NCBI GenBank assembly: GCA_964581365.1
Contig: CAZOOF010000005.1
Span: 12,872 to 76,871, forward strand
From: an uncultured Chromatiales bacterium
GTDB lineage: Bacteria; Pseudomonadota; Gammaproteobacteria; SZUA-140
Direction: 5' to 3'
DNA length: 64,000 nt
Shown: one piece after another, positions 1-64,000 of the stretch
Layout: every line of letters starts with the position of its first letter
Numbering within the stretch: the stretch's first letter is position 1
Program-made: the position numbers and the translations under genes
Notes under the pieces: model-generated
Told to the model about the DNA's origin: nothing
Database searches by the model: none
What the model saw: only the letters and a program-made list of their open reading frames with translations

Positions 1-1
1 C

Positions 2-820
2 GGTACGCTCGACAGCGCCGCTGTCGGACTCGCCCGGGAGTTGCTTGCGGCCATTCCGCGCCGCCTGCGCGCGGCGGCCGAGGAGCCGTATGGCGCGCGA
101 GCCGTGGTTTACGCACTGCTGATGGATGATCGACGGGATGTCGCGGAGAAGCAGGCAGGGATCCTGGCAGCGATGGCCGAACCCGAGGTCGCGCTGCATG
201 CGCCGGCGCTGAGCGCCGAGGTGGCAGCGGGCGGGGACCGGCTGCGACTGCCGCTGGCGGAGATCGCGATGCCGGCGCTGGAAGCCTTGTCGGAGGATCA
301 ATACCGGCGGTTTCGCGGCGTGGTCGAAGAGTTGATCGCAGCGGATCGGCAAACCAGTTTCGGCGAATGGATCCTGCGCCGCTTCATCCTGCGCCGCCTG
401 GATGAATCATTCGGCATGCGCTCTCCGGCGACTGAACGCTATATCGATGCGGAGATGCTGGGCGATGCTGCCTCGACGGTGCTGTCAGTGCTCGCGCGGC
501 TCGAACACCATGGCGATGAGCAGGCTGCGGAGGCGGCTTTCCAGACCGGAGCGGTGGCGCTTCGCGGGGAACGATTGTCCCTGAGCTTCACTGCGGAGCG
601 CGTGCCGCCACGGGCGCTCGATGCCGCCTTCGACCGGCTGGAATCGCTCGATGCCGGGCGGAAGGAGGCGATGCTGAAAGCCTGCATCGCCTGCGTCCTG
701 CATGACCGTCAGCTGACCATGCGCGGCTACGAGCTGGTGCGCACCCTGGCCGCGTGCCTGGATTGTCCACTGCCACCGCTGCGTCTCGTTCAGCCGGATT
801 CGGCGCTGGACGGCGAGTGA
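2..820 (+). CDS. Hypothetical protein, probably the C-terminal part of a gene that begins before the window (frame open back to nt 2)
   Basis: Track ORF 41..820 starts at a TTG and the same frame is open to the window edge. Codon usage is GC3-rich like the neighbours. I do not recognise a family. Confidence 0.35.
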   Translation, partial: GTLDSAAVGLARELLAAIPRRLRAAAEEPYGARAVVYALLMDDRRDVAEKQAGILAAMAEPEVALHAPALSAEVAAGGDRLRLPLAEIAMPALEALSEDQYRRFRGVVEELIAADRQTSFGEWILRRFILRRLDESFGMRSPATERYIDAEMLGDAASTVLSVLARLEHHGDEQAAEAAFQTGAVALRGERLSLSFTAERVPPRALDAAFDRLESLDAGRKEAMLKACIACVLHDRQLTMRGYELVRTLAACLDCPLPPLRLVQPDSALDGE

Positions 821-836
821 TTTGCGTCCCGCGACC

Positions 837-1931
837 CTAGGGGGCGGGCAGAGGCGACAGCAGGGTGGACCAGTCGATGGTTCCGGATGTCACCGAGGGG
901 CCATGGGTGATCGTCAGGACGACTCCGTCGGAGACGACAGATGCCTGCATCGAGGCGCAGCCTGCGCAGGTTTCTTCGAGCATGACGCTGCCGGACGCGG
1001 GAGGCTGTGAATGGGAGTCGGGACGGCCGGTGGTCCAGAGCAGGGGCTCGTTCACCTGCGTGCGTATCCGCAGCAGGACTTCGTCGTTGGCTCCGTTCGT
1101 ATACCTGCTCAGCGTACTCGGTCCTTCGGCATGGTTCGTGATCTCGACGCGATACTCTCCGCTGTTTGCGTCCTCGATGGTGTCGACGCGGAAGGGCCGC
1201 AGCTGGAAGTTGATTGCCGCCGCGTCGGAACTGAACGGTGCGGTGTAATGCTGTACGTTGATGCCGCCGATGAGGCCCTGGTCGAGGTCGGCGTCGACCT
1301 CTATGCGCGTCCTGAGGACGTTCAGCGTGTGGTTCGCGGTGTGGGTGTAGCTGTCTGTGAACGAGGTCACGGTACCGTTGTCGTTATGGATCTGGACCGG
1401 GCCCATCCAGACTTCAGTCTCGACCTGCCAGTCGTCGTTTCCTGCCGGATCGCCGTTGCTCTGTATTCTGGTTATGTCGATAGTGCCGCTGATGGTGACC
1501 CCATCGATGGTGCACTCCGACAGCGCGACGTGCAGCGAAGGGCCGGCAGGAAGCTGGTATCCCCAGTCGATGTTGCGGTAGCTGACCCGGTTGGTTTCAT
1601 CGGCGTAGCCATGAGGGCTGCCGGCACATTGAGGAATATTGAGTGGATTGCCGTTTTTCGCTCGAACCAGAACGATGTGATCCCGCAGCATTGTGTTGAC
1701 GATGTGGGACACCATCACCAGCTTGCTGGTGACGTCCAGCGCGGAGTGGGCCAGGTCTACCCGCTCCGCATCCAGGTCGCCGGAAACCGGGGGCGGCGGA
1801 GGTCCCGGATCGGGGTTTGATCCGGATTCCTCCTCTCCACCGCCGCAGCCTGTCAGCAGGATCAGCAGGCCAGCGCATGCGAGTGTGGAGACTAACTGCC
1901 AGGGCGAGTACCCTTGAACCGTCCTTTTCAT
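837..1931 (-). CDS. Secreted lipoprotein of unknown function
   Basis: Inside track ORF 837..2012 an internal Met gives MKRTVQGYSPWQLVSTLACAGLLILLTGCGGGEEES: positive n-region, hydrophobic core and an LTGC lipobox. A Pro/Gly-rich linker and a Ser/Thr/Asn-rich mature region follow. The opposite-strand ORF 1011..1820 looks like antisense noise. Confidence 0.5.
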   Translation of the reverse strand: MKRTVQGYSPWQLVSTLACAGLLILLTGCGGGEEESGSNPDPGPPPPPVSGDLDAERVDLAHSALDVTSKLVMVSHIVNTMLRDHIVLVRAKNGNPLNIPQCAGSPHGYADETNRVSYRNIDWGYQLPAGPSLHVALSECTIDGVTISGTIDITRIQSNGDPAGNDDWQVETEVWMGPVQIHNDNGTVTSFTDSYTHTANHTLNVLRTRIEVDADLDQGLIGGINVQHYTAPFSSDAAAINFQLRPFRVDTIEDANSGEYRVEITNHAEGPSTLSRYTNGANDEVLLRIRTQVNEPLLWTTGRPDSHSQPPASGSVMLEETCAGCASMQASVVSDGVVLTITHGPSVTSGTIDWSTLLSPLPAP

Positions 1932-2069
1932 TTGAGTCCTTTTCTGAATCATATGGTTACGCCCTGGTGGGCGACCGCCTCCGGGATGGTGTACAGTCAA
2001 TCCACCAGTCACCGGCGCGGGATTTTCGCGCTATACCCCACAGTAACGGCAGCAGAAGGAGTGGACTTG

Positions 2070-2774
2070 ATGGATCCGAACTCCGAGAAGCGGGCAGTTA
2101 CACCTTCAGATGTCTCCAGGAAGCTTCGTGTCGGTTCAACCGGATGCAGCTGGCTGCTGCTCGGGTGTCTGGCGGCGGGTGCCGCCGATGCCGGCGTCTA
2201 TGCGGGTTTTCAGGGCAACGGGGAACACAATCGCATCGCTTATGCCGGTGCGGTGGCCATGCGAGGCGGCGCCTTTTACGAACTCTTCGCTGCGCGTCTG
2301 GAGTATCGCTATGACGACGGCGGGACCGTGTTTGCCGAGCAATACATCGTCACGCCGGCGGTGGGCATGCGCTGGGAGGATGGCTGGAGTATCGGCCTTG
2401 CGCTCGGCCCCAGCTTCGTTGCCCGTGAGGAAGAGGGCACCCGTACCGAGGACAACGACAGCATCGGCCTGACGCTCAAGGCCAGCATGCTTTCAGCCCC
2501 CGGGCCATTGACTCACGAGGTGCTGACTTCTTACACGACGCTCGATAAGGTCCTATGGGGCCGCGCGCGAATTCGGCGGGCGGTGTCCTCGCAACTCTCG
2601 CTCGGCGGTGAGCTGATCGGCATGAGCGCGGAGCAGGCGGACAGTTACGGCGCCGGGCTGGTGGTCGAGTTCGCGCGGAGTCCCGGCCGCATGGGCATCG
2701 TCATCGGGTACGAGCGGAGCACGAACCGGGAGCATACCCCGTACGGCGGCATCGAGCTTTCCGCTTTTTTCTGA
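2070..2774 (+). CDS. Outer-membrane beta-barrel protein (small OMP)
   Basis: Internal start MDPNSEKRAVTPSDVSRKLRVGSTGCSWLLLGCLAAGAADA is a signal peptide, with GGAG 7 nt upstream. The body has alternating hydrophobic beta-strand patterns and a terminal ...GGIELSAFF with C-terminal Phe, typical of OMP beta-barrels. Confidence 0.55.
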   Translation: MDPNSEKRAVTPSDVSRKLRVGSTGCSWLLLGCLAAGAADAGVYAGFQGNGEHNRIAYAGAVAMRGGAFYELFAARLEYRYDDGGTVFAEQYIVTPAVGMRWEDGWSIGLALGPSFVAREEEGTRTEDNDSIGLTLKASMLSAPGPLTHEVLTSYTTLDKVLWGRARIRRAVSSQLSLGGELIGMSAEQADSYGAGLVVEFARSPGRMGIVIGYERSTNREHTPYGGIELSAFF

Positions 2775-4574
2775 GGGAGGCTGGCTGTGACTCCAGCGGT
2801 TGACCACCCAGGCAGAGCCGTAAATATAGACCTGCCATAGCAGCAGTCCGCTCAGCACCACGCTTACCGCGCCGGCTGGCGCGCTGGCACTGACCCAAGC
2901 CACCGTAAGCAGCACGAGTCCGACCAGCGCGCACTCGGTGCGTACGATGCTGGGACGGCGATCGGTATCGGCATCGTGGCGCTTCGGGGTTCGCAGAAAG
3001 CGTCCCTGGCGTCTGGTCAGCCCGAGCGCGCAGGCCATGGTCACCACCCAGGTGAGGCTCAGCAGGATCAGAAAGGCGCGGTGCGCATCCGCCAGCGAGC
3101 ATTGCAGCCTGAGGCGCAGGGCCCACAGCATCTTCAGGATGCCGAAGGTGATGAACAGGAAAGGCATGAACACTGCGCTCGCTGCAATCGGCTGCAGCAG
3201 CAGCGCCTGTCCCAGCGTATAGCTGGCAGCGCACAGCAACAGAATGCCGGTAAAGAGAAAGGTCAGCGGATCGTTGAGCCACTGCAGCGCTCCGGACCAG
3301 TAGTCGAACTTCTGGGCAAACGTCAGTCGTCCGCTCCGGTCCCACAGGCGGGATCCCGGCAGAAGCTTCTTCCAGTGCAGACGCAGCACCTGCATGCCGC
3401 CGAATGCCCAGCGGAAGCGCTGCCTGCGCAGACCTTCGAAATCGAGCGGCATCAGACCCCTTCCGTAGGACCGATCGACGAATACCGACTCATAGCCGAG
3501 ATTCAACATCTTGAGGGCGACCTCGGCGTCTTCGGTGATGCACCACTCATCCCAGCCGCCGACACGATTCAGCACGCTCCTGCGTATGAGCCCCATGGTG
3601 CCGGTGAAGATGATCCCGTTGCGTTCGTTGCGAGAGGCCATCGACAGCTTGAAAAAGTACTGGTAGGAGCGATAGAGGGCCGACTGATAGGCGCAGGAAT
3701 CGACATTGCGATAGTCCTGCGGAGTCTGCACGAATGCCACCTTCGGGTTGAGGAAGAATCCGATGAGATCGCGCAGATAGTTTCGTTCCACGATGTAATC
3801 GGCATCCACGACGCCGATGATCTCCGTGTCGGGGGAAACCTGCGTCAGCGCGAAATTGAGCGCCCCCGATTTGTAGCCCGGCCAGTTCTCAAGATGAAAG
3901 AAGCGAAAGCCGAGTCGCCGGCAGTGTTCCTGCACCGGACGCCATACGTCCGGGTCGCGCGTGTTGTCGTCGATGACGATGACTTCGTAGTTCGGATAGT
4001 CGAGTGACGCCAGTGCGTCGAGCGTCCGGATCACCAGTTCCGGCGGTTCGTTGTAGGCAGGTACATGCAGGGAAACGCGGGGCGTGTATCCGGGGACCGG
4101 GCGGGGGGTGAAGCGGCGATTCCAGCGTATCCGGCACAGCACATCGATCACTTCAAAGGCATGAGCCACCATCAGCAGCAGGGATGCGGATACCAGCGTC
4201 ATCAGCATGAGGGCAAAGGCCAGGGCCAGCGGGCCGGGCGAGGAGGTGATGCTTACCTGCGTCACATAGGCAAGATAGCTCGATACCCAGACGATGACGC
4301 TGGCGAAGCACGTCTGTCCGATGGCGTTCCAGTTTGGTGCGCAGGATATGACCACCAGTCCGGCGGCAAGGATAACGAGGATGGCGCCGCCATCGGGCGA
4401 TCTGCCGGTTGCGGCAACGGTCAGCCACCAGGCGCAGCCGATGATAATCGCCAGGCACGCCACCGACAGCGCCGGGTGTCCGATCTTTACCCGGTGACCG
4501 GCACTGATGAGCAGCGCAACACTGCACAGCAGGGCGCCGACCGAGAGATGGACGAGATCGATCAGTTCAGGCAT
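2553..4574 (-). CDS. Integral-membrane family-2 glycosyltransferase, processive beta-glycan synthase type (cellulose synthase/PgaC/NdvC-like)
   Basis: N-terminal TM helices, a GT2 catalytic core (VPAYNEPPELV..., DDNTRD, DADY, TEDAEV) with a QRFRWAFGG (QxxRW) motif, then C-terminal TM helices. The last ~70 aa are low-complexity and run over the convergent OMP gene. Confidence 0.8.
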   Translation of the reverse strand: MPELIDLVHLSVGALLCSVALLISAGHRVKIGHPALSVACLAIIIGCAWWLTVAATGRSPDGGAILVILAAGLVVISCAPNWNAIGQTCFASVIVWVSSYLAYVTQVSITSSPGPLALAFALMLMTLVSASLLLMVAHAFEVIDVLCRIRWNRRFTPRPVPGYTPRVSLHVPAYNEPPELVIRTLDALASLDYPNYEVIVIDDNTRDPDVWRPVQEHCRRLGFRFFHLENWPGYKSGALNFALTQVSPDTEIIGVVDADYIVERNYLRDLIGFFLNPKVAFVQTPQDYRNVDSCAYQSALYRSYQYFFKLSMASRNERNGIIFTGTMGLIRRSVLNRVGGWDEWCITEDAEVALKMLNLGYESVFVDRSYGRGLMPLDFEGLRRQRFRWAFGGMQVLRLHWKKLLPGSRLWDRSGRLTFAQKFDYWSGALQWLNDPLTFLFTGILLLCAASYTLGQALLLQPIAASAVFMPFLFITFGILKMLWALRLRLQCSLADAHRAFLILLSLTWVVTMACALGLTRRQGRFLRTPKRHDADTDRRPSIVRTECALVGLVLLTVAWVSASAPAGAVSVVLSGLLLWQVYIYGSAWVVNRWSHSQPPSEKSGKLDAAVRGMLPVRAPLVPDDDAHAAGTPRELDHQPGAVTVRLLRAHADQLTAERELRGHRPPNSRAAP

Positions 4575-4781
4575 GTGTATCGATCTTCCTGTGTGCGAAT
4601 GAAACGCCGCGACAGTGCTGATCGAGCCGGCTTCCTGCCGCGATCCCGAATACGTGTCTGATTCTATCCGTCAGTGACGGTCGGCGTAATGCGGAATTTT
4701 CCGGCCTTACGCAAACCCGCGTACGGGTTCGCGAGCCCATGTCATGGGCACTCCCGGCTCGGTGCTTGTCAAAACCCTTGA

Positions 4782-5258
4782 GTGATGTCGGAGCGGACGT
4801 GTCCGCGGGAGGATGACGTGATCGCTATGCATCGGGAGCTGCCTGTGCTCCGGCTGGAGGACCAGCATGGCGCGCTGGTGTCGACCTGGCAGTTCAAGCA
4901 CCAGCACCCACTGGTCATTGCGTTCCTTGGAGCGGACGCTTCCCTGGTCGCCAGCTTCACCGAACGAATCGACGGCTATCGCTCGGTCAATGCCCGGGTG
5001 CTGGCCGTAATGCAGGGGAGTCGGGCGGACGCTGGTCCGATTGATGCGCCGTTTCCCGTGCTTGCCGACGACCGCGGGGAGGTGACGTGCCGATATGCCG
5101 GCGTCGCGCCAGCGACCATCGTGACCGATGCCTACGGCGTGCTCGAAGGACTGTTCGCCGGACCGCCGGACCATGATCGGATCATCAGGCTCGTCCGGCG
5201 TCTGGAGATGCGCTGTCCCGAATGCGGCGTGCCGGAATGGCCGGCCGACACGCAGTAG
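4782..5258 (+). CDS. Thioredoxin-fold AhpC/TSA (peroxiredoxin)-like protein lacking the peroxidatic Cys, with a C-terminal CPECG motif
   Basis: LPVLRLEDQHGALVS...HPLVIAFLGADAS...FPVLADDRGEV...ATIVTDAYGVLEG follows the peroxiredoxin layout, but the FxxxCxxE cysteine is replaced by GADAS. It is divergent from the GT2 gene. Confidence 0.45.
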   Translation: MMSERTCPREDDVIAMHRELPVLRLEDQHGALVSTWQFKHQHPLVIAFLGADASLVASFTERIDGYRSVNARVLAVMQGSRADAGPIDAPFPVLADDRGEVTCRYAGVAPATIVTDAYGVLEGLFAGPPDHDRIIRLVRRLEMRCPECGVPEWPADTQ

Positions 5259-5389
5259 CCATGTCCTGTCCGGACTGGCGGCAAGCCCCGGATCGGGGGC
5301 TCGGGGCGTCATGACACCGTTCAAATGTGATTCCGCAGAAGCCGTGCCGATGCTAGTATCTTGGGAATCTCGCCTCCGGAGACGAGCCG

Positions 5390-7933
5390 ATGCCTGTGTC
5401 TTCTCCCCAAGAGGACACCGCAAGGACACCATTCGGCCAGTCGTCGCATGAGCGCATGCGACATCTGGAAGCGCTTTATCGCCTGCTCGAACGCATGTAT
5501 CGGGCAGATTCCCTCTCCTGCATCTACACCGAGGCCGTCGAAGCGACACGGACTGCCCTCGATTGCGACGGTGTTGCGCTTCTGCTCGGCGATGAGGGTC
5601 GCGGATGGCGCTGCGCGGCGGCCATCGACTTCCCCGCCGAGTCCTGCCGCGCCCTGAGCCGATCGCTCCCCGGCCTGCGCGCCGGCCATGGTCCCGGACC
5701 CATATGCATCTGCCCACAGGCGGATGTCGATGCGGCTCTGCTCGACGCTTTGCAGCGCGAACGGCTGGAGTCGCTCTGTCTGGTTTCTCTCGTCGTGGAC
5801 GGATCGCCGCTGGGTGAGCTCGCAGCCGGCTTCCGTACACCGCGTGCTCTAGATCCCAGTGAGATCGAGGTCGCCAGTGCGATAGCCCGTCATCTGACGC
5901 TCGCCATGGAGCGCCAGATGGCGCAGGACCGTCTTCGAGAGAACGAAGAGCGGATCCGGCGCGAGCTGTCGGCTCGTCGGCGCGCGGAACATGCTTTGCG
6001 CGACAGTGAAAGCCGGCTCCGCTTCGCCCTCGAAGCCGGGCGCATGGGCACCTGGGAATGGAGTATCCATAGCGGCCGCATGGTGTGGTCACCGAGTCTC
6101 GAACGCATTCATGGCCTGCAGCCCGGCTCTTTCCCCGGCACCTTCGCCGCTTACGCGGATGACATGCATCCGGAAGATCGCGACGAGGTGCTCGCATCGA
6201 TCCATCGGGCGGTCGCCCGCAATATCGAGCATCGCATGGAATACCGGATCATCTGGCCCGACGGCAGCATCCATTGGGTGGAGGCGCGCGGGAGAGCATT
6301 CCTGGATGAAGATGGCGAGCCGGAGCGCATGATCGGGCTGTGCATGGACATCACCGAGCGCAAGCGGGTGGAGCAGCGGATCACCGCCCTCGGCAATGAT
6401 CTGCGCCGCCGGGTGGAGGAACTCGATGCCCTGCTCGAAGTGCTGCCGGTGGGGGTACTGGTCGCTCATGATCCGGATTGCCGGCATATCAGCATGAATC
6501 CGGCGGCTGCCGAACTGCTCGAGCTGCCCGTGCATGTGAACCCCTCGCGTACCGGGGAGCAGGCGGATCAGCTGCCGTTTCGCGTGCTGCGAGACGGATC
6601 GCCCGTCCCGCCCGAAGAGATGCCGATGCAGCGAGCGGCGCGGACGGGAAAGCCGGTGCGGGGTGAGATGCTCGAAATCGCTCTGGCCGATACCATCCGC
6701 TTCGAGTACATCACCGCCGTGCCCCTGTTCGATGACGGCGGGCGCGTGCGCGGCGCGTTGGGCGCAATGATCGACATGACCGAGCGCAAGCGCTTCGAGG
6801 ACGCATTGCGGGCCGCGGATCAGCGCAAGGACGAGTTCCTCGCCACGCTGGCGCACGAACTGCGCAATCCGCTGGCGCCGATACGCAACGCGATCGAGAT
6901 CCTGCGGCTGGGGCCGGACTCGAGCATAGATCCACGGGTTCCGCAGGGAGTTATCGATCGGCAGATCCGCCATATGACACGCCTGCTCGACGATCTGCTG
7001 GATGTGTCCCGGATTTCCTATAACAAGATCGAATTGCGTCGGGAACGCATCGAGTTCATGACGCCGGTGCAGAGTGCGCTGGAAACCAGCCGTCCACTGA
7101 TCGAGGAAAGAGGACACCGGTTCGTCGTTTCGATGCCGGAGGATGTGCTGTGGCTGTATGCGGATCCGGTGCGCCTGGCCCAGGTGTTTTCCAATCTGGT
7201 CAGTAATGCGGCCAAGTACACACCCGCCGGCGGTCTCATCGAGTTCGGTGCGGTACGCGAAGGGGATGAACTGCTGGTGTCGGTGAAGGATAACGGCGTC
7301 GGTATCTCGCCGGCGATGAGAAGCCAGATCTTCGGTATGTTTTCGCGCGGCAGCGGCTCGATCGAGCGTGCCGAAGGCGGGCTCGGTATCGGCCTTTCGC
7401 TGGCTCGCGCGCTGGTCGAACTGCATGGTGGCAGGATCGATGTGCGCAGTGAGGGAGAGGGCAGGGGCAGCGAATTCATGGTGCGTTTGCCGCTTGCATC
7501 AGGCATGGACCGCGGCGAGCCGGCTGATGCGGACTCGATGGAGCCGTCCGCTGCAGCTACTGCACGGCGCGTCCTGGTGGTGGATGATCTCAAGGACAGT
7601 GCCGACAGTCTGGCAGTGTTGCTCCGGGTCACGGGTAACAAGGCATGGACGGCTCACGATGGCAGAAGTGCGCTGGAAGCCGCCGAGCGCCTGCGTCCGG
7701 ACGTGGCGCTGCTCGATATCGGCATGCCCGATCTCGACGGTTACGAGGTGTGCCGTCGTATGCGCCAGACCCCGTGGGGCAGGGATATGATGCTGATTGC
7801 GCTGACTGGCTGGGGACAGGAAGGCGACCGGCGGAGGAGCCTGGAAGCAGGCTTCGATCACCATCTGGTCAAACCGGTAGAGATTCCCGCGCTGATGAGA
7901 CTGCTCGAACAGACGGGTGACGGGCAACCTTGA
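5390..7933 (+). CDS. Hybrid sensor histidine kinase (GAF-PAS-PAS-HisKA-HATPase_c-REC)
   Basis: GAF-like N-terminus, PAS segments (RFALEAGRMGTWEWSIHSGRMVWSP..., TERKR repeats), H-box LAHELRNPL, and G-boxes DNGVGIS...GGLGIGLSLAR. The C-terminal receiver has VLVVDD...LLDIGMPDLDGYEV...LIALTGWGQ...HLVKP. Confidence 0.88.
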   Translation: MPVSSPQEDTARTPFGQSSHERMRHLEALYRLLERMYRADSLSCIYTEAVEATRTALDCDGVALLLGDEGRGWRCAAAIDFPAESCRALSRSLPGLRAGHGPGPICICPQADVDAALLDALQRERLESLCLVSLVVDGSPLGELAAGFRTPRALDPSEIEVASAIARHLTLAMERQMAQDRLRENEERIRRELSARRRAEHALRDSESRLRFALEAGRMGTWEWSIHSGRMVWSPSLERIHGLQPGSFPGTFAAYADDMHPEDRDEVLASIHRAVARNIEHRMEYRIIWPDGSIHWVEARGRAFLDEDGEPERMIGLCMDITERKRVEQRITALGNDLRRRVEELDALLEVLPVGVLVAHDPDCRHISMNPAAAELLELPVHVNPSRTGEQADQLPFRVLRDGSPVPPEEMPMQRAARTGKPVRGEMLEIALADTIRFEYITAVPLFDDGGRVRGALGAMIDMTERKRFEDALRAADQRKDEFLATLAHELRNPLAPIRNAIEILRLGPDSSIDPRVPQGVIDRQIRHMTRLLDDLLDVSRISYNKIELRRERIEFMTPVQSALETSRPLIEERGHRFVVSMPEDVLWLYADPVRLAQVFSNLVSNAAKYTPAGGLIEFGAVREGDELLVSVKDNGVGISPAMRSQIFGMFSRGSGSIERAEGGLGIGLSLARALVELHGGRIDVRSEGEGRGSEFMVRLPLASGMDRGEPADADSMEPSAAATARRVLVVDDLKDSADSLAVLLRVTGNKAWTAHDGRSALEAAERLRPDVALLDIGMPDLDGYEVCRRMRQTPWGRDMMLIALTGWGQEGDRRRSLEAGFDHHLVKPVEIPALMRLLEQTGDGQP

Positions 7934-7986
7934 AGTGCAGCCGCTCCCCGGTCGAGCCGGGGAGCGGTGCATTCATCGCCTTCTGC

Positions 7987-9222
7987 TTACTTCTTGATTT
8001 GCAACTCCACCCGGCGATTCGCCGCCCGGCCCTCGGCGGTGGCGTTGTCTGCCACCGGGCGGTCCGGACCGTAGCCCGCGGCGGTGAGGCGATCGGCGGC
8101 TACACCCTTGGAGATCAGGTATTCGCGAACGGTCTCGGCACGCTGCCGTGACAGGCGGAGGTTGAATTCCCGCGGTCCGGTGATGTCGGAGTGGCCACCG
8201 ACTTCGGCGGTGATCTCCGGATGCTTGAGCAGCGTTGCAGCCGTCTCATCCAGCACGGCCCGGGATTCGTCGAGCAGACGGGCTGAAGAGGTTTCGAAGT
8301 TCACCCCTTCCAGCGAGATGACTTCCTTGATCTCGCATCCACGCACGTCCACCTTGACTCCCGTGGCGGTGTCCGGGCAGCGATCGAGGCGGTCGACCAC
8401 GCCGTCGCCATCGCTGTCGATTTCACAACCGGAGGCATCCACCCTGGCGCCCGCGACGGTATCCGGACAGCGATCATCGACATCCGGTACGCCATCGCCG
8501 TCGGCATCGGGTTCGCAGCCGCGCTCATCCACGGCGGCGCCAGCGCGCGTACCGGGGCAGGCATCGCTATCATCCGGCACGCCGTCGCCGTCGGAGTCGG
8601 CGACCACGGGCGCCGGTTCCGGCTCGGCGACTGCGGCTACCGGGGCAGGGGCCGGCGCGGGTTCCGGCGCCGCGGAGCTGCGTCCGAAGGGAATATGCAG
8701 GCCCACGCTCACGACCCAGTCGCCGAAGCCATCGTCTTCGGTGGGAATGGTGTCATTGTCGCCATCCCAGCGATAGCGTACTTCGCCGCGCAGGCTCATC
8801 GAATCGCCCGCGCTGGTCAGGAAGCCAAGGCCGGCGTTGGCCATCAGATTGGTGGTGTTGTCGCCGGGCAGGCGATTGTGCATCGCGCCGGCGCCGATGA
8901 GAGCATAGGGGGAAAAACTGCGCTTGCGGCTGAAGAAGTACAGACCGTCGAGGGCGACACCGCGCTGCTGGTAGGCGCCGGCGCCATTCTCAAAGTCGAG
9001 ATTGTCCGCTTCGAGGTTGAGTTCGAGGTTCCAGCGCTCGCTCATTTCGCGACCGATGCCGATCTGAATGCCGAAATCGTCGTCGGCATTGCGATCATCA
9101 TCGGCGAACACATAGTTGAGTGCCGGGGCGATGTACCAGGAGCGCTGCTCCATGGCGTTGGCGCAGGACGAGCCGATGCCGAACGCTAAAACCGTACACA
9201 ATGCGGGGTACAATTTTGCCAC
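7987..9222 (-). CDS. OmpA-family outer-membrane protein with a thrombospondin type-3 Ca-binding repeat module
   Basis: GTG start 11 nt after AAGGGAG, then signal peptide VAKLYPALCTVLAFGIGSSCANA. An N-terminal beta-barrel is followed by a Pro/Ala/Glu linker and three D-x-D-G-D-G-V-x-D...C-P-D-T repeats. The OmpA C-like domain (NLRLSRQRAETVREYL...NRRVEL) closes the protein. Confidence 0.85.
   Translation of the reverse strand: MAKLYPALCTVLAFGIGSSCANAMEQRSWYIAPALNYVFADDDRNADDDFGIQIGIGREMSERWNLELNLEADNLDFENGAGAYQQRGVALDGLYFFSRKRSFSPYALIGAGAMHNRLPGDNTTNLMANAGLGFLTSAGDSMSLRGEVRYRWDGDNDTIPTEDDGFGDWVVSVGLHIPFGRSSAAPEPAPAPAPVAAVAEPEPAPVVADSDGDGVPDDSDACPGTRAGAAVDERGCEPDADGDGVPDVDDRCPDTVAGARVDASGCEIDSDGDGVVDRLDRCPDTATGVKVDVRGCEIKEVISLEGVNFETSSARLLDESRAVLDETAATLLKHPEITAEVGGHSDITGPREFNLRLSRQRAETVREYLISKGVAADRLTAAGYGPDRPVADNATAEGRAANRRVELQIKK
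8325..8598 (-). repeat. Intragenic tandem repeats encoding three thrombospondin type-3-like D-rich Ca-binding motifs
   Basis: DSDGDGVPDDSDACPGT / DADGDGVPDVDDRCPDT / DSDGDGVVDRLDRCPDT are each followed by G-C-E. The reverse strand shows this as a Ser-rich artefact ORF (8084..8776). Confidence 0.6.
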
Positions 9223-9447
9223 AATTATTTTTCTCCCTTCAGGTAATTTGGCTGGAGTCTTTGTGCTCCAGGCAACATGGAAGATGAGAGATAGCGCCAA
9301 TGATGTCAAGCGCCCCGGTGGTAGCGGTGAAACCGCTTGACGAAGCGCGAAGAGTGCTCGCCCGCGCGCGCAGCGGAGGTGTGTGAATGCTGGCCGGCAC
9401 AGGCGTGAACCAGCTCGATTGCAGGGGCCGGAGCAGGCTTCGCGGCG

Positions 9448-10065
9448 TCAGCTCGGTTCGAGCAGATACTCTTGCAGACCGTTGCGCAGCAGGATGCTGC
9501 GGGAGACTCGGAAGCCTGGAAATCTTTCCATGAGGCGTGTCAGCCCCTGTCTTGGACCCACGCGTTCCTCGTCTGTCCGTCGCCGCATGGCGATGCCACC
9601 CGGCTCGATGCGAAAAGCGTGGGGAACCCTCGGGATACGCGCCTGGGTGGAAATGAGAGCGTGCACGAGCAGTCGAGGAGATCCGATCGTTCGCAGGCGG
9701 TCCGCCAGTCGCGGCAGCTCGTCCGGAGGGATGTAGTCGAACAGCGTCCAGGCCAGAACCAGATCGAAACCCCGGCCGGGCGGCGCCGGAAGCAGTTCCG
9801 AAGGCAAGGGACAGCACGCGCCTTCATCATTGACAGCGCTGGCGTCGGCAATGAGCGTTTCCAGCGTATCGAACAGATCCGCAACGTGTACGCGGGAGGA
9901 AAAGCGGAGCAGGAATTCGATGTTGGCAGCGATGCCGGGGCCCAGGTCGAGTATGCAGTTGCCGGTACCAGGAAGCTTCTCTATCGCCGCCTCCAGTGCG
10001 AGCGAACGGAAAGGCGCGGCATCCGGAGGCGCGCCTTTCACCGGCATGGTGCCGCGGGCGGCCAT
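9448..10065 (-). CDS. Class I SAM-dependent methyltransferase
   Basis: Motif I ILDLGPGIAAN and motif DLVLAWTLFDY. Its start ATG shares one base with the bactofilin stop (TGATG). Confidence 0.6.
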   Translation of the reverse strand: MAARGTMPVKGAPPDAAPFRSLALEAAIEKLPGTGNCILDLGPGIAANIEFLLRFSSRVHVADLFDTLETLIADASAVNDEGACCPLPSELLPAPPGRGFDLVLAWTLFDYIPPDELPRLADRLRTIGSPRLLVHALISTQARIPRVPHAFRIEPGGIAMRRRTDEERVGPRQGLTRLMERFPGFRVSRSILLRNGLQEYLLEPS

Positions 10066-10547
10066 CAGCCGACGGCGGTGATGCGCTCCGGCTGAGGAGT
10101 ATCGTCCGAGGTTGATGGCTTATCCGGTGTCTCGGACTTGCGTTCGCCACGGCCTTCCATGTCGACGCTACCCCTGAAGGAGCATCCGTCTTCCATCGTC
10201 AGTCGCGGGGCCACGATGTTGCCGCGCACCACGCCGCTGGCGCGGATGATCACTTGCTCTTCGGCGTGCAGATTGCCGTCCACCTGGCCTTCGATACGGA
10301 TCACCTTCGCATGCGCGTCAGCGAGGAGGCGACCGTTCTTGCCTACCAGCACACTGTGCTGCCTGACGGTAATGGTTCCCTCCACCGTGCCCTCGATGGT
10401 GAGATTCTCATCGCCGGTCACATCTCCCTTGATGTGGATGGTAGAACCGATGACCGCCTGAACCCGTGGCTCCTGCGGAAGCCGATCGATGCTGGAGACG
10501 TTTGATGCGGCAGTATCATGCGCGGGACTATCCGATTTCCTGAACAT
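10065..10547 (-). CDS. Bactofilin (DUF583 polymer-forming cytoskeletal protein)
   Basis: Trimmed to MFRKS with GGAG 7 nt upstream. Repetitive beta-helix bactofilin core IGSTIHIKGDVTGDENLTIEGTVEGTITV...VLVGKNGRLLADAHAKVIRIEGQVDGNLHAEEQVIIRASGVVRGNIVAP..., then an acidic or Pro-rich tail. Confidence 0.8.
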   Translation of the reverse strand: MFRKSDSPAHDTAASNVSSIDRLPQEPRVQAVIGSTIHIKGDVTGDENLTIEGTVEGTITVRQHSVLVGKNGRLLADAHAKVIRIEGQVDGNLHAEEQVIIRASGVVRGNIVAPRLTMEDGCSFRGSVDMEGRGERKSETPDKPSTSDDTPQPERITAVG

Positions 10548-10698
10548 AATTTTCTCCGTCAGTAAGTCGTCAGTTTGCGCCTTACGACTGCAATCGTCGT
10601 GCCATCGGTCGGGATCAAACGGATTAAACTCGGAGCGCTGCTGGCTGTCTAATCCGGTATCCACTCCAAAACAGAGTGAAAGCTCTGGGGAGGAAACC

Positions 10699-11067
10699 AT
10701 GGAAACCGTTAGAACGCGTCTTGGTGTCATCCAGAATCTCGCTCTTACCGATCGTCTGCTGCGCCTGGTACTGACAGCGCTGCTGCTCGCCTGGCCCATG
10801 ATCGATCTGCTGGTGGCAGGCAATGTTCTGAACGGCTGGCATGCTGCTTCCTGGCTGGTCTCGGCGTATATCGGGCTGACCGGTTTCGTCGGCTGGGATC
10901 CGCTCTACCATCTGTTCGGCTACCGAAGCTGCTCGATCGATTCCGAACGGAACCAGTGCGGCACGCTCCCGTATCAGGTCGACGCCGCGATGGGGCATCA
11001 TCCGGTCCCGAAGCGGGATTTCGATCACAGCCTTGCGGGTGCGACTCATCCCGAGCGGAAGGACTGA
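10699..11067 (+). CDS. DUF2892 (YgaP-like) small inner-membrane protein
   Basis: Start METVRTRLG with GGAGGAAACC immediately upstream. Two TM segments and the conserved GWDPLYHLFGYRSC motif. The upstream part of the track ORF is non-coding. Confidence 0.6.
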   Translation: METVRTRLGVIQNLALTDRLLRLVLTALLLAWPMIDLLVAGNVLNGWHAASWLVSAYIGLTGFVGWDPLYHLFGYRSCSIDSERNQCGTLPYQVDAAMGHHPVPKRDFDHSLAGATHPERKD

Positions 11068-11110
11068 GCGGAGAGGAAAACTGGCCCCCGGAGTAGTGGG
11101 GGCCGCAGCT

Positions 11111-12193
11111 TCAATCGAGATGGCGGCGGGCGGCGCCGCTGTCGAGGATGGTGGCAACCGCGGCGGCCGCGCTTCTGAAGTCGGGATGGCGGCCGAGGTG
11201 CCAGAGGCAGAGTGCGGCCGCGGTGATGAGCGCATCCCGCGCCGGCCCGGACGCTCCCGAGAGTGCCGCGATTCCCTCTTCAGCTGCGGCACGCGCGGCG
11301 GCTTCTGCGTCGAACGCATCGGCCATGGACGGCAGTGGCGGCGGCGTGATGCCACCGTCAAAGCCGAAGTCGGCCGGTTGTAATTCGACTTCTTCACGGT
11401 CCCCATCCTTTACACGAAGCACGCGTCCAGTCTGCCTGAGCGAAGGAATGATGCCGCCCTCGACGCCGCGGACGATCAGCGCCGAGTCGAAACCAGCCGC
11501 GCGGGCGAGGAGGGCATAGATCCGCGGATAAGCTTTGTGCACATAGCCGGTGACCAGATGCGTGCGGCCGCGCGCCCGCACCGGACCAAGCAGTTTTTCG
11601 ATGGTGGTCAGCGCAGGACGCTTGATCATCAGGGTGCGCAGCGGTGTCAGCTCATGCAGTGCGGGACAAAAAGCGCTTTGATCGAGGTAGGCCCAACCGA
11701 GCGCCGGATCCTCGATGCGGGCGACCGCTTCCTGGACCGTGCAGTCCACGCGCTGGTCCGCCGCCGCGAGCACCTGTCGCGGGGTCACCCCGAATTTGGG
11801 TCCCATCGCCGCGACGCCGTGGATCACCGCGTGCACGCCGCAGGCGGCAAGAACCGCGCCGAGAAACGGAGATACCGGAAGCCCGCGGTTGAAGCCGTCG
11901 TACGGATCGGCAAGATCGACCAGCTCGTCCACATCGGCGCTGCCTGCTTCGCTGGCCGCGCGCAATGCATCGAGGATGCCGAGATACTCGTCGTCGGTTT
12001 CGCGCTTCATGCGCAGGGCGATGAGGAAGATCGCCGCCTGTACCGGGTCGATTGCTCCATCGAGAATCGCCTTCATGCCGTCCCGGGCTTCCTGGCGCGA
12101 AATGTCCCTGGACAGCTCCGGGCCGGTGGCGATGCGCTGGATGATGGAATGCATCAGTTCGCGGGCGGCGGCAGGCTCGTTCGGTGATGGCAT
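11111..12193 (-). CDS. Glycosyl-transferase family 3 / anthranilate phosphoribosyltransferase-like protein (TrpD2/YbiB group)
   Basis: N-terminal helical domain E..A..M..I..G..D.VQ.AAFLIAL..K.ET.DE and a C-terminal Rossmann-like domain. The catalytic GTGGD of true TrpD is replaced by DLADPYDGF. Confidence 0.65.
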   Translation of the reverse strand: MPSPNEPAAARELMHSIIQRIATGPELSRDISRQEARDGMKAILDGAIDPVQAAIFLIALRMKRETDDEYLGILDALRAASEAGSADVDELVDLADPYDGFNRGLPVSPFLGAVLAACGVHAVIHGVAAMGPKFGVTPRQVLAAADQRVDCTVQEAVARIEDPALGWAYLDQSAFCPALHELTPLRTLMIKRPALTTIEKLLGPVRARGRTHLVTGYVHKAYPRIYALLARAAGFDSALIVRGVEGGIIPSLRQTGRVLRVKDGDREEVELQPADFGFDGGITPPPLPSMADAFDAEAAARAAAEEGIAALSGASGPARDALITAAALCLWHLGRHPDFRSAAAAVATILDSGAARRHLD

Positions 12194-12311
12194 GGCGGTG
12201 GTGGAGCGACTTGATTAAGGAACGACCCATGATACACGAGGCGGGCACCGCCAAAGAAATGCCCGGGAACGCCTTTGTTACAATTGCCGCCACCAAACCG
12301 GGAGGCCGGCA

Positions 12312-13190
12312 ATGACAGAAGATCAAAAGGGTCGCATTCTCGAGCGCGTCGAACGCATCCTCGATCGCGTCGAGTCACTGCTCGATACCAGGCCGGGGCA
12401 GCCGGACTGGAACGCCACCGCCTGGCGCTGGCAGCGGCGGCGAACCGGCGGAGAGTTGCTGGCGGTGAGACACCCTCATCACATCCGGCTGGCGGACCTG
12501 CGCAACATCGATCAGCAGAAGCTCCAGCTCGAGCGCAATACGCTGCAGTTCATTCACGGCCTGCCGGCTAACAATGCTCTGCTGTGGGGGTCCCGGGGCA
12601 CCGGCAAGTCATCGCTGGTCAAGGCTCTTCTCGCCGAGTACCACGAGCGCGGCTTGCGCCTGATCGAGGTCGAGGCTCATGACCTGGTCGATCTGCCGGA
12701 CATCATCGAGCTGGTGCGGGGACGCGAGGAGCGCTTCATCGTGTTCAGCGACGACCTGTCGTTCGAGGCCGATGACGCCAGCTACAAGGCGCTCAAGGCA
12801 GTGCTCGATGGCTCGGTGGCGAGCGTGGCCGACAACGTCCTCATCTATGCCACTTCCAATCGCCGGCACCTGTTGCCCGAGTACCGGCACGAGAACCTCG
12901 ACACCCGCGTGGTGGATGGCGAGATTCATCACGGGGAGGCGGTGGAGGAGAAGATCTCGCTGTCCGAACGTTTCGGTCTGTGGTTGTCCTTCTATCCGTT
13001 CAACCAGGACGACTATCTCGATATCTGCCGTGCATGGCTGCGCGCGCTCGGCGTTGCTGCCGTCGAAACGGAGGAAGTGCGTACCGAGGCGCTGCGTTAT
13101 GCGCTGGCGCGTGGATCACGCAGCGGTCGGGTCGCATGGCAGTTCGCCCGCGACTGGGCGGGGAGGAAAGGACTGGAGCAGGCGGAGTAG
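12312..13190 (+). CDS. DUF815-family AAA-type ATPase
   Basis: P-loop LLWGSRGTGKSSLVKA and Walker B RFIVFSDDLSF. The overall layout matches DUF815 ATPases. Confidence 0.7.
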   Translation: MTEDQKGRILERVERILDRVESLLDTRPGQPDWNATAWRWQRRRTGGELLAVRHPHHIRLADLRNIDQQKLQLERNTLQFIHGLPANNALLWGSRGTGKSSLVKALLAEYHERGLRLIEVEAHDLVDLPDIIELVRGREERFIVFSDDLSFEADDASYKALKAVLDGSVASVADNVLIYATSNRRHLLPEYRHENLDTRVVDGEIHHGEAVEEKISLSERFGLWLSFYPFNQDDYLDICRAWLRALGVAAVETEEVRTEALRYALARGSRSGRVAWQFARDWAGRKGLEQAE

Positions 13191-13239
13191 CCGGGAACCG
13201 GGGGAGCTTCCATGCTCCCCCGAGCGTCCGTCATCGATG

Positions 13240-15543
13240 TCAGAAGCGCAGGTCCGCCGTCAGCAGGTACGAGCGGGGCGCTCCGGTGAACACGCGCTGA
13301 GCCGGCCAGTTGGTCGACACGGCGTAGAGTTCGTCGGTGACGTTGTCGATGTTCAGCCGCACCAGCAGGTTTTCACTGACCGCGTACGAGGCCATCAGGT
13401 TCAGCACGGTGTAACCGGGCAGTTCGCCGAACAGACCGTTGGGGATGATGCGGTCAGCGTCGTCCGGCCTGCCTGCCCAGGAATCGGCAACGTACTGAAT
13501 GCCGCCGCCCAGCGTCAGCCCTGAACGGAAGGCGTAGCTGGTCCAGACATTGGCAGTGATGTCGGGGGTGAACGCCAGTTCATCGCCACGGGTCGAGGTG
13601 AAGCTCCCGAAGTCGCTGGTGAAGTCTCCCAGGTTGGCGTTGCGGCGGCGCTGGTCGAGCTCCGCGCTGTGTTTGCGCTCGCTGTCGAGGAAGAGAATGC
13701 CGCCCCAGGCAGTCCAGCCCGCGCGGATCTCGCCCGTCAGGCTCAGTTCGAGGCCCTGCACGATTTGCTTTCCGTAGCCCTGCAGCGTGACCGGATCGCC
13801 TGGGTTCTCGCTGCCGGTGATGGCGACATTGCGTCGTTCGGTGCGGAAAAGGGCCGCAGAGGCGTTGAGCCGGTTATCGAAGAAGTTCCACTTCAGGCCG
13901 AGCTCATAGTTCACGGCTTTCTGCGTTTTCGCTTCATCGTTGTTCTGGCCGGCCAGGCCGGGGAAGGCGTTGTCGCCGGTGCGTGAGATGTCCGGGTTGG
14001 ACAGATACGAGCCCGGGGGCAGCGCCGACATGCTCACCGCGCCGTAGATGCTGCCGTGCTCGACTGGCTTGAATACCAGCCCGAGCTTTCCGGTCAGTGT
14101 GGTGTCGCTGACATCGTACTGGTCCGGCCCCTGCGGATCGCCGGCTGTGGTCCGGCTTTCGATGTCGACCTCATAGCGCTCGCCGCGCAGGCCGCCGGTG
14201 AGCTCCCAGCGCTCGCTCAGCTCGACCGTGTCATAAGCATAGAGCGCAATGGTGTCGATGGTCACCTCGCTGGCCTGGCTGGCAGCGGCGCTTGATACCC
14301 CTGCCCGGAACGGATCCGGATTGGAGATATCCGTAGCCGGCTGGTCGGAGGTTCCGAAGCGCAGCGCATCGGACTTCTCGCGCATGATTTCGAGGCCCGC
14401 TGACGCGGTGTGCCGCAGGCCGCCGGTGTCGAAGCGGAATGTCAGGCTGGTGAGGTTCGAGATCGAGACGTTCTCACGATCATAGAACTGGGTCTGGGTG
14501 TCGACCAGGCGTGTTGTCGCGTCGTAGGCCGTCGGCACCGTATAGCGGGCATCCCGATCGGTTCGGACCCAGCGCGTCTGGTTGCTGAGGCGCAGATCCC
14601 GGGAGAAGTCATGTTCGATGCGCGCCAGGGCGGAATGTGACACCGTATCGTCGTAGTCCGAGGCCAGGCCGTAGAAGCGGTCGCGATCGTCCTCGTCCAC
14701 CGTGGGATCGAAGCGGGCCATATCTTCGATGAAGGCAGCCGGAATGCCCCAGTCGGGCAGATCTTCCTGCTCCAGGTACTGATAAGCGAGGACCAGGCGC
14801 GTCGGGCCATCGAGGCCGAAAGCCAGCGAAGGTGCGACACCGAGGCTGTTGTTTTCCGCCATCTGGCGGCCGGCGACCCCGCCTTCCTGCATCAGCAGGT
14901 TGACGCGGATTGCGCTGCCATCGCTCAGGATCCGGTTGACGTCCAGCGCGGTGCGCAGGCGATGCTCGGAATCGTATTCATCGAGCCCGTAACCGATCGA
15001 TGCGGACTGGCTGTTGCGCAGTTGCGGCGTCTTGGTGACGATGTTGACGTAGCCGCCGGCGCCACCGCGGCCATTGTCCGCAGCCGGGCCTTTGACTACT
15101 TCGACCTGTTCGACATTGAAGACATCGCGGCGATAGTTGCCGGAGTCACGAGTTCCGTCGACGAAGATGTTGCCGCTGGTGTCGAAGCCGCGCAGAGTAA
15201 AGTTGTTCGTGTTGGTTGAAAAACCGTTTTCGCCGGCGCTGAAGCTGATGCCGGGGGTGTTGCGCAGCACATCGGTCAGGCTCTGTGCACCCTGTTGCGA
15301 GAACAGCTCGCTGGGGATGACCTGTACCGTCTGTGGCGTGTCGAGAAGAGGGGCGGTGAACTTGGGGGAGGTCACCTGACCGGGCTGATCGGCGGCTGCC
15401 TGGACGCGAAGCGAACGCAGAGTGACGACATCGTCCGCCTCCTCGGCCTGAGCCAGTCCGGCGAGATTTCCGCAGCCGGCACACAGTACCGCGGCGAGCA
15501 GGGGCTTGAATCGATTTCTTCTTTCGGCACCTAGAGGTTCCAT
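13240..15543 (-). CDS. TonB-dependent outer-membrane receptor (Fiu/PiuA-like, probably for a siderophore)
   Basis: Trimmed to MEPLGAERRNRFKPLLAAVLCAGCGNLAGLAQA (signal peptide), then TonB box DDVVTLRSLRV, a plug and a 22-strand barrel. The C-terminus ...YLLTADLRF ends in Phe. Confidence 0.88.
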   Translation of the reverse strand: MEPLGAERRNRFKPLLAAVLCAGCGNLAGLAQAEEADDVVTLRSLRVQAAADQPGQVTSPKFTAPLLDTPQTVQVIPSELFSQQGAQSLTDVLRNTPGISFSAGENGFSTNTNNFTLRGFDTSGNIFVDGTRDSGNYRRDVFNVEQVEVVKGPAADNGRGGAGGYVNIVTKTPQLRNSQSASIGYGLDEYDSEHRLRTALDVNRILSDGSAIRVNLLMQEGGVAGRQMAENNSLGVAPSLAFGLDGPTRLVLAYQYLEQEDLPDWGIPAAFIEDMARFDPTVDEDDRDRFYGLASDYDDTVSHSALARIEHDFSRDLRLSNQTRWVRTDRDARYTVPTAYDATTRLVDTQTQFYDRENVSISNLTSLTFRFDTGGLRHTASAGLEIMREKSDALRFGTSDQPATDISNPDPFRAGVSSAAASQASEVTIDTIALYAYDTVELSERWELTGGLRGERYEVDIESRTTAGDPQGPDQYDVSDTTLTGKLGLVFKPVEHGSIYGAVSMSALPPGSYLSNPDISRTGDNAFPGLAGQNNDEAKTQKAVNYELGLKWNFFDNRLNASAALFRTERRNVAITGSENPGDPVTLQGYGKQIVQGLELSLTGEIRAGWTAWGGILFLDSERKHSAELDQRRRNANLGDFTSDFGSFTSTRGDELAFTPDITANVWTSYAFRSGLTLGGGIQYVADSWAGRPDDADRIIPNGLFGELPGYTVLNLMASYAVSENLLVRLNIDNVTDELYAVSTNWPAQRVFTGAPRSYLLTADLRF

Positions 15544-15617
15544 GCGTCCTGCGCCTTTGTTGGTTGGGTTCGGAAGGTATCCATTGCCAGCGGAATGGTA
15601 TTGCGTCGAATGGAAAG

Positions 15618-15642
15618 CGCAATGATAATAATTACCATTCGA
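15618..15642. promoter_or_regulatory. Candidate Fur box in the divergent promoter region
   Basis: AATGATAATAATTACCATTC: GATAATAATTACCATTCGA matches 13/19 of GATAATGATAATCATTATC and contains a perfect GATAAT hexamer. It sits in an AT-rich island about 80 nt from the TonB receptor start and about 60 nt from the piuC-like start. Confidence 0.45.
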
Positions 15643-15697
15643 CGTATCAATAGGGCATGAAAAAAACGGGCACGCGCAGCGCCCGGAGGACAGCGAG

Positions 15698-16378
15698 ATG
15701 ATGCAACGAATTCCCCGGGTGCTGAGTCCGGAGCAGGTGCAGGAGTGCCGCGCGGCGCTGGAGGCCGCTGAGTGGACCGATGGCCGGCTAACCGCCGGAC
15801 ATGCCGCGGTGCGGGTGAAGAGCAATCTGCAGCTCGCCCAGGACGATCCGGTGGGAGTCCGCCTGGGCAATCTGATCCTGGACGCCCTCGCAAGGAATCC
15901 CCTCTTCATGTCGGCCGCGCTGCCGCTGCGGGTCCTGCCGCCGCGATTCAATCGCTACGAGGGCGGAGGCGCTTACGGCAACCACATCGACAACGCGGTT
16001 TTCGCGGTGCCGGGAACGCCGCATCGGGTGCGCTCCGATGTGTCGGCGACGCTGTTTTTCAGCGAGCCGGAAGAGTACGAGGGCGGGGAGCTGGTGATCG
16101 AGGACACCTATGGCGCGCATGCGGTCAAGCTGCCGGCTGGCGATATGGTGATCTATCCCGGGCACAGCCTGCATCGCGTGACACCGGTTACGCGCGGAGC
16201 GCGTTTCGCAGCGTTCTTCTGGATCCAGAGTCTGGTTCGGGACGACGGGGAACGGGCGCTGCTGTTCAGCCTGGACAATGCTATCCAGGATGTGGCGAAG
16301 GCGCTCCCCGATCATGCTGTGTCCGGTCAGCTGCTCGGCGTCTATCACAACTTGCTTCGCCGCTGGACGGAGACCTGA
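15698..16378 (+). CDS. piuC: PKHD-type Fe(II)/2-oxoglutarate-dependent hydroxylase (YbiX/PiuC family)
   Basis: Full-length match to the PiuC/YbiX layout, including HIDN...D and H..RV Fe-binding residues and FFWIQS. Divergent from the TonB receptor, as in fiu-ybiX or piuA-piuC loci. Confidence 0.85.
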
Positions 16379-16380
16379 CC

Positions 16381-17502
16381 GTGGCCGATAACGACGACAG
16401 CCGGCACGAAGGCGGACCGCTGCGGCAGATTCCGCCCGACGCCGTGTCTCTCTCCGATTACGAAAGCCTGGCGCAGCGCCGGCTCGATTCCCGCTTCGCT
16501 GCGTGGCTGTTCGGAGGCGCGGCCGATGAGCTCACCCTGGATGACAACTGCGCTGCCTTCCGCCGGATACGCATGAAACCTCGGGTGCTACAGGAGCTCG
16601 CGGGAGGTGATACCTGTCTGACGCTGCTCGGGCAGCAACTGGACTACCCGGTGCTGCTGGCGCCGATCGCGCATCAGCGCCTGGTTCACCCCCAGGGAGA
16701 GCTGGCGACGGCCCTGGCTGCGTCCGCCGTCGGCGCGACCATGGTAGTCAGCACGCAAGCCAGTTTTTCCATGGAAGATATCGCCAGGCAGGCAAGCGCA
16801 CCGCTCTGGTTCCAGCTTTACATGCATCCGGATCGTGGTGTTACCCGGAACCTGGTCGCGCGCGCGGAGAGCGCGGGATATCTTGCGCTGATGCTCACCG
16901 TCGATGCGCCGGTCACCGGCATGCGCAATCGCGAGCAGCGACAAGGTTTCACCATGCCCGACTGGGAAACTGCCGCGAATCTCAAGGATGCGCCGCCTGA
17001 ACCGGTCGTCGTCTCCCGCGCCGGAGAAAGCCCGATCTTCGGCAGCCCGCTGCCGGCGGCTGCGCCGTGCTGGGCCGATGTCGAATCCCTGATAGCTTCC
17101 ACGCGGTTGCCGGTGATCCTCAAGGGTATTCTCGCGCCCGAAGACGCGGAGCGCGCCATCGCCGCGGGCGCCGCCGGCATCGTCGTCTCCAATCACGGCG
17201 GGCGCACGCTCGATACCGTGCCCGCAACCATCGATGCCTTGCCAGCGGTTACCGAGGCCGTCGCGGGGCGCCTGCCCGTGCTGCTCGATGGCGGAGTGCG
17301 CAGGGGAACCGACATTTTCAAAGCGCTGGCGCTGGGCGCTACCGCGGTGATGGTGGGGCGGCCCTGCGTCGCGGCGCTCGCGGTGGCGGGCGCTGCGGGC
17401 GTGGCGCATGCCCTGCATATTCTCCGCGCGGAACTCGAGGCAGCCATGGTGCTGGCGGGCTGCAGGAGGCTTTCGGATATAGACCGATCCCGAATCTGGT
17501 AA
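16381..17502 (+). CDS. FMN-dependent alpha-hydroxy-acid dehydrogenase/oxidase (LldD/glycolate-oxidase family)
   Basis: GTG start 2 nt after the piuC stop (track ORF 15772..17502 is over-extended upstream). N-terminal SLSDYESLAQRRLDSRFAAWLFGGAADELTLDDNCAAFRRIRMKPRVL, then LTVDAPVTGMRNRE and VVSNHGGR...GGVRRGTDIFKALALGATAVMVGRP. Confidence 0.85.
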   Translation: MADNDDSRHEGGPLRQIPPDAVSLSDYESLAQRRLDSRFAAWLFGGAADELTLDDNCAAFRRIRMKPRVLQELAGGDTCLTLLGQQLDYPVLLAPIAHQRLVHPQGELATALAASAVGATMVVSTQASFSMEDIARQASAPLWFQLYMHPDRGVTRNLVARAESAGYLALMLTVDAPVTGMRNREQRQGFTMPDWETAANLKDAPPEPVVVSRAGESPIFGSPLPAAAPCWADVESLIASTRLPVILKGILAPEDAERAIAAGAAGIVVSNHGGRTLDTVPATIDALPAVTEAVAGRLPVLLDGGVRRGTDIFKALALGATAVMVGRPCVAALAVAGAAGVAHALHILRAELEAAMVLAGCRRLSDIDRSRIW

Positions 17503-17598
17503 CGCTCTTCACGCGCCCGAATCCGGGTCGTTGACCCCCCCGGCCGCTGTGCTATCTTCTGTCCAGTCCCCGCGCTCAGCGGGCATGCCACGCCAGCC

Positions 17599-17931
17599 AT
17601 GAAACCCTGGATTTATCTTTTGGCGGCTATCATCGCCGAGGTCGCCGCAACTTCTGCCCTGAAATCGAGTGATGGGTTCACCCGGCTGGCGCCGTCGCTG
17701 GTGGTGGTGCTGGGATATGCCATTGCCTTCTATTTCCTCGCTCTGTCGCTGCGTTTCATTCCTCTCGGCATTGCCTATGCAGTCTGGGCGGGGCTCGGCA
17801 TCGTGCTGATCGCGCTGATCGGCTGGCTGGTGCACGGCCAGGCGCTGGACGTCCCAGCGATCGCCGGAATGGGTTTGATCATTGCCGGAGTCGCGGTGAT
17901 GCACCTATTCTCGCGTACAGTGGGACATTGA
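17599..17931 (+). CDS. SMR-family small multidrug efflux transporter (EmrE/SugE-like)
   Basis: 110 aa with four TM helices and the conserved Glu in TM1 ([12 protein letters not shown]). Confidence 0.85.
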
Positions 17932-18018
17932 ATGCCGCCCGGCAACGGCCGATAGATGTCGGACGGCCCTGATCGTGCCTCACCTTTCTCGATAATTCAC
18001 CGGAGACGAACCGCACAT

Positions 18019-20340
18019 ATGCTGAACAGGATCAAGACTCCCGCGATCGTTATCGCCGCGCTGCTGTTGCTCTATACCCTGATCGGCTTCCTGGCCGTGC
18101 CGGCGCTGGTGCGCTCGCAGGCGATCGACTATCTGCGCGAGAACCATGATCTCGCCCTGGCCATCGACAAGCTGCGTTTCAATCCCTACGCGCTGCATGC
18201 GCGGGCCGAGGGAGTGAGGCTGGACGACGCCGACGGTGACCGGCTGCTGTCCTGGGATGCGCTCTCGGTGAATGTGGGCTGGCGTTCGCTGTGGGAACGC
18301 GCGCTGGTGTTCCAATCGATTGCTTTGAGCGGTCCTTTCGTGCATGCCGAACTGCAGGCTGATGGCGGCCTCAATCTGGTCGAAGCCTTCGCCCGGGACG
18401 AAGCACCGCAAGAGGATGAGCCGGCGGATGAAGGCGAGGGTTTCGCCATCGTCGTCGACGAGTTCGTGCTGGATGGCGGAACCGTGCGCTTCAGCGATCT
18501 GGCACGCGGGTTCGATCGCAGCTTCGGTCCGCTGGCGCTGCGCCTGCATGATTTTTCGACGCGCCCGGGCGTGCCATCGGAGCTGGTTGCCCTGCATGTC
18601 GCGCTCGGCGAACGCGGTTCGCTGACCGTCAAGGGCGATGTTTCCGTGGCGCCGGCCGGGTTCGACCTCGAGCTTCTCGCCGAGAACCTTCCCCTGGAAA
18701 TCGCCCAGCCCTATGTCCCGGAAACTCTGGCTGCCAGGATCGCCGATGGCGCGCTGGGATTCAGGCTCCGCGCGATCCAGGGGCCGCCTGAGCCGCTTCT
18801 TGCCCTGCGTGGAGACGCTTCGATTACGTCGCTTGCGATCGAAGTGGCGGGCCGGGACGATCCCGTGCTCGCCTGGCGCGAGCTCGCCTTGCAGGACATC
18901 GAGTTCGATCTGGCGCCGGACCGGCTCGCGATCGCCGAGATCGGAATCGATGGCTTCGACTCGGTGTTCCGGATTTATCCCGACGGCAACACGAACGTCG
19001 GATTGGTTCTGAACGCCGGCGCACCGGGCGAGGCTGAGTCCGGCAGCGAAGAGGCGGTTGCAGAGGATGCGCGGAGCGCGGATGTCACCGAGACCGCGGA
19101 AGAGGTCACGGAAGCATTTCCTTTCAGCGTGGGGCGCATCGCTATCGCGGATTCCCGGTTGTTGTTCAATGATCGCCAGATCAAGCCGCCGGTGTCGATG
19201 CACATCGAAAACCTTGCCGGCGAGATCAGCGGCGTATCTTCCGCTCCCGATGCCCGGATCGAAGCGACGCTGAACGGCCGCGTCGGTGATCATGGGGGAG
19301 CGGATGCGGCGGGTCATGTTGCGCCATTTGCCGAAGCCCACGATCTGAAAGCAGACGTTTCCTTCAGCAATGTCGAGATGACCGGATTCTCGCCGTACGC
19401 CGGACGATTCGCAGGGTACGAAATCGCAAAGGGCAAAATGTCGCTGGATCTGCGCTATACCCTCGATGGGAACCGTCTGCAGGGACACAATCGGGCGCTG
19501 TTCGATCAGTTCGATCTCGGTGATCGGGTGGAGAGCGAGGATGCCACCTCGCTGCCAGTGAAATTCGCGCTCTCGCTGCTGCGCGACCGCCATGGGCGCA
19601 TAGACATCAGTCTGCCGGTGGAGGGGGACATTGATGCACCGGGGTTTCGCTTCGGCCACCTGATCGGACAGGTGCTGCTGAACACGCTCACCAAGATCGT
19701 GACCGCGCCATTCTCCTTCATCGCCAGTGTCTTCGGCGGTGGGCCGGACATGGAGTTTGCGCAGTTTGCGGCCGGAACCGCCGATCTGTCAGCGGATGAG
19801 TTCGAGAAGATCCGTCCCCTGGTCGAGGCGCTGAATGAGCGTCCACTGCTCACGCTGGACATCCAGGGTTTCAGCCACCGTGAACAGGATGGCGAGGCGC
19901 TGCGCCGGCTCCGCCTCGCCGATGGCCTGGCCGCCATCGCCGCGGGCGGCGCACCTGCCGAGCAGGTGCTCCAGCGTGCCTATGACGCGCAGTTCGGTGA
20001 CGGCGCCGCGGACGCGCTCAGATCCGAGCTCGAGGCCGATCAGGAAGCCGATCCGGCCGAGGGTGCCGATGCGGCAGCAAGCGAACCGGGCGCGGAGGAC
20101 AGGGAGGCGCGGGCGGCGGCGCTGGAACAGCGTGTTCAGGACGAACTCCAGATGCGCCTGCTTGCTGCTCAGCCCTTGAGTGACGACGAACTGCGCGCGC
20201 TCGCCTTCGACCGCGGACGCGCGCTCATGGCCGCGCTCGTCGATGCCGGAGGTCCGGTCGACCGCATTTTCGTGCGCAGCGGCCAGATCGGCGGCGACAG
20301 CGAGGGCACCCGTGCCAGGCTGATTCTCGGCGCCCGTTAG
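18019..20340 (+). CDS. Large DUF748/AsmA-like envelope protein with an N-terminal membrane anchor
   Basis: Start MLNRIKTPAIVIAALLLLYTLIGFLAVPALV (TM anchor), then a long beta-rich periplasmic region and an acidic C-terminus. The 559-aa reverse ORF 17980..19659 is antisense noise. Confidence 0.6.
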   Translation: MLNRIKTPAIVIAALLLLYTLIGFLAVPALVRSQAIDYLRENHDLALAIDKLRFNPYALHARAEGVRLDDADGDRLLSWDALSVNVGWRSLWERALVFQSIALSGPFVHAELQADGGLNLVEAFARDEAPQEDEPADEGEGFAIVVDEFVLDGGTVRFSDLARGFDRSFGPLALRLHDFSTRPGVPSELVALHVALGERGSLTVKGDVSVAPAGFDLELLAENLPLEIAQPYVPETLAARIADGALGFRLRAIQGPPEPLLALRGDASITSLAIEVAGRDDPVLAWRELALQDIEFDLAPDRLAIAEIGIDGFDSVFRIYPDGNTNVGLVLNAGAPGEAESGSEEAVAEDARSADVTETAEEVTEAFPFSVGRIAIADSRLLFNDRQIKPPVSMHIENLAGEISGVSSAPDARIEATLNGRVGDHGGADAAGHVAPFAEAHDLKADVSFSNVEMTGFSPYAGRFAGYEIAKGKMSLDLRYTLDGNRLQGHNRALFDQFDLGDRVESEDATSLPVKFALSLLRDRHGRIDISLPVEGDIDAPGFRFGHLIGQVLLNTLTKIVTAPFSFIASVFGGGPDMEFAQFAAGTADLSADEFEKIRPLVEALNERPLLTLDIQGFSHREQDGEALRRLRLADGLAAIAAGGAPAEQVLQRAYDAQFGDGAADALRSELEADQEADPAEGADAAASEPGAEDREARAAALEQRVQDELQMRLLAAQPLSDDELRALAFDRGRALMAALVDAGGPVDRIFVRSGQIGGDSEGTRARLILGAR

Positions 20341-20457
20341 TCGTGCGAGTCCCGATTGTCCGCCGCAATATCCGTTGTTATGGTAGGGAAGATGCCGTCG
20401 CGGCGGCTGGCGCGCGCATCGGCAGAAACTGTCGATGACAACGGTCAGGAGGATGAC

Positions 20458-20949
20458 ATGGCGCAAGGCAGTGATATCGAGGTTTCCAAGGGCGGACGAC
20501 AGCCTGGTTACCCCGCTACCGACGGCGATCCGTGGGAGATGATGGACCGAATGATGGAGCGGTTCATGGGACGCAGGATGGGGTTGTTCCGTGATTTCCC
20601 CATGACCCTCGAGCGGCCGTTCGGCGGCAGGATGCCGCAGGTCGATGTGATCGACGGCGATACCGAGATCAAGGTGCGCGTCGCGCTGCCGGGTGTGGAT
20701 CGCAAGGATCTGCAGGTGGATGTGACGCAGGACATGGTGTCGATCCGCGGCTCGACGCGTCAGGAGAGCAGGGAGGAGCGGGAGAACTATTATCGCTCCG
20801 AACTGATGCGCGGCGAATTCGCCCGGACGATACCGCTTCCCGCCACGGTGGACAGCGAAAAGGCCCGCGGCACGTTCAAGGATGGATTGCTCGAGCTGGT
20901 GCTGCCGAAGACCGAAACGCGAAAGCGCCGCTCCATCCCCATCGAATGA
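20458..20949 (+). CDS. Hsp20/alpha-crystallin small heat-shock protein
   Basis: AGGAGG 6 nt before the ATG. ACD core PQVDVIDGDTEIKVRVALPGVDRKDLQVDV...GTFKDGLLELVLPK. Confidence 0.85.
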   Translation: MAQGSDIEVSKGGRQPGYPATDGDPWEMMDRMMERFMGRRMGLFRDFPMTLERPFGGRMPQVDVIDGDTEIKVRVALPGVDRKDLQVDVTQDMVSIRGSTRQESREERENYYRSELMRGEFARTIPLPATVDSEKARGTFKDGLLELVLPKTETRKRRSIPIE

Positions 20950-20957
20950 CAGCAGCG

Positions 20958-20994
20958 GCGGCGCGGGTGAATGCAGCCCGCGCCGCTCCTTTTC
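20958..20994. terminator. Bidirectional rho-independent terminator between convergent genes
   Basis: Perfect 10-bp stem GCGGCGCGGG / CCCGCGCCGC with a 9-nt loop, followed by TCCTTTTC. Confidence 0.5.
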
Positions 20995-21826
20995 AGCGCA
21001 TCGGTTTCACGAATTTCAGGGTCATGCGATCGCTTTCGCCGATGGCGAGGTAGCGCTCGCGGTCCTGTTCCCCCAGCCGCAGGGTGGGCGGCAGCGTCCA
21101 CACGCCTTCCGGGTGATCCTTGGTGTCGCGCGGGTTGGCGTTGATTTCCGCACGGTCGACGAACTCGAATCCGGCCGCCTGCGCGCGTTCGATCACATAT
21201 TCCTCGAACACGTAACCGGAGCGGGCTTTCGGATCCTGGGCGCTCCCTGGATCGCCGCGGTGTTCCACCACTCCCAGGATTCCTCCCGGCTTCAATGCCT
21301 GGTACATGGCATCGAAGATCATGTCAGTAGTGCCGGCGGCCATCCAGTTATGCACATTGCGGAAGGTCAGCACCATGTCGGCTGATTCCGGCGGAGCGAT
21401 CCGGGTCTGGTCCGGAGGCGCCAGCACAGTGATCTTTACGTCCCCATACAAGGCCGGATTGGAGGCGATCTTGTGCTGGAAGCGCTGCGCGGCTCGGCGG
21501 AAGAATTCGACATTCGAATCCGGATCGAAGCCGGCGGCATAGTACTGACCGCGGTCGCGCAGGAACGGCGCGAGAATGTCGGTGTACCAGCCTGCGCCCG
21601 GCGTCACCTCGACCACCGTCATGTCGTCACGGATCCCCAGCCACAGCAGCGTTTCCAAGGGGTGGCGATACGCATCCCGGGCGCGATCGGCTGCGCTGCG
21701 GTGATCGCTATCGACTGCCGCCTGCAGCCTGTGTTCAGTTTCGGTTGCCGCCAAGAGCGGCGACGATATGGAGAGAGAAAGCAGGAGTGCGGCACAGGCC
21801 GCGACAGGATTGAGGGTCGATCTCAT
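20993..21826 (-). CDS. Secreted (signal-peptide-bearing) class I SAM-dependent methyltransferase
   Basis: Trimmed to MRSTLNPVAACAALLLSLSISSPLLAATE (signal peptide). Methyltransferase motifs VVEVTPGAGWYT and DMVLTFRNVHNW, and LKPGGILGVVEH. Confidence 0.65.
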   Translation of the reverse strand: MRSTLNPVAACAALLLSLSISSPLLAATETEHRLQAAVDSDHRSAADRARDAYRHPLETLLWLGIRDDMTVVEVTPGAGWYTDILAPFLRDRGQYYAAGFDPDSNVEFFRRAAQRFQHKIASNPALYGDVKITVLAPPDQTRIAPPESADMVLTFRNVHNWMAAGTTDMIFDAMYQALKPGGILGVVEHRGDPGSAQDPKARSGYVFEEYVIERAQAAGFEFVDRAEINANPRDTKDHPEGVWTLPPTLRLGEQDRERYLAIGESDRMTLKFVKPMR

Positions 21827-21888
21827 CGGTCGCTCGTCCTCCAGGAGGTTCGGGTTGACCGCGAGGTTACGGGCTTGCGGCGTTCCCT

Positions 21889-22554
21889 TCAAGTGCCGGC
21901 TGACGGCGCGGCAGTCGGTTGTTGGCCGGGGAATGGCAGGATCTGTGGAAGAAACAGCTTCAGGCTCTGCACCAGCACCTCACGCTCTACATCTGGTTCG
22001 CGCACCGCGCGTACGGCTAGCCCCTCGATGAAGCACTGCAATGAAAAGGCGCGGATGCGCACCTCTTCGTCGCCGAGTTCACGGCCGGCCTGAGCGGCAG
22101 CCTGACGGATCCAGGCCCGGAAATCTCCGCCGCGGATCCGTTGCGCTTCATCGAGGGCGCGCGCGATCTGGGGATCCCGGCCCGACTCGGCGGTCATTTC
22201 GAGGAACAGGACTGGATTCATGACCCTAGGGTCATGCTGCTTCCAGCGTGCGAAGAGATCGACGATGCGCGTTATCAGATCGCAGGCGGAGCGCAGGCTG
22301 GCGATATCCGCGCGCACTTCCTCGTTCTGCCGCTCGACGATCGCCTGGATGATCGCGCTCTTGCTGGCGAAATAGCGATAGATCAGCCCGGGGCTCATGC
22401 CGGCATGGGCCGCGATCTCGGCCATGCTCGCGGCATGAAAGCCGCGCTCGATGAAGCAGGTCTGGGCCGCCGCGAGAATGCGGTTGCGCTGTATCCCGGC
22501 CCGGTCCTGCTGGCGGTGCGAAGAGGACTCAGGATGGCGGTTCTCCGCGGTCAC
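21889..22554 (-). CDS. TetR/AcrR-family transcriptional repressor
   Basis: GTG start overlapping the RND pump stop (GTGA). [43 protein letters not shown], then a helical ligand-binding domain. The upstream part of the track ORF 21889..23130 is antisense to the pump. Confidence 0.75.
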
Positions 22555-25500
22555 GCCTGAGCCTCTGCCTGCGCCGAGGTCGATTCTTCGGAGCGCCGCC
22601 GTCGGCCAAATATCCGCTGGATGGTGACGAAGAACAGGGGCACGAAGAACAGCCCGAGGAACGCGCCGAAGATCATGCCGCCGAGCACGCCGGTGCCGAT
22701 GGAGTGCTGAGCTCCGGAGCCTGCGCCCGATGCCAGGGCGAGCGGCAGAACGCCCATGCCGAAGGCGATCGAGGTCATGAGGATGGGGCGCAAGCGATCC
22801 CGTATGGCCTGCATCGTCGCCGCGATGACGTCCCGTCCCTGCTGCATGTAGTCGGTCGCGAAGGCGATGATCATAATGGCGTTCTTGCTGGTCAGTCCGA
22901 CCGTGGTCAGCATTGCCACCTGGAAATAGACATCGCGCTCCAGTCCGCGCAGGGTGGTCGCAAGTACGATGCCGAGGATGCCGAGCGGCGCGGCCAGCAT
23001 GACCGCGGTCGGAATGGTCCAGCTTTCGTATAGCGCCGCCAAGCAGAGAAACACGACCAGCAGCGACAGGGTATAGAGCATAGGTGTCTGCGCGCCGGCC
23101 TGGCGCTCCTGATAGGAGAGGCCGCTCCACTCCATGGTGAAGCCCTGCGGGAGCTGTGCCACCAGACGTTCGATTTCCGCCATCGCTTCGCCCGAGCTGA
23201 CGCCGGGCGCGGCCTCGCCGTTGATTTCGACCGCGGAGATGCCGTTGTAGCGTTCGAGGCGGGGCGAACCATAGTCCCAGCTCGAGCTGACGAAGGCGGA
23301 GAGCGGCACCATGCGGCCCTCGTTGTTTCTCACCGACCAGCGGGCGAAGTCTTCCGGCACCATGCGATATGGCGCATCTGCCTGAACATAGACCCGCTTG
23401 ACGCGGCCGCGATCGATGAAGTCATCGATGTACTGTCCACCCCAGGATGCCTGCATGGTGCTGTTGACGTCAGCCATCGACAGGCCGAGCGAAGTGGCCT
23501 TGGCGACATCCACATGCAGCCGGAATTGCGGCGTATCCTCGAGGCCGTTCGGGCGCACGTTGGCGAGCAGCCGGCTCTGCGCCGCGGCGCCGAGGAGCTG
23601 GTTGCGGGCGCCGACGAGTCCCTCATGACCTGAATTGCCGGTATCCTTCAGGTAGAACACGAAGCCGCCCGAAGTGCCGAGCTCAGGCATCGGAGGTGGC
23701 GCAAACACGAACACGAAGGCGTCGCGGATCTGGCTGAGCGCTCCCATGGCCCGGCCGGCCACCGCGGCAGCGAAGGTATCGGGTTCGGTGCGTTCGCTCC
23801 AGTCCTTCAGCTTGATGAATGCCATGCCGGTGTTCTGACCCGAGCCGCCGAAGCTGAATCCCTGCACGGTGAAGACCGACTCCACCAGCTCCTTTTCCTC
23901 GACCAGGAAGTGGTGTTCCAGTTCCTCGAAGGACTGCATGGTGCGTTCCTGCGTGGAGCCAACCGGCGCCTGCACCATGGAGAACAGCACGCCCTGATCT
24001 TCCGGCGGCAGGAAGGAGCTCGGCAGATTCACGAAGCCGATCACGGTCAGGCCGCAGAGCAGCATGAATACCGCCAGGAAGCGGCCGATGCGGGCAAGCA
24101 TGTAGCGCACCACGCCCTGATATCTGGCGCTGCCAGCGTCATAGGCGCGGTTGAACCAGCGGAAGAGTCCGCGCTCGCCGTGATGCTCTCCCTTCTTCAG
24201 CGGTTTGAGCATGGTTGCGCACAGCGCTGGCGTCAGTATCAGCGCCACCAGCACCGACAGTCCCATCGCCGAAACGATGGTGACCGAGAACTGGCGATAG
24301 ATGACCCCCGTCGATCCGCTCATGAACGCCATTGGCACGAACACGGCCGACAGTACCATGCCGATCGCGACCAGGGCCCCGGTGATCTGTCGCATGGACT
24401 TGCGAGTGGCTTCGCGCGGCGATAGTCCTTCCTCGCTCATCACGCGCTCCACGTTCTCGACCACAACGATGGCGTCATCGACCAGCAGGCCGATGGCGAG
24501 CACCATGGCGAACATGGTCAGCATATTGATCGAATATCCCATCGCGCCGAGGATCGCCAGCGTGCCGAGCAGTACCACCGGTACCGCGATGGTCGGAATC
24601 AGCGTCGCGCGGAAATTCTGCAGGAAGATGAACATGACCAGGAAGACGAGCACGATTGCTTCGGCGAGCACGGTGAGCACGTTCTCGATCGCGGTGCGCA
24701 CGAAAGGTGTCGTTTCGAACGGAATGACGTAGGTCAGGCCCGCGGGAAATCCGGGGCGCATCGACTCAAGGGCTGCCTCGACGGCGGCCGCGGTCTCGAG
24801 CGCATTGGCGCCCGTCGCCATCATGATCGCGATGCCGCTGGCCGGGCGACCGTTCTGGCGCGTGATGACGTTGTAGGATTCTGCGCCGAGCTCCACCCGC
24901 GCCACGTCGCCGAGGCGCAGTGCCGAGCCGTCGGGATTGCTGCGGACGACAATGTCCTTGAACTGCTCGGGCGTCTCCAGGCGACCCTGGGCGATGATGG
25001 TCGCGTTCAGTTGCTGGCCGGGTACGGCCGGGGTCGCGCCGAGCTGCCCCACGGCGACCTGCCGGTTCTGCGAGCGGATGGCTTCGATGATTTCGTTCGG
25101 CGTCAGGGCATAGCCATCGAGCTTGTCCGGGTCGAGCCAGATGCGCATGGCGTACTGTGAACCGAATACGCGGATATTGCCGACGCCCGGAACGCGGCTC
25201 AGCGGGTCGACCAGATTGGCAGCGACATAGTCGGCGATGTCGTCCTTGGCCATGCGGCCGTCCTCGGACACGAAGCCGACCACCATGAGGAAGCCGGTGC
25301 TGGCCTTGTTGACGTTCACGCCCTGGGCCTGAACTTCCTGTGGCAGCAGCGGCAGCGCCAGCTGCAGCTTGTTCTGCACCTGTACCTGCGCGATATCCGC
25401 ATTGACCGCGTTATCGAAGGTGAGGCTGATCGAAGCACTGCCATCGGCCGAGCTGCTGGACGACATGTACAGCAGGCCATCGAGCCCCTTCATGTTCTGT

Positions 25501-25697
25501 TCGATGACCTGAGTGACCGAGTCTTCGACCACCTTCGCGGAAGCGCCGGGATAGGTCGCGCTGATGGTGACCGTGGGTGGCGCCACGGTCGGGTACATGG
25601 ACACAGGCAGGCGGGCGAGCGACAGCGCGCCCGCCAGCATGATGAGAATGGCGATGACCCAGGCGAAGATGGGGCGGCCGATGAAGAATTGCGGCAT
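22551..25697 (-). CDS. RND-family multidrug efflux permease (AcrB/MexB, HAE1)
   Basis: 1048 aa with 12 TM helices and two large periplasmic loops. Colinear with AcrB-type pumps throughout. Confidence 0.95.
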
Positions 25698-25709
25698 GGT
25701 GGCGCTCCG

Positions 25710-26870
25710 TCAGTCTGCCTGCTGCGGCATTGCCGATCCGGCCTCGGTGGGCTCGACCGGCGTACCATCCTGGATCTTCTGCAGTCCGGCCACGATCACC
25801 CGGTCTCCGGGCTGGAGTCCGCTCGCAACCAGCCACTGATCGCCGATGGTGCGGCTGACCTGCACGTCGCGCCGCTGCGCAGTGCCGTCCTGGCCGACGA
25901 CCATCGCGCTGGCATTGCCCTTAGGGTCACGCATCACACCCTGCTGAGGCGCCAGTAGCGCTTCGGGGAGCGTGATGTTGGCGAGTTCGGCGCGCACGTA
26001 CATGCCCGGCATCAGCAGCCGCTCGGGGTTCGGCACCACCGCGCGCAGCGCGAAGCGGCCGGTCGATGGATCGACTGCGACATCGGCGAACGTCAGCCTG
26101 CCCTCGTGAGGGTAGCGGGTGCCGTCTTCGAGCAGGATGGTAACGGGCGCGCCTTCGGTGCTGCCCTGCGCCAGACCGCTCTCGAGCGCGCGCCGCAGTT
26201 GCAGCAGTTCGCTGCTGGACTGTGTGACATCGACATAGATGGGATCGAGCTGCTGTACGGTGGCCAGCGGCAGCTCCTGGTTCGCGGTGACCAGTGCTCC
26301 TTCGGTGACCATGGAGCGGCCGATGATGCCATCGATCGGAGAAGTGATGCGTGTATAGCCAAGCAGCACTTCGTCGCGCTGAACGGTGGCCTTGGCGATG
26401 CCGAGATCGGCTTCGGCAACGCGCAGGTTGGCGATCGCCGTCTCGTAGTCCTGTTCGCTGATGGCCTTGACCGCGAACAGCTCCTCGGCCCGCTTCGCCT
26501 GCAGGCGCGTCTGCTCCACGGCGGCTTCGGCTCGTGCCTGCGTGGCGCGCGCGCTGCTCAGGTCGGCCTGGTAGGTGTCGTCCTCGAGCCGGTAGAGGAT
26601 CTGTCCGGCCTTGACCTGGTCTCCTTCCTCGAACAGGCGCTCCTTGATGATGCCGCTGACCTGGGGGCGCACCTCGGCGACCCGCAACGAGTTGGTGCGA
26701 CCGGGGAGCTCGCGGGTAAGGGTCAGTGGGCGGGTTTCCAGGGTGACTACGGTAACCGGCACCGGCCCGCCGGCCTGTGGCGGCGCTGGGGGTTCTCCGC
26801 CGCAGGCTGCAAGCAGCGTGAGGAAAGACAGCGACAAAAGGGGACGGCTCACACGAACGGGGTTGCGCAT
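25710..26870 (-). CDS. RND efflux periplasmic adaptor (AcrA/MexA-type membrane fusion lipoprotein)
   Basis: Trimmed to MRNPVRVSRPLLSLSFLTLLAACGG (lipobox). Lipoyl, coiled-coil and beta-barrel MFP domains. The stop is 12 nt before the pump start. Confidence 0.9.
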   Translation of the reverse strand: MRNPVRVSRPLLSLSFLTLLAACGGEPPAPPQAGGPVPVTVVTLETRPLTLTRELPGRTNSLRVAEVRPQVSGIIKERLFEEGDQVKAGQILYRLEDDTYQADLSSARATQARAEAAVEQTRLQAKRAEELFAVKAISEQDYETAIANLRVAEADLGIAKATVQRDEVLLGYTRITSPIDGIIGRSMVTEGALVTANQELPLATVQQLDPIYVDVTQSSSELLQLRRALESGLAQGSTEGAPVTILLEDGTRYPHEGRLTFADVAVDPSTGRFALRAVVPNPERLLMPGMYVRAELANITLPEALLAPQQGVMRDPKGNASAMVVGQDGTAQRRDVQVSRTIGDQWLVASGLQPGDRVIVAGLQKIQDGTPVEPTEAGSAMPQQAD

Positions 26871-26921
26871 GGGGAGGAGACTCTGGTGTTGGAATGTCCG
26901 AGTACGAATGTCGGGAAAGAA

Positions 26922-26935
26922 TGAATGATCATTCA
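26922..26935. promoter_or_regulatory. Perfect 14-bp palindrome TGAATGATCATTCA upstream of the efflux operon, a candidate TetR-family operator
   Basis: It lies about 50-65 nt upstream of the adaptor start codon. It also generates the spurious upstream Met (MNDHSF...) of the track ORF. Confidence 0.4.
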
Positions 26936-27193
26936 CCTCCTGTCAATCGACCGTTCGGGTCACTGCGAGTATCTGCGCGGCGGTGGCTGGAGATACCTGA
27001 GCGCTCGCCGATAAAGCTCGCTGTTCGCGCGGACGACGCTCGAGGGGATGCCCGCTCCGAAGAGGCGCCTGCGTTTTCCCTTGAAAAACATAAGGACTTC
27101 GAGGTTTGAGCTCACCGCGGGAACTCTCTAGACTGTGGACGGCTCCCGGAGGCGGGCCTTTCTGACGAATGCACCAATGAGCAAGGAGACGCG

Positions 27194-27652
27194 ATGAAAC
27201 GAGTAGTCTTGTCCGCCGCTATGGCGGTTACGATGCTGTCGGCCCTTCCGGCGATGGCCCAGGACCCCAAGCCCGAAGACGTGATCGAATTCCGGCAGGG
27301 TGTTTACAAAATCATCGGCTGGTATTTCGGACCGCTCGGAGCGATGGCAAAGGGCGATGCGCCTTTCGACAGCCAGGTGGCAGCGCGTAATGCGCAGATC
27401 GTGGCTGACATGAGCATGATCGCGCCTGATGCGTTCGTGCGCGGTTCGGATCGCGGTCAGACCGGTGTTCTTCCGGAAGTCTGGTCCAAACCGCAGGATT
27501 TTGCCAAGGTCATGGACAACTTCCAGCAGCAGACCGCCAAGCTGGCGGAAGTCGCTCAGTCCGGCGATTTCGATGCCTTCCGCGCCCAGGTCGGTGAAAC
27601 CGGCAAGGCGTGCAAGGCCTGTCACGACGATTTCCGCAAGAAGCGTCGCTGA
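27194..27652 (+). CDS. Cytochrome c' (class II c-type cytochrome, four-helix bundle)
   Basis: Signal peptide MKRVVLSAAMAVTMLSALPAMAQD. A single CKACH heme site near the C-terminus, with the helical-bundle pattern typical of cytochrome c'. Confidence 0.85.
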   Translation: MKRVVLSAAMAVTMLSALPAMAQDPKPEDVIEFRQGVYKIIGWYFGPLGAMAKGDAPFDSQVAARNAQIVADMSMIAPDAFVRGSDRGQTGVLPEVWSKPQDFAKVMDNFQQQTAKLAEVAQSGDFDAFRAQVGETGKACKACHDDFRKKRR

Positions 27653-28339
27653 TCAGCTCACCAGCAGCCAGACAGCGCCCGCGACGGCGGCCAGCAACGC
27701 GAGCGCCAGAGCGGGGCGAAAAGGAGTGGCGGGCGCTGCAAGGGCGCCCGCCACTTTTTTGTAGCCGGTGAACATCGGTGCGATGAGGTTTTCGCGGCGG
27801 TGAAGCAGGTGATAGAACACTGCGACGATGTGCAGTCCGGCAAGCGTCAGCAGCGCGTTGAAGTTGTAGTGATGGATCATGGTCAGCCAGTCGCTGGTAT
27901 CCTTGCCGACCAGGCCATAGAGCGGTCCCTCGGTAAAGATGTCATCGTTGGCGAACAGGCCAGTGCCAGCCTGAACCAGCAGGCAGGCGATCAGCAGGGT
28001 GACGTTGATGCCGCCGAGCGGGGTATGTCCGACGGCCGGCACCGCGCTCTCGCGCCGGTGCAGCGTCAGCATGTCGGCGATGATCGCGCGCGGAGCGTGC
28101 AGGAAGCTGGTGAAGCGGGCATAGCTGGTGCCGATGAAGCCCCAGACGATGCGCACCAGAACCAGGGTCAGAACCGCGTAGCCCGACCACATGTGGTATT
28201 CCATCATGTTTCCGCCAGCCGTTCCTGCGTACCAGGAAAATGCGATCAGCCCCAGCAGGCTCCAATGGAAAATTCTTACCAGCGGGTCCCAGACATAGAC
28301 TCGTCGGTGATTGCTGCGCTCGTTTGTCTGCATCTTCAT
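27653..28339 (-). CDS. Cytochrome b561 family membrane protein (CybB/YodB-like)
   Basis: Four TM helices with the His ligands IFHWSLLGL...HMWSGY...HHYNFNALL...LHIVAVFYH. Its stop abuts the cytochrome c' stop. Confidence 0.8.
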   Translation of the reverse strand: MKMQTNERSNHRRVYVWDPLVRIFHWSLLGLIAFSWYAGTAGGNMMEYHMWSGYAVLTLVLVRIVWGFIGTSYARFTSFLHAPRAIIADMLTLHRRESAVPAVGHTPLGGINVTLLIACLLVQAGTGLFANDDIFTEGPLYGLVGKDTSDWLTMIHHYNFNALLTLAGLHIVAVFYHLLHRRENLIAPMFTGYKKVAGALAAPATPFRPALALALLAAVAGAVWLLVS

Positions 28340-28484
28340 TCCTGAATTACCTGTAGTGCATCAGTTGTCGTGTGTTTGCGCTGTATCCGGCCGCGCTCGC
28401 GTACAGGCCCTAAGGGAAACAACGCTTGGTTTTTGCGTCCCGGCATGCGTAACCTTGAGCCAGGAGGCTGAATCGGAGAATCCC

Positions 28485-28751
28485 ATGGCGCTGACGACGA
28501 TCGAACTGGCGCGGGCGAGAGAAGCCACGTCACTCCTGCTGGACGAATTGGGTCTCAAGGCTTATCTGTTCGAGGTGGATATTACGGACGGGCAGTGGCT
28601 GGTCAAGGTCGATTGCGCGCTCGATGGTGGTGGTTGGCAGACCGTGGTTCTTCCCGCCCGCGATATTCCGCTGGTGATCAGGGGCGATGAGGAGGCGCGA
28701 GCCAGGCTGCTGGCATCGTGGCGCGAGCGGCTTTCCGCCTGCCGGATCTGA
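28485..28751 (+). CDS. Hypothetical small protein (88 aa)
   Basis: MALTTIELARAREATSLLLDELGLKAYLFEVDITDGQWLVKVDCALDGGGWQTVVLPARD... has coding-like composition and possible CGGAGAA/CAGGAGG sites upstream. Confidence 0.35.
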   Translation: MALTTIELARAREATSLLLDELGLKAYLFEVDITDGQWLVKVDCALDGGGWQTVVLPARDIPLVIRGDEEARARLLASWRERLSACRI

Positions 28752-28765
28752 TTCCTGTCATCGCC

Positions 28766-29173
28766 TCATTCCGTGCACTCGTAGCCGAGCAGGGACAGCC
28801 CCTCTGACAGGTAATCGGCTACCAGCGGTGTGGACAGCAGATATTCCGCCGTGCGCGGCGTCCAGTTCCGGCGCGCTTCCTCGACGGCCGCGTCCCATTG
28901 GTCCACGGTGAAATCTCCGCGTCCCAGCCACATCAGCGCGACCAGAGCCGTCTGCTGATCCGGCTCGAGATCATCGACGGCAGCGCGGAATTCTTCATAA
29001 GTCGGGTCATCGGCATGATCCGCCAGCACCATGTGCCCGATGTCGTCATCGGCGGGGCTGAGCGGCGTCTCCGGGATGACGACCTCTTCCTTGGCGTGAA
29101 ACTCCCGCGCCTTGTCGATCAGGAAACAGATAGTGATCGGATTGATCATCGGAAGCGCTTCGTCCTGAGGCAT
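28766..29173 (-). CDS. Conserved hypothetical acidic protein (possibly DUF3775-like)
   Basis: 135 aa, MINPITICFLIDKAREFHAKEEV..., lying downstream of glrR on the same strand. Confidence 0.45.
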   Translation of the reverse strand: MPQDEALPMINPITICFLIDKAREFHAKEEVVIPETPLSPADDDIGHMVLADHADDPTYEEFRAAVDDLEPDQQTALVALMWLGRGDFTVDQWDAAVEEARRNWTPRTAEYLLSTPLVADYLSEGLSLLGYECTE

Positions 29174-29253
29174 TCCTGTCTCTCCTGCGTCGAGGAAGTG
29201 ATCCCGTCAGCCTATCATAAAAACAGACTGCCGGATCTGCGGCCGTTCCCGTA

Positions 29254-30621
29254 TCAGTTCTTTGCGGATTTCGCGCTGCGGAAAGTTTCCGGATTGAGAT
29301 GGTAGCGATGCAGCAGCTTGTACAGTTCGGTTCGGTTGCGCTGCGCCAGCCGCGCTGCCTGCGTGATGTTGCCTTCGGTCATCTTGAGCAGGCGCATCAG
29401 GTACTCGCGCTCGAAGTTGCGGCGGGCGGCCGACAGCGAGGGCAGCGCGCCCGTCTTCAGCCGCAGCGCGCGTTGCACCAGGCTGAGCGGGATCACCGCA
29501 GTAGTGCACAGCGTGGCGGAGTACTCGACCACGTTCAGCAGCTGGCGCACGTTGCCGGGCCAAGGCGCGGTGACCAGCCGCTCCATCGCTTCGGGCGCGA
29601 AGGACTGCGCCTGGGTATCGCCATTGGCAGCGATTTCACGCAGGAAATGGTTGGCCAGCAGCTGCACGTCCTCTGGCCGTTCGCGCAGCGGTGGAATATC
29701 CAGCCGCACGACGTTGAGGCGATAGTAGAGATCCTCGCGAAACTGGCGTCCCTTCACCAGCTCGTCGAGATCGTGATGGCTGGCGGAGATGATGCGCACA
29801 TCTACCGGGATATTGGCGGTGGCGCCGACCGGACGCACTTCCTTCTCTTCGAGCACGCGCAGCAGTTTCGCCTGCAGCTGCAGGGGCATGTCGCCGATCT
29901 CATCGAGGAAGAGAGTGCCGCCCTCGGCGGCCTGGAACAGACCCTTGTGGTCGCGCGTGGCGCTGGTGAATGCGCCCTTGTTGTGCCCGAACAGCTCTGA
30001 TTCGAGCAGCGATTCGGGGATCGCGCTGCAGTTCAGACCGAGGAAGGGACGATCGCGCCGGGGGCCGGCCTTGTGTATGGCCCGTGCCAGCAGTTCCTTG
30101 CCGGTGCCGCTTTCACCATGGATCAACACCGCCGCGCTGCTGTCTGCGACCCGGCGCGCCTGTTTGAGCAGTTCGTCCATGACGGCGCTGCGGCTGATGA
30201 TCTCGCTGCTCCAATCCCCGCGCTCGCCGCCGTTCTCGTTGTTGACGACCCCGCTGATGCGCAGCGCGCGATTGATGTGATCGAGCAGGTCCTTGCTGTC
30301 GAAGGGCTTGGTGAGGAAGGTGAAGACGCCCCTCTTGGTTGCTTCTACCGCCTCGGGAATCGTGCCATGGGCGGTGAGAATGATCACCGGCAGGGTGGAG
30401 AAGCGCTCGTGCACGATGTCGAAGAACGCCATGCCATCCATGCCATCCATGCGCAGATCGGTGACAACGACCTGCGGCTGCCGCTCCTCGAGCAGAGCCA
30501 GCGCGCTTTCCGCGCTGTCGGCGGTCATCACCTCCCAGCCGGCGGTGTTCAGCCGGATGGAGAGCAGTCTGAGCAGATCGGGATCATCGTCTACCAGAAG
30601 AATCCTTGGTCGCATGGTCAT
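29254..30621 (-). CDS. glrR: Sigma-54-dependent response regulator GlrR/QseF (NtrC family)
   Basis: REC (ILLVDDDPDLLRLL...DLRMDGMDGMAFF...VIILTAHGTIPEAVEATKRGVFTFLTKP), an AAA+ sigma-54 activation domain (VLIHGESGTGKELLARAIH, GAFTSA, ESELFGH) and a C-terminal HTH (TELYKLLHRYHLNPETF). Near-colinear with E. coli GlrR. Confidence 0.9.
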   Translation of the reverse strand: MTMRPRILLVDDDPDLLRLLSIRLNTAGWEVMTADSAESALALLEERQPQVVVTDLRMDGMDGMAFFDIVHERFSTLPVIILTAHGTIPEAVEATKRGVFTFLTKPFDSKDLLDHINRALRISGVVNNENGGERGDWSSEIISRSAVMDELLKQARRVADSSAAVLIHGESGTGKELLARAIHKAGPRRDRPFLGLNCSAIPESLLESELFGHNKGAFTSATRDHKGLFQAAEGGTLFLDEIGDMPLQLQAKLLRVLEEKEVRPVGATANIPVDVRIISASHHDLDELVKGRQFREDLYYRLNVVRLDIPPLRERPEDVQLLANHFLREIAANGDTQAQSFAPEAMERLVTAPWPGNVRQLLNVVEYSATLCTTAVIPLSLVQRALRLKTGALPSLSAARRNFEREYLMRLLKMTEGNITQAARLAQRNRTELYKLLHRYHLNPETFRSAKSAKN

Positions 30622-30638
30622 GCTGCAGTACCTTCCTT

Positions 30639-31247
30639 CTAGGGTGCCTGTATCGGTTCGGGGCCGCCGCGTTCCCGCAGCTGCTCCTCGATGGCCTTGA
30701 GTTCGTCGAGCTGACGCTGCAGCGTCTCATTCTGCGTGGCCAGCCGGCCGATCGTGCGCGCGTTCTCGTCGAGGATCCGCAGGATCACCCGGGCAAACGG
30801 CGCCAGGGGATGCGTGCCGGTGTCCTCGAGCTGCCGGCGGATCTCGTCGTGGACGCGGGCCGCTGCCGCCCGGTCGCCGACCCGTAAAGTGGTCAGCAGC
30901 CCAAGCCGGACCAGATCGTCGAAGTCCCCGCTTTGCTCGTAATCGGTTCTCGCCTGCTGATACAGCCTGTTGCGCGCATCTTCCGCCGCTTCGAGCCAAG
31001 CGTCCGCAAACTGTATCACGAGCGATTCCGGCGCGGGATCCGGCACATCGCTACCCTCGTCGATCGATGGCGCCGGAGGGGCAGGATCCGCGATATCGTC
31101 GGCTTCGGGCAATTCTTCGCTTGTCTGCGGAGGAGGACTCTCGACGACTGGCGGAAGTTCCGCCGGCTCGCGCGAGTCGGGAATCAGTGCGCATGCCGTC
31201 AGCACCAGCAGTGCGCCCAGTGTAGCGAACCTAAGGGGAATTCTCAT
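30639..31247 (-). CDS. qseG: QseG/YfhG-like lipoprotein encoded between the kinase and the regulator
   Basis: Start MRIPLRFATLGALLVLTACALIPDS (lipobox) overlaps the kinase stop by 17 nt in another frame. Pro- and acidic-rich linker, then a helical C-terminal domain. Position and size match yfhG/qseG. Confidence 0.55.
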   Translation of the reverse strand: MRIPLRFATLGALLVLTACALIPDSREPAELPPVVESPPPQTSEELPEADDIADPAPPAPSIDEGSDVPDPAPESLVIQFADAWLEAAEDARNRLYQQARTDYEQSGDFDDLVRLGLLTTLRVGDRAAAARVHDEIRRQLEDTGTHPLAPFARVILRILDENARTIGRLATQNETLQRQLDELKAIEEQLRERGGPEPIQAP

Positions 31248-32766
31248 GCGACCGATCGGCCGCCTGTGGGGGTTGCGTATCGCAAGGCAGCGACACTCTG
31301 AAATGTGCACCGTGGCGGGTCGGGATGACCTCGATGGTGCCGTTGTGGAGGTGGACGAATTCCCGAGTGATCGAAAGTCCCAGTCCGGTGCCCTTGACGG
31401 GGCCGCTTGCGCGTGCGCGTCCCTGGTAGAAGGCATTGAAGATCCTGATCCTTTCATCCTCGTCGACGCCGGGACCTTCGTCCTGGACATCGATGACGGC
31501 GCGACCCTGGCGGCCGGTCAGCGATACCGTGACGCGGCCGTTGACGGGAGAGTACTTTACGGCATTGGAGATGAGATTGTCCACCACGCTGCGCAGCTTG
31601 TCGCGATCTCCAGCCACCGCGACCGGTTCCAGTTGTGTCTCTATGACGACTGATTTGGCGCGCGCCGGAAGCCGGTAGCCACTGATCACGTCGCCGATGA
31701 GCTGGTCCAGCATCAGCGGCTGCTGACGGACACGCAGCACATCGCGTTCCAGAATGCTGAAGCTCAGCAGGTCCTCGATCAGTTTCTGCAGGCGCAGGCT
31801 GTTCTGGCGCAGCATCGCGGCGATCTCGGCCTGTTCTGCATTGAGGGGGCCCACCAGCTGCTCACTGAGCAGATCGCTGCCTTCGCGAATCGTCGTCAGC
31901 GGGGTCTTCAGCTCGTGGGACATATGGCGCAGAAACATCAACTTCTGGTTTTCCAGAGTGAGAATGCGTCGACGCATCCATTCGAGACGCGCGCCGAGCT
32001 CACGCAGATCGTTGGGTCCGCTGATACTGATCTCGCGCTCGAACTGTCCGTCGCCGAGGCGGCGGATCGCCTGATGGAGGCGCCGCATGGGTTTGATGAT
32101 CAGAGCCGTAAACAGCATGAACAGCACGATGGCGAGGGGTATCAGGCTCATGGTCTGCCAGAAGAGCAGGTTCTGTGCGCGTCGCGCGAGCTGCTGAAGT
32201 TCATTGACGCTTTCACCGATGAGGTTGCTGCTTTCGGCGAGGATCGCCCGTGCCGCGGAGTTCAGCGTAGGGAAGGATTCGATCGCTGCCGCAATCGCCT
32301 GTGCATCCGATGACGGGTCATCCAGCAGGCGGAAGACGGTCTGCTCATGCTCGGCGATCGCGGAGATTGCATCCTGTTGCGACGATGACAGGTCTTTCAG
32401 TCCGCTGGCGAGCTGCTGGAACTGATGATGCCGGTCGCGATAGACCTCGAGCAGCGCGCGATCGTTCAGCACCTGAAACTGGCGCGCGCTGCGTTCCATG
32501 GAAATAAGGTGCTCGACCAGCATCCGGCTCGACTGGGTGGCGGCGACTGCCTCGAATACGCTGCGCTGAGCATGCTTGCTGAGACGGTCGACATAGATTG
32601 CCGCGGTGAGCAACGCGATGATCAGCGGCACCATCACCAGGATGAAGCTGATCAGAATGAGCTGGAGAATGGATCGGGTTCTAAGGAAGCTCACGCGCAG
32701 CCACGCCGTTTCGCCCGGCCGGTCTGCGATGTCCGGCATCCAGATGGCATATGCGCAGAATAGCAT
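31231..32766 (-). CDS. glrK: Sensor histidine kinase GlrK/QseE
   Basis: Two TM helices flank a periplasmic domain, then HAMP. H-box FLRHMSHELKTPLTTIREGSDLLSEQLVGPLNAEQAEIAAMLRQNSLRLQKLIEDLL closely matches E. coli GlrK, followed by HATPase_c. The true start may be the second Met (MPDIADRP..., about 32739). Confidence 0.85.
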   Translation of the reverse strand: MLFCAYAIWMPDIADRPGETAWLRVSFLRTRSILQLILISFILVMVPLIIALLTAAIYVDRLSKHAQRSVFEAVAATQSSRMLVEHLISMERSARQFQVLNDRALLEVYRDRHHQFQQLASGLKDLSSSQQDAISAIAEHEQTVFRLLDDPSSDAQAIAAAIESFPTLNSAARAILAESSNLIGESVNELQQLARRAQNLLFWQTMSLIPLAIVLFMLFTALIIKPMRRLHQAIRRLGDGQFEREISISGPNDLRELGARLEWMRRRILTLENQKLMFLRHMSHELKTPLTTIREGSDLLSEQLVGPLNAEQAEIAAMLRQNSLRLQKLIEDLLSFSILERDVLRVRQQPLMLDQLIGDVISGYRLPARAKSVVIETQLEPVAVAGDRDKLRSVVDNLISNAVKYSPVNGRVTVSLTGRQGRAVIDVQDEGPGVDEDERIRIFNAFYQGRARASGPVKGTGLGLSITREFVHLHNGTIEVIPTRHGAHFRVSLPCDTQPPQAADRSHENSP

Positions 32767-32769
32767 ATG
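32742..32769. promoter_or_regulatory. 10-bp perfect inverted repeat TGGCATATGC-N8-GCATATGCCA spanning the glrK start codon
   Basis: Read directly on the minus strand as tGGCATATGC TATTCTGC GCATATGCCa. It could be an operator or a 5' stem-loop affecting kinase translation. Confidence 0.4.
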
Positions 32770-32826
32770 CCATGTCGGACCGGCAGGCGCGGCGCCTGCG
32801 CGCCGCGCCGTCCATGATCAGCTAGA

Positions 32827-33069
32827 TCAGGGCTGCGAGCTGCCCTGGGGCGGGGTATCCATGTCGGACCCGGTTGTGCTGTCGCCGAACGGCGATCCGG
32901 TATCCGGTGCGCTTTCCTCGGGCATGGTCTGCGGCGCTGTCGTGGTATCCCGATCCATGATCGAACCCGGTTGCGTGTCCGTCTGCGGAGTCTGTCCATC
33001 ACCACCGCCGCAGGCGCTCAGCATCAGCGCCAGGGCAGCTGCACCCAAGGTGGCTATTGTCCGGTTCAT
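32827..33069 (-). CDS. Small acidic Ser/Thr/Pro/Asp-rich lipoprotein (80 aa)
   Basis: AGGAG 8 nt upstream of the ATG. MNRTIATLGAAALALMLSACGGGDG has a lipobox, and the rest is low-complexity and acidic. Confidence 0.45.
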   Translation of the reverse strand: MNRTIATLGAAALALMLSACGGGDGQTPQTDTQPGSIMDRDTTTAPQTMPEESAPDTGSPFGDSTTGSDMDTPPQGSSQP

Positions 33070-33118
33070 CGATGATCTCCTGTCTGCATATTCGTCATGA
33101 TCGTAGTCGCCTGCGCCA

Positions 33119-33150
33119 TAAAGCCGGCCGGGAGAACACCCGGCCGGCCG
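33119..33150 (-). terminator. Rho-independent-type terminator after the first EF-hand gene
   Basis: Perfect 10-bp stem GCCGGCCGGG / CCCGGCCGGC with a 6-nt loop, followed on the minus strand by TTTAT. Confidence 0.5.
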
Positions 33151-33172
33151 ACTCCCACATCACGGTCTGTCG

Positions 33173-33508
33173 TTACATGCCACCGTCGGTCGTACCACCC
33201 GTGCCATCCATCCCGGGGTCGCTGCCCAGGCCCGGATCGCTGGGCATGGAGCTGCCCGAGCCGCTGGCGCTGTCATACTCGTCCTGACTCAGTGAACCGG
33301 AACCGTCGCTGTCAGCGCTTTCCCAGTCCAAGCTGATGCCGGCGGCAGCGGCTTCCTCGCGGCTGATCTGACCATCAGCATCCGAATCAACCTGATCGAA
33401 CGAGGGGCTGGAGGCGCCGGGGACCGGCGGCACATCGCTCTGAGCGATGACCTGGGCGGTAGCGAAGGTAAGTGCCGCCGCGGCGGCCAGAGCAATTGCA
33501 GGTTTCAT
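33173..33508 (-). CDS. Secreted EF-hand Ca-binding protein (paralog 1)
   Basis: Trimmed to MKPAIALAAAAALTFATAQVIAQSD with GAGGAG upstream. EF-hand loops DSDADGQISREE and DSDGSGSLSQDE, then an acidic Ser/Gly-rich tail. Confidence 0.65.
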   Translation of the reverse strand: MKPAIALAAAAALTFATAQVIAQSDVPPVPGASSPSFDQVDSDADGQISREEAAAAGISLDWESADSDGSGSLSQDEYDSASGSGSSMPSDPGLGSDPGMDGTGGTTDGGM

Positions 33509-33599
33509 GGGATTCTCCTCTTCCGTGAGTGAAAAACAGCGGTATGCGGCTCGCGACCGGTTCGATGCCCGCAAGGGCGTCGCCGGGTCGCTGTCCGAG

Positions 33600-33866
33600 C
33601 TACATGCTGGAGCTTGAATCCTGAGTCGCGCTTTCGTATTCCTCCCGGGTCAGCGAGCCGTCGCCATCCGGATCGGCTTCCTCCCAGTTGATGCTGATGC
33701 CAGCCGAATCCAGTTCTTCGCGCGTGACCTGGCCGTCACCATCGCTGTCCACTTCATCGAAGCTCTTGTGATCGCCGGCGGCCAACTGCAGCTCGTCGGC
33801 ATGCAACACACCGGCCGCACCGAAACTGAGAGCGAGGGCGGCGGCTGCAGAAATGATGGTTTTCAT
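33600..33866 (-). CDS. Secreted EF-hand Ca-binding protein (paralog 2)
   Basis: AAGAGGAG upstream. Signal peptide MKTIISAAAALALSFGAAGVLHA and canonical loops DSDGDGQVTREE and DPDGDGSLTREE. Confidence 0.7.
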   Translation of the reverse strand: MKTIISAAAALALSFGAAGVLHADELQLAAGDHKSFDEVDSDGDGQVTREELDSAGISINWEEADPDGDGSLTREEYESATQDSSSSM

Positions 33867-33925
33867 GTGCGTCTCCTCTTGCGTAAATGGATGGTTCGAG
33901 CGGGCCGGCTGGCCCGCCTGATATG

Positions 33926-33943
33926 TAACAACTATCGTGCCAC
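33926..33943 (-). promoter_or_regulatory. Sigma-54 (-24/-12) promoter TGGCACGATAGTTGT upstream of the EF-hand gene
   Basis: Perfect -24 TGGCAC and correct spacing to -12 TTGT (consensus TTGC). The predicted TSS is about 50 nt before the ATG. Confidence 0.5.
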
Positions 33944-34007
33944 GCGCACGAATTCCTTATGGAATAGACTCTTGCGCTCGCCGGACGAAGCCGGCTCCGG
34001 TGGTTTC

Positions 34008-34093
34008 TGTCGGTCCGGAGCGACGCGGAAAACACAGGGTTTCGCCAAGCGCCTGAAGCGATGAGCGATTCGAGCTGTCGTCGCGGAGAGACG
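34008..34093 (-). promoter_or_regulatory. Two TGTC-N10-GACG motifs (putative GlrR-type enhancer-binding-protein sites) about 70-150 bp upstream of the sigma-54 promoter
   Basis: TGTCggtccggagcGACG (about 34008-34025) and TGTCgtcgcggagaGACG (about 34076-34093). They resemble the TGTC-N10-GACA GlrR sites described upstream of enterobacterial glmY. Confidence 0.4.
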
Positions 34094-34130
34094 GGGGGAG
34101 ATGAGGGGAACAACGAAGAGCAGAGAGGGT

Positions 34131-34160
34131 GAAAGCGGAGTTCGTGCTGTTTCCGCTTTC
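34131..34160. terminator. Perfect hairpin terminator downstream of the RRM-protein gene
   Basis: GAAAGCGGA-N11-TCCGCTTTC (9-bp stem), followed on the minus strand by a pyrimidine-rich run. Confidence 0.5.
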
Positions 34161-34187
34161 ACATGGAGCCTGGTCCCGATGTCTTGC

Positions 34188-34457
34188 CTATCTTCGCCTG
34201 CCGCCCCGTCGCTGTTTGCCGGCATCGTCGAAGCGCACGCGCAGTGATTTGCCGCCGTATTCCTTGCCATCCAGTGCGGCGACTGCGGCACGGGCTTCAT
34301 GCCCTTCCATCTCGACGAAACCGAAGCCGCGGCATTTGCGGGTAAAGACGTCGAAGGCGAGATGCACCGAGCGCACCTTGCCGAATCCGGAGAAGAGGTT
34401 TCCCAGATCTTCCTCTGAAGTGTCCTGGGGCAGATTGCTGATGAACATTTTTTTCAC
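34188..34457 (-). CDS. RRM (RNP-1/RNP-2) RNA-binding protein with an Arg/Gly-rich tail
   Basis: RNP-2 MFISNL, RNP-1 RGFGFVEM and a C-terminal RRGGRRR. Confidence 0.8.
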   Translation of the reverse strand: MKKMFISNLPQDTSEEDLGNLFSGFGKVRSVHLAFDVFTRKCRGFGFVEMEGHEARAAVAALDGKEYGGKSLRVRFDDAGKQRRGGRRR

Positions 34458-34526
34458 GGCGCGCCTCCCGGTCGCTGTCGTTGTGAGTGTATGCGCGTAC
34501 CCGGAAGCGCGCTTGAAATGCGGAGA

Positions 34527-34553
34527 ACCCGCGGCAGCCTCTGGCCGCCGCGG
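34527..34553. other. GC hairpin between the cold-shock and RRM genes (attenuator/terminator candidate)
   Basis: CCCGCGGC-N8-GCCGCGGG, a perfect 8-bp stem with no clear U-tract. Confidence 0.3.
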
Positions 34554-34567
34554 GCAAGAGGGCGGAA

Positions 34568-34774
34568 TCAGAGCTGAACGGAGACTTGCGTTGCCTGCGG
34601 ACCCTTGTTTCCGGTTTCGACCTCGAACGCTACGTTCTGGCCTTCCTGTAACGTTCGGAATCCGCGTCCCTGAATCGCGGAGTAGTGGACGAACACATCC
34701 GCGCCGCCATCAGTCGGCGAAATAAAACCGTAGCCCTTGGCTTCATTGAACCACTTTACCGTGCCTGTCTTCAT
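34568..34774 (-). CDS. Cold-shock protein (CspA family)
   Basis: 68 aa, [34 protein letters not shown], with RNP motifs KGYGFI and VFVHY. About 250 nt of 5' leader precede it, as is typical for csp genes. Confidence 0.9.
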
Positions 34775-35027
34775 TGAATCACCTCTGTCGTCGAACGATC
34801 AAACCGTTCAATCGCAAGTCTCGTCACGTTCCGTGGATTCGTTGCGTGATGTGAACAGAAGAGCGGAATGTTGCAATTGAACGTTCCTCCGGTAAATAAG
34901 GCTCCGCGAAATTGAACGGGCCGTACCTCGGCGACTATAGGCGCATCATTTGGTCATTGCAATACAGGAAAACCCTAAGGATGCGTAAGAGCGAGGAGGA
35001 GGAACGAGCCGGAAAAGAAGCAGGATT

Positions 35028-36599
35028 TCACTGATCGGCACTTCGTTCTTCGACTTCGACTTCGACTTCGGTTGCAAACGCGTGCGGATAGATTACCAGG
35101 TGGCGACCGGGTTCGCTGCCGACGCTCTCGGCGATCAGATGATGACGGCTCGCGACACGATGCTGAAGTCTGCGCAGTGACGCCGAGCGCGGCGCCAGCG
35201 TCACCGCGACACCTTCGGATAAAGCGCGCTGAATGCCTTCCTCGGTTTCTCTGACGGCCATTTCCGCCTCGCGCTCATCGAAGCCAGGCATCAGATTGAA
35301 GATATCGCGCAGCAGATGACGAAGCTGCGCAGTGGAATTCTTCTTGACCGCGTGTACGGTCGCTCCGCTCGCCTGGGCGATGCGCTGCAGTCGGCTGTCG
35401 CCGGTACGCGAGCGCAGCGCAATGATGAGCTGAGCCCGCTCGGGTCGATTGACGATGCGGGCATCGATCTGGAGATCGCGGATGACCCGCTCGAGGATAT
35501 CCCGGCTCAAGGCATACGGATAAATCCGTACTGTGCCGCGAAGATCGCTGGCGGACAATGGCCGGCCCCGATCGATCGGAGCTCGCGTCGCGCGTTGCGC
35601 GGTCGTGTATGTCTCTATCGGCTGCTCTCCAGCGGCGGTGCGCCGCACTGCTTGCGGGACGGCGCCGCGCAGCAGATCGTCGACCGCCTGCGCGGTGTCG
35701 GTGTGCACGATCAGCTCTTCGTGTCCGACGATCTCCACCACCGCGGTGAAGGTCGGTGGCGCCTTGCGTTCGGAGATAGTTTTCTGAGTGCCGCGGATTC
35801 GGGCTTCCTCGTCGCCCAGCGTCACCGTCTGCACGCCTCCCACCAGATCCGACAGCACCGGGTTGCGCACCAGATTGTCCAGGGTGTTGCCATGGGCGGT
35901 ACCGATCAGCTGTACCCCGCGTTCCGCGATGGTGCGCGCGGCGAGTGCTTCGGCAGCAGTGCCGATCTCATCGATGACGATGACCTCCGGCATGTGGTTC
36001 TCCACCGCCTCGATCATGACTGCATGCTGCGCTTCCGGCGAGGGCACCTGCATGCGCCTCGCGTTGCCGATGGCGATGTGGGGGATGTCACCGTCTCCGG
36101 CGATTTCGTTGGAGGTGTCGATGACGATCACGCGCTTCTGGAAGTCGTCGGCGAGCACGCGCGCGATCTCGCGCAGCTTGGTTGTCTTGCCTACGCCAGG
36201 CCGTCCGAGCAGCAGCAGGCTCTGACCGCCTTCGATGAGATCGCGAATGAGGTCGATGGTGCCGAAAAGAGCGCGGCCGACGCGCAGAGTGAGACCGACG
36301 ATGTCGCCGCGCCGGTTGCGGATGGCGGAAATCCGGTGGAGTGTGCCTTCGATGCCGGCGCGGTTGTCACTGCCGAAGGCGCCGACGCGGGCGATGACGG
36401 CGGCAAGGTCTTCGCGGGTGATGGCCGTCGAAGCGAGGTTCACGGCCTGGCCTGGCAGCCGCGCCTGTGGCACGCGGCCGAGGTCGAGTACGATTTCGAG
36501 AAGCTGGTCGCCGGCGTAAGGTCGGACGCTCTGCTGCAGCGCCTCCGGCAGGGTATCGATCAGGAGCTGGAGATCATCGGTATGCGATTTCAGGGTCAT
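35028..36599 (-). CDS. AAA+ ATPase with a C-terminal R3H nucleic-acid-binding domain (SpoIIIAA/Ycf45-like)
   Basis: Trimmed to MTLKSHTDDLQLLIDTLPEAL. P-loop LLLGRPGVGKTTKLREIARVL, Walker B EVIVIDEIG, sensor LIGTAHGNTL and a C-terminal R3H-like region. The 465-aa + ORF 35316..36713 is antisense noise. Confidence 0.7.
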   Translation of the reverse strand: MTLKSHTDDLQLLIDTLPEALQQSVRPYAGDQLLEIVLDLGRVPQARLPGQAVNLASTAITREDLAAVIARVGAFGSDNRAGIEGTLHRISAIRNRRGDIVGLTLRVGRALFGTIDLIRDLIEGGQSLLLLGRPGVGKTTKLREIARVLADDFQKRVIVIDTSNEIAGDGDIPHIAIGNARRMQVPSPEAQHAVMIEAVENHMPEVIVIDEIGTAAEALAARTIAERGVQLIGTAHGNTLDNLVRNPVLSDLVGGVQTVTLGDEEARIRGTQKTISERKAPPTFTAVVEIVGHEELIVHTDTAQAVDDLLRGAVPQAVRRTAAGEQPIETYTTAQRATRAPIDRGRPLSASDLRGTVRIYPYALSRDILERVIRDLQIDARIVNRPERAQLIIALRSRTGDSRLQRIAQASGATVHAVKKNSTAQLRHLLRDIFNLMPGFDEREAEMAVRETEEGIQRALSEGVAVTLAPRSASLRRLQHRVASRHHLIAESVGSEPGRHLVIYPHAFATEVEVEVEERSADQ

Positions 36600-36654
36600 G
36601 GCGGGCAATCTTCGCCAAACCTCCTCTGTTGCTGGCGGCAGGCACTCCTGCGGT

Positions 36655-37083
36655 TCAGAGCTGGATCTTGCCGCCTCCCGGCAGACCGCCGAGGCCGCCC
36701 GCGTCCGGAATGACGATCTGCGATGCAGCCTCTCGCCGCATCTCACGCAGTTCCTCGATAGTTTCCTCTGCGGCCTGCCGGGCGCCGTCTCCGAAGGCGG
36801 CAACTGCTTCTTCCAGTGAGGACGCGGGAATCTCGAAGCTGACGGGCAGGGCGCCGACGGGGGTCAGAATCTGGGTCTGGCCCAGGTAGATCACCGGACG
36901 GCGCGCGTCGTCGGCGCCGCTACGGTCGACCGGAATCAGGCGTCTGATCGTGCCGACGCGGCGATCCGTATAGGTCTCCTCTCGATAGAGGTCGTCGGCT
37001 TCCATGCTGAAATCGCTGCTGCTGCGGGGGTCGTCGTGGTTCACCGGGCGTGCTCCGGGCAGTGGGAAGAACATTACTCTCAA
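36655..37083 (-). CDS. Hypothetical protein
   Basis: 142 aa with coding-like composition, about 55 nt upstream of the ATPase on the same strand. I do not recognise a family. Confidence 0.4.
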   Translation of the reverse strand: MRVMFFPLPGARPVNHDDPRSSSDFSMEADDLYREETYTDRRVGTIRRLIPVDRSGADDARRPVIYLGQTQILTPVGALPVSFEIPASSLEEAVAAFGDGARQAAEETIEELREMRREAASQIVIPDAGGLGGLPGGGKIQL

Positions 37084-37188
37084 GGGTAGCAGGAAAGCGC
37101 GAGAGGGGGAAACCCGCGTCGTTGGCAGCGGGCAGCGACGGCGCTAATATGGCCGAACGGTAGCGCTTGCCTGCGCGGAGGGAAACCG

Positions 37189-37656
37189 GTGATCAAGAAA
37201 ATAGTATCCGGCGGCCAGACGGGTGTGGATCGCGCCGCTCTCGATGTCGCCCTAGAAAGAGGCATCGCCTGCGGCGGCTGGTGTCCTGCCGGACGTCATG
37301 CCGACGACGGCGTCATTCCCGAACGCTATCCCCTGCAGGAGACAGTGGAGATGGATCACACCATCCGCACCGAACATAATGTGCGCGATTCCGATGGCAC
37401 ACTGATGCTGTACCGGGGAACGCTGCAGGGCGGCACTGCCTATGCCGTGCTGATGGCGCGTCATCTCGGTCGGCCCGTCCTGGCATGCAACCTGGACGAG
37501 GCTTTCGATAGCGACGCGGTAATCGCCTGGATTCGCAATAACCATATTCGCGTGCTGCATGTCGGCGGCCAGCGCGAATCGAGTTGTCCTGGAATCTACC
37601 AGGCGGCCAAGCGCAGCCTGGAATCGCTGCTTACACGTCTCGAGAAGGAGGTGTAA
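37189..37656 (+). CDS. SLOG-superfamily protein of the putative molybdenum-cofactor-carrier type (PF12694-like, YpsA/LOG/DprA fold)
   Basis: N-terminal IVSGGQTGVDRAALDVALERGIACGGWCPAGRHADDGVIPERYPLQE closely matches the MoCo-carrier-like SLOG signature. Confidence 0.65.
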   Translation: MIKKIVSGGQTGVDRAALDVALERGIACGGWCPAGRHADDGVIPERYPLQETVEMDHTIRTEHNVRDSDGTLMLYRGTLQGGTAYAVLMARHLGRPVLACNLDEAFDSDAVIAWIRNNHIRVLHVGGQRESSCPGIYQAAKRSLESLLTRLEKEV

Positions 37657-37928
37657 TGTCTGCTGCTCCGCTTCCGCCCGGCATCGACACCTGGTTGCGC
37701 AGCAACCTGCTCATCAACCGTTTTTGCACCCAGAACGGGTGGATCGACGATGACACGCTGCGCTACGAGGTCTCGTCGAGCGAGGAAGGCTGGACCCGGA
37801 TCAACGTCTACTTCACCGAGCTGGTGATGGAAGGGTCTGGCTGCGTCGCCGATCGCGTGGCGTGCTTCGGTCAGATCGATCTGCGACTCGATGGAGGGGC
37901 GCGGGTCCTGGAGGCAAAGGTCGCCTGA
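37656..37928 (+). CDS. Hypothetical 90-aa protein translationally coupled (TAATG) to the SLOG gene
   Basis: AAGGAGG lies inside the end of the upstream gene. MSAAPLPPGIDTWLRSNLLINRFCTQNGWIDDDTLRYEVSSSEEGWTRINVYFTELV... has no recognised family. Confidence 0.45.
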   Translation: MSAAPLPPGIDTWLRSNLLINRFCTQNGWIDDDTLRYEVSSSEEGWTRINVYFTELVMEGSGCVADRVACFGQIDLRLDGGARVLEAKVA

Positions 37929-37961
37929 CCGGATTGCGGTTGCTACCTTGCCGGCTTCTGC

Positions 37962-39056
37962 CTATAGCAGGCTCTCGATCTGATCCTCGATCAGGGCGCG
38001 CTTGCGTTCGACGTCGAGGCTGAGCTTCAGCTGGGTTGCGGCTCGCGCAAGATTCTGGCCGGGGAAGTCGATGCGGAAGTAGCGGTCGCCCGCGAGGTGA
38101 TCGGTGAGGAAACGCACGCCCAGCTCGAAGGGAATCAGGCGCAGCGCGGCGTAGAGGTCCGCAGTAGTTATGTTGCGCGCGCACTCCCCGGCGGTTTCGA
38201 AATAGCCAGCGAGTCCAGCGCGGCACATCTCGAGTTCGTAGGCCGCTTCACCATCGCTGCCGGCTTCCCCGGCCCGATTGCAGGCGGACCGCAGGCAGTC
38301 GGCGATATCGTGATGAATCACTCCCGGCTTGACCGTATCCAGATCGATCAGACTCACCGCCGCATCGCGCCTGGTATCGAACAGGACATTGTCCAGTTTG
38401 GGATCGCCGTGAACGACTTGAGAGCGTATGGTTCCGGCAGCGAGCGCGCGCTCGATGAGGTCGGCCTGGTCGCGGCGTTCGTCGATGAAGTCCAGCCAGG
38501 GCGCAGTATCCCTCAAGCGTAAAGGTTCCGCCTGCGCGAGCGCTTCATCCAACCGGACGAGATGGCGCGGCGTGTTGTGAAAGTCGGGCCGGGTATCGTG
38601 CATGCGGGCCGGGTCGAGATCGAACAGCAGGGCGTGAAACCGACCGAGGATGCGGCCGGCCTCGCGCGCATGCCCGGGATGCCGCGGACGATGATAGCTG
38701 CGGGTGCCCTCGATGAACGTCATGGCGCGCCAAGCGCCGCCTTCGCTATCGATGTGCAGCAGTTCAGCCGTGCGTGTGCGGTAGAGACGGGGGAAAACAA
38801 CGCCGCTGTCACCCGCGCGCGCCTCGACGTGAGCGAACAGGGTAGCCAGATTCTCCATGATCAGCGCTGGATTGGAGAAGGCGCGGCGGCTGATGCGCTG
38901 CAGTATGGCGCGCGGCGCCGCGCCGCCATCCAGTTCGATGACATAGGTATCGTTGATGAGGCCGCGGCCGTGAGGGTGGATGGCTCGCGCGCGCCCGGGA
39001 AGATCGAACTCGCGCGCGGCAGCGAGCGCGCCGGCGATCGGGTCTCCGCCACTCAT
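37962..39056 (-). CDS. APH/ChoK-family small-molecule kinase (phosphotransferase enzyme family, HSK-II/AmgK-like)
   Basis: GLINDTYVI, Brenner motif VVHGDPKLDNVLFD and IDLDTV (DxD). Confidence 0.8.
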   Translation of the reverse strand: MSGGDPIAGALAAAREFDLPGRARAIHPHGRGLINDTYVIELDGGAAPRAILQRISRRAFSNPALIMENLATLFAHVEARAGDSGVVFPRLYRTRTAELLHIDSEGGAWRAMTFIEGTRSYHRPRHPGHAREAGRILGRFHALLFDLDPARMHDTRPDFHNTPRHLVRLDEALAQAEPLRLRDTAPWLDFIDERRDQADLIERALAAGTIRSQVVHGDPKLDNVLFDTRRDAAVSLIDLDTVKPGVIHHDIADCLRSACNRAGEAGSDGEAAYELEMCRAGLAGYFETAGECARNITTADLYAALRLIPFELGVRFLTDHLAGDRYFRIDFPGQNLARAATQLKLSLDVERKRALIEDQIESLL

Positions 39057-39364
39057 GAATCCTCCTCCACCGAAAAGCGCAGCCAGCGCAGATCCTCGCC
39101 ATCGCCCCAGCCCAGGCGGTCGGGTGCGAGCAGGCGGGGCCAGCGCATGCGTCCAGCCATCTCTGGCTTCCAGAACACAGGCTCGATCCAGCCGAATTCA
39201 TCCCGGGTGAAGCCGGCCGGAATCCTGCGTTCGATGAGCGCTCTGATCATCGCTCTTTCCGTCGATTCGGCCTCGATCACGGCGTTGCGTTCGAGTTCCG
39301 GATGTTCATAGAAAGCGGTGACACGATAGCGTCGCATGCGCGCGTGAATGGGCATGCCGGACAT
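39053..39364 (-). CDS. Hypothetical 103-aa protein whose stop overlaps the kinase start (ATGA)
   Basis: MSGMPIHARMRRYRVTAFYEHPELERNAVIEAE... has coding-like composition and is coupled to the kinase by a 4-nt overlap. Confidence 0.45.
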   Translation of the reverse strand: MSGMPIHARMRRYRVTAFYEHPELERNAVIEAESTERAMIRALIERRIPAGFTRDEFGWIEPVFWKPEMAGRMRWPRLLAPDRLGWGDGEDLRWLRFSVEEDS

Positions 39365-39465
39365 TCTAGGGGTAAGAGCGGCGAAGAAGAAGCGGCCTGC
39401 GTGCTAGAATGCTTCCCGATGAGCGCGCCGGACCGCAACGATATCATTCCGCCTTTCCCACGCTG

Positions 39466-39858
39466 ATGAGCGGTCTCAGGCTGCATCATGTCAGTATTCT
39501 GGTGTCCGATCTGGAGCGCGCTCTGCGCTTCTACGAGGGCCTGCTCGGACTGCAGCAGGCGCAGCGTCCCGATCTTGGCTATCCCGGCGCGTGGCTGTCG
39601 CTCGGCGAGCAGCAGATTCATCTGCTGCAGCTTGCCGGGCCGCCGGCGGACCGGATGGTGCCGGTAGGGCGGGATCGACATTTGGCGCTGATGGTTGAGG
39701 ATCTCGATGGGCTGATGGCGCGTCTGGAAGACGCCGGGCTGGGGCTCGCCCGCAGTCGCAGCGGACGCGCGGCCTGTTTCTGTCGCGACCCGGATGGCAA
39801 CGGCATCGAGCTCATCGCCATGAGTGAATCGGCAGGTCAATCTGCGGAAGGAGGGTGA
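39466..39858 (+). CDS. VOC-family protein (glyoxalase/bleomycin-resistance/dioxygenase fold)
   Basis: LHHVSILVSDLERALRFYEGLLGL...HLALMVEDLDGLMARLEDAG...DPDGNGIEL. Confidence 0.75.
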   Translation: MSGLRLHHVSILVSDLERALRFYEGLLGLQQAQRPDLGYPGAWLSLGEQQIHLLQLAGPPADRMVPVGRDRHLALMVEDLDGLMARLEDAGLGLARSRSGRAACFCRDPDGNGIELIAMSESAGQSAEGG

Positions 39859-39861
39859 ACC

Positions 39862-40683
39862 TTGGACAAGGACAAACGGAGCCGTCGGTTATCGGAAGCC
39901 TACCGCAACGAGGCCTTCCTCGGCAGCAGCGGGGCGCGTCCCTTGCGCATTCTGTCGGAGTACCTCGAACCCGATGGACGCTTTCGCCACTATGCCGTGG
40001 AAGACACCATCGTCTTCATGGGTTCGGCTCGTCTGCTGTCACGCAGCGATGCCGAAGCGGCGCTCGTCCGGGCGCGGGAGAGTGGCGGTGATGTGGAGGC
40101 TGCCGAGCGTGACCTGGATATGTCGCGCTACTACGAGGCTGCCCGGGAACTTGCTTTCCGCTTTACGGAATGGTCGAAGCAGCTCGGTGACGAGGCCCGG
40201 CGGTTCGTCGTCTGCACGGGCGGCGGTCCCGGGATCATGGAGGCAGCCAATCGCGGCGCTTCCGAAGCGCGCGGCATGAACATCGGGCTCACGATCTCCA
40301 TCCCGATCGAAGAGTTCGACAACCAGTATGTCACCCGCGAGCTGTCATTCCACTTCCACTATTTCTTCATGCGCAAGTTCTGGTTCGCCTATCTGGCGAA
40401 GGCGGTACTGGTGTTTCCCGGCGGTTTCGGCACCCTGGATGAGCTGTTCGAGCTGCTGACCCTGCTGCAGACGCGGAAGATGAGCAAGCACCTCCCGATT
40501 GTCCTGTTCGGAACCAGCTTCTGGCGTGAAGTAGTCAATTTCGATGCCCTGATCCGCAGCCGCACTATCAGTCCGGAGGATATGGATCTGATGTTCTTCA
40601 CCGATTCCGTCGATGAAGCCTACGATTACATCGTGCAGAAGCTGCAGGAGCACGCGCAGTCGGAGCGGGGGCCGCGCCTTTAG
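39862..40683 (+). CDS. LOG-family protein (TIGR00730 Rossmann-fold nucleotide-binding/phosphoribohydrolase type), long form with an N-terminal extension
   Basis: VVCTGGGPGIMEAANRGA and PGGFGTLDELFELLTLLQT (PGGxGTxxE) motifs, plus a ~100-aa N-terminal extension. Confidence 0.85.
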   Translation: MDKDKRSRRLSEAYRNEAFLGSSGARPLRILSEYLEPDGRFRHYAVEDTIVFMGSARLLSRSDAEAALVRARESGGDVEAAERDLDMSRYYEAARELAFRFTEWSKQLGDEARRFVVCTGGGPGIMEAANRGASEARGMNIGLTISIPIEEFDNQYVTRELSFHFHYFFMRKFWFAYLAKAVLVFPGGFGTLDELFELLTLLQTRKMSKHLPIVLFGTSFWREVVNFDALIRSRTISPEDMDLMFFTDSVDEAYDYIVQKLQEHAQSERGPRL

Positions 40684-40814
40684 CCGTCGCCGGGAGGGAA
40701 GTGGCGAAGTCCGGTGACGGGTGGTCTTTGCGCTGATATTTCAGCTTTTCACCTGTCACGGCCCTCTGCTACTATCGTCCTTCCCGCGGGCTGAATCGGG
40801 CTTGCGAAATTACT

Positions 40815-40899
40815 GCGCAGGTGGCGGAATCGGTAGACGCGCTGGTTTTAGGTGCCAGTGGGGCAACCTGTGAGAGTTCGAGTCTCTCCCTGCGCACCA
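40815..40899 (+). tRNA. tRNA-Leu (anticodon UAG) with a long variable arm, including encoded CCA
   Basis: Acceptor GCGCAGG/CCTGCGC, anticodon stem CTGGT/GCCAG with loop TTTAGGT (anticodon TAG), T-arm GAGAG-TTCGAGT-CTCTC, discriminator A and CCA. Confidence 0.85.
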
Positions 40900-40915
40900 G
40901 CGGGCCTGGTGCGAG

Positions 40916-43318
40916 TCAGTCCGTCAGGTCGAGCGCCGCATTGATGGCGTCGTCCACATTCTCCAGCCAGACGAAATTGAGCCGTTTGCGGGCTGACTCC
41001 GGCACGTCCTCGAGATCGATGCGGTTGCGGGCGGGCAGAAGCACTGTGGTGATGCCCGCGCGCGCGGCGGCCAGCGCCTTCTCCTTGATGCCGCCGACCG
41101 GCAGCACCAGCCCCCGCAGGCTTATCTCTCCGGTCATCGCCGTATCCTGCCGTACCGTGCGTCCGGTGAGCAAAGATACCAGCGCTGTGTACATCGCGAC
41201 GCCTGCGCTCGGTCCGTCCTTGGGAATGGCTCCCGCCGGCACATGGATGTGCAGGTCCGATTCGGCGAATACCGACTGGTCGATGCCGAGCGATTCCCAG
41301 CGGTTCTTGGCCAGGCTCAGCGCCGCCTGCGCGCTCTCCTTCATCACCTCGCCAAGTTGTCCGGTAAGGATCAGCTTGCCGTTACCGGGGCTGCGGGCAG
41401 CCTCGATGAACAGGATGTCGCCGCCGACGGGTGTCCACGCCAGTCCGGTCGCGACGCCGGGCACGCTGACTCGCATCGCCACCTCGCTTTCGAACTTGCG
41501 CGGACCGAGGATGGCGGGCAGGTCCGCAGAGTCGATGGTGGCGGGAGTGGTGTCACCTTCGGCCACACGCATGGCGATGTGGCGGAAGACATTGCCGATC
41601 TCGCGCTCCAGATTGCGCACCCCGGCTTCACGCGTGTATTCGCTGATGATGGTCTGCAGCGCCGCTTCGGTCAGCGTGCACTGATCGGCGGTGAGGCCGG
41701 TGGCCTCGAGTTGCCGGCCGACGAGGTAGCGCTTCGCGATCTCCATCTTCTCTTCATCGGTGTAGCCGGGCAGCGTGATGATTTCCATGCGATCGAGCAG
41801 AGGGCGCGGGATCGTGTCGGCCATGTTCGCCGTGGCCAGGAACACCACTCGCGACAGATCGAACGGCACGGCGATATAGTTGTCGCGAAAGGCGGAATTC
41901 TGCTCCGGGTCGAGTACCTCGAGGAGGGCCGCGCTCGGGTCGCCATGGAATCCGGTGCCCAGCTTGTCCACTTCGTCGAGCATGAACACCGGATTGCGGG
42001 TGCCCGCCTTGCGCAGCCCCTGGATGATGTTGCCGGGGAGGGCGCCCACATAGGTCCGGCGATGCCCGCGGATCTCCGATTCGTCGTGAACCCCGCCGAG
42101 CGCGACGCGCACGAAGGCGCGGCCCGTGGCGCGCGCAATGCTCTGCCCGAGCGAGGTTTTACCGACTCCGGGCGGTCCGACCAGGCACAGAATCGGGCTG
42201 CGTCCCTGGGGATTGAGTTTCAGCACCGCCAGATACTCCAGGATACGGCGCTTCACTTTTTCCAGGCCGTAGTGATCCTCGTCGAGGATGGTCCGCGCGC
42301 GGGCGATGTCGATTTCGGCTTCGCTGAGCTTGTTCCAGGGCAGGGCGACCATCCAGTCCAGATAGGTGCGCAGCATCGAATACTCCGAAGCTCCCTCCGG
42401 CATGCGCTCCAGCCGGGAGAGTTCCCGCAGCGCCTGCTCCCTGGCTTCTTCGGGCATGTCGGCTTCATCGATGGCGCGGCTGAGTTCATCGTGCTCGGCT
42501 GCCTGCGGCTGATCCTCGCCCAGTTCGCGCTGAATGGTCTTCAGCTGTTCGCGCAGCAGAAACTCCCGCTGGCGACGGTCCACGGTCTCGCGCGTCTGGC
42601 GTTCGATTTCATGCGACAGACGCAGCACGGCGAGACGCTGGGCGAGCAGTTCGGCCACCCGGTTGACCCGCGCTTCGACGTCGATGATCTCGAGGATTTC
42701 CTGCTTCTCCGCCGCTTTCAGATCCATGAAGCTGGCCACGAGATCGCACAGCGAGCCGGGCGAAGTCACCGCCTGCACCGTTTCTGCCAGCTCGGCGGGG
42801 GCCTGCGGCACGAGCTCGATGGCCTCCAGGGCCTGGCGGCGCATGTGATCGGTGCGCGCCTCGAGCTCCGGCGTGAGGTGCTCCTCGACCTCGATGTTTT
42901 CCACCCGGGCTGCATAGAAAGGATATCCCGGCACGAATTCACGGATCCGGAACCGCCGCAGGCCCTGGCAGATGATGTGATGAGTGCCGTCGGGAGAGGT
43001 GACGTAGCGCAGCACGTTGGCGACCGTGCCCACCGCGTGCAGATCCTCCGGCCCGGGTAGATCCTGTTGCGGATCGCGCTGCTGAATGACACCGAGCGGA
43101 CTGTTCGACTTGACCGCTTCCTGAGCCGCGAGAATCGAACGCCGGCGGCCGATCGTGAGCGGCAGCACGACATCCGGAAACAGCACCACCCCGCGCACCG
43201 GCAGGATGATGATGACATCCTCCGGAAGATCGTAGGCAGGGGCTTCGGAACTGGTTGGCTGTTCGGACTCCGCGGTTGCGGGAGTAACCTGCTCCGGTTT
43301 CTGGACGATTTCGTTCAT
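40916..43318 (-). CDS. lon: ATP-dependent Lon protease (LonA)
   Basis: N-terminal LON domain, AAA+ ([17 protein letters not shown], Walker [10 protein letters not shown]) and a proteolytic domain with [15 protein letters not shown] and the Lys of the Ser-Lys dyad. Confidence 0.95.
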
Positions 43319-43355
43319 GTTCAGGCTCCTGGATCAGGGGTGGCGCGGACGGTAC

Positions 43356-43763
43356 TCAGAACAGCTTCTTGAGCTGCATCATCAGGCAGCCGTGCATGGC
43401 CTCGTGGGCGGCGAGCTCCAGCTCGCTGCCTGGCAGCTCAAATACCCGTACGAAGCGACCGTAAGGAATCTCCAGCCTCTGCACTATGCCGGCCCGGCGC
43501 AGGCTTTCTGGCAAGGGGCGCTCCGCGCGAACCTGGACGACGTTGCCGGAGACGCTGATTTCCATGGCGGCCGGGGGAACCCCCGGCAGGGCGACGAGAA
43601 TCCAGAACTCGTTCTCTGTCTCGAAGATATCCGCCGGCGGCTCCCAGACCGGCTGCCCGGATTCGGCGGATAGCTGGAAGAACTGACGATGCAGACGTTC
43701 GGCGCGTTGAAGAAGCCCGCAAGCTTCTGCCCACATCCAGATCTTGGGATCCTGGGATGACAT
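43356..43763 (-). CDS. Hsp20-family small heat-shock protein immediately upstream of lon
   Basis: ACD-like PADIFETENEFWILVALPGV...GNVVQVRAER...LEIPYGRFVRVFELP. Confidence 0.7.
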   Translation of the reverse strand: MSSQDPKIWMWAEACGLLQRAERLHRQFFQLSAESGQPVWEPPADIFETENEFWILVALPGVPPAAMEISVSGNVVQVRAERPLPESLRRAGIVQRLEIPYGRFVRVFELPGSELELAAHEAMHGCLMMQLKKLF

Positions 43764-43882
43764 CGCTCTGCCTCTTCCTAATCCGACCGGTATTCATGTT
43801 AGTCCATAATGAGGGCAGTGCGAATAAAATCCACCGGGCTCTGCTAGAATGGATCCATGCTTTCGCGGAGGTATTTGCAGAC

Positions 43883-44194
43883 GTGACTGAAGACGAAAAG
43901 GAAGCTGAAGCGGTGTTCGACGAAGCGGCGTGGCGGACGGTCGAGCTGGGCAACAGCATGGCACAGGCCGACGAAGACGCCGACGTCTGGGATATCGCCG
44001 ATGGCTTGCTCGCGGGCGCAGTGCAGTACTGGCTGTACTCGCGTGAACCCTGTGACAATCCGCGTTGTGAGGACTGCGCGCCGCTCAGCACCGCCGAGAA
44101 GCGGGTTGCTGAAATGGCACGCCTGCTTCGGCAGTACGCTGAAGAAAGCGAGTACTATCACTCGCAGAACGATTCCAACGTGGGCAGGGCTTAG
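43883..44194 (+). CDS. Hypothetical acidic protein (about 103 aa)
   Basis: GTG start 11 nt after GGAGG, with a CxxxxC...C..C pattern (CDNPRCEDC). Low confidence. Confidence 0.35.
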   Translation: MTEDEKEAEAVFDEAAWRTVELGNSMAQADEDADVWDIADGLLAGAVQYWLYSREPCDNPRCEDCAPLSTAEKRVAEMARLLRQYAEESEYYHSQNDSNVGRA

Positions 44195-44269
44195 GGCGGC
44201 GGAGTCGGGCGGCTCCGGCCTGCCGGGGAAGCGGAAGCGCGTCGCAAGCGGCTGCCGCGCCCTGTGCCG

Positions 44270-44304
44270 GAAAAACAAAAGGGATCCTCACGGATCCCTT
44301 TTCA
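44270..44304. terminator. Bidirectional rho-independent terminator
   Basis: AAAACAAAA-GGGATCC-tcac-GGATCCC-TTTT: a perfect stem flanked by A and T runs, between two convergent genes. Confidence 0.65.
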
Positions 44305-44339
44305 CATCTGACCCCGGCACTTCTCCGGCCTTCACTCGT

Positions 44340-44741
44340 TCACTCGTCGTCGACCGCATCCCAGTCGTCGTCCATCACCGATTCGAATTCAGGCTCGTTC
44401 GTGGCAAGCGCGTCGAGATCGTCGGTCAGCCTGTCATCCTGAACCGGACGGGTCGGTCGCGACGTCGTTGGCAGCGGTCGCTCGGTGCGCACCTTGAACT
44501 GCTTGCGCGCGCGCAGGTATGCCGCTCTCAGCTCGGCGCCGATTTCCTCTCCTTCCGCAGCGGTGAGTTCCCGCAGCTTGGGTTCGACGATGGCGCGGTT
44601 GTACGGAATGATCTCGTTACGCGCCATGTTGAAGAGATAAATGGTATCGGGATTGCCGGTGTCGAGTTGATCGTCTCGCACCACGGCACTGCTTTTCTGT
44701 CCCGCCTCAAGGTAACCGCACCAGATGGAATGCTTGGCCAT
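44340..44741 (-). CDS. Hypothetical protein with an acidic C-terminal tail
   Basis: 133 aa with coding-like composition. It ends immediately before the terminator hairpin. Confidence 0.5.
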   Translation of the reverse strand: MAKHSIWCGYLEAGQKSSAVVRDDQLDTGNPDTIYLFNMARNEIIPYNRAIVEPKLRELTAAEGEEIGAELRAAYLRARKQFKVRTERPLPTTSRPTRPVQDDRLTDDLDALATNEPEFESVMDDDWDAVDDE

Positions 44742-44814
44742 GGCTCGTCAAATATGATATCGATCAGGTGGCAAAATATAGGGCGGCTGTCTCCGTAAAA
44801 GCAAGAGGTCTGAG

Positions 44815-45309
44815 ATGCCATCTGGCACGGTCGAGAAAGGGAGGGGCGGCCCCCCGAAAACCCCGGCGCTGGCGGCCGATATGATCATCGAGATCGGGGG
44901 CGGAATCGTGCTCATCGAGCGGCGGAATCCACCCCATGGCTGGGCCATTCCCGGCGGTTTCGTCGACCCCGGCGAAACGGTCGAAAGCGCCGCCGTTCGC
45001 GAGGCGGCAGAGGAGACCGGTCTGGAGGTGACATTGCGCTGCCTGCTCGGCTGTTATTCAGATCCCCGCCGTGATCCCCGTGGCCACACGGTGAGTCTGG
45101 TCTATGTCGGCTCTGCCGCCGGAACACCGGAGGCACGTGACGATGCCGCGGCAGTCCGGCTGGTGGACCCGGCGGACATAGCTCTTCCCCTGGCTTTCGA
45201 TCATGCGCGCATCATCGCCGACTATCTGGTATGGCGGGATTCCGGATGGTCGCCGGGGTGGCGGCCAGCGCCGCCGATACCCGTCCGCGGGCGAGGCGAG
45301 CAGGCGTGA
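44815..45309 (+). CDS. NUDIX hydrolase
   Basis: Nudix box GGFVDPGETVESAAVREAAEETGLEV. Confidence 0.85.
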   Translation: MPSGTVEKGRGGPPKTPALAADMIIEIGGGIVLIERRNPPHGWAIPGGFVDPGETVESAAVREAAEETGLEVTLRCLLGCYSDPRRDPRGHTVSLVYVGSAAGTPEARDDAAAVRLVDPADIALPLAFDHARIIADYLVWRDSGWSPGWRPAPPIPVRGRGEQA

Positions 45310-45863
45310 TGCGCCGGCGCGGGCGGGCTTTCGTTCTCCTGGTGCTGCTCGCCGGGTTCTGCGCCGTCGCGGCGGCCGAGCCGCGCATCTGGCTGTTCGT
45401 CGACAGCAGCCAGCGAACCTTATCAGTGATGAAGGGAGACCAGCGCGTAGAGCTGTTCCGGGGCGTCGCATTCGGGCGCGGCGGCGTAGCGCCCTTCCGT
45501 CGCGAGGGTGACGGCAGGACGCCGATGGGGGTGTTTTACATCTCCTGGATCAATACCGACAGTCCGTATCACCGCTTCTTCGGACTCGATTATCCCGCCG
45601 CCAGTCACGCCGAAGAGGCATTGCGCGGGCGGGCGATCGACGAGCGAACCTATCACGCCATCCTCGATGCCAGACGGCGTGGCCAGGTGCCGCCGCAGGA
45701 CACCGCGCTCGGCGGTCACATAGGCATACATGGGGTGGGGAGATACGACCCCGAAGACCATCGCCTGTTCGATTGGACACTGGGTTGCGTCGCCCTTACC
45801 GACGAACAGATCGATGAACTCACTCGCTGGGTCACGCTCGGCACCATGGTCGTCATTCAGTAA
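45309..45863 (+). CDS. L,D-transpeptidase (YkuD/ErfK family), secreted
   Basis: ATG overlaps the NUDIX stop (TGATG). Signal peptide MRRRGRAFVLLVLLAGFCAVAAA and catalytic H..G....S.GC.R region IGIHGVGRYDPEDHRLFDWTLGCVAL. Confidence 0.8.
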   Translation: MRRRGRAFVLLVLLAGFCAVAAAEPRIWLFVDSSQRTLSVMKGDQRVELFRGVAFGRGGVAPFRREGDGRTPMGVFYISWINTDSPYHRFFGLDYPAASHAEEALRGRAIDERTYHAILDARRRGQVPPQDTALGGHIGIHGVGRYDPEDHRLFDWTLGCVALTDEQIDELTRWVTLGTMVVIQ

Positions 45864-46046
45864 AGGCGCATGAGGGCAACCCCCTATCGTTGAAAGGACC
45901 ATCCGGCTCTTATACGATTGATCGGGAAAGAGGACGCAGACCAGACTACGGGGTACGCGCGCATGGATGACCATGAGCAGAGTGTCGCCGGGCTGAGATC
46001 TATCCCGGGGCCGGCATCATCGGTGCGGAATGCACCGGGCAGACAG

Positions 46047-47312
46047 ATGGAGCACCGCGGGTTCACGCATCGCGTGCTCATGCATTTGCTGGCGGGTATC
46101 GGCGATCCGCCGGTGCAGGTGACGCTGTGGAACGGCGAACGCCACTCTCCGCCTTCCGGTGTCGTGCCCGTGGCGCGGGTGCATATCCGTGACCCTCGGT
46201 CCCTGTGGACTCTGCTACTCGATCCCTGGCTCTACTTCGGAGATCTCTATGCCTGTGGGGATGTGGAGGTCGACGGCGATCTGGTCGCGTTCCTGAGCTG
46301 TGTGTATCGTGCCTCGGCGGCTGCGCGGCAGCGTCGCGGCAGAGGGGGAGTCCTCGGCTGGTGGCTGCATCGGCCACGTTCTACCAGCCTGGGTCGCGCC
46401 CGCGACAACATCCACGCCCACTACGATCTCGGCAACGACTTCTATCGTCTGTGGCTGGATCGCGAGATGGTCTACACCTGTGCCTACTTTCCCCGGCCTG
46501 ATGCCGGACTGGAAGAGGCGCAGATCGCCAAGATGCATCATGTCTGCCGCAAGCTGCGTCTTCGCCCCGGTGATTCGGTGGTCGAGGCTGGCTGTGGCTG
46601 GGGATCGCTCGCGCTCTTCATGGCCCGCCACTACGGCGTACGGGTGCGCGCCTACAATATATCCCGCGAACAGATCGCCTGGGCCCGCGCACGGGCAAAG
46701 GACGAGGGCCTGGCCGACCGGGTCGAGTTCGTGGAGGATGACTATCGCAACATCAGCGGAAGCTACGACGCGTTCGTCTCTGTCGGCATGCTCGAGCATG
46801 TCGGCATCCGCTACTATCCGGAACTCGGGGGTGTGATCGATCGGGTGTTGCGCGAGCACGGTCGTGGCTTCATTCACACCATTGGGAGGGCCAGACCGGG
46901 GCAGATGAACGCCTGGATCGAACGCCGGATATTCCCGGGCGCGTGCCCGCCCAGTCTCGACCAGATGATGGACATCCTCGAACCGTACCGCTTCGCGGTG
47001 CTCGATGTGGAGAATCTCCGTCTGCATTACGCCCGCACTCTCGGGCACTGGCTGGCGCGCTTCGACGGCGCCACCGACGAGGTCCGGCACATGTTCGATG
47101 AAACCTTCGTACGCTCTTGGCGGCTCTATCTGTGCGGCTCCATCGCCGCTTTCCTGACTGGCGAACTGCAACTCTTCCAGGTCGCATTCAATCGGGCCAG
47201 CAACAATGAGGTACCCTGGACCCGGGAGCATCTGTACGCCAGGTTTGTTCCCGGCGAGACGACGGTGTCCGGGCAGCAGATCGCGCGCCCGGCGGCAAAC
47301 AGTGGTGACTGA
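46047..47312 (+). CDS. cfa: Cyclopropane-fatty-acyl-phospholipid synthase family SAM methyltransferase
   Basis: DNIHAHYDLGNDFYRLWLD..MVYTCAYF, VVEAGCGWGSLALFMARHYG, GMLEHVG and the C-terminal CFAS-family region. The start could be further upstream (45918 or 45963). Confidence 0.85.
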   Translation: MEHRGFTHRVLMHLLAGIGDPPVQVTLWNGERHSPPSGVVPVARVHIRDPRSLWTLLLDPWLYFGDLYACGDVEVDGDLVAFLSCVYRASAAARQRRGRGGVLGWWLHRPRSTSLGRARDNIHAHYDLGNDFYRLWLDREMVYTCAYFPRPDAGLEEAQIAKMHHVCRKLRLRPGDSVVEAGCGWGSLALFMARHYGVRVRAYNISREQIAWARARAKDEGLADRVEFVEDDYRNISGSYDAFVSVGMLEHVGIRYYPELGGVIDRVLREHGRGFIHTIGRARPGQMNAWIERRIFPGACPPSLDQMMDILEPYRFAVLDVENLRLHYARTLGHWLARFDGATDEVRHMFDETFVRSWRLYLCGSIAAFLTGELQLFQVAFNRASNNEVPWTREHLYARFVPGETTVSGQQIARPAANSGD

Positions 47313-47313
47313 A

Positions 47314-48456
47314 ATGGCGTCCAGCGCCTGCGATGTGCTGATCATTGGCGGTGGTCCGGCCGGCTCGAGTTGCGCCGCCAGGCTGCGCGCCGGTGGACTC
47401 GACGTGGTCGTCATGGACCGCCAGACCTTTCCCAGGGACAAGGTGTGCGCCGGCTGGATCACCCCAGCCGTGGTCGAGACCGTGGGTCTCGATATCGATG
47501 ACTACCGGCGCGAGCGCGTCTTTCAGCCGATTACCGGCTTCGTTACCGGCATGGAAGGGAAGAAGTCCCGGGTCATCGATTATGGCAGGGAGGTGAGCTA
47601 CGGCATCCGCCGTTGCGAGTTCGATCACTACCTGCTGACGCACTCCGGCGCGCGTCTGCTGCTCGGTCATTCGCTGGACTCCCTGGAGCGCCGCGCGGAT
47701 CGCTGGATCGTTAATGGCGCGCTGGAAGCAAAGCTGCTGATCGGCGCAGGCGGACACTTCTGCCCGGTCGCGCGACACCTGGGCGCCCGCCCGGGGCGCA
47801 GCGAGCTCGCGGTGACTGCTCAGGAAATCGAGGTCCGTCTGAATGCGGACGAGCAGCGCGCGTGTCGTGTCCGCCCCGAGTTTCCCGAAATCCATTTCTG
47901 CGCCGACTTGAAGGGTTACGGCTGGTGCTTCCGCAAGGGGGATTGGCTGAACATTGGACTCGGCCGCGAGGGCGGGGACCGGCTGTCCAGTCATGTGGCG
48001 GCCTTCCGCGCCCGCCTGATCGCTGAAGGACGCATTCCGCACAGCGTGCCGGAGCAGTTTAACGGCCACGCCTATCTGCTCTATTCGAGCGCCCGGCGGC
48101 GCGTCGTGGACGATGGCGTCATGCTGATCGGGGACGCTGCCGGACTGGCCTATCCGCAGAGCGGCGAGGGGATCAGGCCGGCGATCGAATCGGGAATATT
48201 GGCCGCCGAAACTGTGCTTGGCAGCAGAACCGGACGCTACGGACTGCGGGATCTGGAACCCTATGCCGCCGCCCTGGAGCGGCGCTTCGGCGCCCGCGCG
48301 GCGCAGCGTCGTTTGTCTCTTCCCCCCGCGCTCATGCACAGGCTGGGTGGGTGGCTCCTCGGCAATCAGTGGTTCTCGCGCCGGATCGTCCTCGATCGCT
48401 GGTTCCTGCACGCGCACGAGAAGGCCCTGGCCGGGATGCCCGCAGCGGAACGATGA
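47314..48456 (+). CDS. FAD-dependent oxidoreductase of the geranylgeranyl-reductase family
   Basis: ATG 1 nt after the cfa stop. FAD fingerprint CDVLIIGGGPAGSSCAARLRAGGLDVVVMDR, GD motif VMLIGDAAGL and the overall GGR-family layout. Confidence 0.8.
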   Translation: MASSACDVLIIGGGPAGSSCAARLRAGGLDVVVMDRQTFPRDKVCAGWITPAVVETVGLDIDDYRRERVFQPITGFVTGMEGKKSRVIDYGREVSYGIRRCEFDHYLLTHSGARLLLGHSLDSLERRADRWIVNGALEAKLLIGAGGHFCPVARHLGARPGRSELAVTAQEIEVRLNADEQRACRVRPEFPEIHFCADLKGYGWCFRKGDWLNIGLGREGGDRLSSHVAAFRARLIAEGRIPHSVPEQFNGHAYLLYSSARRRVVDDGVMLIGDAAGLAYPQSGEGIRPAIESGILAAETVLGSRTGRYGLRDLEPYAAALERRFGARAAQRRLSLPPALMHRLGGWLLGNQWFSRRIVLDRWFLHAHEKALAGMPAAER

Positions 48457-48531
48457 AGGCTGTGGCGATCGCGCCATCAGCCTGCTCGTGAATAAGTGAG
48501 TCGCGGACGGGGTGCCCGGTCCGCGCTTTCT

Positions 48532-49341
48532 TCAGCCTGCCGAACGGCGCTGTTCGAAGAGTTCGATACGCTCGGCCGCCGGCCGGGCGATCTCCGCTAC
48601 CGTGATCCCGACCACCGCCGCCTTCCCCGGCGTGGCCGGATCACGTTTCGCGGCGGCTGTGGCATGGGCCTGACGATGCCTGAGGAGAATCTTTTCACGG
48701 GCCCGATCGTAGGAGTCGCGATCGATCTGTCCTGCTTCGAACAGCCGTCGATGCTCGACCAGCTCGGCGCCGAGGCGGCGATGGGCATGATCGCGATGCG
48801 CGGTCTGGATGCGATGCAGCAGGGCACGCATGAAATCGCGGAACTCTGCGCGTGAGGGTGAATTGTTGGCGAGTTCGAGCAGCATGGCGTCGCCATGGCG
48901 GCTGTGAAAGCGAACCAGGTTCTGATAGCGCTGGAAGAATACGAACAGCGACAGGAGTGCGCCATTCAGCAGCAGAATCGTTCCGGGCATCCATGCCTGC
49001 TGATGCCACGGTGTCGGCGACCAGAAGCTGGCGGCGAGCAGCATGGCGGTGGCCCCGGCCAGCCCGATAGCCAGGTACAGCCAGCGCCGATCGGCAATCG
49101 TCACCAGATGCGGCGTGGGGTCCAGATAGGCGAGGTTCAGCCAGTAGCGCTGCGAGCGGCGGAAGGGGCGTTTGCGGTGCACCGAAATGAACTGGCCGTT
49201 GAACAGCGTGTAGTGTGCGGACTGCAGGCGTGCATGGCTGATCTGAAACAGTTCGACGAGTTCTTCCGGCTCGGCGCCGCGCGCGGCCGTTTCACTCGCT
49301 GAGTCCTTGCTCCTGGCTGGCGTGATGCTGGGCTGCGACAT
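48532..49341 (-). CDS. Hypothetical membrane protein (two TM helices), last gene of the ATP-grasp/GCS2 operon
   Basis: Trimmed to MSQPSITPARS with GGAGG upstream. Hydrophobic segments LYLAIGLAGATAMLLAASF and GTILLLNGALLSLFVFF, and a basic or His-rich C-terminal half. Confidence 0.5.
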   Translation of the reverse strand: MSQPSITPARSKDSASETAARGAEPEELVELFQISHARLQSAHYTLFNGQFISVHRKRPFRRSQRYWLNLAYLDPTPHLVTIADRRWLYLAIGLAGATAMLLAASFWSPTPWHQQAWMPGTILLLNGALLSLFVFFQRYQNLVRFHSRHGDAMLLELANNSPSRAEFRDFMRALLHRIQTAHRDHAHRRLGAELVEHRRLFEAGQIDRDSYDRAREKILLRHRQAHATAAAKRDPATPGKAAVVGITVAEIARPAAERIELFEQRRSAG

Positions 49342-49390
49342 CGGACCTCCTTGGTGTCTGCTACCGATGTTCCTATTATTGCCAGCGGCT

Positions 49391-50098
49391 TCAGAGCTTC
49401 TGTGATCGGGTCGCCAATTTGGTGACAGAGCGCAGTGCATCGGCGATGGTTTGCATGAATTGCCTGCGCGGCCGGGGCAAAAGCCCCTGATTGATTTCCA
49501 GTTCGATGCCGAGATAACTCCTGGCCGAAAAGCGGCGGCGCAGATGCGTGGTCAGCCCGTCGGCATCGCCGCGATATGGATAGTTGCGGCGTACTCGCAG
49601 CGAAGCGTCATGCGCGGCGAGCGCCGCCTGCCAGGCGCTGCACAGGCGGCGCTCGCCGGTTCTTGCCGGGTCGTAGAGCAGGCCAATGTCGGCATTGCGC
49701 TCTCTTCCATCGAGCACGGGGGTGAAGCTGTGTACCGCCACGTGCAATACCCTGCGGCCGCGGCGGGCATGCTGCGCGATCCAGGTTTCGACTTTTTCTC
49801 GGTGAGGGAGGTAGTGCCGCGAGAGGATGAGTTCGCGCTCCCCCGCCGCGAGCTCGCGGGTGAACCCGGAGAACAGCGCCGGGTGGTGCAGCGAACGGTT
49901 GAGGTCGACCAGAAGACGCGAGATGCGCGCATCGATCAGCGGTGCGCCGAGCAGATGCGAAAGCAGACGCGCCCATTCGAGCGCGCCGGGATCCCAGCCG
50001 CGATGGCTGGCGAGCAGCTCGTCATGGCCAGCGAACAAAGGGCGATAGCGCGCGGGAATCCGGTTGCCGCCATGCTCGCAGCTGAGCAGCAATTGCAT
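49391..50098 (-). CDS. N-formylglutamate-amidohydrolase (FGase, PF05013)-like hydrolase
   Basis: Start MQLLLSCEHGGNRIP..., with RISRLLVDLNRS and VAVHSF motifs. Confidence 0.7.
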   Translation of the reverse strand: MQLLLSCEHGGNRIPARYRPLFAGHDELLASHRGWDPGALEWARLLSHLLGAPLIDARISRLLVDLNRSLHHPALFSGFTRELAAGERELILSRHYLPHREKVETWIAQHARRGRRVLHVAVHSFTPVLDGRERNADIGLLYDPARTGERRLCSAWQAALAAHDASLRVRRNYPYRGDADGLTTHLRRRFSARSYLGIELEINQGLLPRPRRQFMQTIADALRSVTKLATRSQKL

Positions 50099-50112
50099 CG
50101 GGCTACGACGGC

Positions 50113-51387
50113 TCAGCCGGCGACGAACGACTCGCCGCGATCGAGGCAGTGGCACAGACGCTCATAGACCCGGTGAAGCGCCTCTTGGGGTGGGGATTCC
50201 GCCCCTGCGCCGGTCTCCTGCGCGAGGGCGCGGGTGATGCGCCGCGCCAGCGTGCCCTGATCGAGGTAGAGACGGTAGATTGCTGCGTCATCCGGCACCG
50301 GATTGGGCAGCAGCGTTTCCTGCAGGTGCTGCCACAGCTCGCGTGCCCGGCAGCGGCCGCGCTCGGGGAAACCGAAAACGCGCGGCAGCAGGCGGTCTGC
50401 GATCACCGCATCTTCGGCGTCGCGCACACAGAGCTCGAATGAGTGGAGCAGGGCGGCGGTATCGACTTCCCGCAGCCGGCGCATGCCATACCAGGCCTCC
50501 TCGGCCAGGGCCTGGACCACGGCGACGATCAGGCGGGCGAACGCAAGGTCCGCCGCCGGCATTTCCTGCGTGTCGAGCACGCGGATTTCGATTGTGTCCC
50601 GATCGAAGCGGGCGATCGCTCCGCGCGCGTTCACCCATTCGTGGCGCAGAATGGCGTCGGGATCATGCGGAGCCAGATCGTGGTAGATGCGGCCGAGCAG
50701 TTCCTTCTCGTAGTCCGCCCGCGTATATATCGGTTCCGGCACCACCATCCCGGTGACCGAGGGAATGCGGCGGGCGTTGTAGCGATAGACCTCCAGGCGG
50801 TTGTCGAGCGTCCCGGTGAGCCGGCCATCCATCAGGGGCGAGCTGGCGGCGAGCGCGGGAAGCAGCGGTAGAGTCGTCCTGATTGCTGCGTGAAGCCGGG
50901 AGAACTCTTCATCGCCGCGGAAAGGAAGGTTGATATGCAGGCTCTGCAGGTTGGACCAACCATGTCCGCGACAGTCGAAGATCCGGTTGAAGGCTTCGTA
51001 TACCGGGCTGTGCGCATGGGGCCACAGCCGGGTTTCGCGCGCCGGATCCATCCATGGGTGCATCGCTGTCGGCATCAGCCGGCCGCCGGCGTCGCGCAGC
51101 AGCGCATTGATACGGGCGACGTCGGTTTGAAAGGCGGTCTCCAGACCGCCGAGCTTGGCCGCCGGTCCGTTGGTCTTCAGCTCGATGACGTGCAATGCCA
51201 GTTCGTTCGACCAGCACAGCGCGCCCGCCTCAACCTCGTCGACATACTCGCCGGCCATGGCGTGCATAACCCGGTCGGTCACCGGCAGTACATCGAGGGT
51301 CTCCGCATCGACGATCATGTATTCGATCTCGATCCCGTATGCCTCGAACAGGCCGATGCCCGCCCGTTCAGCGTGGCCGTCTTTCAC
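50113..51387 (-). CDS. GCS2-family carboxylate-amine ligase (YbdK/glutamate-cysteine-ligase 2 type)
   Basis: IGLFEAYGIEIEYMIVDAETLDVLPV...HVIELKT...LHINLPF...DTIEIRVLD follows the GCS2 fold pattern. Its start overlaps the ATP-grasp stop by about 20 nt. Confidence 0.75.
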   Translation of the reverse strand: MKDGHAERAGIGLFEAYGIEIEYMIVDAETLDVLPVTDRVMHAMAGEYVDEVEAGALCWSNELALHVIELKTNGPAAKLGGLETAFQTDVARINALLRDAGGRLMPTAMHPWMDPARETRLWPHAHSPVYEAFNRIFDCRGHGWSNLQSLHINLPFRGDEEFSRLHAAIRTTLPLLPALAASSPLMDGRLTGTLDNRLEVYRYNARRIPSVTGMVVPEPIYTRADYEKELLGRIYHDLAPHDPDAILRHEWVNARGAIARFDRDTIEIRVLDTQEMPAADLAFARLIVAVVQALAEEAWYGMRRLREVDTAALLHSFELCVRDAEDAVIADRLLPRVFGFPERGRCRARELWQHLQETLLPNPVPDDAAIYRLYLDQGTLARRITRALAQETGAGAESPPQEALHRVYERLCHCLDRGESFVAG

Positions 51388-52837
51388 CCTTGCGCTCCTC
51401 GACGCGGGCCAGCATGCCGCGCATGATCGTCATGTAGAGTTCGTTGCCGATCGCGGCATCTTCGATGCCGTGATCGATATTGGGGTTGTCGTTGACCTCG
51501 ATCACGTAAACACGACCGCCGATCTCCTTGAGGTCGACGCCGTAAAGACCCTTGCCGATGAGATTGGCTGCCTTGAGCGCGGTCGATACGACATGAGCAG
51601 GAACCTGGGGCAGCGGGATGCTCTCGGTCCGGCCCTCGCGGGGGCGTCCCTCGGGACCATGCTGCATGATCTGCCAATGTCCTCCGACCATGTAATACTT
51701 GCAGGCAAAGATCGCCTGGCGATCGAAAACGCCGATGCGCCAGTCGAAGGCGGTGGGCATGAACTCCTGGGCGATGATCAGTTCCGACTTTTCCAGCAGC
51801 CGCGCGGCCTGGGCCAGAAACTCCGGCCGGGTTTCCACCTTGATCACGCCCTGTGAGAAGGCGCTGTCGGGCTGCTTGAGGATGCATGGCAGGGAGAAAC
51901 CGGCGGCCATCGCGCTCATGTTGCCGCGGTTGACGATGGTGGTACGCGGCGCCGGAATACGATGCCGCTGCATCAGCTCGGCGAGATACACCTTGTTGGT
52001 GCATTTCAGAATCGAGCCGGGATCATCGATCACCACCAGTCCCTCAGCCTTGGCGCGCCGCGCGAAGCGATAGGTGTGGTGGTTGACTCCAGTAGTTTCG
52101 CGAATGAACAGCGCGTCGAATTCCGCGATGCGGCCGTAATCGTTCCTGGTGATCAGCTCGACGGCGAAGCCGAGCTGACGCCCCGCCCGAACGAAGCGGC
52201 GCAGCGCGGCGCTGTCGGAAGGCGGCTGCGCCTCATCAGGATTATGGAGGATGGCGAGATCGTAGCGTTCGACCTGAGGTTCCCGGCGCCGCGAGCGCTT
52301 GCCGGAAAAGTACTCGCTCGCCGCTTCGATGACGAAGGACTGGTGATCGTCCGGAATGTCGCTGGCGGCGATCGGTCCGATGCTCTGCAACTGCCATGAG
52401 CGGTTGCGTATGAAGCGGGCGCGCAGCAGCGGCGCCGGAAACAGGTTGAACAGACTGAGCGCAAGCCGGTCATAGCGCCGCGCCAGGTTGCGTCCGAAGT
52501 AGATGCTGAGCACGAACTCCTCGGATTTGATCGGCGCCAGGTTCTTCTGTATCAGCTCGAACAGATCATCGGACACGAAGCGGGTGATGGTCTGGGATTT
52601 CATGTCCTGAATGGTGGCCACGCTCGGCAGAGGCTTGTGTCCGCGTGCCTCGGCGAGCAGGGATACGTAGTAACCCAGGCTCTGATACCGGTACGAGCGT
52701 GACAGATTGAAGACCTTCACTCCGCGCAGGTCCAGAAACCGGGGGTCGGAGAGATACGTCTTGGCGGCGACCACTTCGGCGCCGTGGATTTGCAGCGGCC
52801 AGTCTTCGGGGTTATTGACGACTATGAATATCGACAT
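51368..52837 (-). CDS. RimK-type ATP-grasp amide ligase with a ~250-aa N-terminal extension (RLAN-like domain)
   Basis: Trimmed to MSIFIVVNNPEDW. The C-terminal 300 aa form a RimK/glutathione-synthetase-like ATP-grasp (CILKQPDSAFSQGV..., ELIIAQEFMP..., VYVIEVNDNPN). The N-terminal domain matches the RimK-like ATP-grasp N-terminal layout. Confidence 0.8.
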   Translation of the reverse strand: MSIFIVVNNPEDWPLQIHGAEVVAAKTYLSDPRFLDLRGVKVFNLSRSYRYQSLGYYVSLLAEARGHKPLPSVATIQDMKSQTITRFVSDDLFELIQKNLAPIKSEEFVLSIYFGRNLARRYDRLALSLFNLFPAPLLRARFIRNRSWQLQSIGPIAASDIPDDHQSFVIEAASEYFSGKRSRRREPQVERYDLAILHNPDEAQPPSDSAALRRFVRAGRQLGFAVELITRNDYGRIAEFDALFIRETTGVNHHTYRFARRAKAEGLVVIDDPGSILKCTNKVYLAELMQRHRIPAPRTTIVNRGNMSAMAAGFSLPCILKQPDSAFSQGVIKVETRPEFLAQAARLLEKSELIIAQEFMPTAFDWRIGVFDRQAIFACKYYMVGGHWQIMQHGPEGRPREGRTESIPLPQVPAHVVSTALKAANLIGKGLYGVDLKEIGGRVYVIEVNDNPNIDHGIEDAAIGNELYMTIMRGMLARVEERKGERRPR

Positions 52838-53567
52838 GGCTCTGCGCGTGGTGCCTGGTATGCGCCGGTTCGATGACCAGTAGATTGGCGTCGTGGGTGA
52901 GGACGCCCAGGAGAATCGCGCCGATGACGCGGTCGATGCTGATTTCGTAGCGGTGCCCGGGAGCCATCGGATTGGAGTGCAGCGGATCGATGACCAGGAC
53001 CGAGCGGGTTTCGGCTTCGTAGCCGGCGAGCAGGACGAAGTGGCCGCTCGGATAGCCGCGGATGTCGTCGTAATCGCAGCGCGGTCCATATTCACGCGCG
53101 CAGCGGTAGAGGTAAGTGGCGCTCAGTCCGGTGAGCAGGGGAATCCCGCGCTTCAGGTAGCGGCGGATGAGTCCGGTGGTGAGGTCCTCGAAGCGCAGGC
53201 GCCCGCCAGCGGCGAGAAAGCGGTCATAGCCTTCAGTGGCGATGGCGAACTCCGGGCTGTTCTTCGCTTCCACCTGTCGCTGCATCCGCTGTGCGATGTC
53301 CGCTACGCTGCCGCTCTCGTCGAACCAGGTCGGGTCGAACATCTCCAGGTTATAGGTGTAAATCGTCGCCCGATAACCTCGCTCCAGCGCATGCGTGGCG
53401 AGAAACACCGCCAGGGTCCCGCCATGATCGAGGCGCTGGATGCCGTTGATCACCTGGTCGAGCGGCATTTCGTCCTGATAATACCGGTAAACAGCGTGCA
53501 GGCAGGTGGGGCCGCAGGTGGTTTCGTCGGGCTGGGGAAGAATGTCTATCGCCAGGGGGCTTGCCAT
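52812..53567 (-). CDS. Papain-fold cysteine peptidase, C39-like, first gene of the operon
   Basis: ILPQPDETTCGPTCLHAVYRYY resembles the Q...CG(P/A)xxL active-site stretch of C39/C39-like peptidases. A downstream His (GHFVLLAGY) fits the catalytic dyad. Its stop overlaps the ATP-grasp start. Confidence 0.55.
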   Translation of the reverse strand: MASPLAIDILPQPDETTCGPTCLHAVYRYYQDEMPLDQVINGIQRLDHGGTLAVFLATHALERGYRATIYTYNLEMFDPTWFDESGSVADIAQRMQRQVEAKNSPEFAIATEGYDRFLAAGGRLRFEDLTTGLIRRYLKRGIPLLTGLSATYLYRCAREYGPRCDYDDIRGYPSGHFVLLAGYEAETRSVLVIDPLHSNPMAPGHRYEISIDRVIGAILLGVLTHDANLLVIEPAHTRHHAQSHVDIHSRQ

Positions 53568-53831
53568 GGCGCGAATGATACAGATCGTTTGTTCACGCGA
53601 ACAGGGGCGGCAAGGGGGCTGGCCGGGGCTGCGTCGGCGCGGAACTGTCCCGCGAACGGTGGCCGGGTGGGGGCGGTACGGAGCGTGTGATGAACATGTT
53701 GGCGGCTCCTCCGGACGCTGCTAGACTGAACGCGGCGTTGACTGTTTGCGCCATCTGGAATATGGACGCCACTGGGATGTGGAAGACGGTACCGGCATTG
53801 CTCGTACGTTTTTCAAGTGAGGGGTGGTTCT

Positions 53832-54038
53832 ATGTCGACAGGCAAGGTGAAGTGGTTCAACCAATCGAAGGGTTACGGCTTCATTACCCCGGATGACGGG
53901 GGTAAGGACGTATTCGTTCATTATTCGGCCATCAGACTCGATGGCTTCAAGACGCTCATGGAAGGTCAGAGCGTGACCTTCGACACGGAAGATACGGCGA
54001 AGGGGATTCAGGCCACCAACGTCATTCCCGCACAATAG
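53832..54038 (+). CDS. Cold-shock protein (CspA family), second copy
   Basis: [34 protein letters not shown] with GAGGGGTGG upstream. Confidence 0.9.
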
Positions 54039-54069
54039 CGGCAAGGAGCCTGCGCGGGAGTGTGACCGT

Positions 54070-54100
54070 AGCGGCGCCGGCCCGCGCGGGCGCCTTCTTG
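54070..54100. terminator. GC-rich hairpin + TTCTTG downstream of cspA (possible bidirectional terminator)
   Basis: GGCGCCGGCCCGCGCGGGCGCC forms an imperfect palindrome followed by TTCTT. It lies between convergent cspA and the M42-like gene. Confidence 0.35.
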
Positions 54101-54110
54101 AGCCGCCTCG

Positions 54111-55274
54111 TCAGGACGAGAGCAGCTTCCTCGATCTGACCAGGTTCCTGCGCAGCCTGGCACGTTGCATGGCCCAGGGTTCGGACCAGTTCGACCCCGG
54201 GCGCGCCAGCGCTGCGCACAGTTTTACCAGCGCCTCCGCATCATGACGACTGACGAACTCCGGGGCCGGTCCGCCGGGCGCCTTGACGTCGTCGCCGCCA
54301 TCCAGACCTTGGTTATGATAGTTGCCCAGCGGCACCGATATCCCCGCTGCTGGTACACCCCAGGCCGTCATTGCCGTTGCCTCGCAGGATCCGCCATCCA
54401 TCACTCTTCGTTGATGCTGCGCCAGGCTGCGCCTGGCGATCTGGCTTAGCGTCTCCAGGATGGTGGGGTCGAACACCGTGCGGCGGTCGCCGAGCCGTAC
54501 CACGGGTCCCTTGCCGATCTCGGCTCCGGGCAGGGTGCGGGATGCTTCGAGGCTGATCGCCAGCACCGGCCGACGGCGCTCCTGCAGCCAGCCCAGCTCC
54601 AGATGCGCGACAGCGCCGACGAAGCCGACCTCTTCAGCGCGGGTGAGCAGGCCGATGAACGGCGCGCCCGAGTCGCGTCCGCCGCGCCACACAGTGAGCG
54701 CGGTCTCGACAATGGCATGGACGCCGACCAGGTCATCCGCTGCCGGGCAGTAGATGCGCTCGCCCGATTCCCACACCGGAGCGCGAAACCCGAAACCGCC
54801 GTAGACGGCCTGTGCCTTTGGTTGCGGATTGAGCGGCCCGTCCAGTCGGATCTCGGCGGTATCCATCGCCCAGCCGCCCTCCCGGATGGTGGGCCGTTGC
54901 AGTCTGCCGCTCGCGATCACGCCTTCATCGGTCACCAGCCGCGTGCGCGCGCCCGTGAGATGGCGCACCGGTGAACCGCCGTGCCAGCGCACGGCCAGGC
55001 GATCGGGGCCGAGCCAGCGGACGCCGTGGAATCCAGGATGATCCATGTGCGCGATGAACAATCGCAGCGGCTCATCATCTTTCCTGCGCAGCAGGCGCCG
55101 GTAGGCGGCGGCTGAAGCCGCGCCGACCACCAGATTGCCGGCGGGGTCCTCGAAGTGCGGTACCCCGCGCCGCTCCAGGATGGCAGCGACATGCGCCGCG
55201 ACATGCGTTTCGCGAAATGGCGCGGTCGGCTGCGACAGCAGCTGCAGCAGACGTTTGTGTCGTACCTTGCTCAT
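54111..55274 (-). CDS. M42-family (FrvX/glutamyl-aminopeptidase-like) metallopeptidase homolog
   Basis: [10 protein letters not shown] (compare AHMDEIG) and [13 protein letters not shown] (compare EEVGLRGA). The start is ambiguous (55274 or 55313), and the 5' end of the track ORF is non-coding. Confidence 0.55.
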
Positions 55275-55383
55275 TGCGCCCACTTTACCAGAACGGGCGC
55301 GCACCGCGCTCATCGGACCGGTCTTTCGCAATCTGCTCTCGGCCGCGTCTTTGCGGACACGATGTGCCGCGCTAGGATTGGGC

Positions 55384-56748
55384 ATGCCCGAGAGATACGA
55401 AGTCATCGTGATCGGCAGCGGACCGGGGGGCGAGGGGGCGGCGATGAAGGCCGCCAAGGGAGGCCGGCGGGTCGCCGTGATCGAGGAGAAGCCGCAGGTC
55501 GGCGGCAACTGCACTCACACCTCCACCATTCCGAGCAAGGCGCTGCGACAGGCAGTGCAGCAGCTGGTGCAGACCGGACGTCAGGATCTGGCCCGCTTCG
55601 AGGAGCTGCTGCAGACCGCGCGCGGAGTGATCGACCGGCAGGTCAGCATGCGCACCGGTTTCTATCACCGTAACCGTGTGGACATCATCACCGGTCGCGC
55701 CCGCTTCATCGACACGCATACGGTCGAAGTAAGCGGCAGCGGCCCGCCGCGACCTTATCGGGCCGACACATTTGTGATCGCGACGGGGTCGCGACCATTC
55801 CATCCTCCCAACATCGACTTTTCGCATCCGCGCATCCTCGACAGCGACACCGTGCTCAGGCTTGCCGACAGCCCGCGCTCCATCACCATCTACGGCGCCG
55901 GGGTGGTCGGCTGCGAATATGCGTCGATTTTTCGCCATCTCGGCGTCAAGGTGAATCTGATCAATACGCGCCCGCAACTCCTCTCATTCCTCGACGATGA
56001 AATCGTGGATGCGCTTTCCTATCATTTTCGCGCCCAGGGCATCCTGATCCGGCACGGCGAGGTGTATGACCGGGTGGAGGCCAACGGGCAGTGCGTGACG
56101 CTGCATCTGAAGTCGCAGAAGCAGATCCGCTCCGATTACCTGCTGTGGACGCAGGGGCGGGCGGGCAATTCGGACGATCTCGGGTTGACGGAAATCGGGG
56201 TGCTGACCGACGCGCGCGGCTGCATCAGTGTGGATGAGCACTATCGCTCCTCGGTGCCGCACATTTACGCCGTCGGCGACGTCACCGGTCCTCCCAGTCT
56301 CGCCAGCGCTGCCTACGACCAGGGGCGCTACGCCGCCACCCATCTGCTGCGGGGCGACGGGGCAGTGGGGCTGCTGAAGAGCGTTCCGACGGGGATCTAT
56401 ACGCTGCCCGAAATCAGTTCGATCGGCGGCACCGAGCGCGAACTGACCGCCGAACGTGTTCCGTATGAGGTCGGACATTCACTGTTCCGTCATCTGGCGC
56501 GGGCGCAGATCTCGGGACACACGACCGGGATGCTGAAGATCCTTTTTCACCGCGAGACTCTCGAGATCCTGGGGATTCACTGTTTCGGCGATCAGGCGGC
56601 CGAGATCATCCATATCGGGCAGGCGGTGATGTCTCAGCCGGGCGCGGGCAATACCCTCAGGTATTTCGTGGATACCACCTTCAACTATCCGACCATGGCC
56701 GAGGCTTACCGGGTGGCTGCCCTGAACGGCCTCAACCGGATTTCCTGA
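55384..56748 (+). CDS. sthA: Soluble pyridine nucleotide transhydrogenase
   Basis: Colinear with E. coli SthA from [21 protein letters not shown] through GGNCTH..TIPSKAL to ...[27 protein letters not shown]. Confidence 0.95.
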
Positions 56749-56784
56749 TGTACAATGACCGCTGGATAGCGGCCGGAACCACAC

Positions 56785-56997
56785 ATGAAAGAACTCGTTC
56801 GTTTTGCAGGCTACTCCGCTGCGACCGCGGCGATCATTATGTTCATCATCTTCATGGCCCGCTTCGATGATGCATCGGGCACCTTCCTGGTGGTGACCGC
56901 CATCGTGGTGGTGATCATCCTTCCGGTGCTGATCGGAGTTTTCATGGGGCGCCGTGAGCATGCCCGCCGTGCTCGGGAAGAGTCTGAGCAAAAGTGA
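56785..56997 (+). CDS. Small hypothetical membrane protein (70 aa, 2 TM)
   Basis: Two hydrophobic segments and a basic C-terminus. Low confidence. Confidence 0.4.
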   Translation: MKELVRFAGYSAATAAIIMFIIFMARFDDASGTFLVVTAIVVVIILPVLIGVFMGRREHARRAREESEQK

Positions 56998-57131
56998 ACA
57001 GGATGCTGATTGTTCAGGGCAAGAGTCCGGTTTTGTCAGGTGGAGGATGAAGTGTCCACAGCTCGGGCCGCCCTGATGATCGGGCCCTGAGGCTGCGGAC
57101 TCGGCACGGCTCGGGGCGAAGCGGCTCCGCG

Positions 57132-58439
57132 GTGAAAATCTCCCAGGGTATTTCTCAGAACAACTTCGGGCAAGGAATCATCAATATGGTGCAACGTTCT
57201 AACGATTCAGGCGATTTTGTCGTGGCGTATTATGCCGGTAATCGCCAGACCGGCAGTCTGGTCTTGATTCACCGCCAGCACGGCGAAACGCGGATCGAAC
57301 CGATTCCCACGCTGCCCGAGAGCGGTCTGTCCCCGGAACTGCGGCCCGTGTTCGTCGGACTCGACGCGGCGGAGCGCAAGGTCATCCTGCTGGATCCGAA
57401 GAGCAAGGAAATCCGCGCGCAGGACGGTTTTCCGGCCGACGCCTTTCCTGCGCACATCTACGAGGATCCCGAATCCAGCCGCCGCTGGTTCATGAACGAC
57501 GGTGACAAGGAGGCGGGCAATGATCGCCTCAACTGCGGCGACCGCGGTTCATCAGTGACCGTGATCGAGGACGTGGACAGCGTCCAGGCCCGCTTCCTGA
57601 AGACGGTCTGCGTCGGCCGCGGCCACCATCAGGCCAGCTTTTCCCGTCCGACGCCGAGCGCGCCGGATGTGCCGCGACGCGCCTGGATCAGCAACCTCAA
57701 GGACGGCTCGATTTCCGTGATCGGCAACGATCCAGCTGCAGACGACTTCCTGCAAGTGATCGAGACCATCGACCTGGGTGAGCCCGAGCGCGAGGAGGGC
57801 GGACGCACCGGCATCCCCAACAATGCGTTTCCGCACGGGCTGGTCTTCTCGCCGCTCACCGGCAAGATGTACAACCTGAACAACGGCTACGGCAATATTG
57901 CGGTGATCGACCCGCGCAGCTGCCGGATCGAGGACCGCGTGCCCTTCAAGGGCCACAGCAATCTGTTCATGGTGCCGGGCGGGCGCTACATCATCGGCCG
58001 CGGCGCCGACCGTAAATCCGATCCGGCGCACGTGGTCGCCCATCTGACCGTGCTCGATCTGGAAACCATGACTGTCGCAGACCGGCTGACCCTGCCGGAC
58101 ATCTACGTCAGCAAGTACTACTTCGATCCGGATGGTACCCGTCTGTTCATGACCACCGGCAGTTCCGGCAGCCCGGAGCAGCAGGCTAACCTCAAGCCCG
58201 ACGCTCTCCTGGTCGTCGACCTTACTGCCCTGCCGCGCCTGTCGCTGCGGCGGGAGCTGCGCCTGGGATCGTCCTCAGGTTCACTGGCGATCGCGAAGCG
58301 CGAACATGGCCTGCGTCTGTTTTCATCGAACGGCGAGGCGGGCGCGATCGTGGTCATCGACGGCGACCACGACGAGGTGCTCGAAACCATACCGGTAGGC
58401 GAGTGCATGTCCCATTCCCGGGTCTGGCTGCCTGCTTGA
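57132..58439 (+). CDS. YVTN-type beta-propeller repeat protein
   Basis: Recurrent h-h-V-I-D-x(6-8)-V-x-x-I-P-V-G blade motifs (ISVIGNDPAADDFLQVIETIDLG, IAVIDPRSCRIEDRVPF, IVVIDGDHDEVLETIPVG). No clear signal peptide, and the start could be M18. Confidence 0.5.
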   Translation: MKISQGISQNNFGQGIINMVQRSNDSGDFVVAYYAGNRQTGSLVLIHRQHGETRIEPIPTLPESGLSPELRPVFVGLDAAERKVILLDPKSKEIRAQDGFPADAFPAHIYEDPESSRRWFMNDGDKEAGNDRLNCGDRGSSVTVIEDVDSVQARFLKTVCVGRGHHQASFSRPTPSAPDVPRRAWISNLKDGSISVIGNDPAADDFLQVIETIDLGEPEREEGGRTGIPNNAFPHGLVFSPLTGKMYNLNNGYGNIAVIDPRSCRIEDRVPFKGHSNLFMVPGGRYIIGRGADRKSDPAHVVAHLTVLDLETMTVADRLTLPDIYVSKYYFDPDGTRLFMTTGSSGSPEQQANLKPDALLVVDLTALPRLSLRRELRLGSSSGSLAIAKREHGLRLFSSNGEAGAIVVIDGDHDEVLETIPVGECMSHSRVWLPA

Positions 58440-58485
58440 CGACGGATCCAGGGCCGGTCCTGCTGCCGGCCCTGCTTCCTCCGCG

Positions 58486-60405
58486 CTAATACCAGAACCG
58501 CGTCCTCAGAAACACGTAGCGGGGAATCTCCTGCGGACCGAACTCGGCCTGGGCGCCATTGACGTTCTGGCTGATCAGCGCCACTTCCCAGTTTCTGTTC
58601 TGCCAGGCGAGCCGCAGGTCCACGTTGTTGTGTGCCGCTACCCCGGGCTCGCCCAGAAGCGGGCCCGGACCGATGCTGCCGACTCTGCGCATGAAGATGT
58701 CGAACTGGAAGCCGCCGCCGAGATCCATCATCGAGTGCAGCCCGAGCACGTACCTCGAATCCCGGTCGCCGGCGATATCGAGGTTGCCGGTGACCGCCGG
58801 GCTGGTCGCCTCGAAGTCTGAATCCAGGTAGGAATAGAAGGCGCGCAGCCGCCATCGATCGGTTACCGCGAACATTCCGAACAGTTCAGCGCCCCAGCTG
58901 TTTACATCGAGCCCGTTGACATAGATGAGCTGCGGCGGCGGATCCGAATTGACGTTTATGCTGCGCAGTCCGCGGTAGCGCTCGTAATGAGTTGCGATGG
59001 AAAGCGACACTCGAGGCGTCGGCTGACAGCGGTAGCCGATCTCGTAGGCGAGGACGCTTTCGTTGTGGAAGTCGGGGTCGCCGCGGATTTCATCGGTGGC
59101 GAGGTCACGATCCAGGCGTGTCGGAAAGCGGATCGCCCGTGACACCGCGGACCACAGCGTCGCGTTTTCCGCGAGGCGCCAGGCGAGTCGCACGCTGGGC
59201 TGGAATCCGAACCCTCCGAACTCGGCTTCGGAGAGCTTGGTGCCTGCGGTCAGCAGGAGTCTGTCCGGACGAAGCACGAACTCTCCCTGCACGAAAGCGT
59301 TGATACTGTCCAGCCGGCGGTGCTCCGGTAGCAGAAAGGGCGCACCAGTGCGTGAAGTCGACCAATCGGCATGCGAGCGGTAATTCGCCCCCCAGACAAT
59401 GTTGGTCGATGCGCCGGTCCGGTACCGGTGCTGCAGTTCGATCTCGAAAATCTCCTCTTTCAGATCGAATGAGGGCAATGCCCGCCAGCGTCGATCGGTA
59501 TAGGTCGTCAGGCGCCAGTGCGAATCCTCGCTCTGATCGTGACTCCAGATCGCCATCAAATTATGACCGTTGAGGCCGAGCTCCGGGTCGAGGCCCTCAT
59601 CGCCCGAGTAGATGTCTCCCTGCAGGGTCAGCTGATCGCGAGCGGTCGGATTCAGATCCATGCGGAACCCGCCCTGGTGCAAGGTCCACTCGTCGCTGCC
59701 ATCCGAGGCCAGCGCGTCACGCTGCAGTTGCTGTCCGTAGACGCGGAAATGGCCCAGCTCTCCCAGCTTGCCGCCGTACCTCAGCGAGAAGTCTTCGAGC
59801 AGCGCGCCGACGGTCACATTGCCGTACCAGCCCTGTGTCTGCGATGCCGGGCGGCGGATGATATTGATTACACCATTGACCGCGTTAGCGCCCCATAAGG
59901 TTCCGCCCGGACCGCTTACTACTTCGATGCGGTCGATGTCGTCGAGCAGCACGTTATGGTTGTCCCAGAACACGCCGCCGAACACCGGTGTATAAACCGG
60001 GCGGCCATCGATCATTACCAGCAGTTTGTTGGCCAGTGTTCCGGCTTCGGTTCTCAGACTGATCAAACCGCGGGAAGTGACCGCCCAGTCGTTGGACGTG
60101 ATCTGCTTGACCTGAAGATTGGGCGCAAGGCGCAGCGCTTCGGGCAGCAGACTCGCACCGGAGCGGCGGACTTCCTCGCCGGTGATGATCTGGATTGCCG
60201 AGGCTGCAGTGGCGAGTGGTTCCGGACGGCGGGAAACGGAGGTAATGGGAACCTGCGTCAACTCTTCGATGCTGAGGTCGATGAGTTCGGCGACGCGGGC
60301 CGGTGCTTCGGTACACAAGGCGAGCAGGGCGAGACCGCCGGCGATACGTCCCGGAAGCCGTAATCCCGATAGCGCCTCGAGTCCCCTCAGGCGCCCGCAA
60401 TTCAT
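58486..60405 (-). CDS. TonB-dependent outer-membrane receptor (about 640 aa class)
   Basis: Trimmed to MNCGRLRGLEALSGLRLPGRIAGGLALLALCTEAPA. TonB box ELIDLSIEEL, a plug and a barrel ending ...FLRTRFWY. Confidence 0.85.
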   Translation of the reverse strand: MNCGRLRGLEALSGLRLPGRIAGGLALLALCTEAPARVAELIDLSIEELTQVPITSVSRRPEPLATAASAIQIITGEEVRRSGASLLPEALRLAPNLQVKQITSNDWAVTSRGLISLRTEAGTLANKLLVMIDGRPVYTPVFGGVFWDNHNVLLDDIDRIEVVSGPGGTLWGANAVNGVINIIRRPASQTQGWYGNVTVGALLEDFSLRYGGKLGELGHFRVYGQQLQRDALASDGSDEWTLHQGGFRMDLNPTARDQLTLQGDIYSGDEGLDPELGLNGHNLMAIWSHDQSEDSHWRLTTYTDRRWRALPSFDLKEEIFEIELQHRYRTGASTNIVWGANYRSHADWSTSRTGAPFLLPEHRRLDSINAFVQGEFVLRPDRLLLTAGTKLSEAEFGGFGFQPSVRLAWRLAENATLWSAVSRAIRFPTRLDRDLATDEIRGDPDFHNESVLAYEIGYRCQPTPRVSLSIATHYERYRGLRSINVNSDPPPQLIYVNGLDVNSWGAELFGMFAVTDRWRLRAFYSYLDSDFEATSPAVTGNLDIAGDRDSRYVLGLHSMMDLGGGFQFDIFMRRVGSIGPGPLLGEPGVAAHNNVDLRLAWQNRNWEVALISQNVNGAQAEFGPQEIPRYVFLRTRFWY

Positions 60406-60588
60406 GGATGTGGGAATCTCGATCGGATCGGTTTCATGCGATACCGCTCCAACGGACGGATGCGCTATACTCACACGCGCCGGATAGCGTGTAAAGAGCA
60501 AGACCCGCGTCGAAGTGCTGTCATTGGCGCTGATCCGTCATCCGCATTCGCATCCGCGACCTGCGGCCTGGCATAGCCGGGAGAGCAC

Positions 60589-61227
60589 GTGTCGGAGAAC
60601 ACCGGGGCACCAGGATCTCGCTTGTTTGTGCGCCAGGACGTCCTCGGTGCCCGCTCCCTTTTGTTGCGCGCGTTCTGTCTTCTTTTCCTCCTTTTTTATT
60701 TCACCATCCCTTCGTTGCTCATTGCTTCGTCGGTAGTTACGCCGGTTTCGGCGCAACCGGACGGTCGTCTGGAGGCCGATATAAAAGCGGCGTTTCTCTA
60801 TCACTTCGGCGCCTACGTGGACTGGCCGCCAGGCACTTTCGGCGGAGCCGGCGATCCGCTCGTCATTGGTGTCACCGATGCTGAAGTGCTCGAGCCCCTG
60901 GTGGAAATCGTACGTACTCGCACTATCCGTAATCGCCCGCTGTCGGTAAAAAGAATTCGCAGTATCGACGACCTCTCCCGCGTCCACATGCTCTACGTGA
61001 GTGATAAGACCGATCCGGACTCGGCTGCTGCTTATTTGCGGTCGGTGCGCGGGCAGCCGGTGCTGACGGTCACCGACAGCGCCTACACCGGCAATGCCGT
61101 TCTGACTTTCGTGATCGATCAGGACAGAGTCCGCTTCGATGTCTCGTTGCCGCTGGCGGAGTCGAGCGATCTGCGCGTGAGCGCGCGTCTGCTCAGCGTA
61201 GCCCGACGCGTCGAGGAGGCGAAGTAA
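60589..61227 (+). CDS. DUF4154 (YfiR-like) periplasmic protein
   Basis: Signal or TM segment, then IKAAFLYHFGAYVDWP matching the DUF4154/YfiR signature. The stop is immediately followed by the kinase ATG. Confidence 0.65.
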   Translation: MSENTGAPGSRLFVRQDVLGARSLLLRAFCLLFLLFYFTIPSLLIASSVVTPVSAQPDGRLEADIKAAFLYHFGAYVDWPPGTFGGAGDPLVIGVTDAEVLEPLVEIVRTRTIRNRPLSVKRIRSIDDLSRVHMLYVSDKTDPDSAAAYLRSVRGQPVLTVTDSAYTGNAVLTFVIDQDRVRFDVSLPLAESSDLRVSARLLSVARRVEEAK

Positions 61228-62832
61228 ATGACCTTCCGGCGCATCATGAGATCGATACGTCTCAAGCTGCTGACCGCCATCCTGGTGACTACCGCGGTTG
61301 CTCTGCTGCTCGCGGGCGCCGCTCTTCTGCATATCGATATGCGCGATTTCCAGGGAGTGGCGATGCGGGATATGCAGACGCAGCTCGCCCTCATCGGCCG
61401 CGCCTCGGCCCCGGCGCTGCAGTTCGGTGATCCGCAGGTGGCGGCGGAGAACCTCAGTCTGCTCGATATCCGTCCAGGGTTCGAGTCCGCCGCCGTCTAC
61501 AACGCCCAGGGGCAGCTGTTCGCAACTTATGTGCGTCATGGAGAGGAGGAAGAGTTTCCGCGCTTCCCGGGCAACGAGGGAGTCTGGGTCAGCGCAGGGC
61601 GGATGTATGCTTTTCACCGCATCATCTTCGAGGATCAGATCGTGGGAACGATCTATGCACGCGCTTCCCATCCGGTCAGGGAACGGCTGCTTCAGGGCGC
61701 AGGAACCATCGGTCTGATCATCATCGCTGCGCTCGGGCTGGCGGCACTGATGAGCGGCTGGTTGCAGTGGTTCCTGATCCGACCGATCCTCGGCATATCC
61801 GCCACTGCCCGCAAGATCGTCAGCAGCAGGGACTATTCCCTGCGGGCCGAGAAGCTCAGTGACGATGAAGTCGGAACCCTCGCCGATTCATTCAATGCGA
61901 TGCTGGCCGAGATCGAGGCGCGCGCGGACGAGCTCGAGCGCTTCAATCGCGATCTGCAGAACGAAGTCGCCGAGCGTCGCCGTGTTGAGGTCGAGGTCTG
62001 GCGGCTGAACCGCGAGCTGGACAGCCGGGTCAGAAAGCGGACACGGCAGCTCGAGCAGGCCAATTCCGAGCTGGAGGCGTTTGTATACTCCGTATCGCAC
62101 GATCTGCGGGCGCCGCTGCGGTCGATCGACGGCTACGGGGACGCGCTCGCCGAAGAGCTGGGCGACGCGCTGTCGGAAGATGCAAAGCGCTATCTCGACA
62201 AGATCCGCTCCTCGACCCAGCGCATGGAGCAGCTGATCGAGGAGCTGCTTCATCTGTCCCGGCTGTCGCGCGCGGAGATGCACTATCAGACGGTTGATCT
62301 CACGGCGATGGCAAATGAGATCATCGAGGAACACCGGCAGCGTGAGCCGGAGCGCAAGGTGCATGCGGTGGTATGGGATGGCATCACTGCCAAGGGCGAT
62401 CCGCAGCTGATCCGGGTGGCGATGGTGAATCTGCTCAGCAACGCGTGGAAGTTCACCGGCCGTACGGAAAACCCGACCATTGAGGTCGGTATGCTGGAAG
62501 AGGATGGACGATCAGTATATTTCGTCAGAGATAACGGCGCCGGATTCGATATGGCATACTCGGACAAGCTGTTCGGTGTGTTCCAGCGCCTGCATGGCCA
62601 GAATGAATTCCCCGGAACCGGAATAGGTCTGGCCACGGTGCATCGCGTCATCCGGCGCCATGGCGGCAGGATCTGGGTTCACGCGGCTCTGGGACGGGGC
62701 GCGGTCTTTTATTTTACTCTGCGTCCGGATGCCGCTTCCGCCAGCGACGACGACACGGAAGAAGAAGGCGAAGACGGAGCCCCGGGTGATGGCGATGGGA
62801 CGCAACCCGGCGGAAGACTGCCACCGGTCTGA
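61228..62832 (+). CDS. Sensor histidine kinase (TM-periplasmic domain-TM-HAMP-HisKA-HATPase_c)
   Basis: A ~150-aa periplasmic domain between two TM helices, then HAMP (LADSFNAMLAEIE), a coiled coil, H-box SVSHDLRAPLRSI, N-box LLSNAWKF and G-boxes DNGAGF...GTGIGLA. Confidence 0.9.
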   Translation: MTFRRIMRSIRLKLLTAILVTTAVALLLAGAALLHIDMRDFQGVAMRDMQTQLALIGRASAPALQFGDPQVAAENLSLLDIRPGFESAAVYNAQGQLFATYVRHGEEEEFPRFPGNEGVWVSAGRMYAFHRIIFEDQIVGTIYARASHPVRERLLQGAGTIGLIIIAALGLAALMSGWLQWFLIRPILGISATARKIVSSRDYSLRAEKLSDDEVGTLADSFNAMLAEIEARADELERFNRDLQNEVAERRRVEVEVWRLNRELDSRVRKRTRQLEQANSELEAFVYSVSHDLRAPLRSIDGYGDALAEELGDALSEDAKRYLDKIRSSTQRMEQLIEELLHLSRLSRAEMHYQTVDLTAMANEIIEEHRQREPERKVHAVVWDGITAKGDPQLIRVAMVNLLSNAWKFTGRTENPTIEVGMLEEDGRSVYFVRDNGAGFDMAYSDKLFGVFQRLHGQNEFPGTGIGLATVHRVIRRHGGRIWVHAALGRGAVFYFTLRPDAASASDDDTEEEGEDGAPGDGDGTQPGGRLPPV

Positions 62833-62846
62833 CGGAGGCGTGCATC

Positions 62847-63299
62847 ATGCCGGAAAGACTCATTCTGCTGGTCGAGGACAATGAGGAGGATGAGGAGCTT
62901 GCGCTGAGAGCATTGCGCCGCTCCCAGGTTGCCGATCGGATCGAAGTTGCTCGCGACGGCGAGGAGGCGCTCGCTTATCTGTTCTGCGAAGGCCCCTGGC
63001 GGGACCGCGATGCCAGCCGGCAGCCCGACCTGATCCTGCTCGATCTCAAGCTCCCGAAGCTCGACGGCATCGATGTGCTCAGGCGCCTGCGCGCGGACGA
63101 GCGGACGCGGCGAATTCCGGTGGTGGTCTTCAGTTCATCCAGCGAGGATGAAGATATCCTTCGCAGCTATTGCTCGGGCGCCAACAGCTACGTCAGCAAG
63201 CCCGTTTCATTCTCCTGCTTCGCCAGGACCATCGGCCAACTTGGCGAATACTGGCTGACCCTCAATCAGTCTCCCTGCCGTCCGCCTCCGCCCGCCTGA
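62847..63299 (+). CDS. Stand-alone receiver-domain response regulator (CheY-like)
   Basis: ILLVEDNEEDEELALRAL, LILLDLKLPKLDG, PVVVFSSS and SYVSKP. Confidence 0.85.
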   Translation: MPERLILLVEDNEEDEELALRALRRSQVADRIEVARDGEEALAYLFCEGPWRDRDASRQPDLILLDLKLPKLDGIDVLRRLRADERTRRIPVVVFSSSSEDEDILRSYCSGANSYVSKPVSFSCFARTIGQLGEYWLTLNQSPCRPPPPA

Positions 63300-63472
63300 G
63301 CGTCCGCCGCGGGCGCAGTGGCGCAGCGGCAGGTGATCTCACCCTCCCATGGTGACTCCACCCTCGTCGAACTCGCGGGAGCACTCGATTTTGCCAGCTT
63401 CCGCGCTGGCGGGATTCATGCAAGGGCGTGTAGAGCGTCATCCGACGCATCCAGCCCGAGGAGACGAGATCC

Positions 63473-64000
63473 ATGGCACTCGATCTGCTGCATGAGAAGG
63501 GAACGCCCCTGGAGAAACAGGTATTCACCTGGCGCGACCTTGCGCCTCATCCCTACAGCAAGCTCGATGACGACGCCTTCACCCGCGTGCGCGTCATCCT
63601 GATGAATGGCATCGAGGCGGGCACCATACGGTTCAGTCATGGCGCGGCGAGCATGGTCAATGGCGAACTGCGGCAGCAGCTCGCCCTGACGCGTCGTATC
63701 GATCACATGCAGCAGGTGATGGTCAACTGGCTGAATCCTGCCGACCAGACACCGCTCGAAACGACCATAGGATACGAACAGGTCGCCATCGAAGTCACCG
63801 CCAGCGTCGCTCAGCACGAGCCGGATCCCTATCTGGCGCAGGTCTACCGCTTTGGAATGCTCGAAGATTTCGATCACCTGTACCGCTTCTCGGCTCTGCT
63901 CGATCGGCTCGAGGGAAAGGATCCCAACAACCTCTTGCAGAGCTACACGGATATCGCTCCCGGGCGGCCGACCGTGGTCGAGCACCGTCACCCGCTCGAT
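63473..64000 (+). CDS. Hypothetical protein, 3'-truncated by the window edge
   Basis: ATG at 63473 with an open GC3-rich frame to the end of the window. The track does not list it because it has no stop. No family recognised. Confidence 0.4.
   Translation, partial: MALDLLHEKGTPLEKQVFTWRDLAPHPYSKLDDDAFTRVRVILMNGIEAGTIRFSHGAASMVNGELRQQLALTRRIDHMQQVMVNWLNPADQTPLETTIGYEQVAIEVTASVAQHEPDPYLAQVYRFGMLEDFDHLYRFSALLDRLEGKDPNNLLQSYTDIAPGRPTVVEHRHPLD

Follow-up and report, generated by a model that had tools for sequence, protein, structure and literature searches.

A QseE-QseG-QseF (GlrK-QseG-GlrR)-like system adjoined by a putative sigma-54 promoter for secreted EF-hand protein genes

The qseEGF-like operon and the genes upstream of it

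The minus strand of the window (the whole 64-kb stretch of DNA analysed here) carries, between positions 29254 and 34093, a qseE/glrK-qseG-qseF/glrR operon together with co-directional upstream genes, a predicted promoter and two candidate regulator boxes. The features are the following:

29254..30621, minus strand: qseF/glrR-like sigma-54 enhancer-binding response regulator, 455 aa (domain and NCBIfam searches, comparison with E. coli GlrR)
30639..31247, minus strand: qseG-like outer-membrane lipoprotein, 202 aa, lipobox LTAC (profile link to QseG)
31231..32766, minus strand: qseE/glrK-like sensor histidine kinase, 511 aa (domains, alignment with E. coli GlrK)
32827..33069, minus strand: small acidic lipoprotein gene, 80 aa, lipobox LSAC (open reading frame)
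33117..33149, minus strand: terminator-like hairpin after EF1 (folding: 11-bp GC stem, then UUUAU)
33173..33508, minus strand: EF1, 111 aa, secreted, two EF hands and a tail rich in Gly, Ser and Asp (EF-hand_5 match)
33600..33866, minus strand: EF2, 88 aa, secreted, two EF hands; its gene opens the putative sigma-54 transcription unit (EF-hand matches)
33928..33942, minus strand: predicted sigma-54 (-24/-12) promoter TGGCACGATAGTTGT (motif scan, conservation in relatives)
34008..34025, minus strand: proximal GlrR/QseF-like box CGTCGCTCCGGACCGACA, 83 bp upstream of TGGCAC
34076..34093, minus strand: distal GlrR/QseF-like box CGTCTCTCCGCGACGACA, 151 bp upstream of TGGCAC

The regulator displays REC, Sigma54_activat, AAA_lid_14 and HTH_8 domains and is 54% identical to E. 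coli GlrR across 449 aa, that is over its full length. Its best NCBIfam model is GlrR with 582.8 bits, a score below the equivalog cut-off of 763, the next being NtrC with 430.9 bits. The recognition helix RNRTELYKLL is the same as that of the family and of E. coli, and the pattern RNRTE[LF]YKLL is near-invariant from E. coli through to the clade of the window; the sigma-54 contact loop reads GAFTSA and not GAFTGA. The kinase, with HAMP, HisKA and HATPase_c domains, shares 34% identity with E. coli GlrK across 427 aa including the periplasmic sensor, in which R92 and R95 of a MERSxRQ motif correspond to R70 and R73 of the E. coli protein, and its homologues carry the GlrK label at JGI. Its gene overlaps the start of qseG by 17 nt, and its true start may lie a few codons later.

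The lipoprotein encoded in between has no Pfam or NCBIfam match and gave no significant BLASTP hit to E. coli QseG. A profile was built from 66 lipoproteins encoded between the kinase and regulator genes of homologous loci; it scores 36.8 bits with E. coli QseG, where 1000 shuffles give 14.1 at best, and when made without the clade of the window it matches the window lipoprotein at 48.7 bits, including a C-terminal KLE.L..IE..L..R helix. By sequence, the middle lipoprotein is thus placed with QseG, through the profile only. The homology with GlrK-QseG-GlrR proposed in the sequence-only reading is therefore borne out, by direct alignment for kinase and regulator, by the top NCBIfam model for the latter and by profile for QseG.

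As that reading had also described, a small acidic lipoprotein gene and two paralogous signal-peptide EF-hand genes lie upstream, where the expected ORFs, lipobox and EF-hand matches are present. The small lipoprotein has no family match in domain and NCBIfam searches; it is 81% identical in the relative L092 and its N-terminus is kept in L093. Past its gene, a strong GC hairpin devoid of a U-tract occurs at ca. 32786-32809. EF1 and EF2 are 49% identical and each combines a signal peptide with two canonical 12-residue EF loops. In EF1 (EF-hand_5, 28.5 bits for a cut-off of 25.9) the distance from the start of loop DSDADGQISREE to that of loop DSDGSGSLSQDE is 25 residues, while in EF2 (EF-hand_1, 41.5 bits; EF-hand_7, 33.5 bits) 13 residues separate DSDGDGQVTREE and DPDGDGSLTREE. 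The AlphaFold model of EF2 (pLDDT 77-90 over residues 32-85) shows a helix-loop-helix pair with a beta bridge, and EF2 aligns without gaps to lanmodulin 6mi5 across both loops. The hairpin after EF1 has a weak U-tract, so that read-through into the lipoprotein-qseEGF genes may occur.

A putative sigma-54 promoter with GlrR-like boxes

The 64-kb window contains just two exact TGGCAC-N5-TTGY matches, one of which is the element TGGCACGATAGTTGT upstream of EF2, with a predicted start site near 33916; its -12 element has GT where the consensus has GC. The boxes lie 83 and 151 bp upstream, 68 bp from each other, which falls inside the main range of the family (63-68 bp). They account for two of the three TGTC-N10-GAC matches in the window, where 8.6 were expected from shuffles. 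When compared with the published GlrR site consensus (PMC3045617), both depart from TGTC-N10-GACA in that one half is CGTC, and they match 9 and 10 positions of an extended 12-position consensus. The same scan applied to E. coli glmY recovers its three known GlrR sites and its promoter. The sigma-54 promoter and two GlrR-like motifs that had been claimed before the distal EF-hand gene are hence found. Neither a sigma-70-like promoter (in 32500-34800) nor an IHF-like site (between boxes and promoter) was found.

Comparison with relatives whose kinases are 91, 75 and 63% identical to that of the window indicates that most of the 320-bp intergenic region has diverged, the half-sites, the -24/-12 elements and the Shine-Dalgarno sequence standing out as islands of conservation. 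The promoter is identical in L092 and its position is kept in L093 and L095; the half-sites of the proximal box are invariant across four lineages with a variable spacer, and those of the distal box are kept in L092, L093 and L095. Within the clade of the window, the module remains beside qseE.

The possibility of an embedded GlmY-like RNA had also been raised; lying upstream of the kinase, such an sRNA could be the true regulatory output, as in Enterobacteriaceae. The site is equivalent to that of glmY, and Halomonadaceae and L096 have sigma-54 promoters beside qseE that are followed by non-coding stretches ending in terminators. Against this, Rfam searches gave no GlmY/GlmZ match and no other credible RNA family, either in 32500-34800 even at E<=10 or in the whole window at gathering score. 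Moreover, the predicted 5' UTR is only ca. 50 nt long and leads to the EF2 ORF with its conserved Shine-Dalgarno sequence, and the intergenic gaps downstream (91 and 103 nt) are too short. This proposal is not supported, and an embedded sRNA appears extremely improbable.

Recurrence of the module and its possible role

A module defined as a sigma-54 promoter with two TGTCGC-N6-GCGACA boxes ca. 65 bp apart was searched for in qseEGF loci of Gamma- and Betaproteobacteria. With the geometry model, 36 of 87 loci yielded modules, 39 in all, and the reversed-sequence control yielded none; under strict criteria, 35 modules occur in 31 of 80 loci, for 0-2 per set in 20 dinucleotide shuffles, and the -12 GC is present in all 35, unlike in the window promoter. 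Box spacing peaks at 65 bp. This box-box-promoter geometry beside qseEGF is highly non-random. The modules adjoin the operon and precede genes for small proteins of the envelope. EF-hand proteins are the commonest class (at least 13 of the 39 modules), the others being BON proteins, EF-hand-BON fusions that link these two classes, and glycine-zipper (SlyB-like), MlaC, CsbD and OpgG proteins. Of the 20 ORFs in the loci that encode small secreted EF-hand proteins with two loops, 19 are no more than ca. 1.5 kb away from the operon. Outside Enterobacteriaceae, a protein-coding envelope target beside qseEGF is the common state rather than a one-off rewiring, and glmY may therefore be the derived state. 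The idea of a "rewired" regulon stands in so far as EF-hand genes, and not glmY, follow the GlrR-box promoter; it fails as a peculiarity of this genome.

Overall, the locus is best read as a QseE(GlrK)-QseG-QseF(GlrR) envelope-sensing two-component system with a direct target promoter adjacent (probability ca. 0.75). That this promoter would drive the secreted EF-hand genes instead of glmY is supported by the conservation in relatives, the recurrence of the module in other lineages and the near-invariant recognition helix, whereas binding by the regulator, dependence on RpoN, binding of metal and the role in the cell are inferred. Weighing against this reading are the departures of the boxes and of the -12 element from consensus, the GAFTSA loop, the GlrR score below the equivalog cut-off, the negative result for an IHF-like site between boxes and promoter, and the lack of EF-hand genes in the sister lineage L094. 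As in the homologous enterobacterial system, QseG would bind and activate the periplasmic sensor of the kinase, which would phosphorylate the regulator; the latter would bind the two TGTC-N10-GACA-type boxes upstream of the -24/-12 promoter and activate RpoN-dependent EF2-EF1 transcription. Both products would be exported by Sec to the periplasm, where their compact EF-hand loop pairs would bind Ca2+ or another hard cation, and any transcription passing the leaky terminator after EF1 into the small lipoprotein gene and qseEGF may create positive feedback. Because the other targets are BON, SlyB-like glycine-zipper, MlaC, CsbD and OpgG proteins, the module would likely serve to protect the outer membrane and periplasm or to buffer cations there.

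The departures of the -12 element and of both boxes from consensus could mean that the motifs are non-functional and that the EF-hand genes are ordinary neighbours on an unrecognised sigma-70 promoter. This is very improbable given that no sigma-70-like promoter was found in 32500-34800, the conservation specific to half-sites and -24/-12 elements across diverged relatives, and the wide recurrence of the module. The mismatch in each box would also suit a sigma-54-dependent promoter fired by another enhancer-binding protein, its resemblance to GlrR sites being coincidental, and the DNA inspected is 64 kb of a genome that may encode further such proteins outside. Yet the geometry accompanies qseEGF in distant lineages and in no control, the module stays by qseE in the clade of the window, and the recognition helix is that of E. 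coli GlrR, whose sites share the consensus, which makes this explanation very improbable.

A further reading, which extends the preferred one without excluding it, is that the EF-hand proteins act in the periplasm on the kinase-QseG pair, as feedback modulators or co-sensors, so that the system would respond to Ca2+ or other cations. It parallels ZraP for ZraSR and CpxP for CpxAR, and the persistent EF-hand/qseEGF adjacency exceeds what a simple regulon member needs. However, BON, glycine-zipper, MlaC or OpgG proteins occupy the same place in other lineages, and the sister lineage L094 (kinase 67% identical) lacks EF-hand genes altogether, so that the pairing is dispensable; this argues for interchangeable effectors and not for an integral part of the signalling, and a role as modulator or co-sensor is rather unlikely.

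Under the preferred reading of a qseEGF system with an adjacent EF-hand target, the recurrent wiring in many non-enteric bacteria hints at the normal targets of a poorly understood sensor. The spread of qseEGF over Gamma- and Betaproteobacteria and Acidithiobacillia was published in 2025 (PMC12691602) and no description of these protein-coding targets was found in the literature; the targets are thus the new part.

Comparison with known systems

The window resembles the QseE(GlrK)-QseG-QseF(GlrR) system of E. coli and Salmonella in gene order (kinase, lipoprotein, sigma-54 regulator) and in having homologous proteins, although its QseG has diverged beyond the reach of Pfam and BLAST and glnB and purL do not flank the operon. 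As for glmY, the target promoter is immediately upstream and co-directional, of the sigma-54 type, and preceded at a distance of more than 80 bp by TGTC-N10-GACA boxes (PMC3045617). The window differs by its predicted target, which is an mRNA encoding the two secreted EF-hand proteins and not the sRNA GlmY, by two boxes ca. 68 bp apart instead of three, and in that neither an overlapping sigma-70 promoter nor an IHF site was detected.

The EF-hand proteins share with lanmodulin (LanM) of methylotrophs a small size, secretion and acidity, and two of its hallmarks (PMC10232371), namely EF loops 13 residues apart rather than ca. 25 and, in EF2, a Pro at loop position 2. They have two EF hands instead of four and Thr or Ser instead of Asp at loop position 9; the NCBIfam LanM score is 37 bits for a cut-off of 135, and no lanthanide-uptake or xoxF genes were seen in the window.

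In P. aeruginosa, CarSR with CarO and CarP, and EfhP, a secreted bacterial EF-hand protein, involve small periplasmic proteins in Ca2+ homeostasis. This calcium regulon also ties a two-component system to small periplasmic proteins, but CarSR is an OmpR-type, sigma-70 system and CarO and CarP are not EF-hand proteins; no sigma-54 or QseF control of EfhP is known.

Finally, the sigma-54 two-component system ZraPSR of E. coli and Salmonella acts mainly on the adjacent gene of a small periplasmic metal-binding envelope-stress protein. The window has a similar layout, in that its sigma-54 two-component operon would likewise control adjoining genes whose small periplasmic products are predicted to bind metal. 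The Zra kinase and regulator are of another family and have no lipoprotein partner, ZraP is a chaperone that binds zinc and not an EF-hand protein, and zraP is divergent whereas the EF-hand genes of the window are co-directional with their operon.

Gene order and identity of the three-component system

The genes of the locus are listed here in their order on the minus strand:

33866-33600, minus strand: EF2, 88 aa, secreted two-EF-hand protein, first in transcription order
33508-33173, minus strand: EF1, 111 aa, paralog of EF2, second in transcription order
33069-32827, minus strand: small acidic lipoprotein, 80 aa, third in order, no Pfam or NCBIfam match
32766-31231, minus strand: histidine kinase (qseE/glrK-like) with HAMP, HisKA and HATPase domains (Pfam/NCBIfam)
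31247-30639, minus strand: middle lipoprotein (qseG-like), 202 aa, no Pfam or NCBIfam match
30621-29254, minus strand: sigma-54 response regulator (qseF/glrR-like) with REC, Sigma54_activat, AAA_lid and HTH_8 domains

Identical proteins in the same arrangement are also found on at least 23 metagenome contigs, so that the locus comes from a real, recurrent, uncultured gammaproteobacterium. When compared to the glmY-glrK-qseG-glrR region of E. coli MG1655, the kinase displays 34% identity with GlrK from residue 58 onward, covering the periplasmic sensor through the C-terminus, and the regulator 54% identity with GlrR over its full length. The regulator is NtrC-like (REC, AAA+ sigma-54 domain, Fis-type HTH) and closest to GlrR, its best NCBIfam match being the GlrR model with 582.8 bits (vs 430.9 for NtrC), a score that lies under the equivalog cut-off of 763 bits. 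In the kinase, the motif MERSARQ aligns with MERSYRQ of E. coli GlrK and retains the conserved Arg pair, and 15 homologues all keep E91, R92 and Q96. The arginines of enteric QseE that contact QseG in the published QseG-QseE structure are R70 and R73 (PMC12691602).

For the middle lipoprotein, BLASTP against E. coli QseG gave no significant match and Pfam and NCBIfam scans were empty. ORFs located between kinase and regulator were thus collected from 78 homologous loci, and nearly all of them, including that of the window, carry a lipobox. A profile built from 66 of these ORFs matches E. coli QseG with 36.8 bits (single-target E 2.5e-13), compared with at most 14.1 bits for 1000 shuffled versions of QseG, and a profile made without the window's clade still matches the window lipoprotein with 48.7 bits. 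The C-terminal KLE.L..IE..L..R helix, which corresponds to the kinase-binding helix, is covered by either alignment; the window protein has a Glu where enteric QseG has R214. Because of the kinase and regulator identities and of these profile matches, the three genes form a qseEGF system, colinear with E. coli GlrK-QseG-GlrR as the sequence-only reading had proposed. The small acidic lipoprotein and the two signal-peptide EF-hand genes that it had placed upstream of the kinase occur there as ORFs, the latter passing the EF-hand Pfam cut-offs. The wide spread of the qseEGF cluster in Gamma- and Betaproteobacteria and Acidithiobacillia, with qseG always central, was published in 2025 (PMC12691602) and is hence not new.

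A predicted sigma-54 promoter module beside qseEGF

EF2 is preceded by a gap of 321 bp bordered by the gene of an RRM-type RNA-binding protein (34457-34188). The latter follows a cold-shock gene (34774-34568) whose 5' UTR partly matches the cspA thermoregulator (34525-34800, minus strand; 61.8 bits for a gathering score of 78, the match being clipped at the search boundary). Within the gap, TGGCACGATAGTTGT at 33942-33928 is one of the two exact matches to TGGCAC-N5-TTGY in the 64 kb scanned, and two of the only three matches to TGTC-N10-GAC in the window occur at 34008-34024 and 34076-34092. On the gene strand these boxes read CGTCGCTCCGGACCGACA at -83 and CGTCTCTCCGCGACGACA at -151, counted from the T of TGGCAC, each with one mismatch to TGTC-N10-GACA. 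[quoted passage not shown] EF2 is thus predicted to have a sigma-54 promoter with upstream putative regulator sites of this type. Some 50 nt separate the promoter from a conserved Shine-Dalgarno that precedes the EF2 ORF; a GC hairpin is found at the predicted 5' end of the transcript, and the hairpin downstream of EF1 (33117-33149) resembles a terminator, its U-tract being weak, while the promoter scan detected no sigma-70-like promoter in 32500-34800. The weak points of the proposed regulation are the GT of the -12 element, the two boxes being off consensus, a regulator that reads GAFTSA instead of GAFTGA and the IHF consensus, for which no site with two mismatches or fewer was detected between boxes and promoter.

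Elsewhere in the window, a perfect sigma-54 promoter (TGGCACGACGATTGCA; 10547-10604, minus strand) lies ca. 45 nt before the ATG of a bactofilin-like ORF (10065-10547). No GlrR-type boxes were found at this promoter, and a different activator is therefore expected.

Close relatives were found by exact-protein look-ups of kinase homologues, with kinase identities to the window of 91% (locus L092), 75% (L093), 67% (L094), 63% (L095 and L097) and 54% (L096). One or two EF-hand genes are kept directly upstream of the kinase gene in L092, L093, L095 and L097. Aligned four ways, the intergenic region is invariant only in islands, namely the four half-sites, both promoter elements (-24, -12) and the Shine-Dalgarno; the box spacers and all remaining sequence have diverged. 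The boxes of L095 are perfect (TGTCGCCGCCTAGCGACA and TGTCGCACTTTCCCGACA, at -160 and -93). The promoter before the distal EF-hand gene and the two motifs upstream of it, both pointed out from the sequence alone, are thus kept in relatives. In L094 the EF-hand genes are absent and the RRM gene abuts the kinase gene, with no module detected between the two (5590-6010) and an otherwise identical synteny. Since the L094 kinase is 67% identical to that of the window, the EF-hand cassette has been gained or lost recently inside the clade.

A scan of one genome per species provided at least 80 further loci from Gamma- and Betaproteobacteria, with kinases 32-47% identical among the matches listed; regions of +/-7 kb were considered, amounting to ca. 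1 Mb for 87 loci in total. Every sufficiently long locus of the 80 displays a kinase, a gap of ca. 600 bp and a GlrR-like regulator. The recognition helix RNRTE[LF]YKLL is almost invariant in the regulators of all compared loci and of E. coli, so that a single motif could be used across lineages. Strict modules, for which the sigma-54 promoter and each of two or more TGTC-N10-GACA boxes were allowed one mismatch, were found 35 times in 31 of the 80 loci, and 0-2 times (mean 0.2) in each of twenty dinucleotide-shuffle sets. The consensus derived from them is TGTCGC-N6-GCGACA, with a box-to-box spacing that peaks at 65 bp (63-68) and a proximal box 70-114 bp from TGGCAC, a geometry that accommodates the 68 and 83 bp of the window. 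A model constrained by this geometry detected 39 modules in 36 of the 87 loci and none in reversed sequences. In most cases the module lies shortly downstream of the regulator gene and in its orientation, and in a few it is divergent; in the window's clade, in Halomonadaceae and in E. coli it lies upstream of the kinase gene and co-directional with it.

Predicted protein targets and candidate RNAs

In almost every case, the gene that comes first after the module promoter codes for a small protein bearing a signal peptide. EF-hand proteins form the biggest class, accounting for at least 13 of the 39 modules, and are represented in unrelated lineages: uncultured Gammaproteobacteria, Lysobacterales, Salinisphaera, Pseudohongiella, Methylovorus, Methylophilaceae, Burkholderiales and Sulfuriferula. 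Classes were confirmed by Pfam, except for three loci (L017, L030 and L088) assigned by sequence resemblance.

Other target classes of the module and basis of their assignment
EF-hand and BON fusions: L024 and L026 (Methylophilaceae), L042; Pfam
BON: Janthinobacterium, Oxalobacteraceae, Herbaspirillum, Roseateles; Pfam
Glycine-zipper 2TM, SlyB-like: L052 and L073 (Pfam), L017 and L030 (resemblance to L073)
MlaC: L073; Pfam
CsbD: L014; Pfam
MdoG/OpgG: L064 (Pfam), L088 (resemblance to L064)

The fusions are secreted proteins with two EF-hands followed by BON (L024:10780-11298; L026:6075-6617; L042:ca. 10644-11138, from a Burkholderiales MAG) and link the EF-hand and BON classes.

A homologue search with EF2 yielded no more than 8 close relatives, since exact words are rarely shared between EF-hand proteins this short; the protein search being too sparse, the EF-hand association was drawn from the DNA loci. 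Small secreted ORFs with two EF loops occur 20 times in the 87 loci (ca. 1 Mb), 19 of them no further than ca. 1.5 kb from the operon and the remaining one with its own module, and EF1 and EF2 are the only ones in the 64-kb window. At L059:5520-6900 (minus strand), three tandem paralogous genes encoding 76-aa secreted EF-hand proteins are oriented divergently to qseE, and the stretch that separates them from the kinase gene contains two perfect GlrR-type boxes.

In E. coli the target is the sRNA GlmY (and GlmZ), controlling glmS. Here the promoter precedes a protein-coding gene. A GlmY-like RNA had been raised as a possibility upstream of the kinase but covariance models found no GlmY/GlmZ-like RNA in 32500-34800 even at E<=10, and at the gathering score Rfam yielded one tRNA and nothing else in the whole window; GlmY/GlmZ or another RNA family was accordingly rejected as the output of this region, and the proposal that protein genes occupy the position of GlmY stands.

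Candidate RNAs were observed in other loci. In two Halomonadaceae (Kushneria and Salinicola; L087:6240-7010 and L072:6100-7010), qseE is immediately preceded, in the same orientation, by a sigma-54 promoter with GlrR-type boxes; L087 has three of them, laid out like those of E. coli glmY. The 350-450 nt behind this promoter contain no credible ORF and end in a conserved ACCCTTCAGTTCCCTGCGTA motif and a canonical terminator, making this stretch a candidate QseF-dependent sRNA at the glmY position. In Ectothiorhodospiraceae bacterium 2226 (CP054689; L096:4880-5760), qseE is preceded by two sigma-54 promoters: behind the first (4968) come ca. 270 nt and a strong terminator, a candidate sRNA, and the second (5451) precedes the gene of a 71-aa acidic secreted protein, the motif GGyCCAGGATGGssCCACAC being common to both transcripts. 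Rfam matched nothing in the candidate sRNA loci L072, L087, L096 and L059.

Proposed function and comparison with lanmodulin

To our knowledge, QseEF/GlrKR has been studied almost solely in enteric pathogens. Its known direct enteric targets are glmY/glmZ and rpoE P2, and its sensing of envelope or LPS defects is called an open question in reviews (PMC6358824). Francke et al. name no more than a "QseF-like" group of activators (PMC3162934), and in the 2025 structural paper the genes flanking qseEGF are treated as non-conserved (PMC12691602). In the non-subscription literature searched, no link of GlrR/QseF to EF-hand proteins and no GlrR/QseF target outside Enterobacteriaceae were found, and searches on GlrR/QseF with Betaproteobacteria or with an envelope-stress regulon returned nothing relevant. 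This suggests that the protein-coding-target variant of QseEGF is new. The variant is also, from the predicted modules, general: the "rewired GlrKR regulon" of the sequence-only reading holds in that predicted EF-hand targets stand where E. coli has glmY, but is not specific to this genome, the module being present in 36 of 87 loci.

By homology, QseG would activate the kinase in the periplasm and the kinase would phosphorylate the regulator, which would bind both boxes and activate the RpoN promoter; EF2 and EF1 would then be produced and exported, and may serve to buffer or supply Ca2+, or some other hard cation, within the periplasm. Because the other target classes act on the outer membrane or periplasm and E. 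coli QseF also activates rpoE P2 upon LPS defects (PMC6358824), the data suggest an envelope-integrity response with EF-hand proteins as periplasmic cation buffers or carriers. That these proteins instead feed back on the sensor, like ZraP or CpxP, is possible but less supported. Extending the envelope-integrity reading, QseEGF may, ancestrally and in most Proteobacteria, be a system of outer-membrane and periplasm homeostasis whose immediate output is a small envelope protectant, encoded like a cassette beside the operon (LanM-spaced EF-hand, BON, SlyB-like, MlaC or OpgG), enterobacterial glmY and the candidate sRNAs of Halomonadaceae being later replacements; we hold this tentatively, with a probability of about 0.3. 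If so, the EF-hand output would point to the envelope's status in divalent or trivalent cations (LPS bridged by Ca2+) as the long-sought physiological variable behind QseE/GlrK signalling, and two-EF-hand "half-lanmodulins" would be a new class of periplasmic metal buffers. From the conserved and easily recognised module beside the operon, predicted targets can be read directly in dozens of lineages, and it supplies simple reporters for the system. It also draws attention to a group of compact periplasmic proteins that carry two EF hands at lanmodulin-like spacing. All its targets are periplasmic or outer-membrane stress proteins, most commonly secreted EF-hand proteins, which narrows the signal hypotheses to envelope integrity, osmotic state or cation status.

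EF1 and EF2 each have a cleavable signal peptide and two canonical loops, of 12 residues fitting D-x-[DNS]-x-[DNS]-G-x-[ILV]-x-x-x-E between helices, those of EF2 being DSDGDGQVTREE and DPDGDGSLTREE. Pfam scores are 41.5 bits for EF-hand_1 (cut-off 25.4) and 33.5 for EF-hand_7 (cut-off 30) in EF2, and 28.5 for EF-hand_5 (cut-off 25.9) in EF1. The AlphaFold model of EF2 (pLDDT 77-90 over residues 32-85) displays two helix-loop-helix units with a short beta bridge, and Foldseek retrieved calmodulin lobes and lanmodulin with a probability of 0.96-0.99 and weak E-values (ca. 0.03), as expected for a domain of 55 residues. Another predicted Ca-binding envelope protein of the window, of the OmpA family, has three thrombospondin-type-3-like DxDxDGxxD...CP repeats (7987-9309, minus strand).

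Neither protein is a lanmodulin: they have two hands each instead of four, and score far under the NCBIfam LanM equivalog cut-off of 135 (37.0 bits for EF2, 22.9 for EF1). Lanmodulin, characterised also by picomolar selectivity for lanthanides, has Asp at loop position 9, where the window proteins have Thr or Ser. Hallmarks of lanmodulin are the 12-13 residues between adjacent EF hands, vs ca. 25 in Ca-responsive EF-hand proteins, and Pro at loop position 2 (PMC10232371). The latter is absent from EF1 but occurs in loop 2 of EF2 (DPDGDG) and is kept in L092 and L093. The gap between loops is 13 residues in both EF1 and EF2, and loop starts are 23-28 residues apart in 15 of 15 QseF-associated EF-hand proteins. 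Finally, the profile of these proteins aligns without gaps over two loops of lanmodulin (6mi5), whereas Entamoeba CaBP requires insertions of 7-14 residues.

Follow-up and report, generated by a model that had tools for sequence, protein, structure and literature searches.

RimK-clade enzymes (RimK, MptN, CofF and RIMKLA/B) join L-Glu to a carboxylate, and GCS2 and YbdK enzymes activate the gamma-carboxyl of Glu. Synthesis of N-acyl dipeptides by a GNAT together with a RimK-like ligase is known from mammals, with NAT8L and RIMKLA/B (NAAG, beta-citrylglutamate), and from bacteria, with Ngg/AsnO (NAGGN). On the hydrolytic side, FGase acts on N-formyl-L-glutamate, and FGases cleave N-acyl-glutamates. 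In purely computational work, Iyer, Abhiman, Burroughs and Aravind (in Mol Biosyst in 2009) reportedly described RLAN-RimK proteins encoded with a COOH-NH2 (GCS2) ligase, a papain-like peptidase and amidohydrolases; they are said to have predicted a system of peptide synthesis or modification, from which the Pfam annotation of RLAN (PF14401) is reportedly derived.

The locus studied here belongs to this group and lies in a 64,000-nt stretch of DNA (the window) from an uncultured Chromatiales bacterium, where five genes, all on the minus strand, occupy positions 48532-53567 (Table 1). An initial annotation had described them as a single five-gene operon, and the junctions it gave proved exact, with overlaps of 26 nt and 20 nt (the latter between the ATP-grasp stop and the GCS2 start) followed by gaps of 14 nt from GCS2 to FGase and 49 nt from FGase to the membrane-protein gene. 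Moreover, gene calls place equivalent starts in the syntenic relative L084. The peptidase tail, HVDIHSRQ and stop, is an alternate-frame reading of the ATP-grasp N-terminus (MSIFIVVN), and this overlap of 26 nt is predicted to couple translation of the two genes. The arrangement is far beyond chance, the gene order being repeated in dozens of phylogenetically distant genomes.

Table 1. Features of the locus in window coordinates.
Feature	Position	Strand	Details
C39-like papain-fold Cys peptidase, cytoplasmic, core gene 1	53567-52812	(-)	251 aa
RLAN + RimK-type ATP-grasp amide ligase, core gene 2	52837-51368	(-)	489 aa; ATG at 52837, MSIFIVV...
RLAN domain within the ATP-grasp gene	about 52325-52765	(-)	
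ATP-grasp module within the same-named gene	about 51470-51997	(-)	
Peptidase/ATP-grasp overlap, 26 nt, out-of-frame	52812-52837	(-)	peptidase stop vs ATP-grasp start
Divergent GCS2-family carboxylate-amine ligase, core gene 3	51387-50113	(-)	424 aa; GTG at 51387, GAGGAG before start
FGase-family (N-acyl-glutamate-type) amidohydrolase, frequent gene 4	50098-49391	(-)	235 aa; ATG at 50098
Membrane protein, fifth gene, lineage-specific	49341-48532	(-)	269 aa; ATG at 49341, AAGGAGG before start
Cold-shock-domain gene (cspA)	53817-54038	(+)	divergent, upstream of operon

The cassette occurs in at least 599 of about 185,000 species-representative genomes, and a homologue search with the ATP-grasp protein returned at least 8000 scored candidate clusters, all of them significant. 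Among the 83 loci examined, which are the best-scoring of those at least 599 and over-represent cassette-type relatives, the order peptidase, RLAN-RimK, GCS2 was kept in about 70 and in more than 10 phyla, including Planctomycetota, Bacteroidota, Alpha-, Beta-, Gamma- and Deltaproteobacteria, Nitrospirota, Acidobacteriota, Verrucomicrobiota, Gemmatimonadota, Spirochaetota and others. GCS2 lay downstream of the ATP-grasp gene in about 72 of the 83 loci, and FGase followed GCS2 in about 44 of 66 informative ones. The neighbourhood survey thus bore out the proposal of co-conservation elsewhere, while the five-gene unit had to be narrowed: the peptidase, RLAN-RimK and GCS2 genes make up its conserved part, which FGase joins in about two-thirds of loci. 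Overlaps of 26, 23, 4 or 1 nt between the peptidase and ATP-grasp genes were found in 42 of 73 loci, nearly all other gaps being shorter than 25 nt, and fused C39_2+RLAN fragments exist. Flanking genes, on the other hand, differ locus by locus. Gammaproteobacterial copies resemble one another (56-63% identity) no more than they resemble planctomycete or deltaproteobacterial ones (58-65%); the median cross-phylum identity is about 50-54% (54% for the ATP-grasp protein), and the co-inheritance of the three core proteins is reflected in correlated pairwise identities (Spearman 0.40-0.51). The cassette is self-contained and horizontally spread, and the window holds a typical, ordinary copy. All the catalytic motifs checked are invariant, and they are intact in the peptidase, the ATP-grasp protein and GCS2.

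The four domain assignments of the initial annotation (Peptidase_C39_2, RLAN/RimK, GCS2 and FGase) all scored above their Pfam gathering cut-offs. For the peptidase, Peptidase_C39_2 gave 42.5 bits against a cut-off of 24, and the protein has a papain fold with the Gln/Cys/His/Asp catalytic set; the Pfam Phytochelatin family gave no match above its cut-off. Its best structural matches are true peptide-processing C39 domains, an observation that runs against a small-peptide reading of the cassette, with Alr0975 slightly less close. Maturation of a RiPP or bacteriocin, in which the C39 peptidase would trim the double-glycine leader of a ribosomal precursor that the ligases then modify, is extremely unlikely: the enzyme is a stand-alone, cytoplasmic protein of 251 aa, and the 83 loci contain neither a conserved small ORF or precursor peptide within 1.2 kb on either side nor a recurrent ABC transporter, PCAT transporter or exporter as neighbour. 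A bacteriocin-type C39 context was therefore rejected.

The second core protein has an RLAN domain (PF14401; 159.8 bits, cut-off 25) followed by a RimK-type ATP-grasp domain (26.7 bits, cut-off 21, Pfam), an architecture common to homologues of about 490 aa. It shows the RimK/LysX-clade ATP-grasp fold, the Mg/ATP motifs and the arginines for an acidic substrate, and its closest structures are the Glu-ligating enzymes RimK, LysX and ArgX. R246, R367 and N449, equivalent to the RimK residues that contact poly-Glu, are kept. The three enzymes RimK, ArgX and LysX each take a small protein as substrate and modify its C-terminal Glu, which likewise speaks against a small-peptide reading. A RimK equivalog was ruled out (TIGR00768, 52.5 bits against a cut-off of 143.4; PRK10446, 15.3 against 331), as was cyanophycin metabolism, no CphA model appearing among the ATP-grasp matches at E <=0.01.

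GCS2 scored 93 bits with the Pfam family (cut-off 21), and residues E20, E22, H66, E69 and R255/R260/R269 are invariant in 22 GCS2 sequences. The family profile reached YbdK (1r8g) with an E value of 6e-4 only. The YbdK subfamily was ruled out, the best NCBIfam score being that of TIGR02050 (66.8 bits against a cut-off of 176.4), and so were the GshA/EgtA equivalogs, with all GshA models at no more than 48.7 bits (cut-offs 249 or higher). The FGase (Pfam, 96.7 bits, cut-off 28.9) has as its closest solved structure the uncharacterised Atu2144 (2odf, E 7.5e-31), and H9, D36, R61, N67, R68 and H123 are invariant. It had no family match in an NCBIfam search at E <=0.01, so that it is not a HutG equivalog; furthermore, no hut genes were present in the flanks examined. 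The view that the locus does not map onto the glutathione, cyanophycin, NAGGN or histidine-utilisation pathway was accordingly upheld, no NCBIfam equivalog reaching its cut-off.

In other RLAN variants, a GNAT takes the place of GCS2 as third component. A GNAT-DUF3335 (C39-like) fusion protein abuts RLAN-RimK in Azospirillum, GNAT-RLAN-ATP-grasp fusions exist, and in Kiritimatiellales a GNAT overlaps RLAN-RimK beside Orn/DAP decarboxylase and DHDPS genes. Some neighbourhoods point to small molecules: in Tectimicrobiota, the cassette comes after KamA, a pair of Ddl-like ligases, a GNAT and a CitMHS transporter, and a class-II GATase, of the family that includes EgtC, adjoins it in four distinct loci. 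The stand-alone homologue of P. aeruginosa lies beside ggt, a Glu/Asp ABC transporter and an aminotransferase.

Our best reading, a tentative one that may well be wrong in its outline, is that the cassette makes, and turns over by hydrolysis, a small cytoplasmic peptide or amide that is N-capped and ends in Glu. GCS2 would make gamma-glutamyl phosphate and cap the amino group of a substrate X to give gamma-Glu-X, an N-cap whose equivalent the GNAT would supply in other RLAN systems. RLAN-RimK would then activate the free alpha-carboxylate and add L-Glu, giving an N-capped X-Glu, here gamma-Glu-X-Glu, a glutathione- or NAAG-like product. The C-terminal Glu might be taken off by the FGase-type amidohydrolase, a step that is not obligatory since about one-third of informative loci are without FGase. 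Finally, the papain-fold enzyme, putatively coupled in translation to the ATP-grasp protein and probably bound to it, would hydrolyse or transfer the acyl moiety, as RimB does on RimK products or phytochelatin synthase on glutathione. What we infer is the nature of X, the sequence in which the enzymes act and the role of the pathway in the cell. The small-peptide model leaves the highly conserved RLAN domain unexplained.

A rival reading would be an analogue of the glutathione/phytochelatin route, with GCS2 forming gamma-Glu-Cys, RLAN-RimK forming gamma-Glu-Cys-Glu, FGase recycling the terminal Glu, and a phytochelatin-synthase-like papain-fold enzyme trimming the terminal residue or oligomerising gamma-Glu-Cys units. 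That GCS2 belongs to the glutamate-cysteine ligase family and that ggt adjoins the P. aeruginosa homologue are consistent with such a thiol peptide; nevertheless, the GshA, GshB and Phytochelatin models are all below cut-off, the peptidase is slightly nearer to C39 domains than to Alr0975, the exchange of GCS2 for a GNAT does not fit, nothing points to cysteine as the amine substrate, and at least some hosts (Thiobacillus and Legionella, for instance) presumably carry ordinary glutathione genes. We regard this route as very improbable.

The computed data do not tell whether the acceptor is a small molecule or the C-terminus of a protein or peptide, and the main rival to the small-peptide reading, unlikely though it seems to us, is reversible glutamylation of a protein or peptide. 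RLAN would recruit a cellular protein, the RimK-type ligase would put at least one Glu on its C-terminus, GCS2 would activate the gamma-carboxyl in the manner of PafA to start a branch or link Glu to an amine, and the C39-like peptidase and FGase would be erasers or processing enzymes, with RimK/RimB on S6, LysX/LysW, pupylation and tubulin TTLL/CCP as analogues. The presence of RimI-like GNATs in variant systems, one of them joined to a C39-like domain, argues for this tagging, as does the extreme cross-phylum conservation, which fits a universally conserved substrate encoded elsewhere. RimK activity is, moreover, modulated by its partner protease RimB (PMC10092738), a further point in favour. 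Against it, the 83 loci show no conserved gene for a small or carrier protein close to the cassette, the GCS2 matches are small-molecule GCS2, YbdK and plant GCL with no Pup-ligase-type family among them, and the accessory genes nearby code for enzymes that act on amino acids and small molecules (class-II GATase, KamA, Ddl-like ligases, decarboxylase, ggt). Tagging also sits poorly with the FGase family, whose members are not known to act on anything but small N-acyl-glutamates. The combination of a peptidase with a RimI-like GNAT in one fusion is, contrary to a small-peptide reading, equally natural for protein processing followed by modification.

In its strongest form, which we hold to be rather improbable, the cassette would write and erase glutamylation on bacterial proteins, as a prokaryotic counterpart to tubulin polyglutamylation or pupylation that spans more than 10 phyla, with Legionella, Thiobacillus and Planctomycetes among its hosts. 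In that form, the highly conserved RLAN domain would recruit a universally conserved protein, with GCS2 starting and the RimK-type ligase extending a Glu tag that the papain-fold peptidase and a carboxypeptidase-like FGase would remove.

The fifth gene is probably co-transcribed with the cassette. Its product has two hydrophobic (TM) segments and, in the alignment, a conserved SHOCT-like C-terminal helix motif, and reached no family cut-off in Pfam, NCBIfam or PADLOC; none of the five proteins matched the PADLOC anti-phage defence models. The family comprises 39 homologous clusters only, and those of known context all belong to one gammaproteobacterial lineage, where the gene is syntenic in relatives. 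Since it is confined to that lineage and absent from 83/83 more distant loci, the membrane protein, considered earlier as a possible carrier of a tag, makes a poor substrate candidate. The suggested cold-shock link is similarly without comparative support, because cspA stands beside the cassette only in the closest relatives. An M42 peptidase gene lies upstream of the cassette in the window's lineage and is not conserved with it elsewhere; the window's M42 protein matched no NCBIfam model. In brief, the genes for the membrane protein, cspA and M42 are neighbours peculiar to the lineage and lie outside the core; the first two, which looked most suggestive at first reading, are local features.

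For all its wide distribution and strong conservation, the cassette has no assigned product. Should this prove to be a small molecule, it would be a new, broadly distributed Glu-containing peptide, perhaps serving as a thiol, anionic osmolyte, chelator or signal, and first functions would follow for RLAN (PF14401), a divergent GCS2 clade and FGases of the Atu2144 type; should the cassette instead tag proteins, a new system of post-translational modification would have come to light. No experimental work on the cassette was found in the literature, as the initial annotation had also held. Experiments on it would be simple, given that its four enzymes are soluble, that several hosts can be cultured and that the catalytic residues offer clear targets for mutation.

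Compared with the RimK-RimB (RimA) system of S6 polyglutamylation in E. coli and Pseudomonas, the ATP-grasp protein has an identity of about 19% and an extra RLAN domain of 180 residues, the partner protease has a papain fold rather than a retropepsin-like one, the cassette adds a second ligase (GCS2) and FGase, and nothing points to S6 as its substrate. It shares with glutathione synthesis (GshA/GshB) the logic of two ligases, a GCS2-family gamma-glutamyl ligase and an ATP-grasp enzyme extending the C-terminus; unlike GshB, however, its ATP-grasp protein belongs to the RimK clade, and two hydrolases are co-encoded. As in EgtA-type systems, class-II amidotransferase genes are occasional neighbours. 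The pairing of an N-capping enzyme with a RimK-clade Glu/Gln ligase recalls the NAAG and NAGGN systems, GNAT-type RLAN systems being in existence, and the upstream M42 peptidase in the window's lineage recalls NAGGN cassettes. NAGGN itself was ruled out: the ATP-grasp protein, the GNAT-RLAN fusion P0387 and the window's M42 protein match no curated model of the NAGGN trio, and the flanks examined hold no AsnO-type gene. A tblastn search of the plasmid collection with the GNAT-RLAN-ATP-grasp fusion matched only RLAN-type genes. Phytochelatin synthase and the gamma-Glu-Cys transpeptidase Alr0975 are slightly poorer structural matches than C39 domains, and any chemistry that the cassette shares with them is putative. 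Beyond what Iyer et al. (2009) reportedly described, our analysis adds structure models, overlap statistics, the alternation of GCS2 and GNAT, and the placing of membrane protein, cspA and M42 outside the core; the cassette is a good experimental target and not a new kind of system.

The ORF listing and start-codon inspection gave the same five minus-strand genes and junctions that the initial annotation had described as an operon, and the domains proposed there for the four enzymes (C39_2, RLAN/RimK, GCS2 and FGase) were confirmed, all matches to the five domains, counted against Pfam gathering scores, lying above them. The ATP-grasp ATG (MSIFIVV) lies 26 nt within the end of the peptidase gene, and the GCS2 gene starts at a GTG with GAGGAG upstream, overlapping the ATP-grasp gene by 20 nt at 51368-51387; the gene starts in a syntenic relative (L084) are called at equivalent positions. 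The divergent cspA was also recovered, as a cold-shock-domain gene upstream of the cassette. In the Rfam search of the window, the tRNA at 40815-40896 was the sole match, with no riboswitch or other RNA element. A defence system (zero PADLOC matches) and a foreign island were rejected, the cassette GC (0.61-0.67) being similar to that of the flanks, with no signal from composition.

Coordinates of the cassette genes, their neighbours in the window, and class-II amidotransferase (GATase) genes at homologous loci
Feature	Record	Position	Strand	Remarks
C39-like peptidase	window	53567-52812	-	ORF listing and start-codon inspection; Peptidase_C39_2 42.5 bits
ATP-grasp	window	52837-51368	-	RLAN 159.8 bits, RimK 26.7 bits
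GCS2	window	51387-50113	-	Pfam GCS2 93 bits
FGase	window	50098-49391	-	Pfam FGase 96.7 bits; 14-nt gap before gene
269-aa membrane protein	window	49341-48532	-	49-nt gap before gene; AAGGAGG ribosome-binding site
Cold-shock-domain gene	window	53817-54038	+	divergent, upstream of cassette
M42-like peptidase	window	54111 to about 55274	-	beyond cold-shock-domain gene
Class-II GATase	L002/L003	13031-13849
Class-II GATase	L018	1265-2119
Class-II GATase	L020	11436-12491
Class-II GATase	L028	6208-7095

At least 8000 candidate clusters were significant for the ATP-grasp, with very many close homologues of equal length and architecture (60-92% identical), and at least 599 loci emerged when one genome per species was scanned. 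The best 80 of these belong to Planctomycetota, Bacteroidota, Beta-, Gamma- and Deltaproteobacteria, Myxococcota, Nitrospirota, Nitrospinota, Acidobacteriota, Verrucomicrobiota, Gemmatimonadota, Spirochaetota, Fibrobacterota, Omnitrophota and Sumerlaeota, and their cultured hosts include Blastopirellula marina, Thiobacillus thioparus, Pontibacter spp., Desulfosediminicola and Lentisalinibacter. Gene content was assessed by tblastn with the window's proteins in a more distant best-scoring set of 83 loci. About 70 of the 83 hold peptidase, ATP-grasp and GCS2 in this order on one strand, and of the 66 loci with enough downstream sequence, about 44 have an FGase after GCS2 (one of these copies, divergent, was picked up by Pfam only). 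Thus, the proposed co-conservation holds for the first three genes and frequently extends to FGase; the five-gene unit as such does not stand, since the membrane protein was found in none of the 83. Pairwise identities of the three core proteins (medians 53, 54 and 49%) correlate across 68 loci (Spearman 0.40-0.51), and the window's copy resembles those of planctomycetes or deltaproteobacteria at least as closely as gammaproteobacterial ones; together, these sequence comparisons indicate a strongly constrained unit that has spread laterally.

In all-against-all ORF clustering of the 83 loci, no family apart from the four core ones recurred in more than 7 loci; the flanks vary between loci, and only a few loci have MscS, CorA and MgtE neighbours, too few to interpret. 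Among clustered ORFs of 20-110 aa lying up to 1.2 kb from the cassette in the same set, only low-complexity artefacts grouped and no precursor peptide was found; a RiPP is considered highly improbable. At a Gallionella locus (L041), the RLAN-RimK gene is preceded by an ORF that is no peptidase homologue. A 9-kb record of Legionella adelaidensis NCTC12735, 'plasmid 27' (L093), in which the cassette is cut at the record start, also carries fur, bamE and dapF and looks like part of a chromosome submitted as a plasmid.

An overlap of 26, 23, 4 or 1 nt joins the peptidase stop and the ATP-grasp start at 42 of 73 loci, and the spacing in the others is nearly always 25 nt or less. The 26- or 23-nt overlap is preserved across phyla (52812-52837 in the window). 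In this overlap, the conserved ATP-grasp N-terminus (M-x-x-L-I-V-V-N-N), read in the +1 frame, yields the C-terminal peptidase tail H-V/A-D-x-H/D-R-x-Q, which is semi-conserved and disordered; the Asn codons provide the peptidase stop codon (AAT AA). The apparent conservation of this tail is merely the other frame of the ATP-grasp N-terminus.

Regarding the remaining neighbours, the entire neighbourhood is syntenic in relatives with 76-92% ATP-grasp identity, in the order M42, csp or an unrelated small ORF, cassette, membrane protein, FAD oxidoreductase and CFA synthase. The membrane protein family comprises 39 clusters and has diverged at a higher rate than the enzymes (44% identity against 76% for the ATP-grasp); on these grounds and its absence from distant loci, it was rejected as a core part of the system and is a poor candidate for its substrate, a role that the initial annotation had considered. 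The suggested cold-shock association did not hold either: cspA adjoins the cassette only in relatives with an ATP-grasp at least 92% identical, a csp gene occurs in one of the 83 distant loci (L004), and in relatives of about 77% identity its position, between the M42 and peptidase genes, is assigned to an unrelated 103-105-aa ORF with no family match, a putative gene (L086 8877-9188, L089 3327-3644). By tblastn, the M42 peptidase, like the membrane protein, was absent from all 83 distant loci; as part of an NAGGN-like system it was rejected, its synteny being limited to this lineage and no NAGGN model, or any other NCBIfam model, matching the window's protein. Since this synteny is limited to relatives, the membrane protein, cspA and M42 are vertically inherited neighbours in one Chromatiales-like gammaproteobacterial lineage, and not system components.

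The membrane protein had zero matches in Pfam, NCBIfam or PADLOC; it has two hydrophobic (TM) segments and a conserved, SHOCT-like C-terminal motif, LGAEL.EHRRL.E.G.I....Y..A..KIL. In distant homologues (about 30-34% identity), the protein is shorter and has no tail after this motif; one of these (L087) starts 318 nt from a contig end. The longest M42 ORF (54111-55514, -) overlaps by about 380 nt a divergent pyridine nucleotide-disulfide oxidoreductase (55135-56748, +), and homologues and domain positions place the true starts near 55274 (M81; M42) and near 55390 (oxidoreductase). Long shadow ORFs (47188-48477, -, and 53721-54044, -), of the sort common in DNA of 64% GC, run antisense to the geranylgeranyl-reductase-like gene and the csp gene. 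Stress and envelope genes abound in the flanks (40815-48456 and 53817-54038), namely those for Lon, HSP20, NUDIX, a YkuD L,D-transpeptidase, cyclopropane-fatty-acid synthase, a geranylgeranyl-reductase-family flavoprotein and the CspA-like protein, together with the tRNA; their synteny is restricted to this lineage.

A full HMMER pass with the RLAN domain alone yielded 792 clusters at 50% identity, most with the 490-aa architecture, and further variants were detected. One is a GNAT-RLAN-ATP-grasp fusion (P0387, 646 aa, and fragments P0351, P0363, P0385 and P0417), the GNAT of P0387 being RimI-like and not an NAGGN enzyme. On replicon p1 of Azospirillum brasilense Sp7 (L092 5763-8470), a fusion of GNAT and DUF3335, a C39-like papain domain, is immediately adjacent to an RLAN-RimK gene; GCS2 and FGase are missing from the vicinity, and a 914-aa ORF without Pfam match lies directly upstream. 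The DUF3335 motifs Q...TCGP and H.VV...D..R...DPL align with the cassette peptidase. In a Kiritimatiellales genome (L076 7511-9452), a separate GNAT overlaps the RLAN-RimK start and an Orn/DAP decarboxylase and DHDPS follow, which may represent an N-acetyl-dipeptide type pathway distinct from NAGGN. Papain-fold and RLAN-RimK proteins therefore form a recurring pair, beside which the third enzyme is GCS2 or GNAT, both of which acylate amino groups.

Larger and smaller contexts were also found. In a Candidatus Tectimicrobiota locus (L001 3689-16236), the cassette lacks FGase and is co-oriented with the genes that precede it, which encode lysine 2,3-aminomutase, a CxxCxxCC protein, two Ddl-like ATP-grasp ligases, a GNAT and a CitMHS transporter; a large MscS channel comes next, and the whole may form a larger cluster for a beta-lysine-type peptide or osmolyte. 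A class-II amidotransferase-like gene (GATase_4/GATase_6) adjoins the cassette in four distinct loci, in differing orientations; as it is also present in FGase loci (L020 and L028), it is an occasional accessory and not an FGase substitute. A stand-alone RLAN-RimK homologue, 46% identical, occurs in P. aeruginosa (L091 6905-8494, NZ_CP133752.1); its neighbours are ggt, pagP and genes for a Glu/Asp ABC transporter and a class I/II aminotransferase. The record is labelled plasmid, its gene content resembling a chromosomal segment, which we take to be the PA1338-PA1347 region, with the homologue as PA1345. The latter is uncharacterised in the literature found, and one paper lists a putative CpxR site upstream of it.

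Regarding the individual enzymes, the RLAN domain carries a nearly invariant motif, NL.RSYRYQS.GYYVSLLAEARGH.P.P, and R246, R367 and N449 of the ATP-grasp, all invariant, align with RimK-PA R64, R189 and N262, which contact bound poly-Glu (PMC10092738). GCS2 is a divergent clade (profile E 6e-4 against YbdK and about 3e-3 against plant GCL) with invariant metal-binding Glu and His residues. The nearest structure to FGase is the uncharacterised Atu2144 (2odf, E 7.5e-31), and no HutG equivalog was matched in NCBIfam. Structural matches of the peptidase were the pseudomurein endoisopeptidase PeiR (15.6), a B. anthracis C39-like protein (15.4) and the phytochelatin-synthase-like Alr0975 (14.8). 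A glutathione- or phytochelatin-like thiol peptide is improbable and, as with a RiPP, less likely than the two readings that follow.

The favoured, tentative reading of the cassette is a cytoplasmic small-molecule pathway, in which GCS2 (or GNAT, its equivalent in variant systems) would gamma-glutamylate an amine substrate X, RLAN-RimK would add L-Glu to a free carboxylate, FGase, and sometimes a class-II amidotransferase-type hydrolase, would remove glutamyl groups, and the papain-fold enzyme, probably complexed with the ligase as predicted from their conserved gene overlap, would hydrolyse or transfer an acyl unit. The small-molecule type of GCS2, the lack of a co-encoded carrier or precursor and the accessory contexts of amino-acid metabolism genes support this reading. 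The main alternative, reversible glutamylation of a protein encoded elsewhere, is rather unlikely; the RimK, LysX and ArgX structural matches of the ATP-grasp, the C39 matches of the peptidase and the RimI-like GNATs of variant systems speak for it.

Iyer et al. 2009 reportedly predicted this neighbourhood as a peptide synthesis or modification system, and Pfam RLAN presumably rests on that work; later papers cite it for related GNAT-papain fusions. For the cassette, no curated equivalog and no solved close homologue was found, and it does not map onto the glutathione, cyanophycin, NAGGN or histidine-utilisation pathways; in line with the initial annotation, full-text literature searches found no experimental work. 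Taken with that prediction, these observations place the cassette, as a variant yet to be characterised, within the known kind "amidoligase plus peptidase peptide systems"; the window holds an ordinary member of the cassette.
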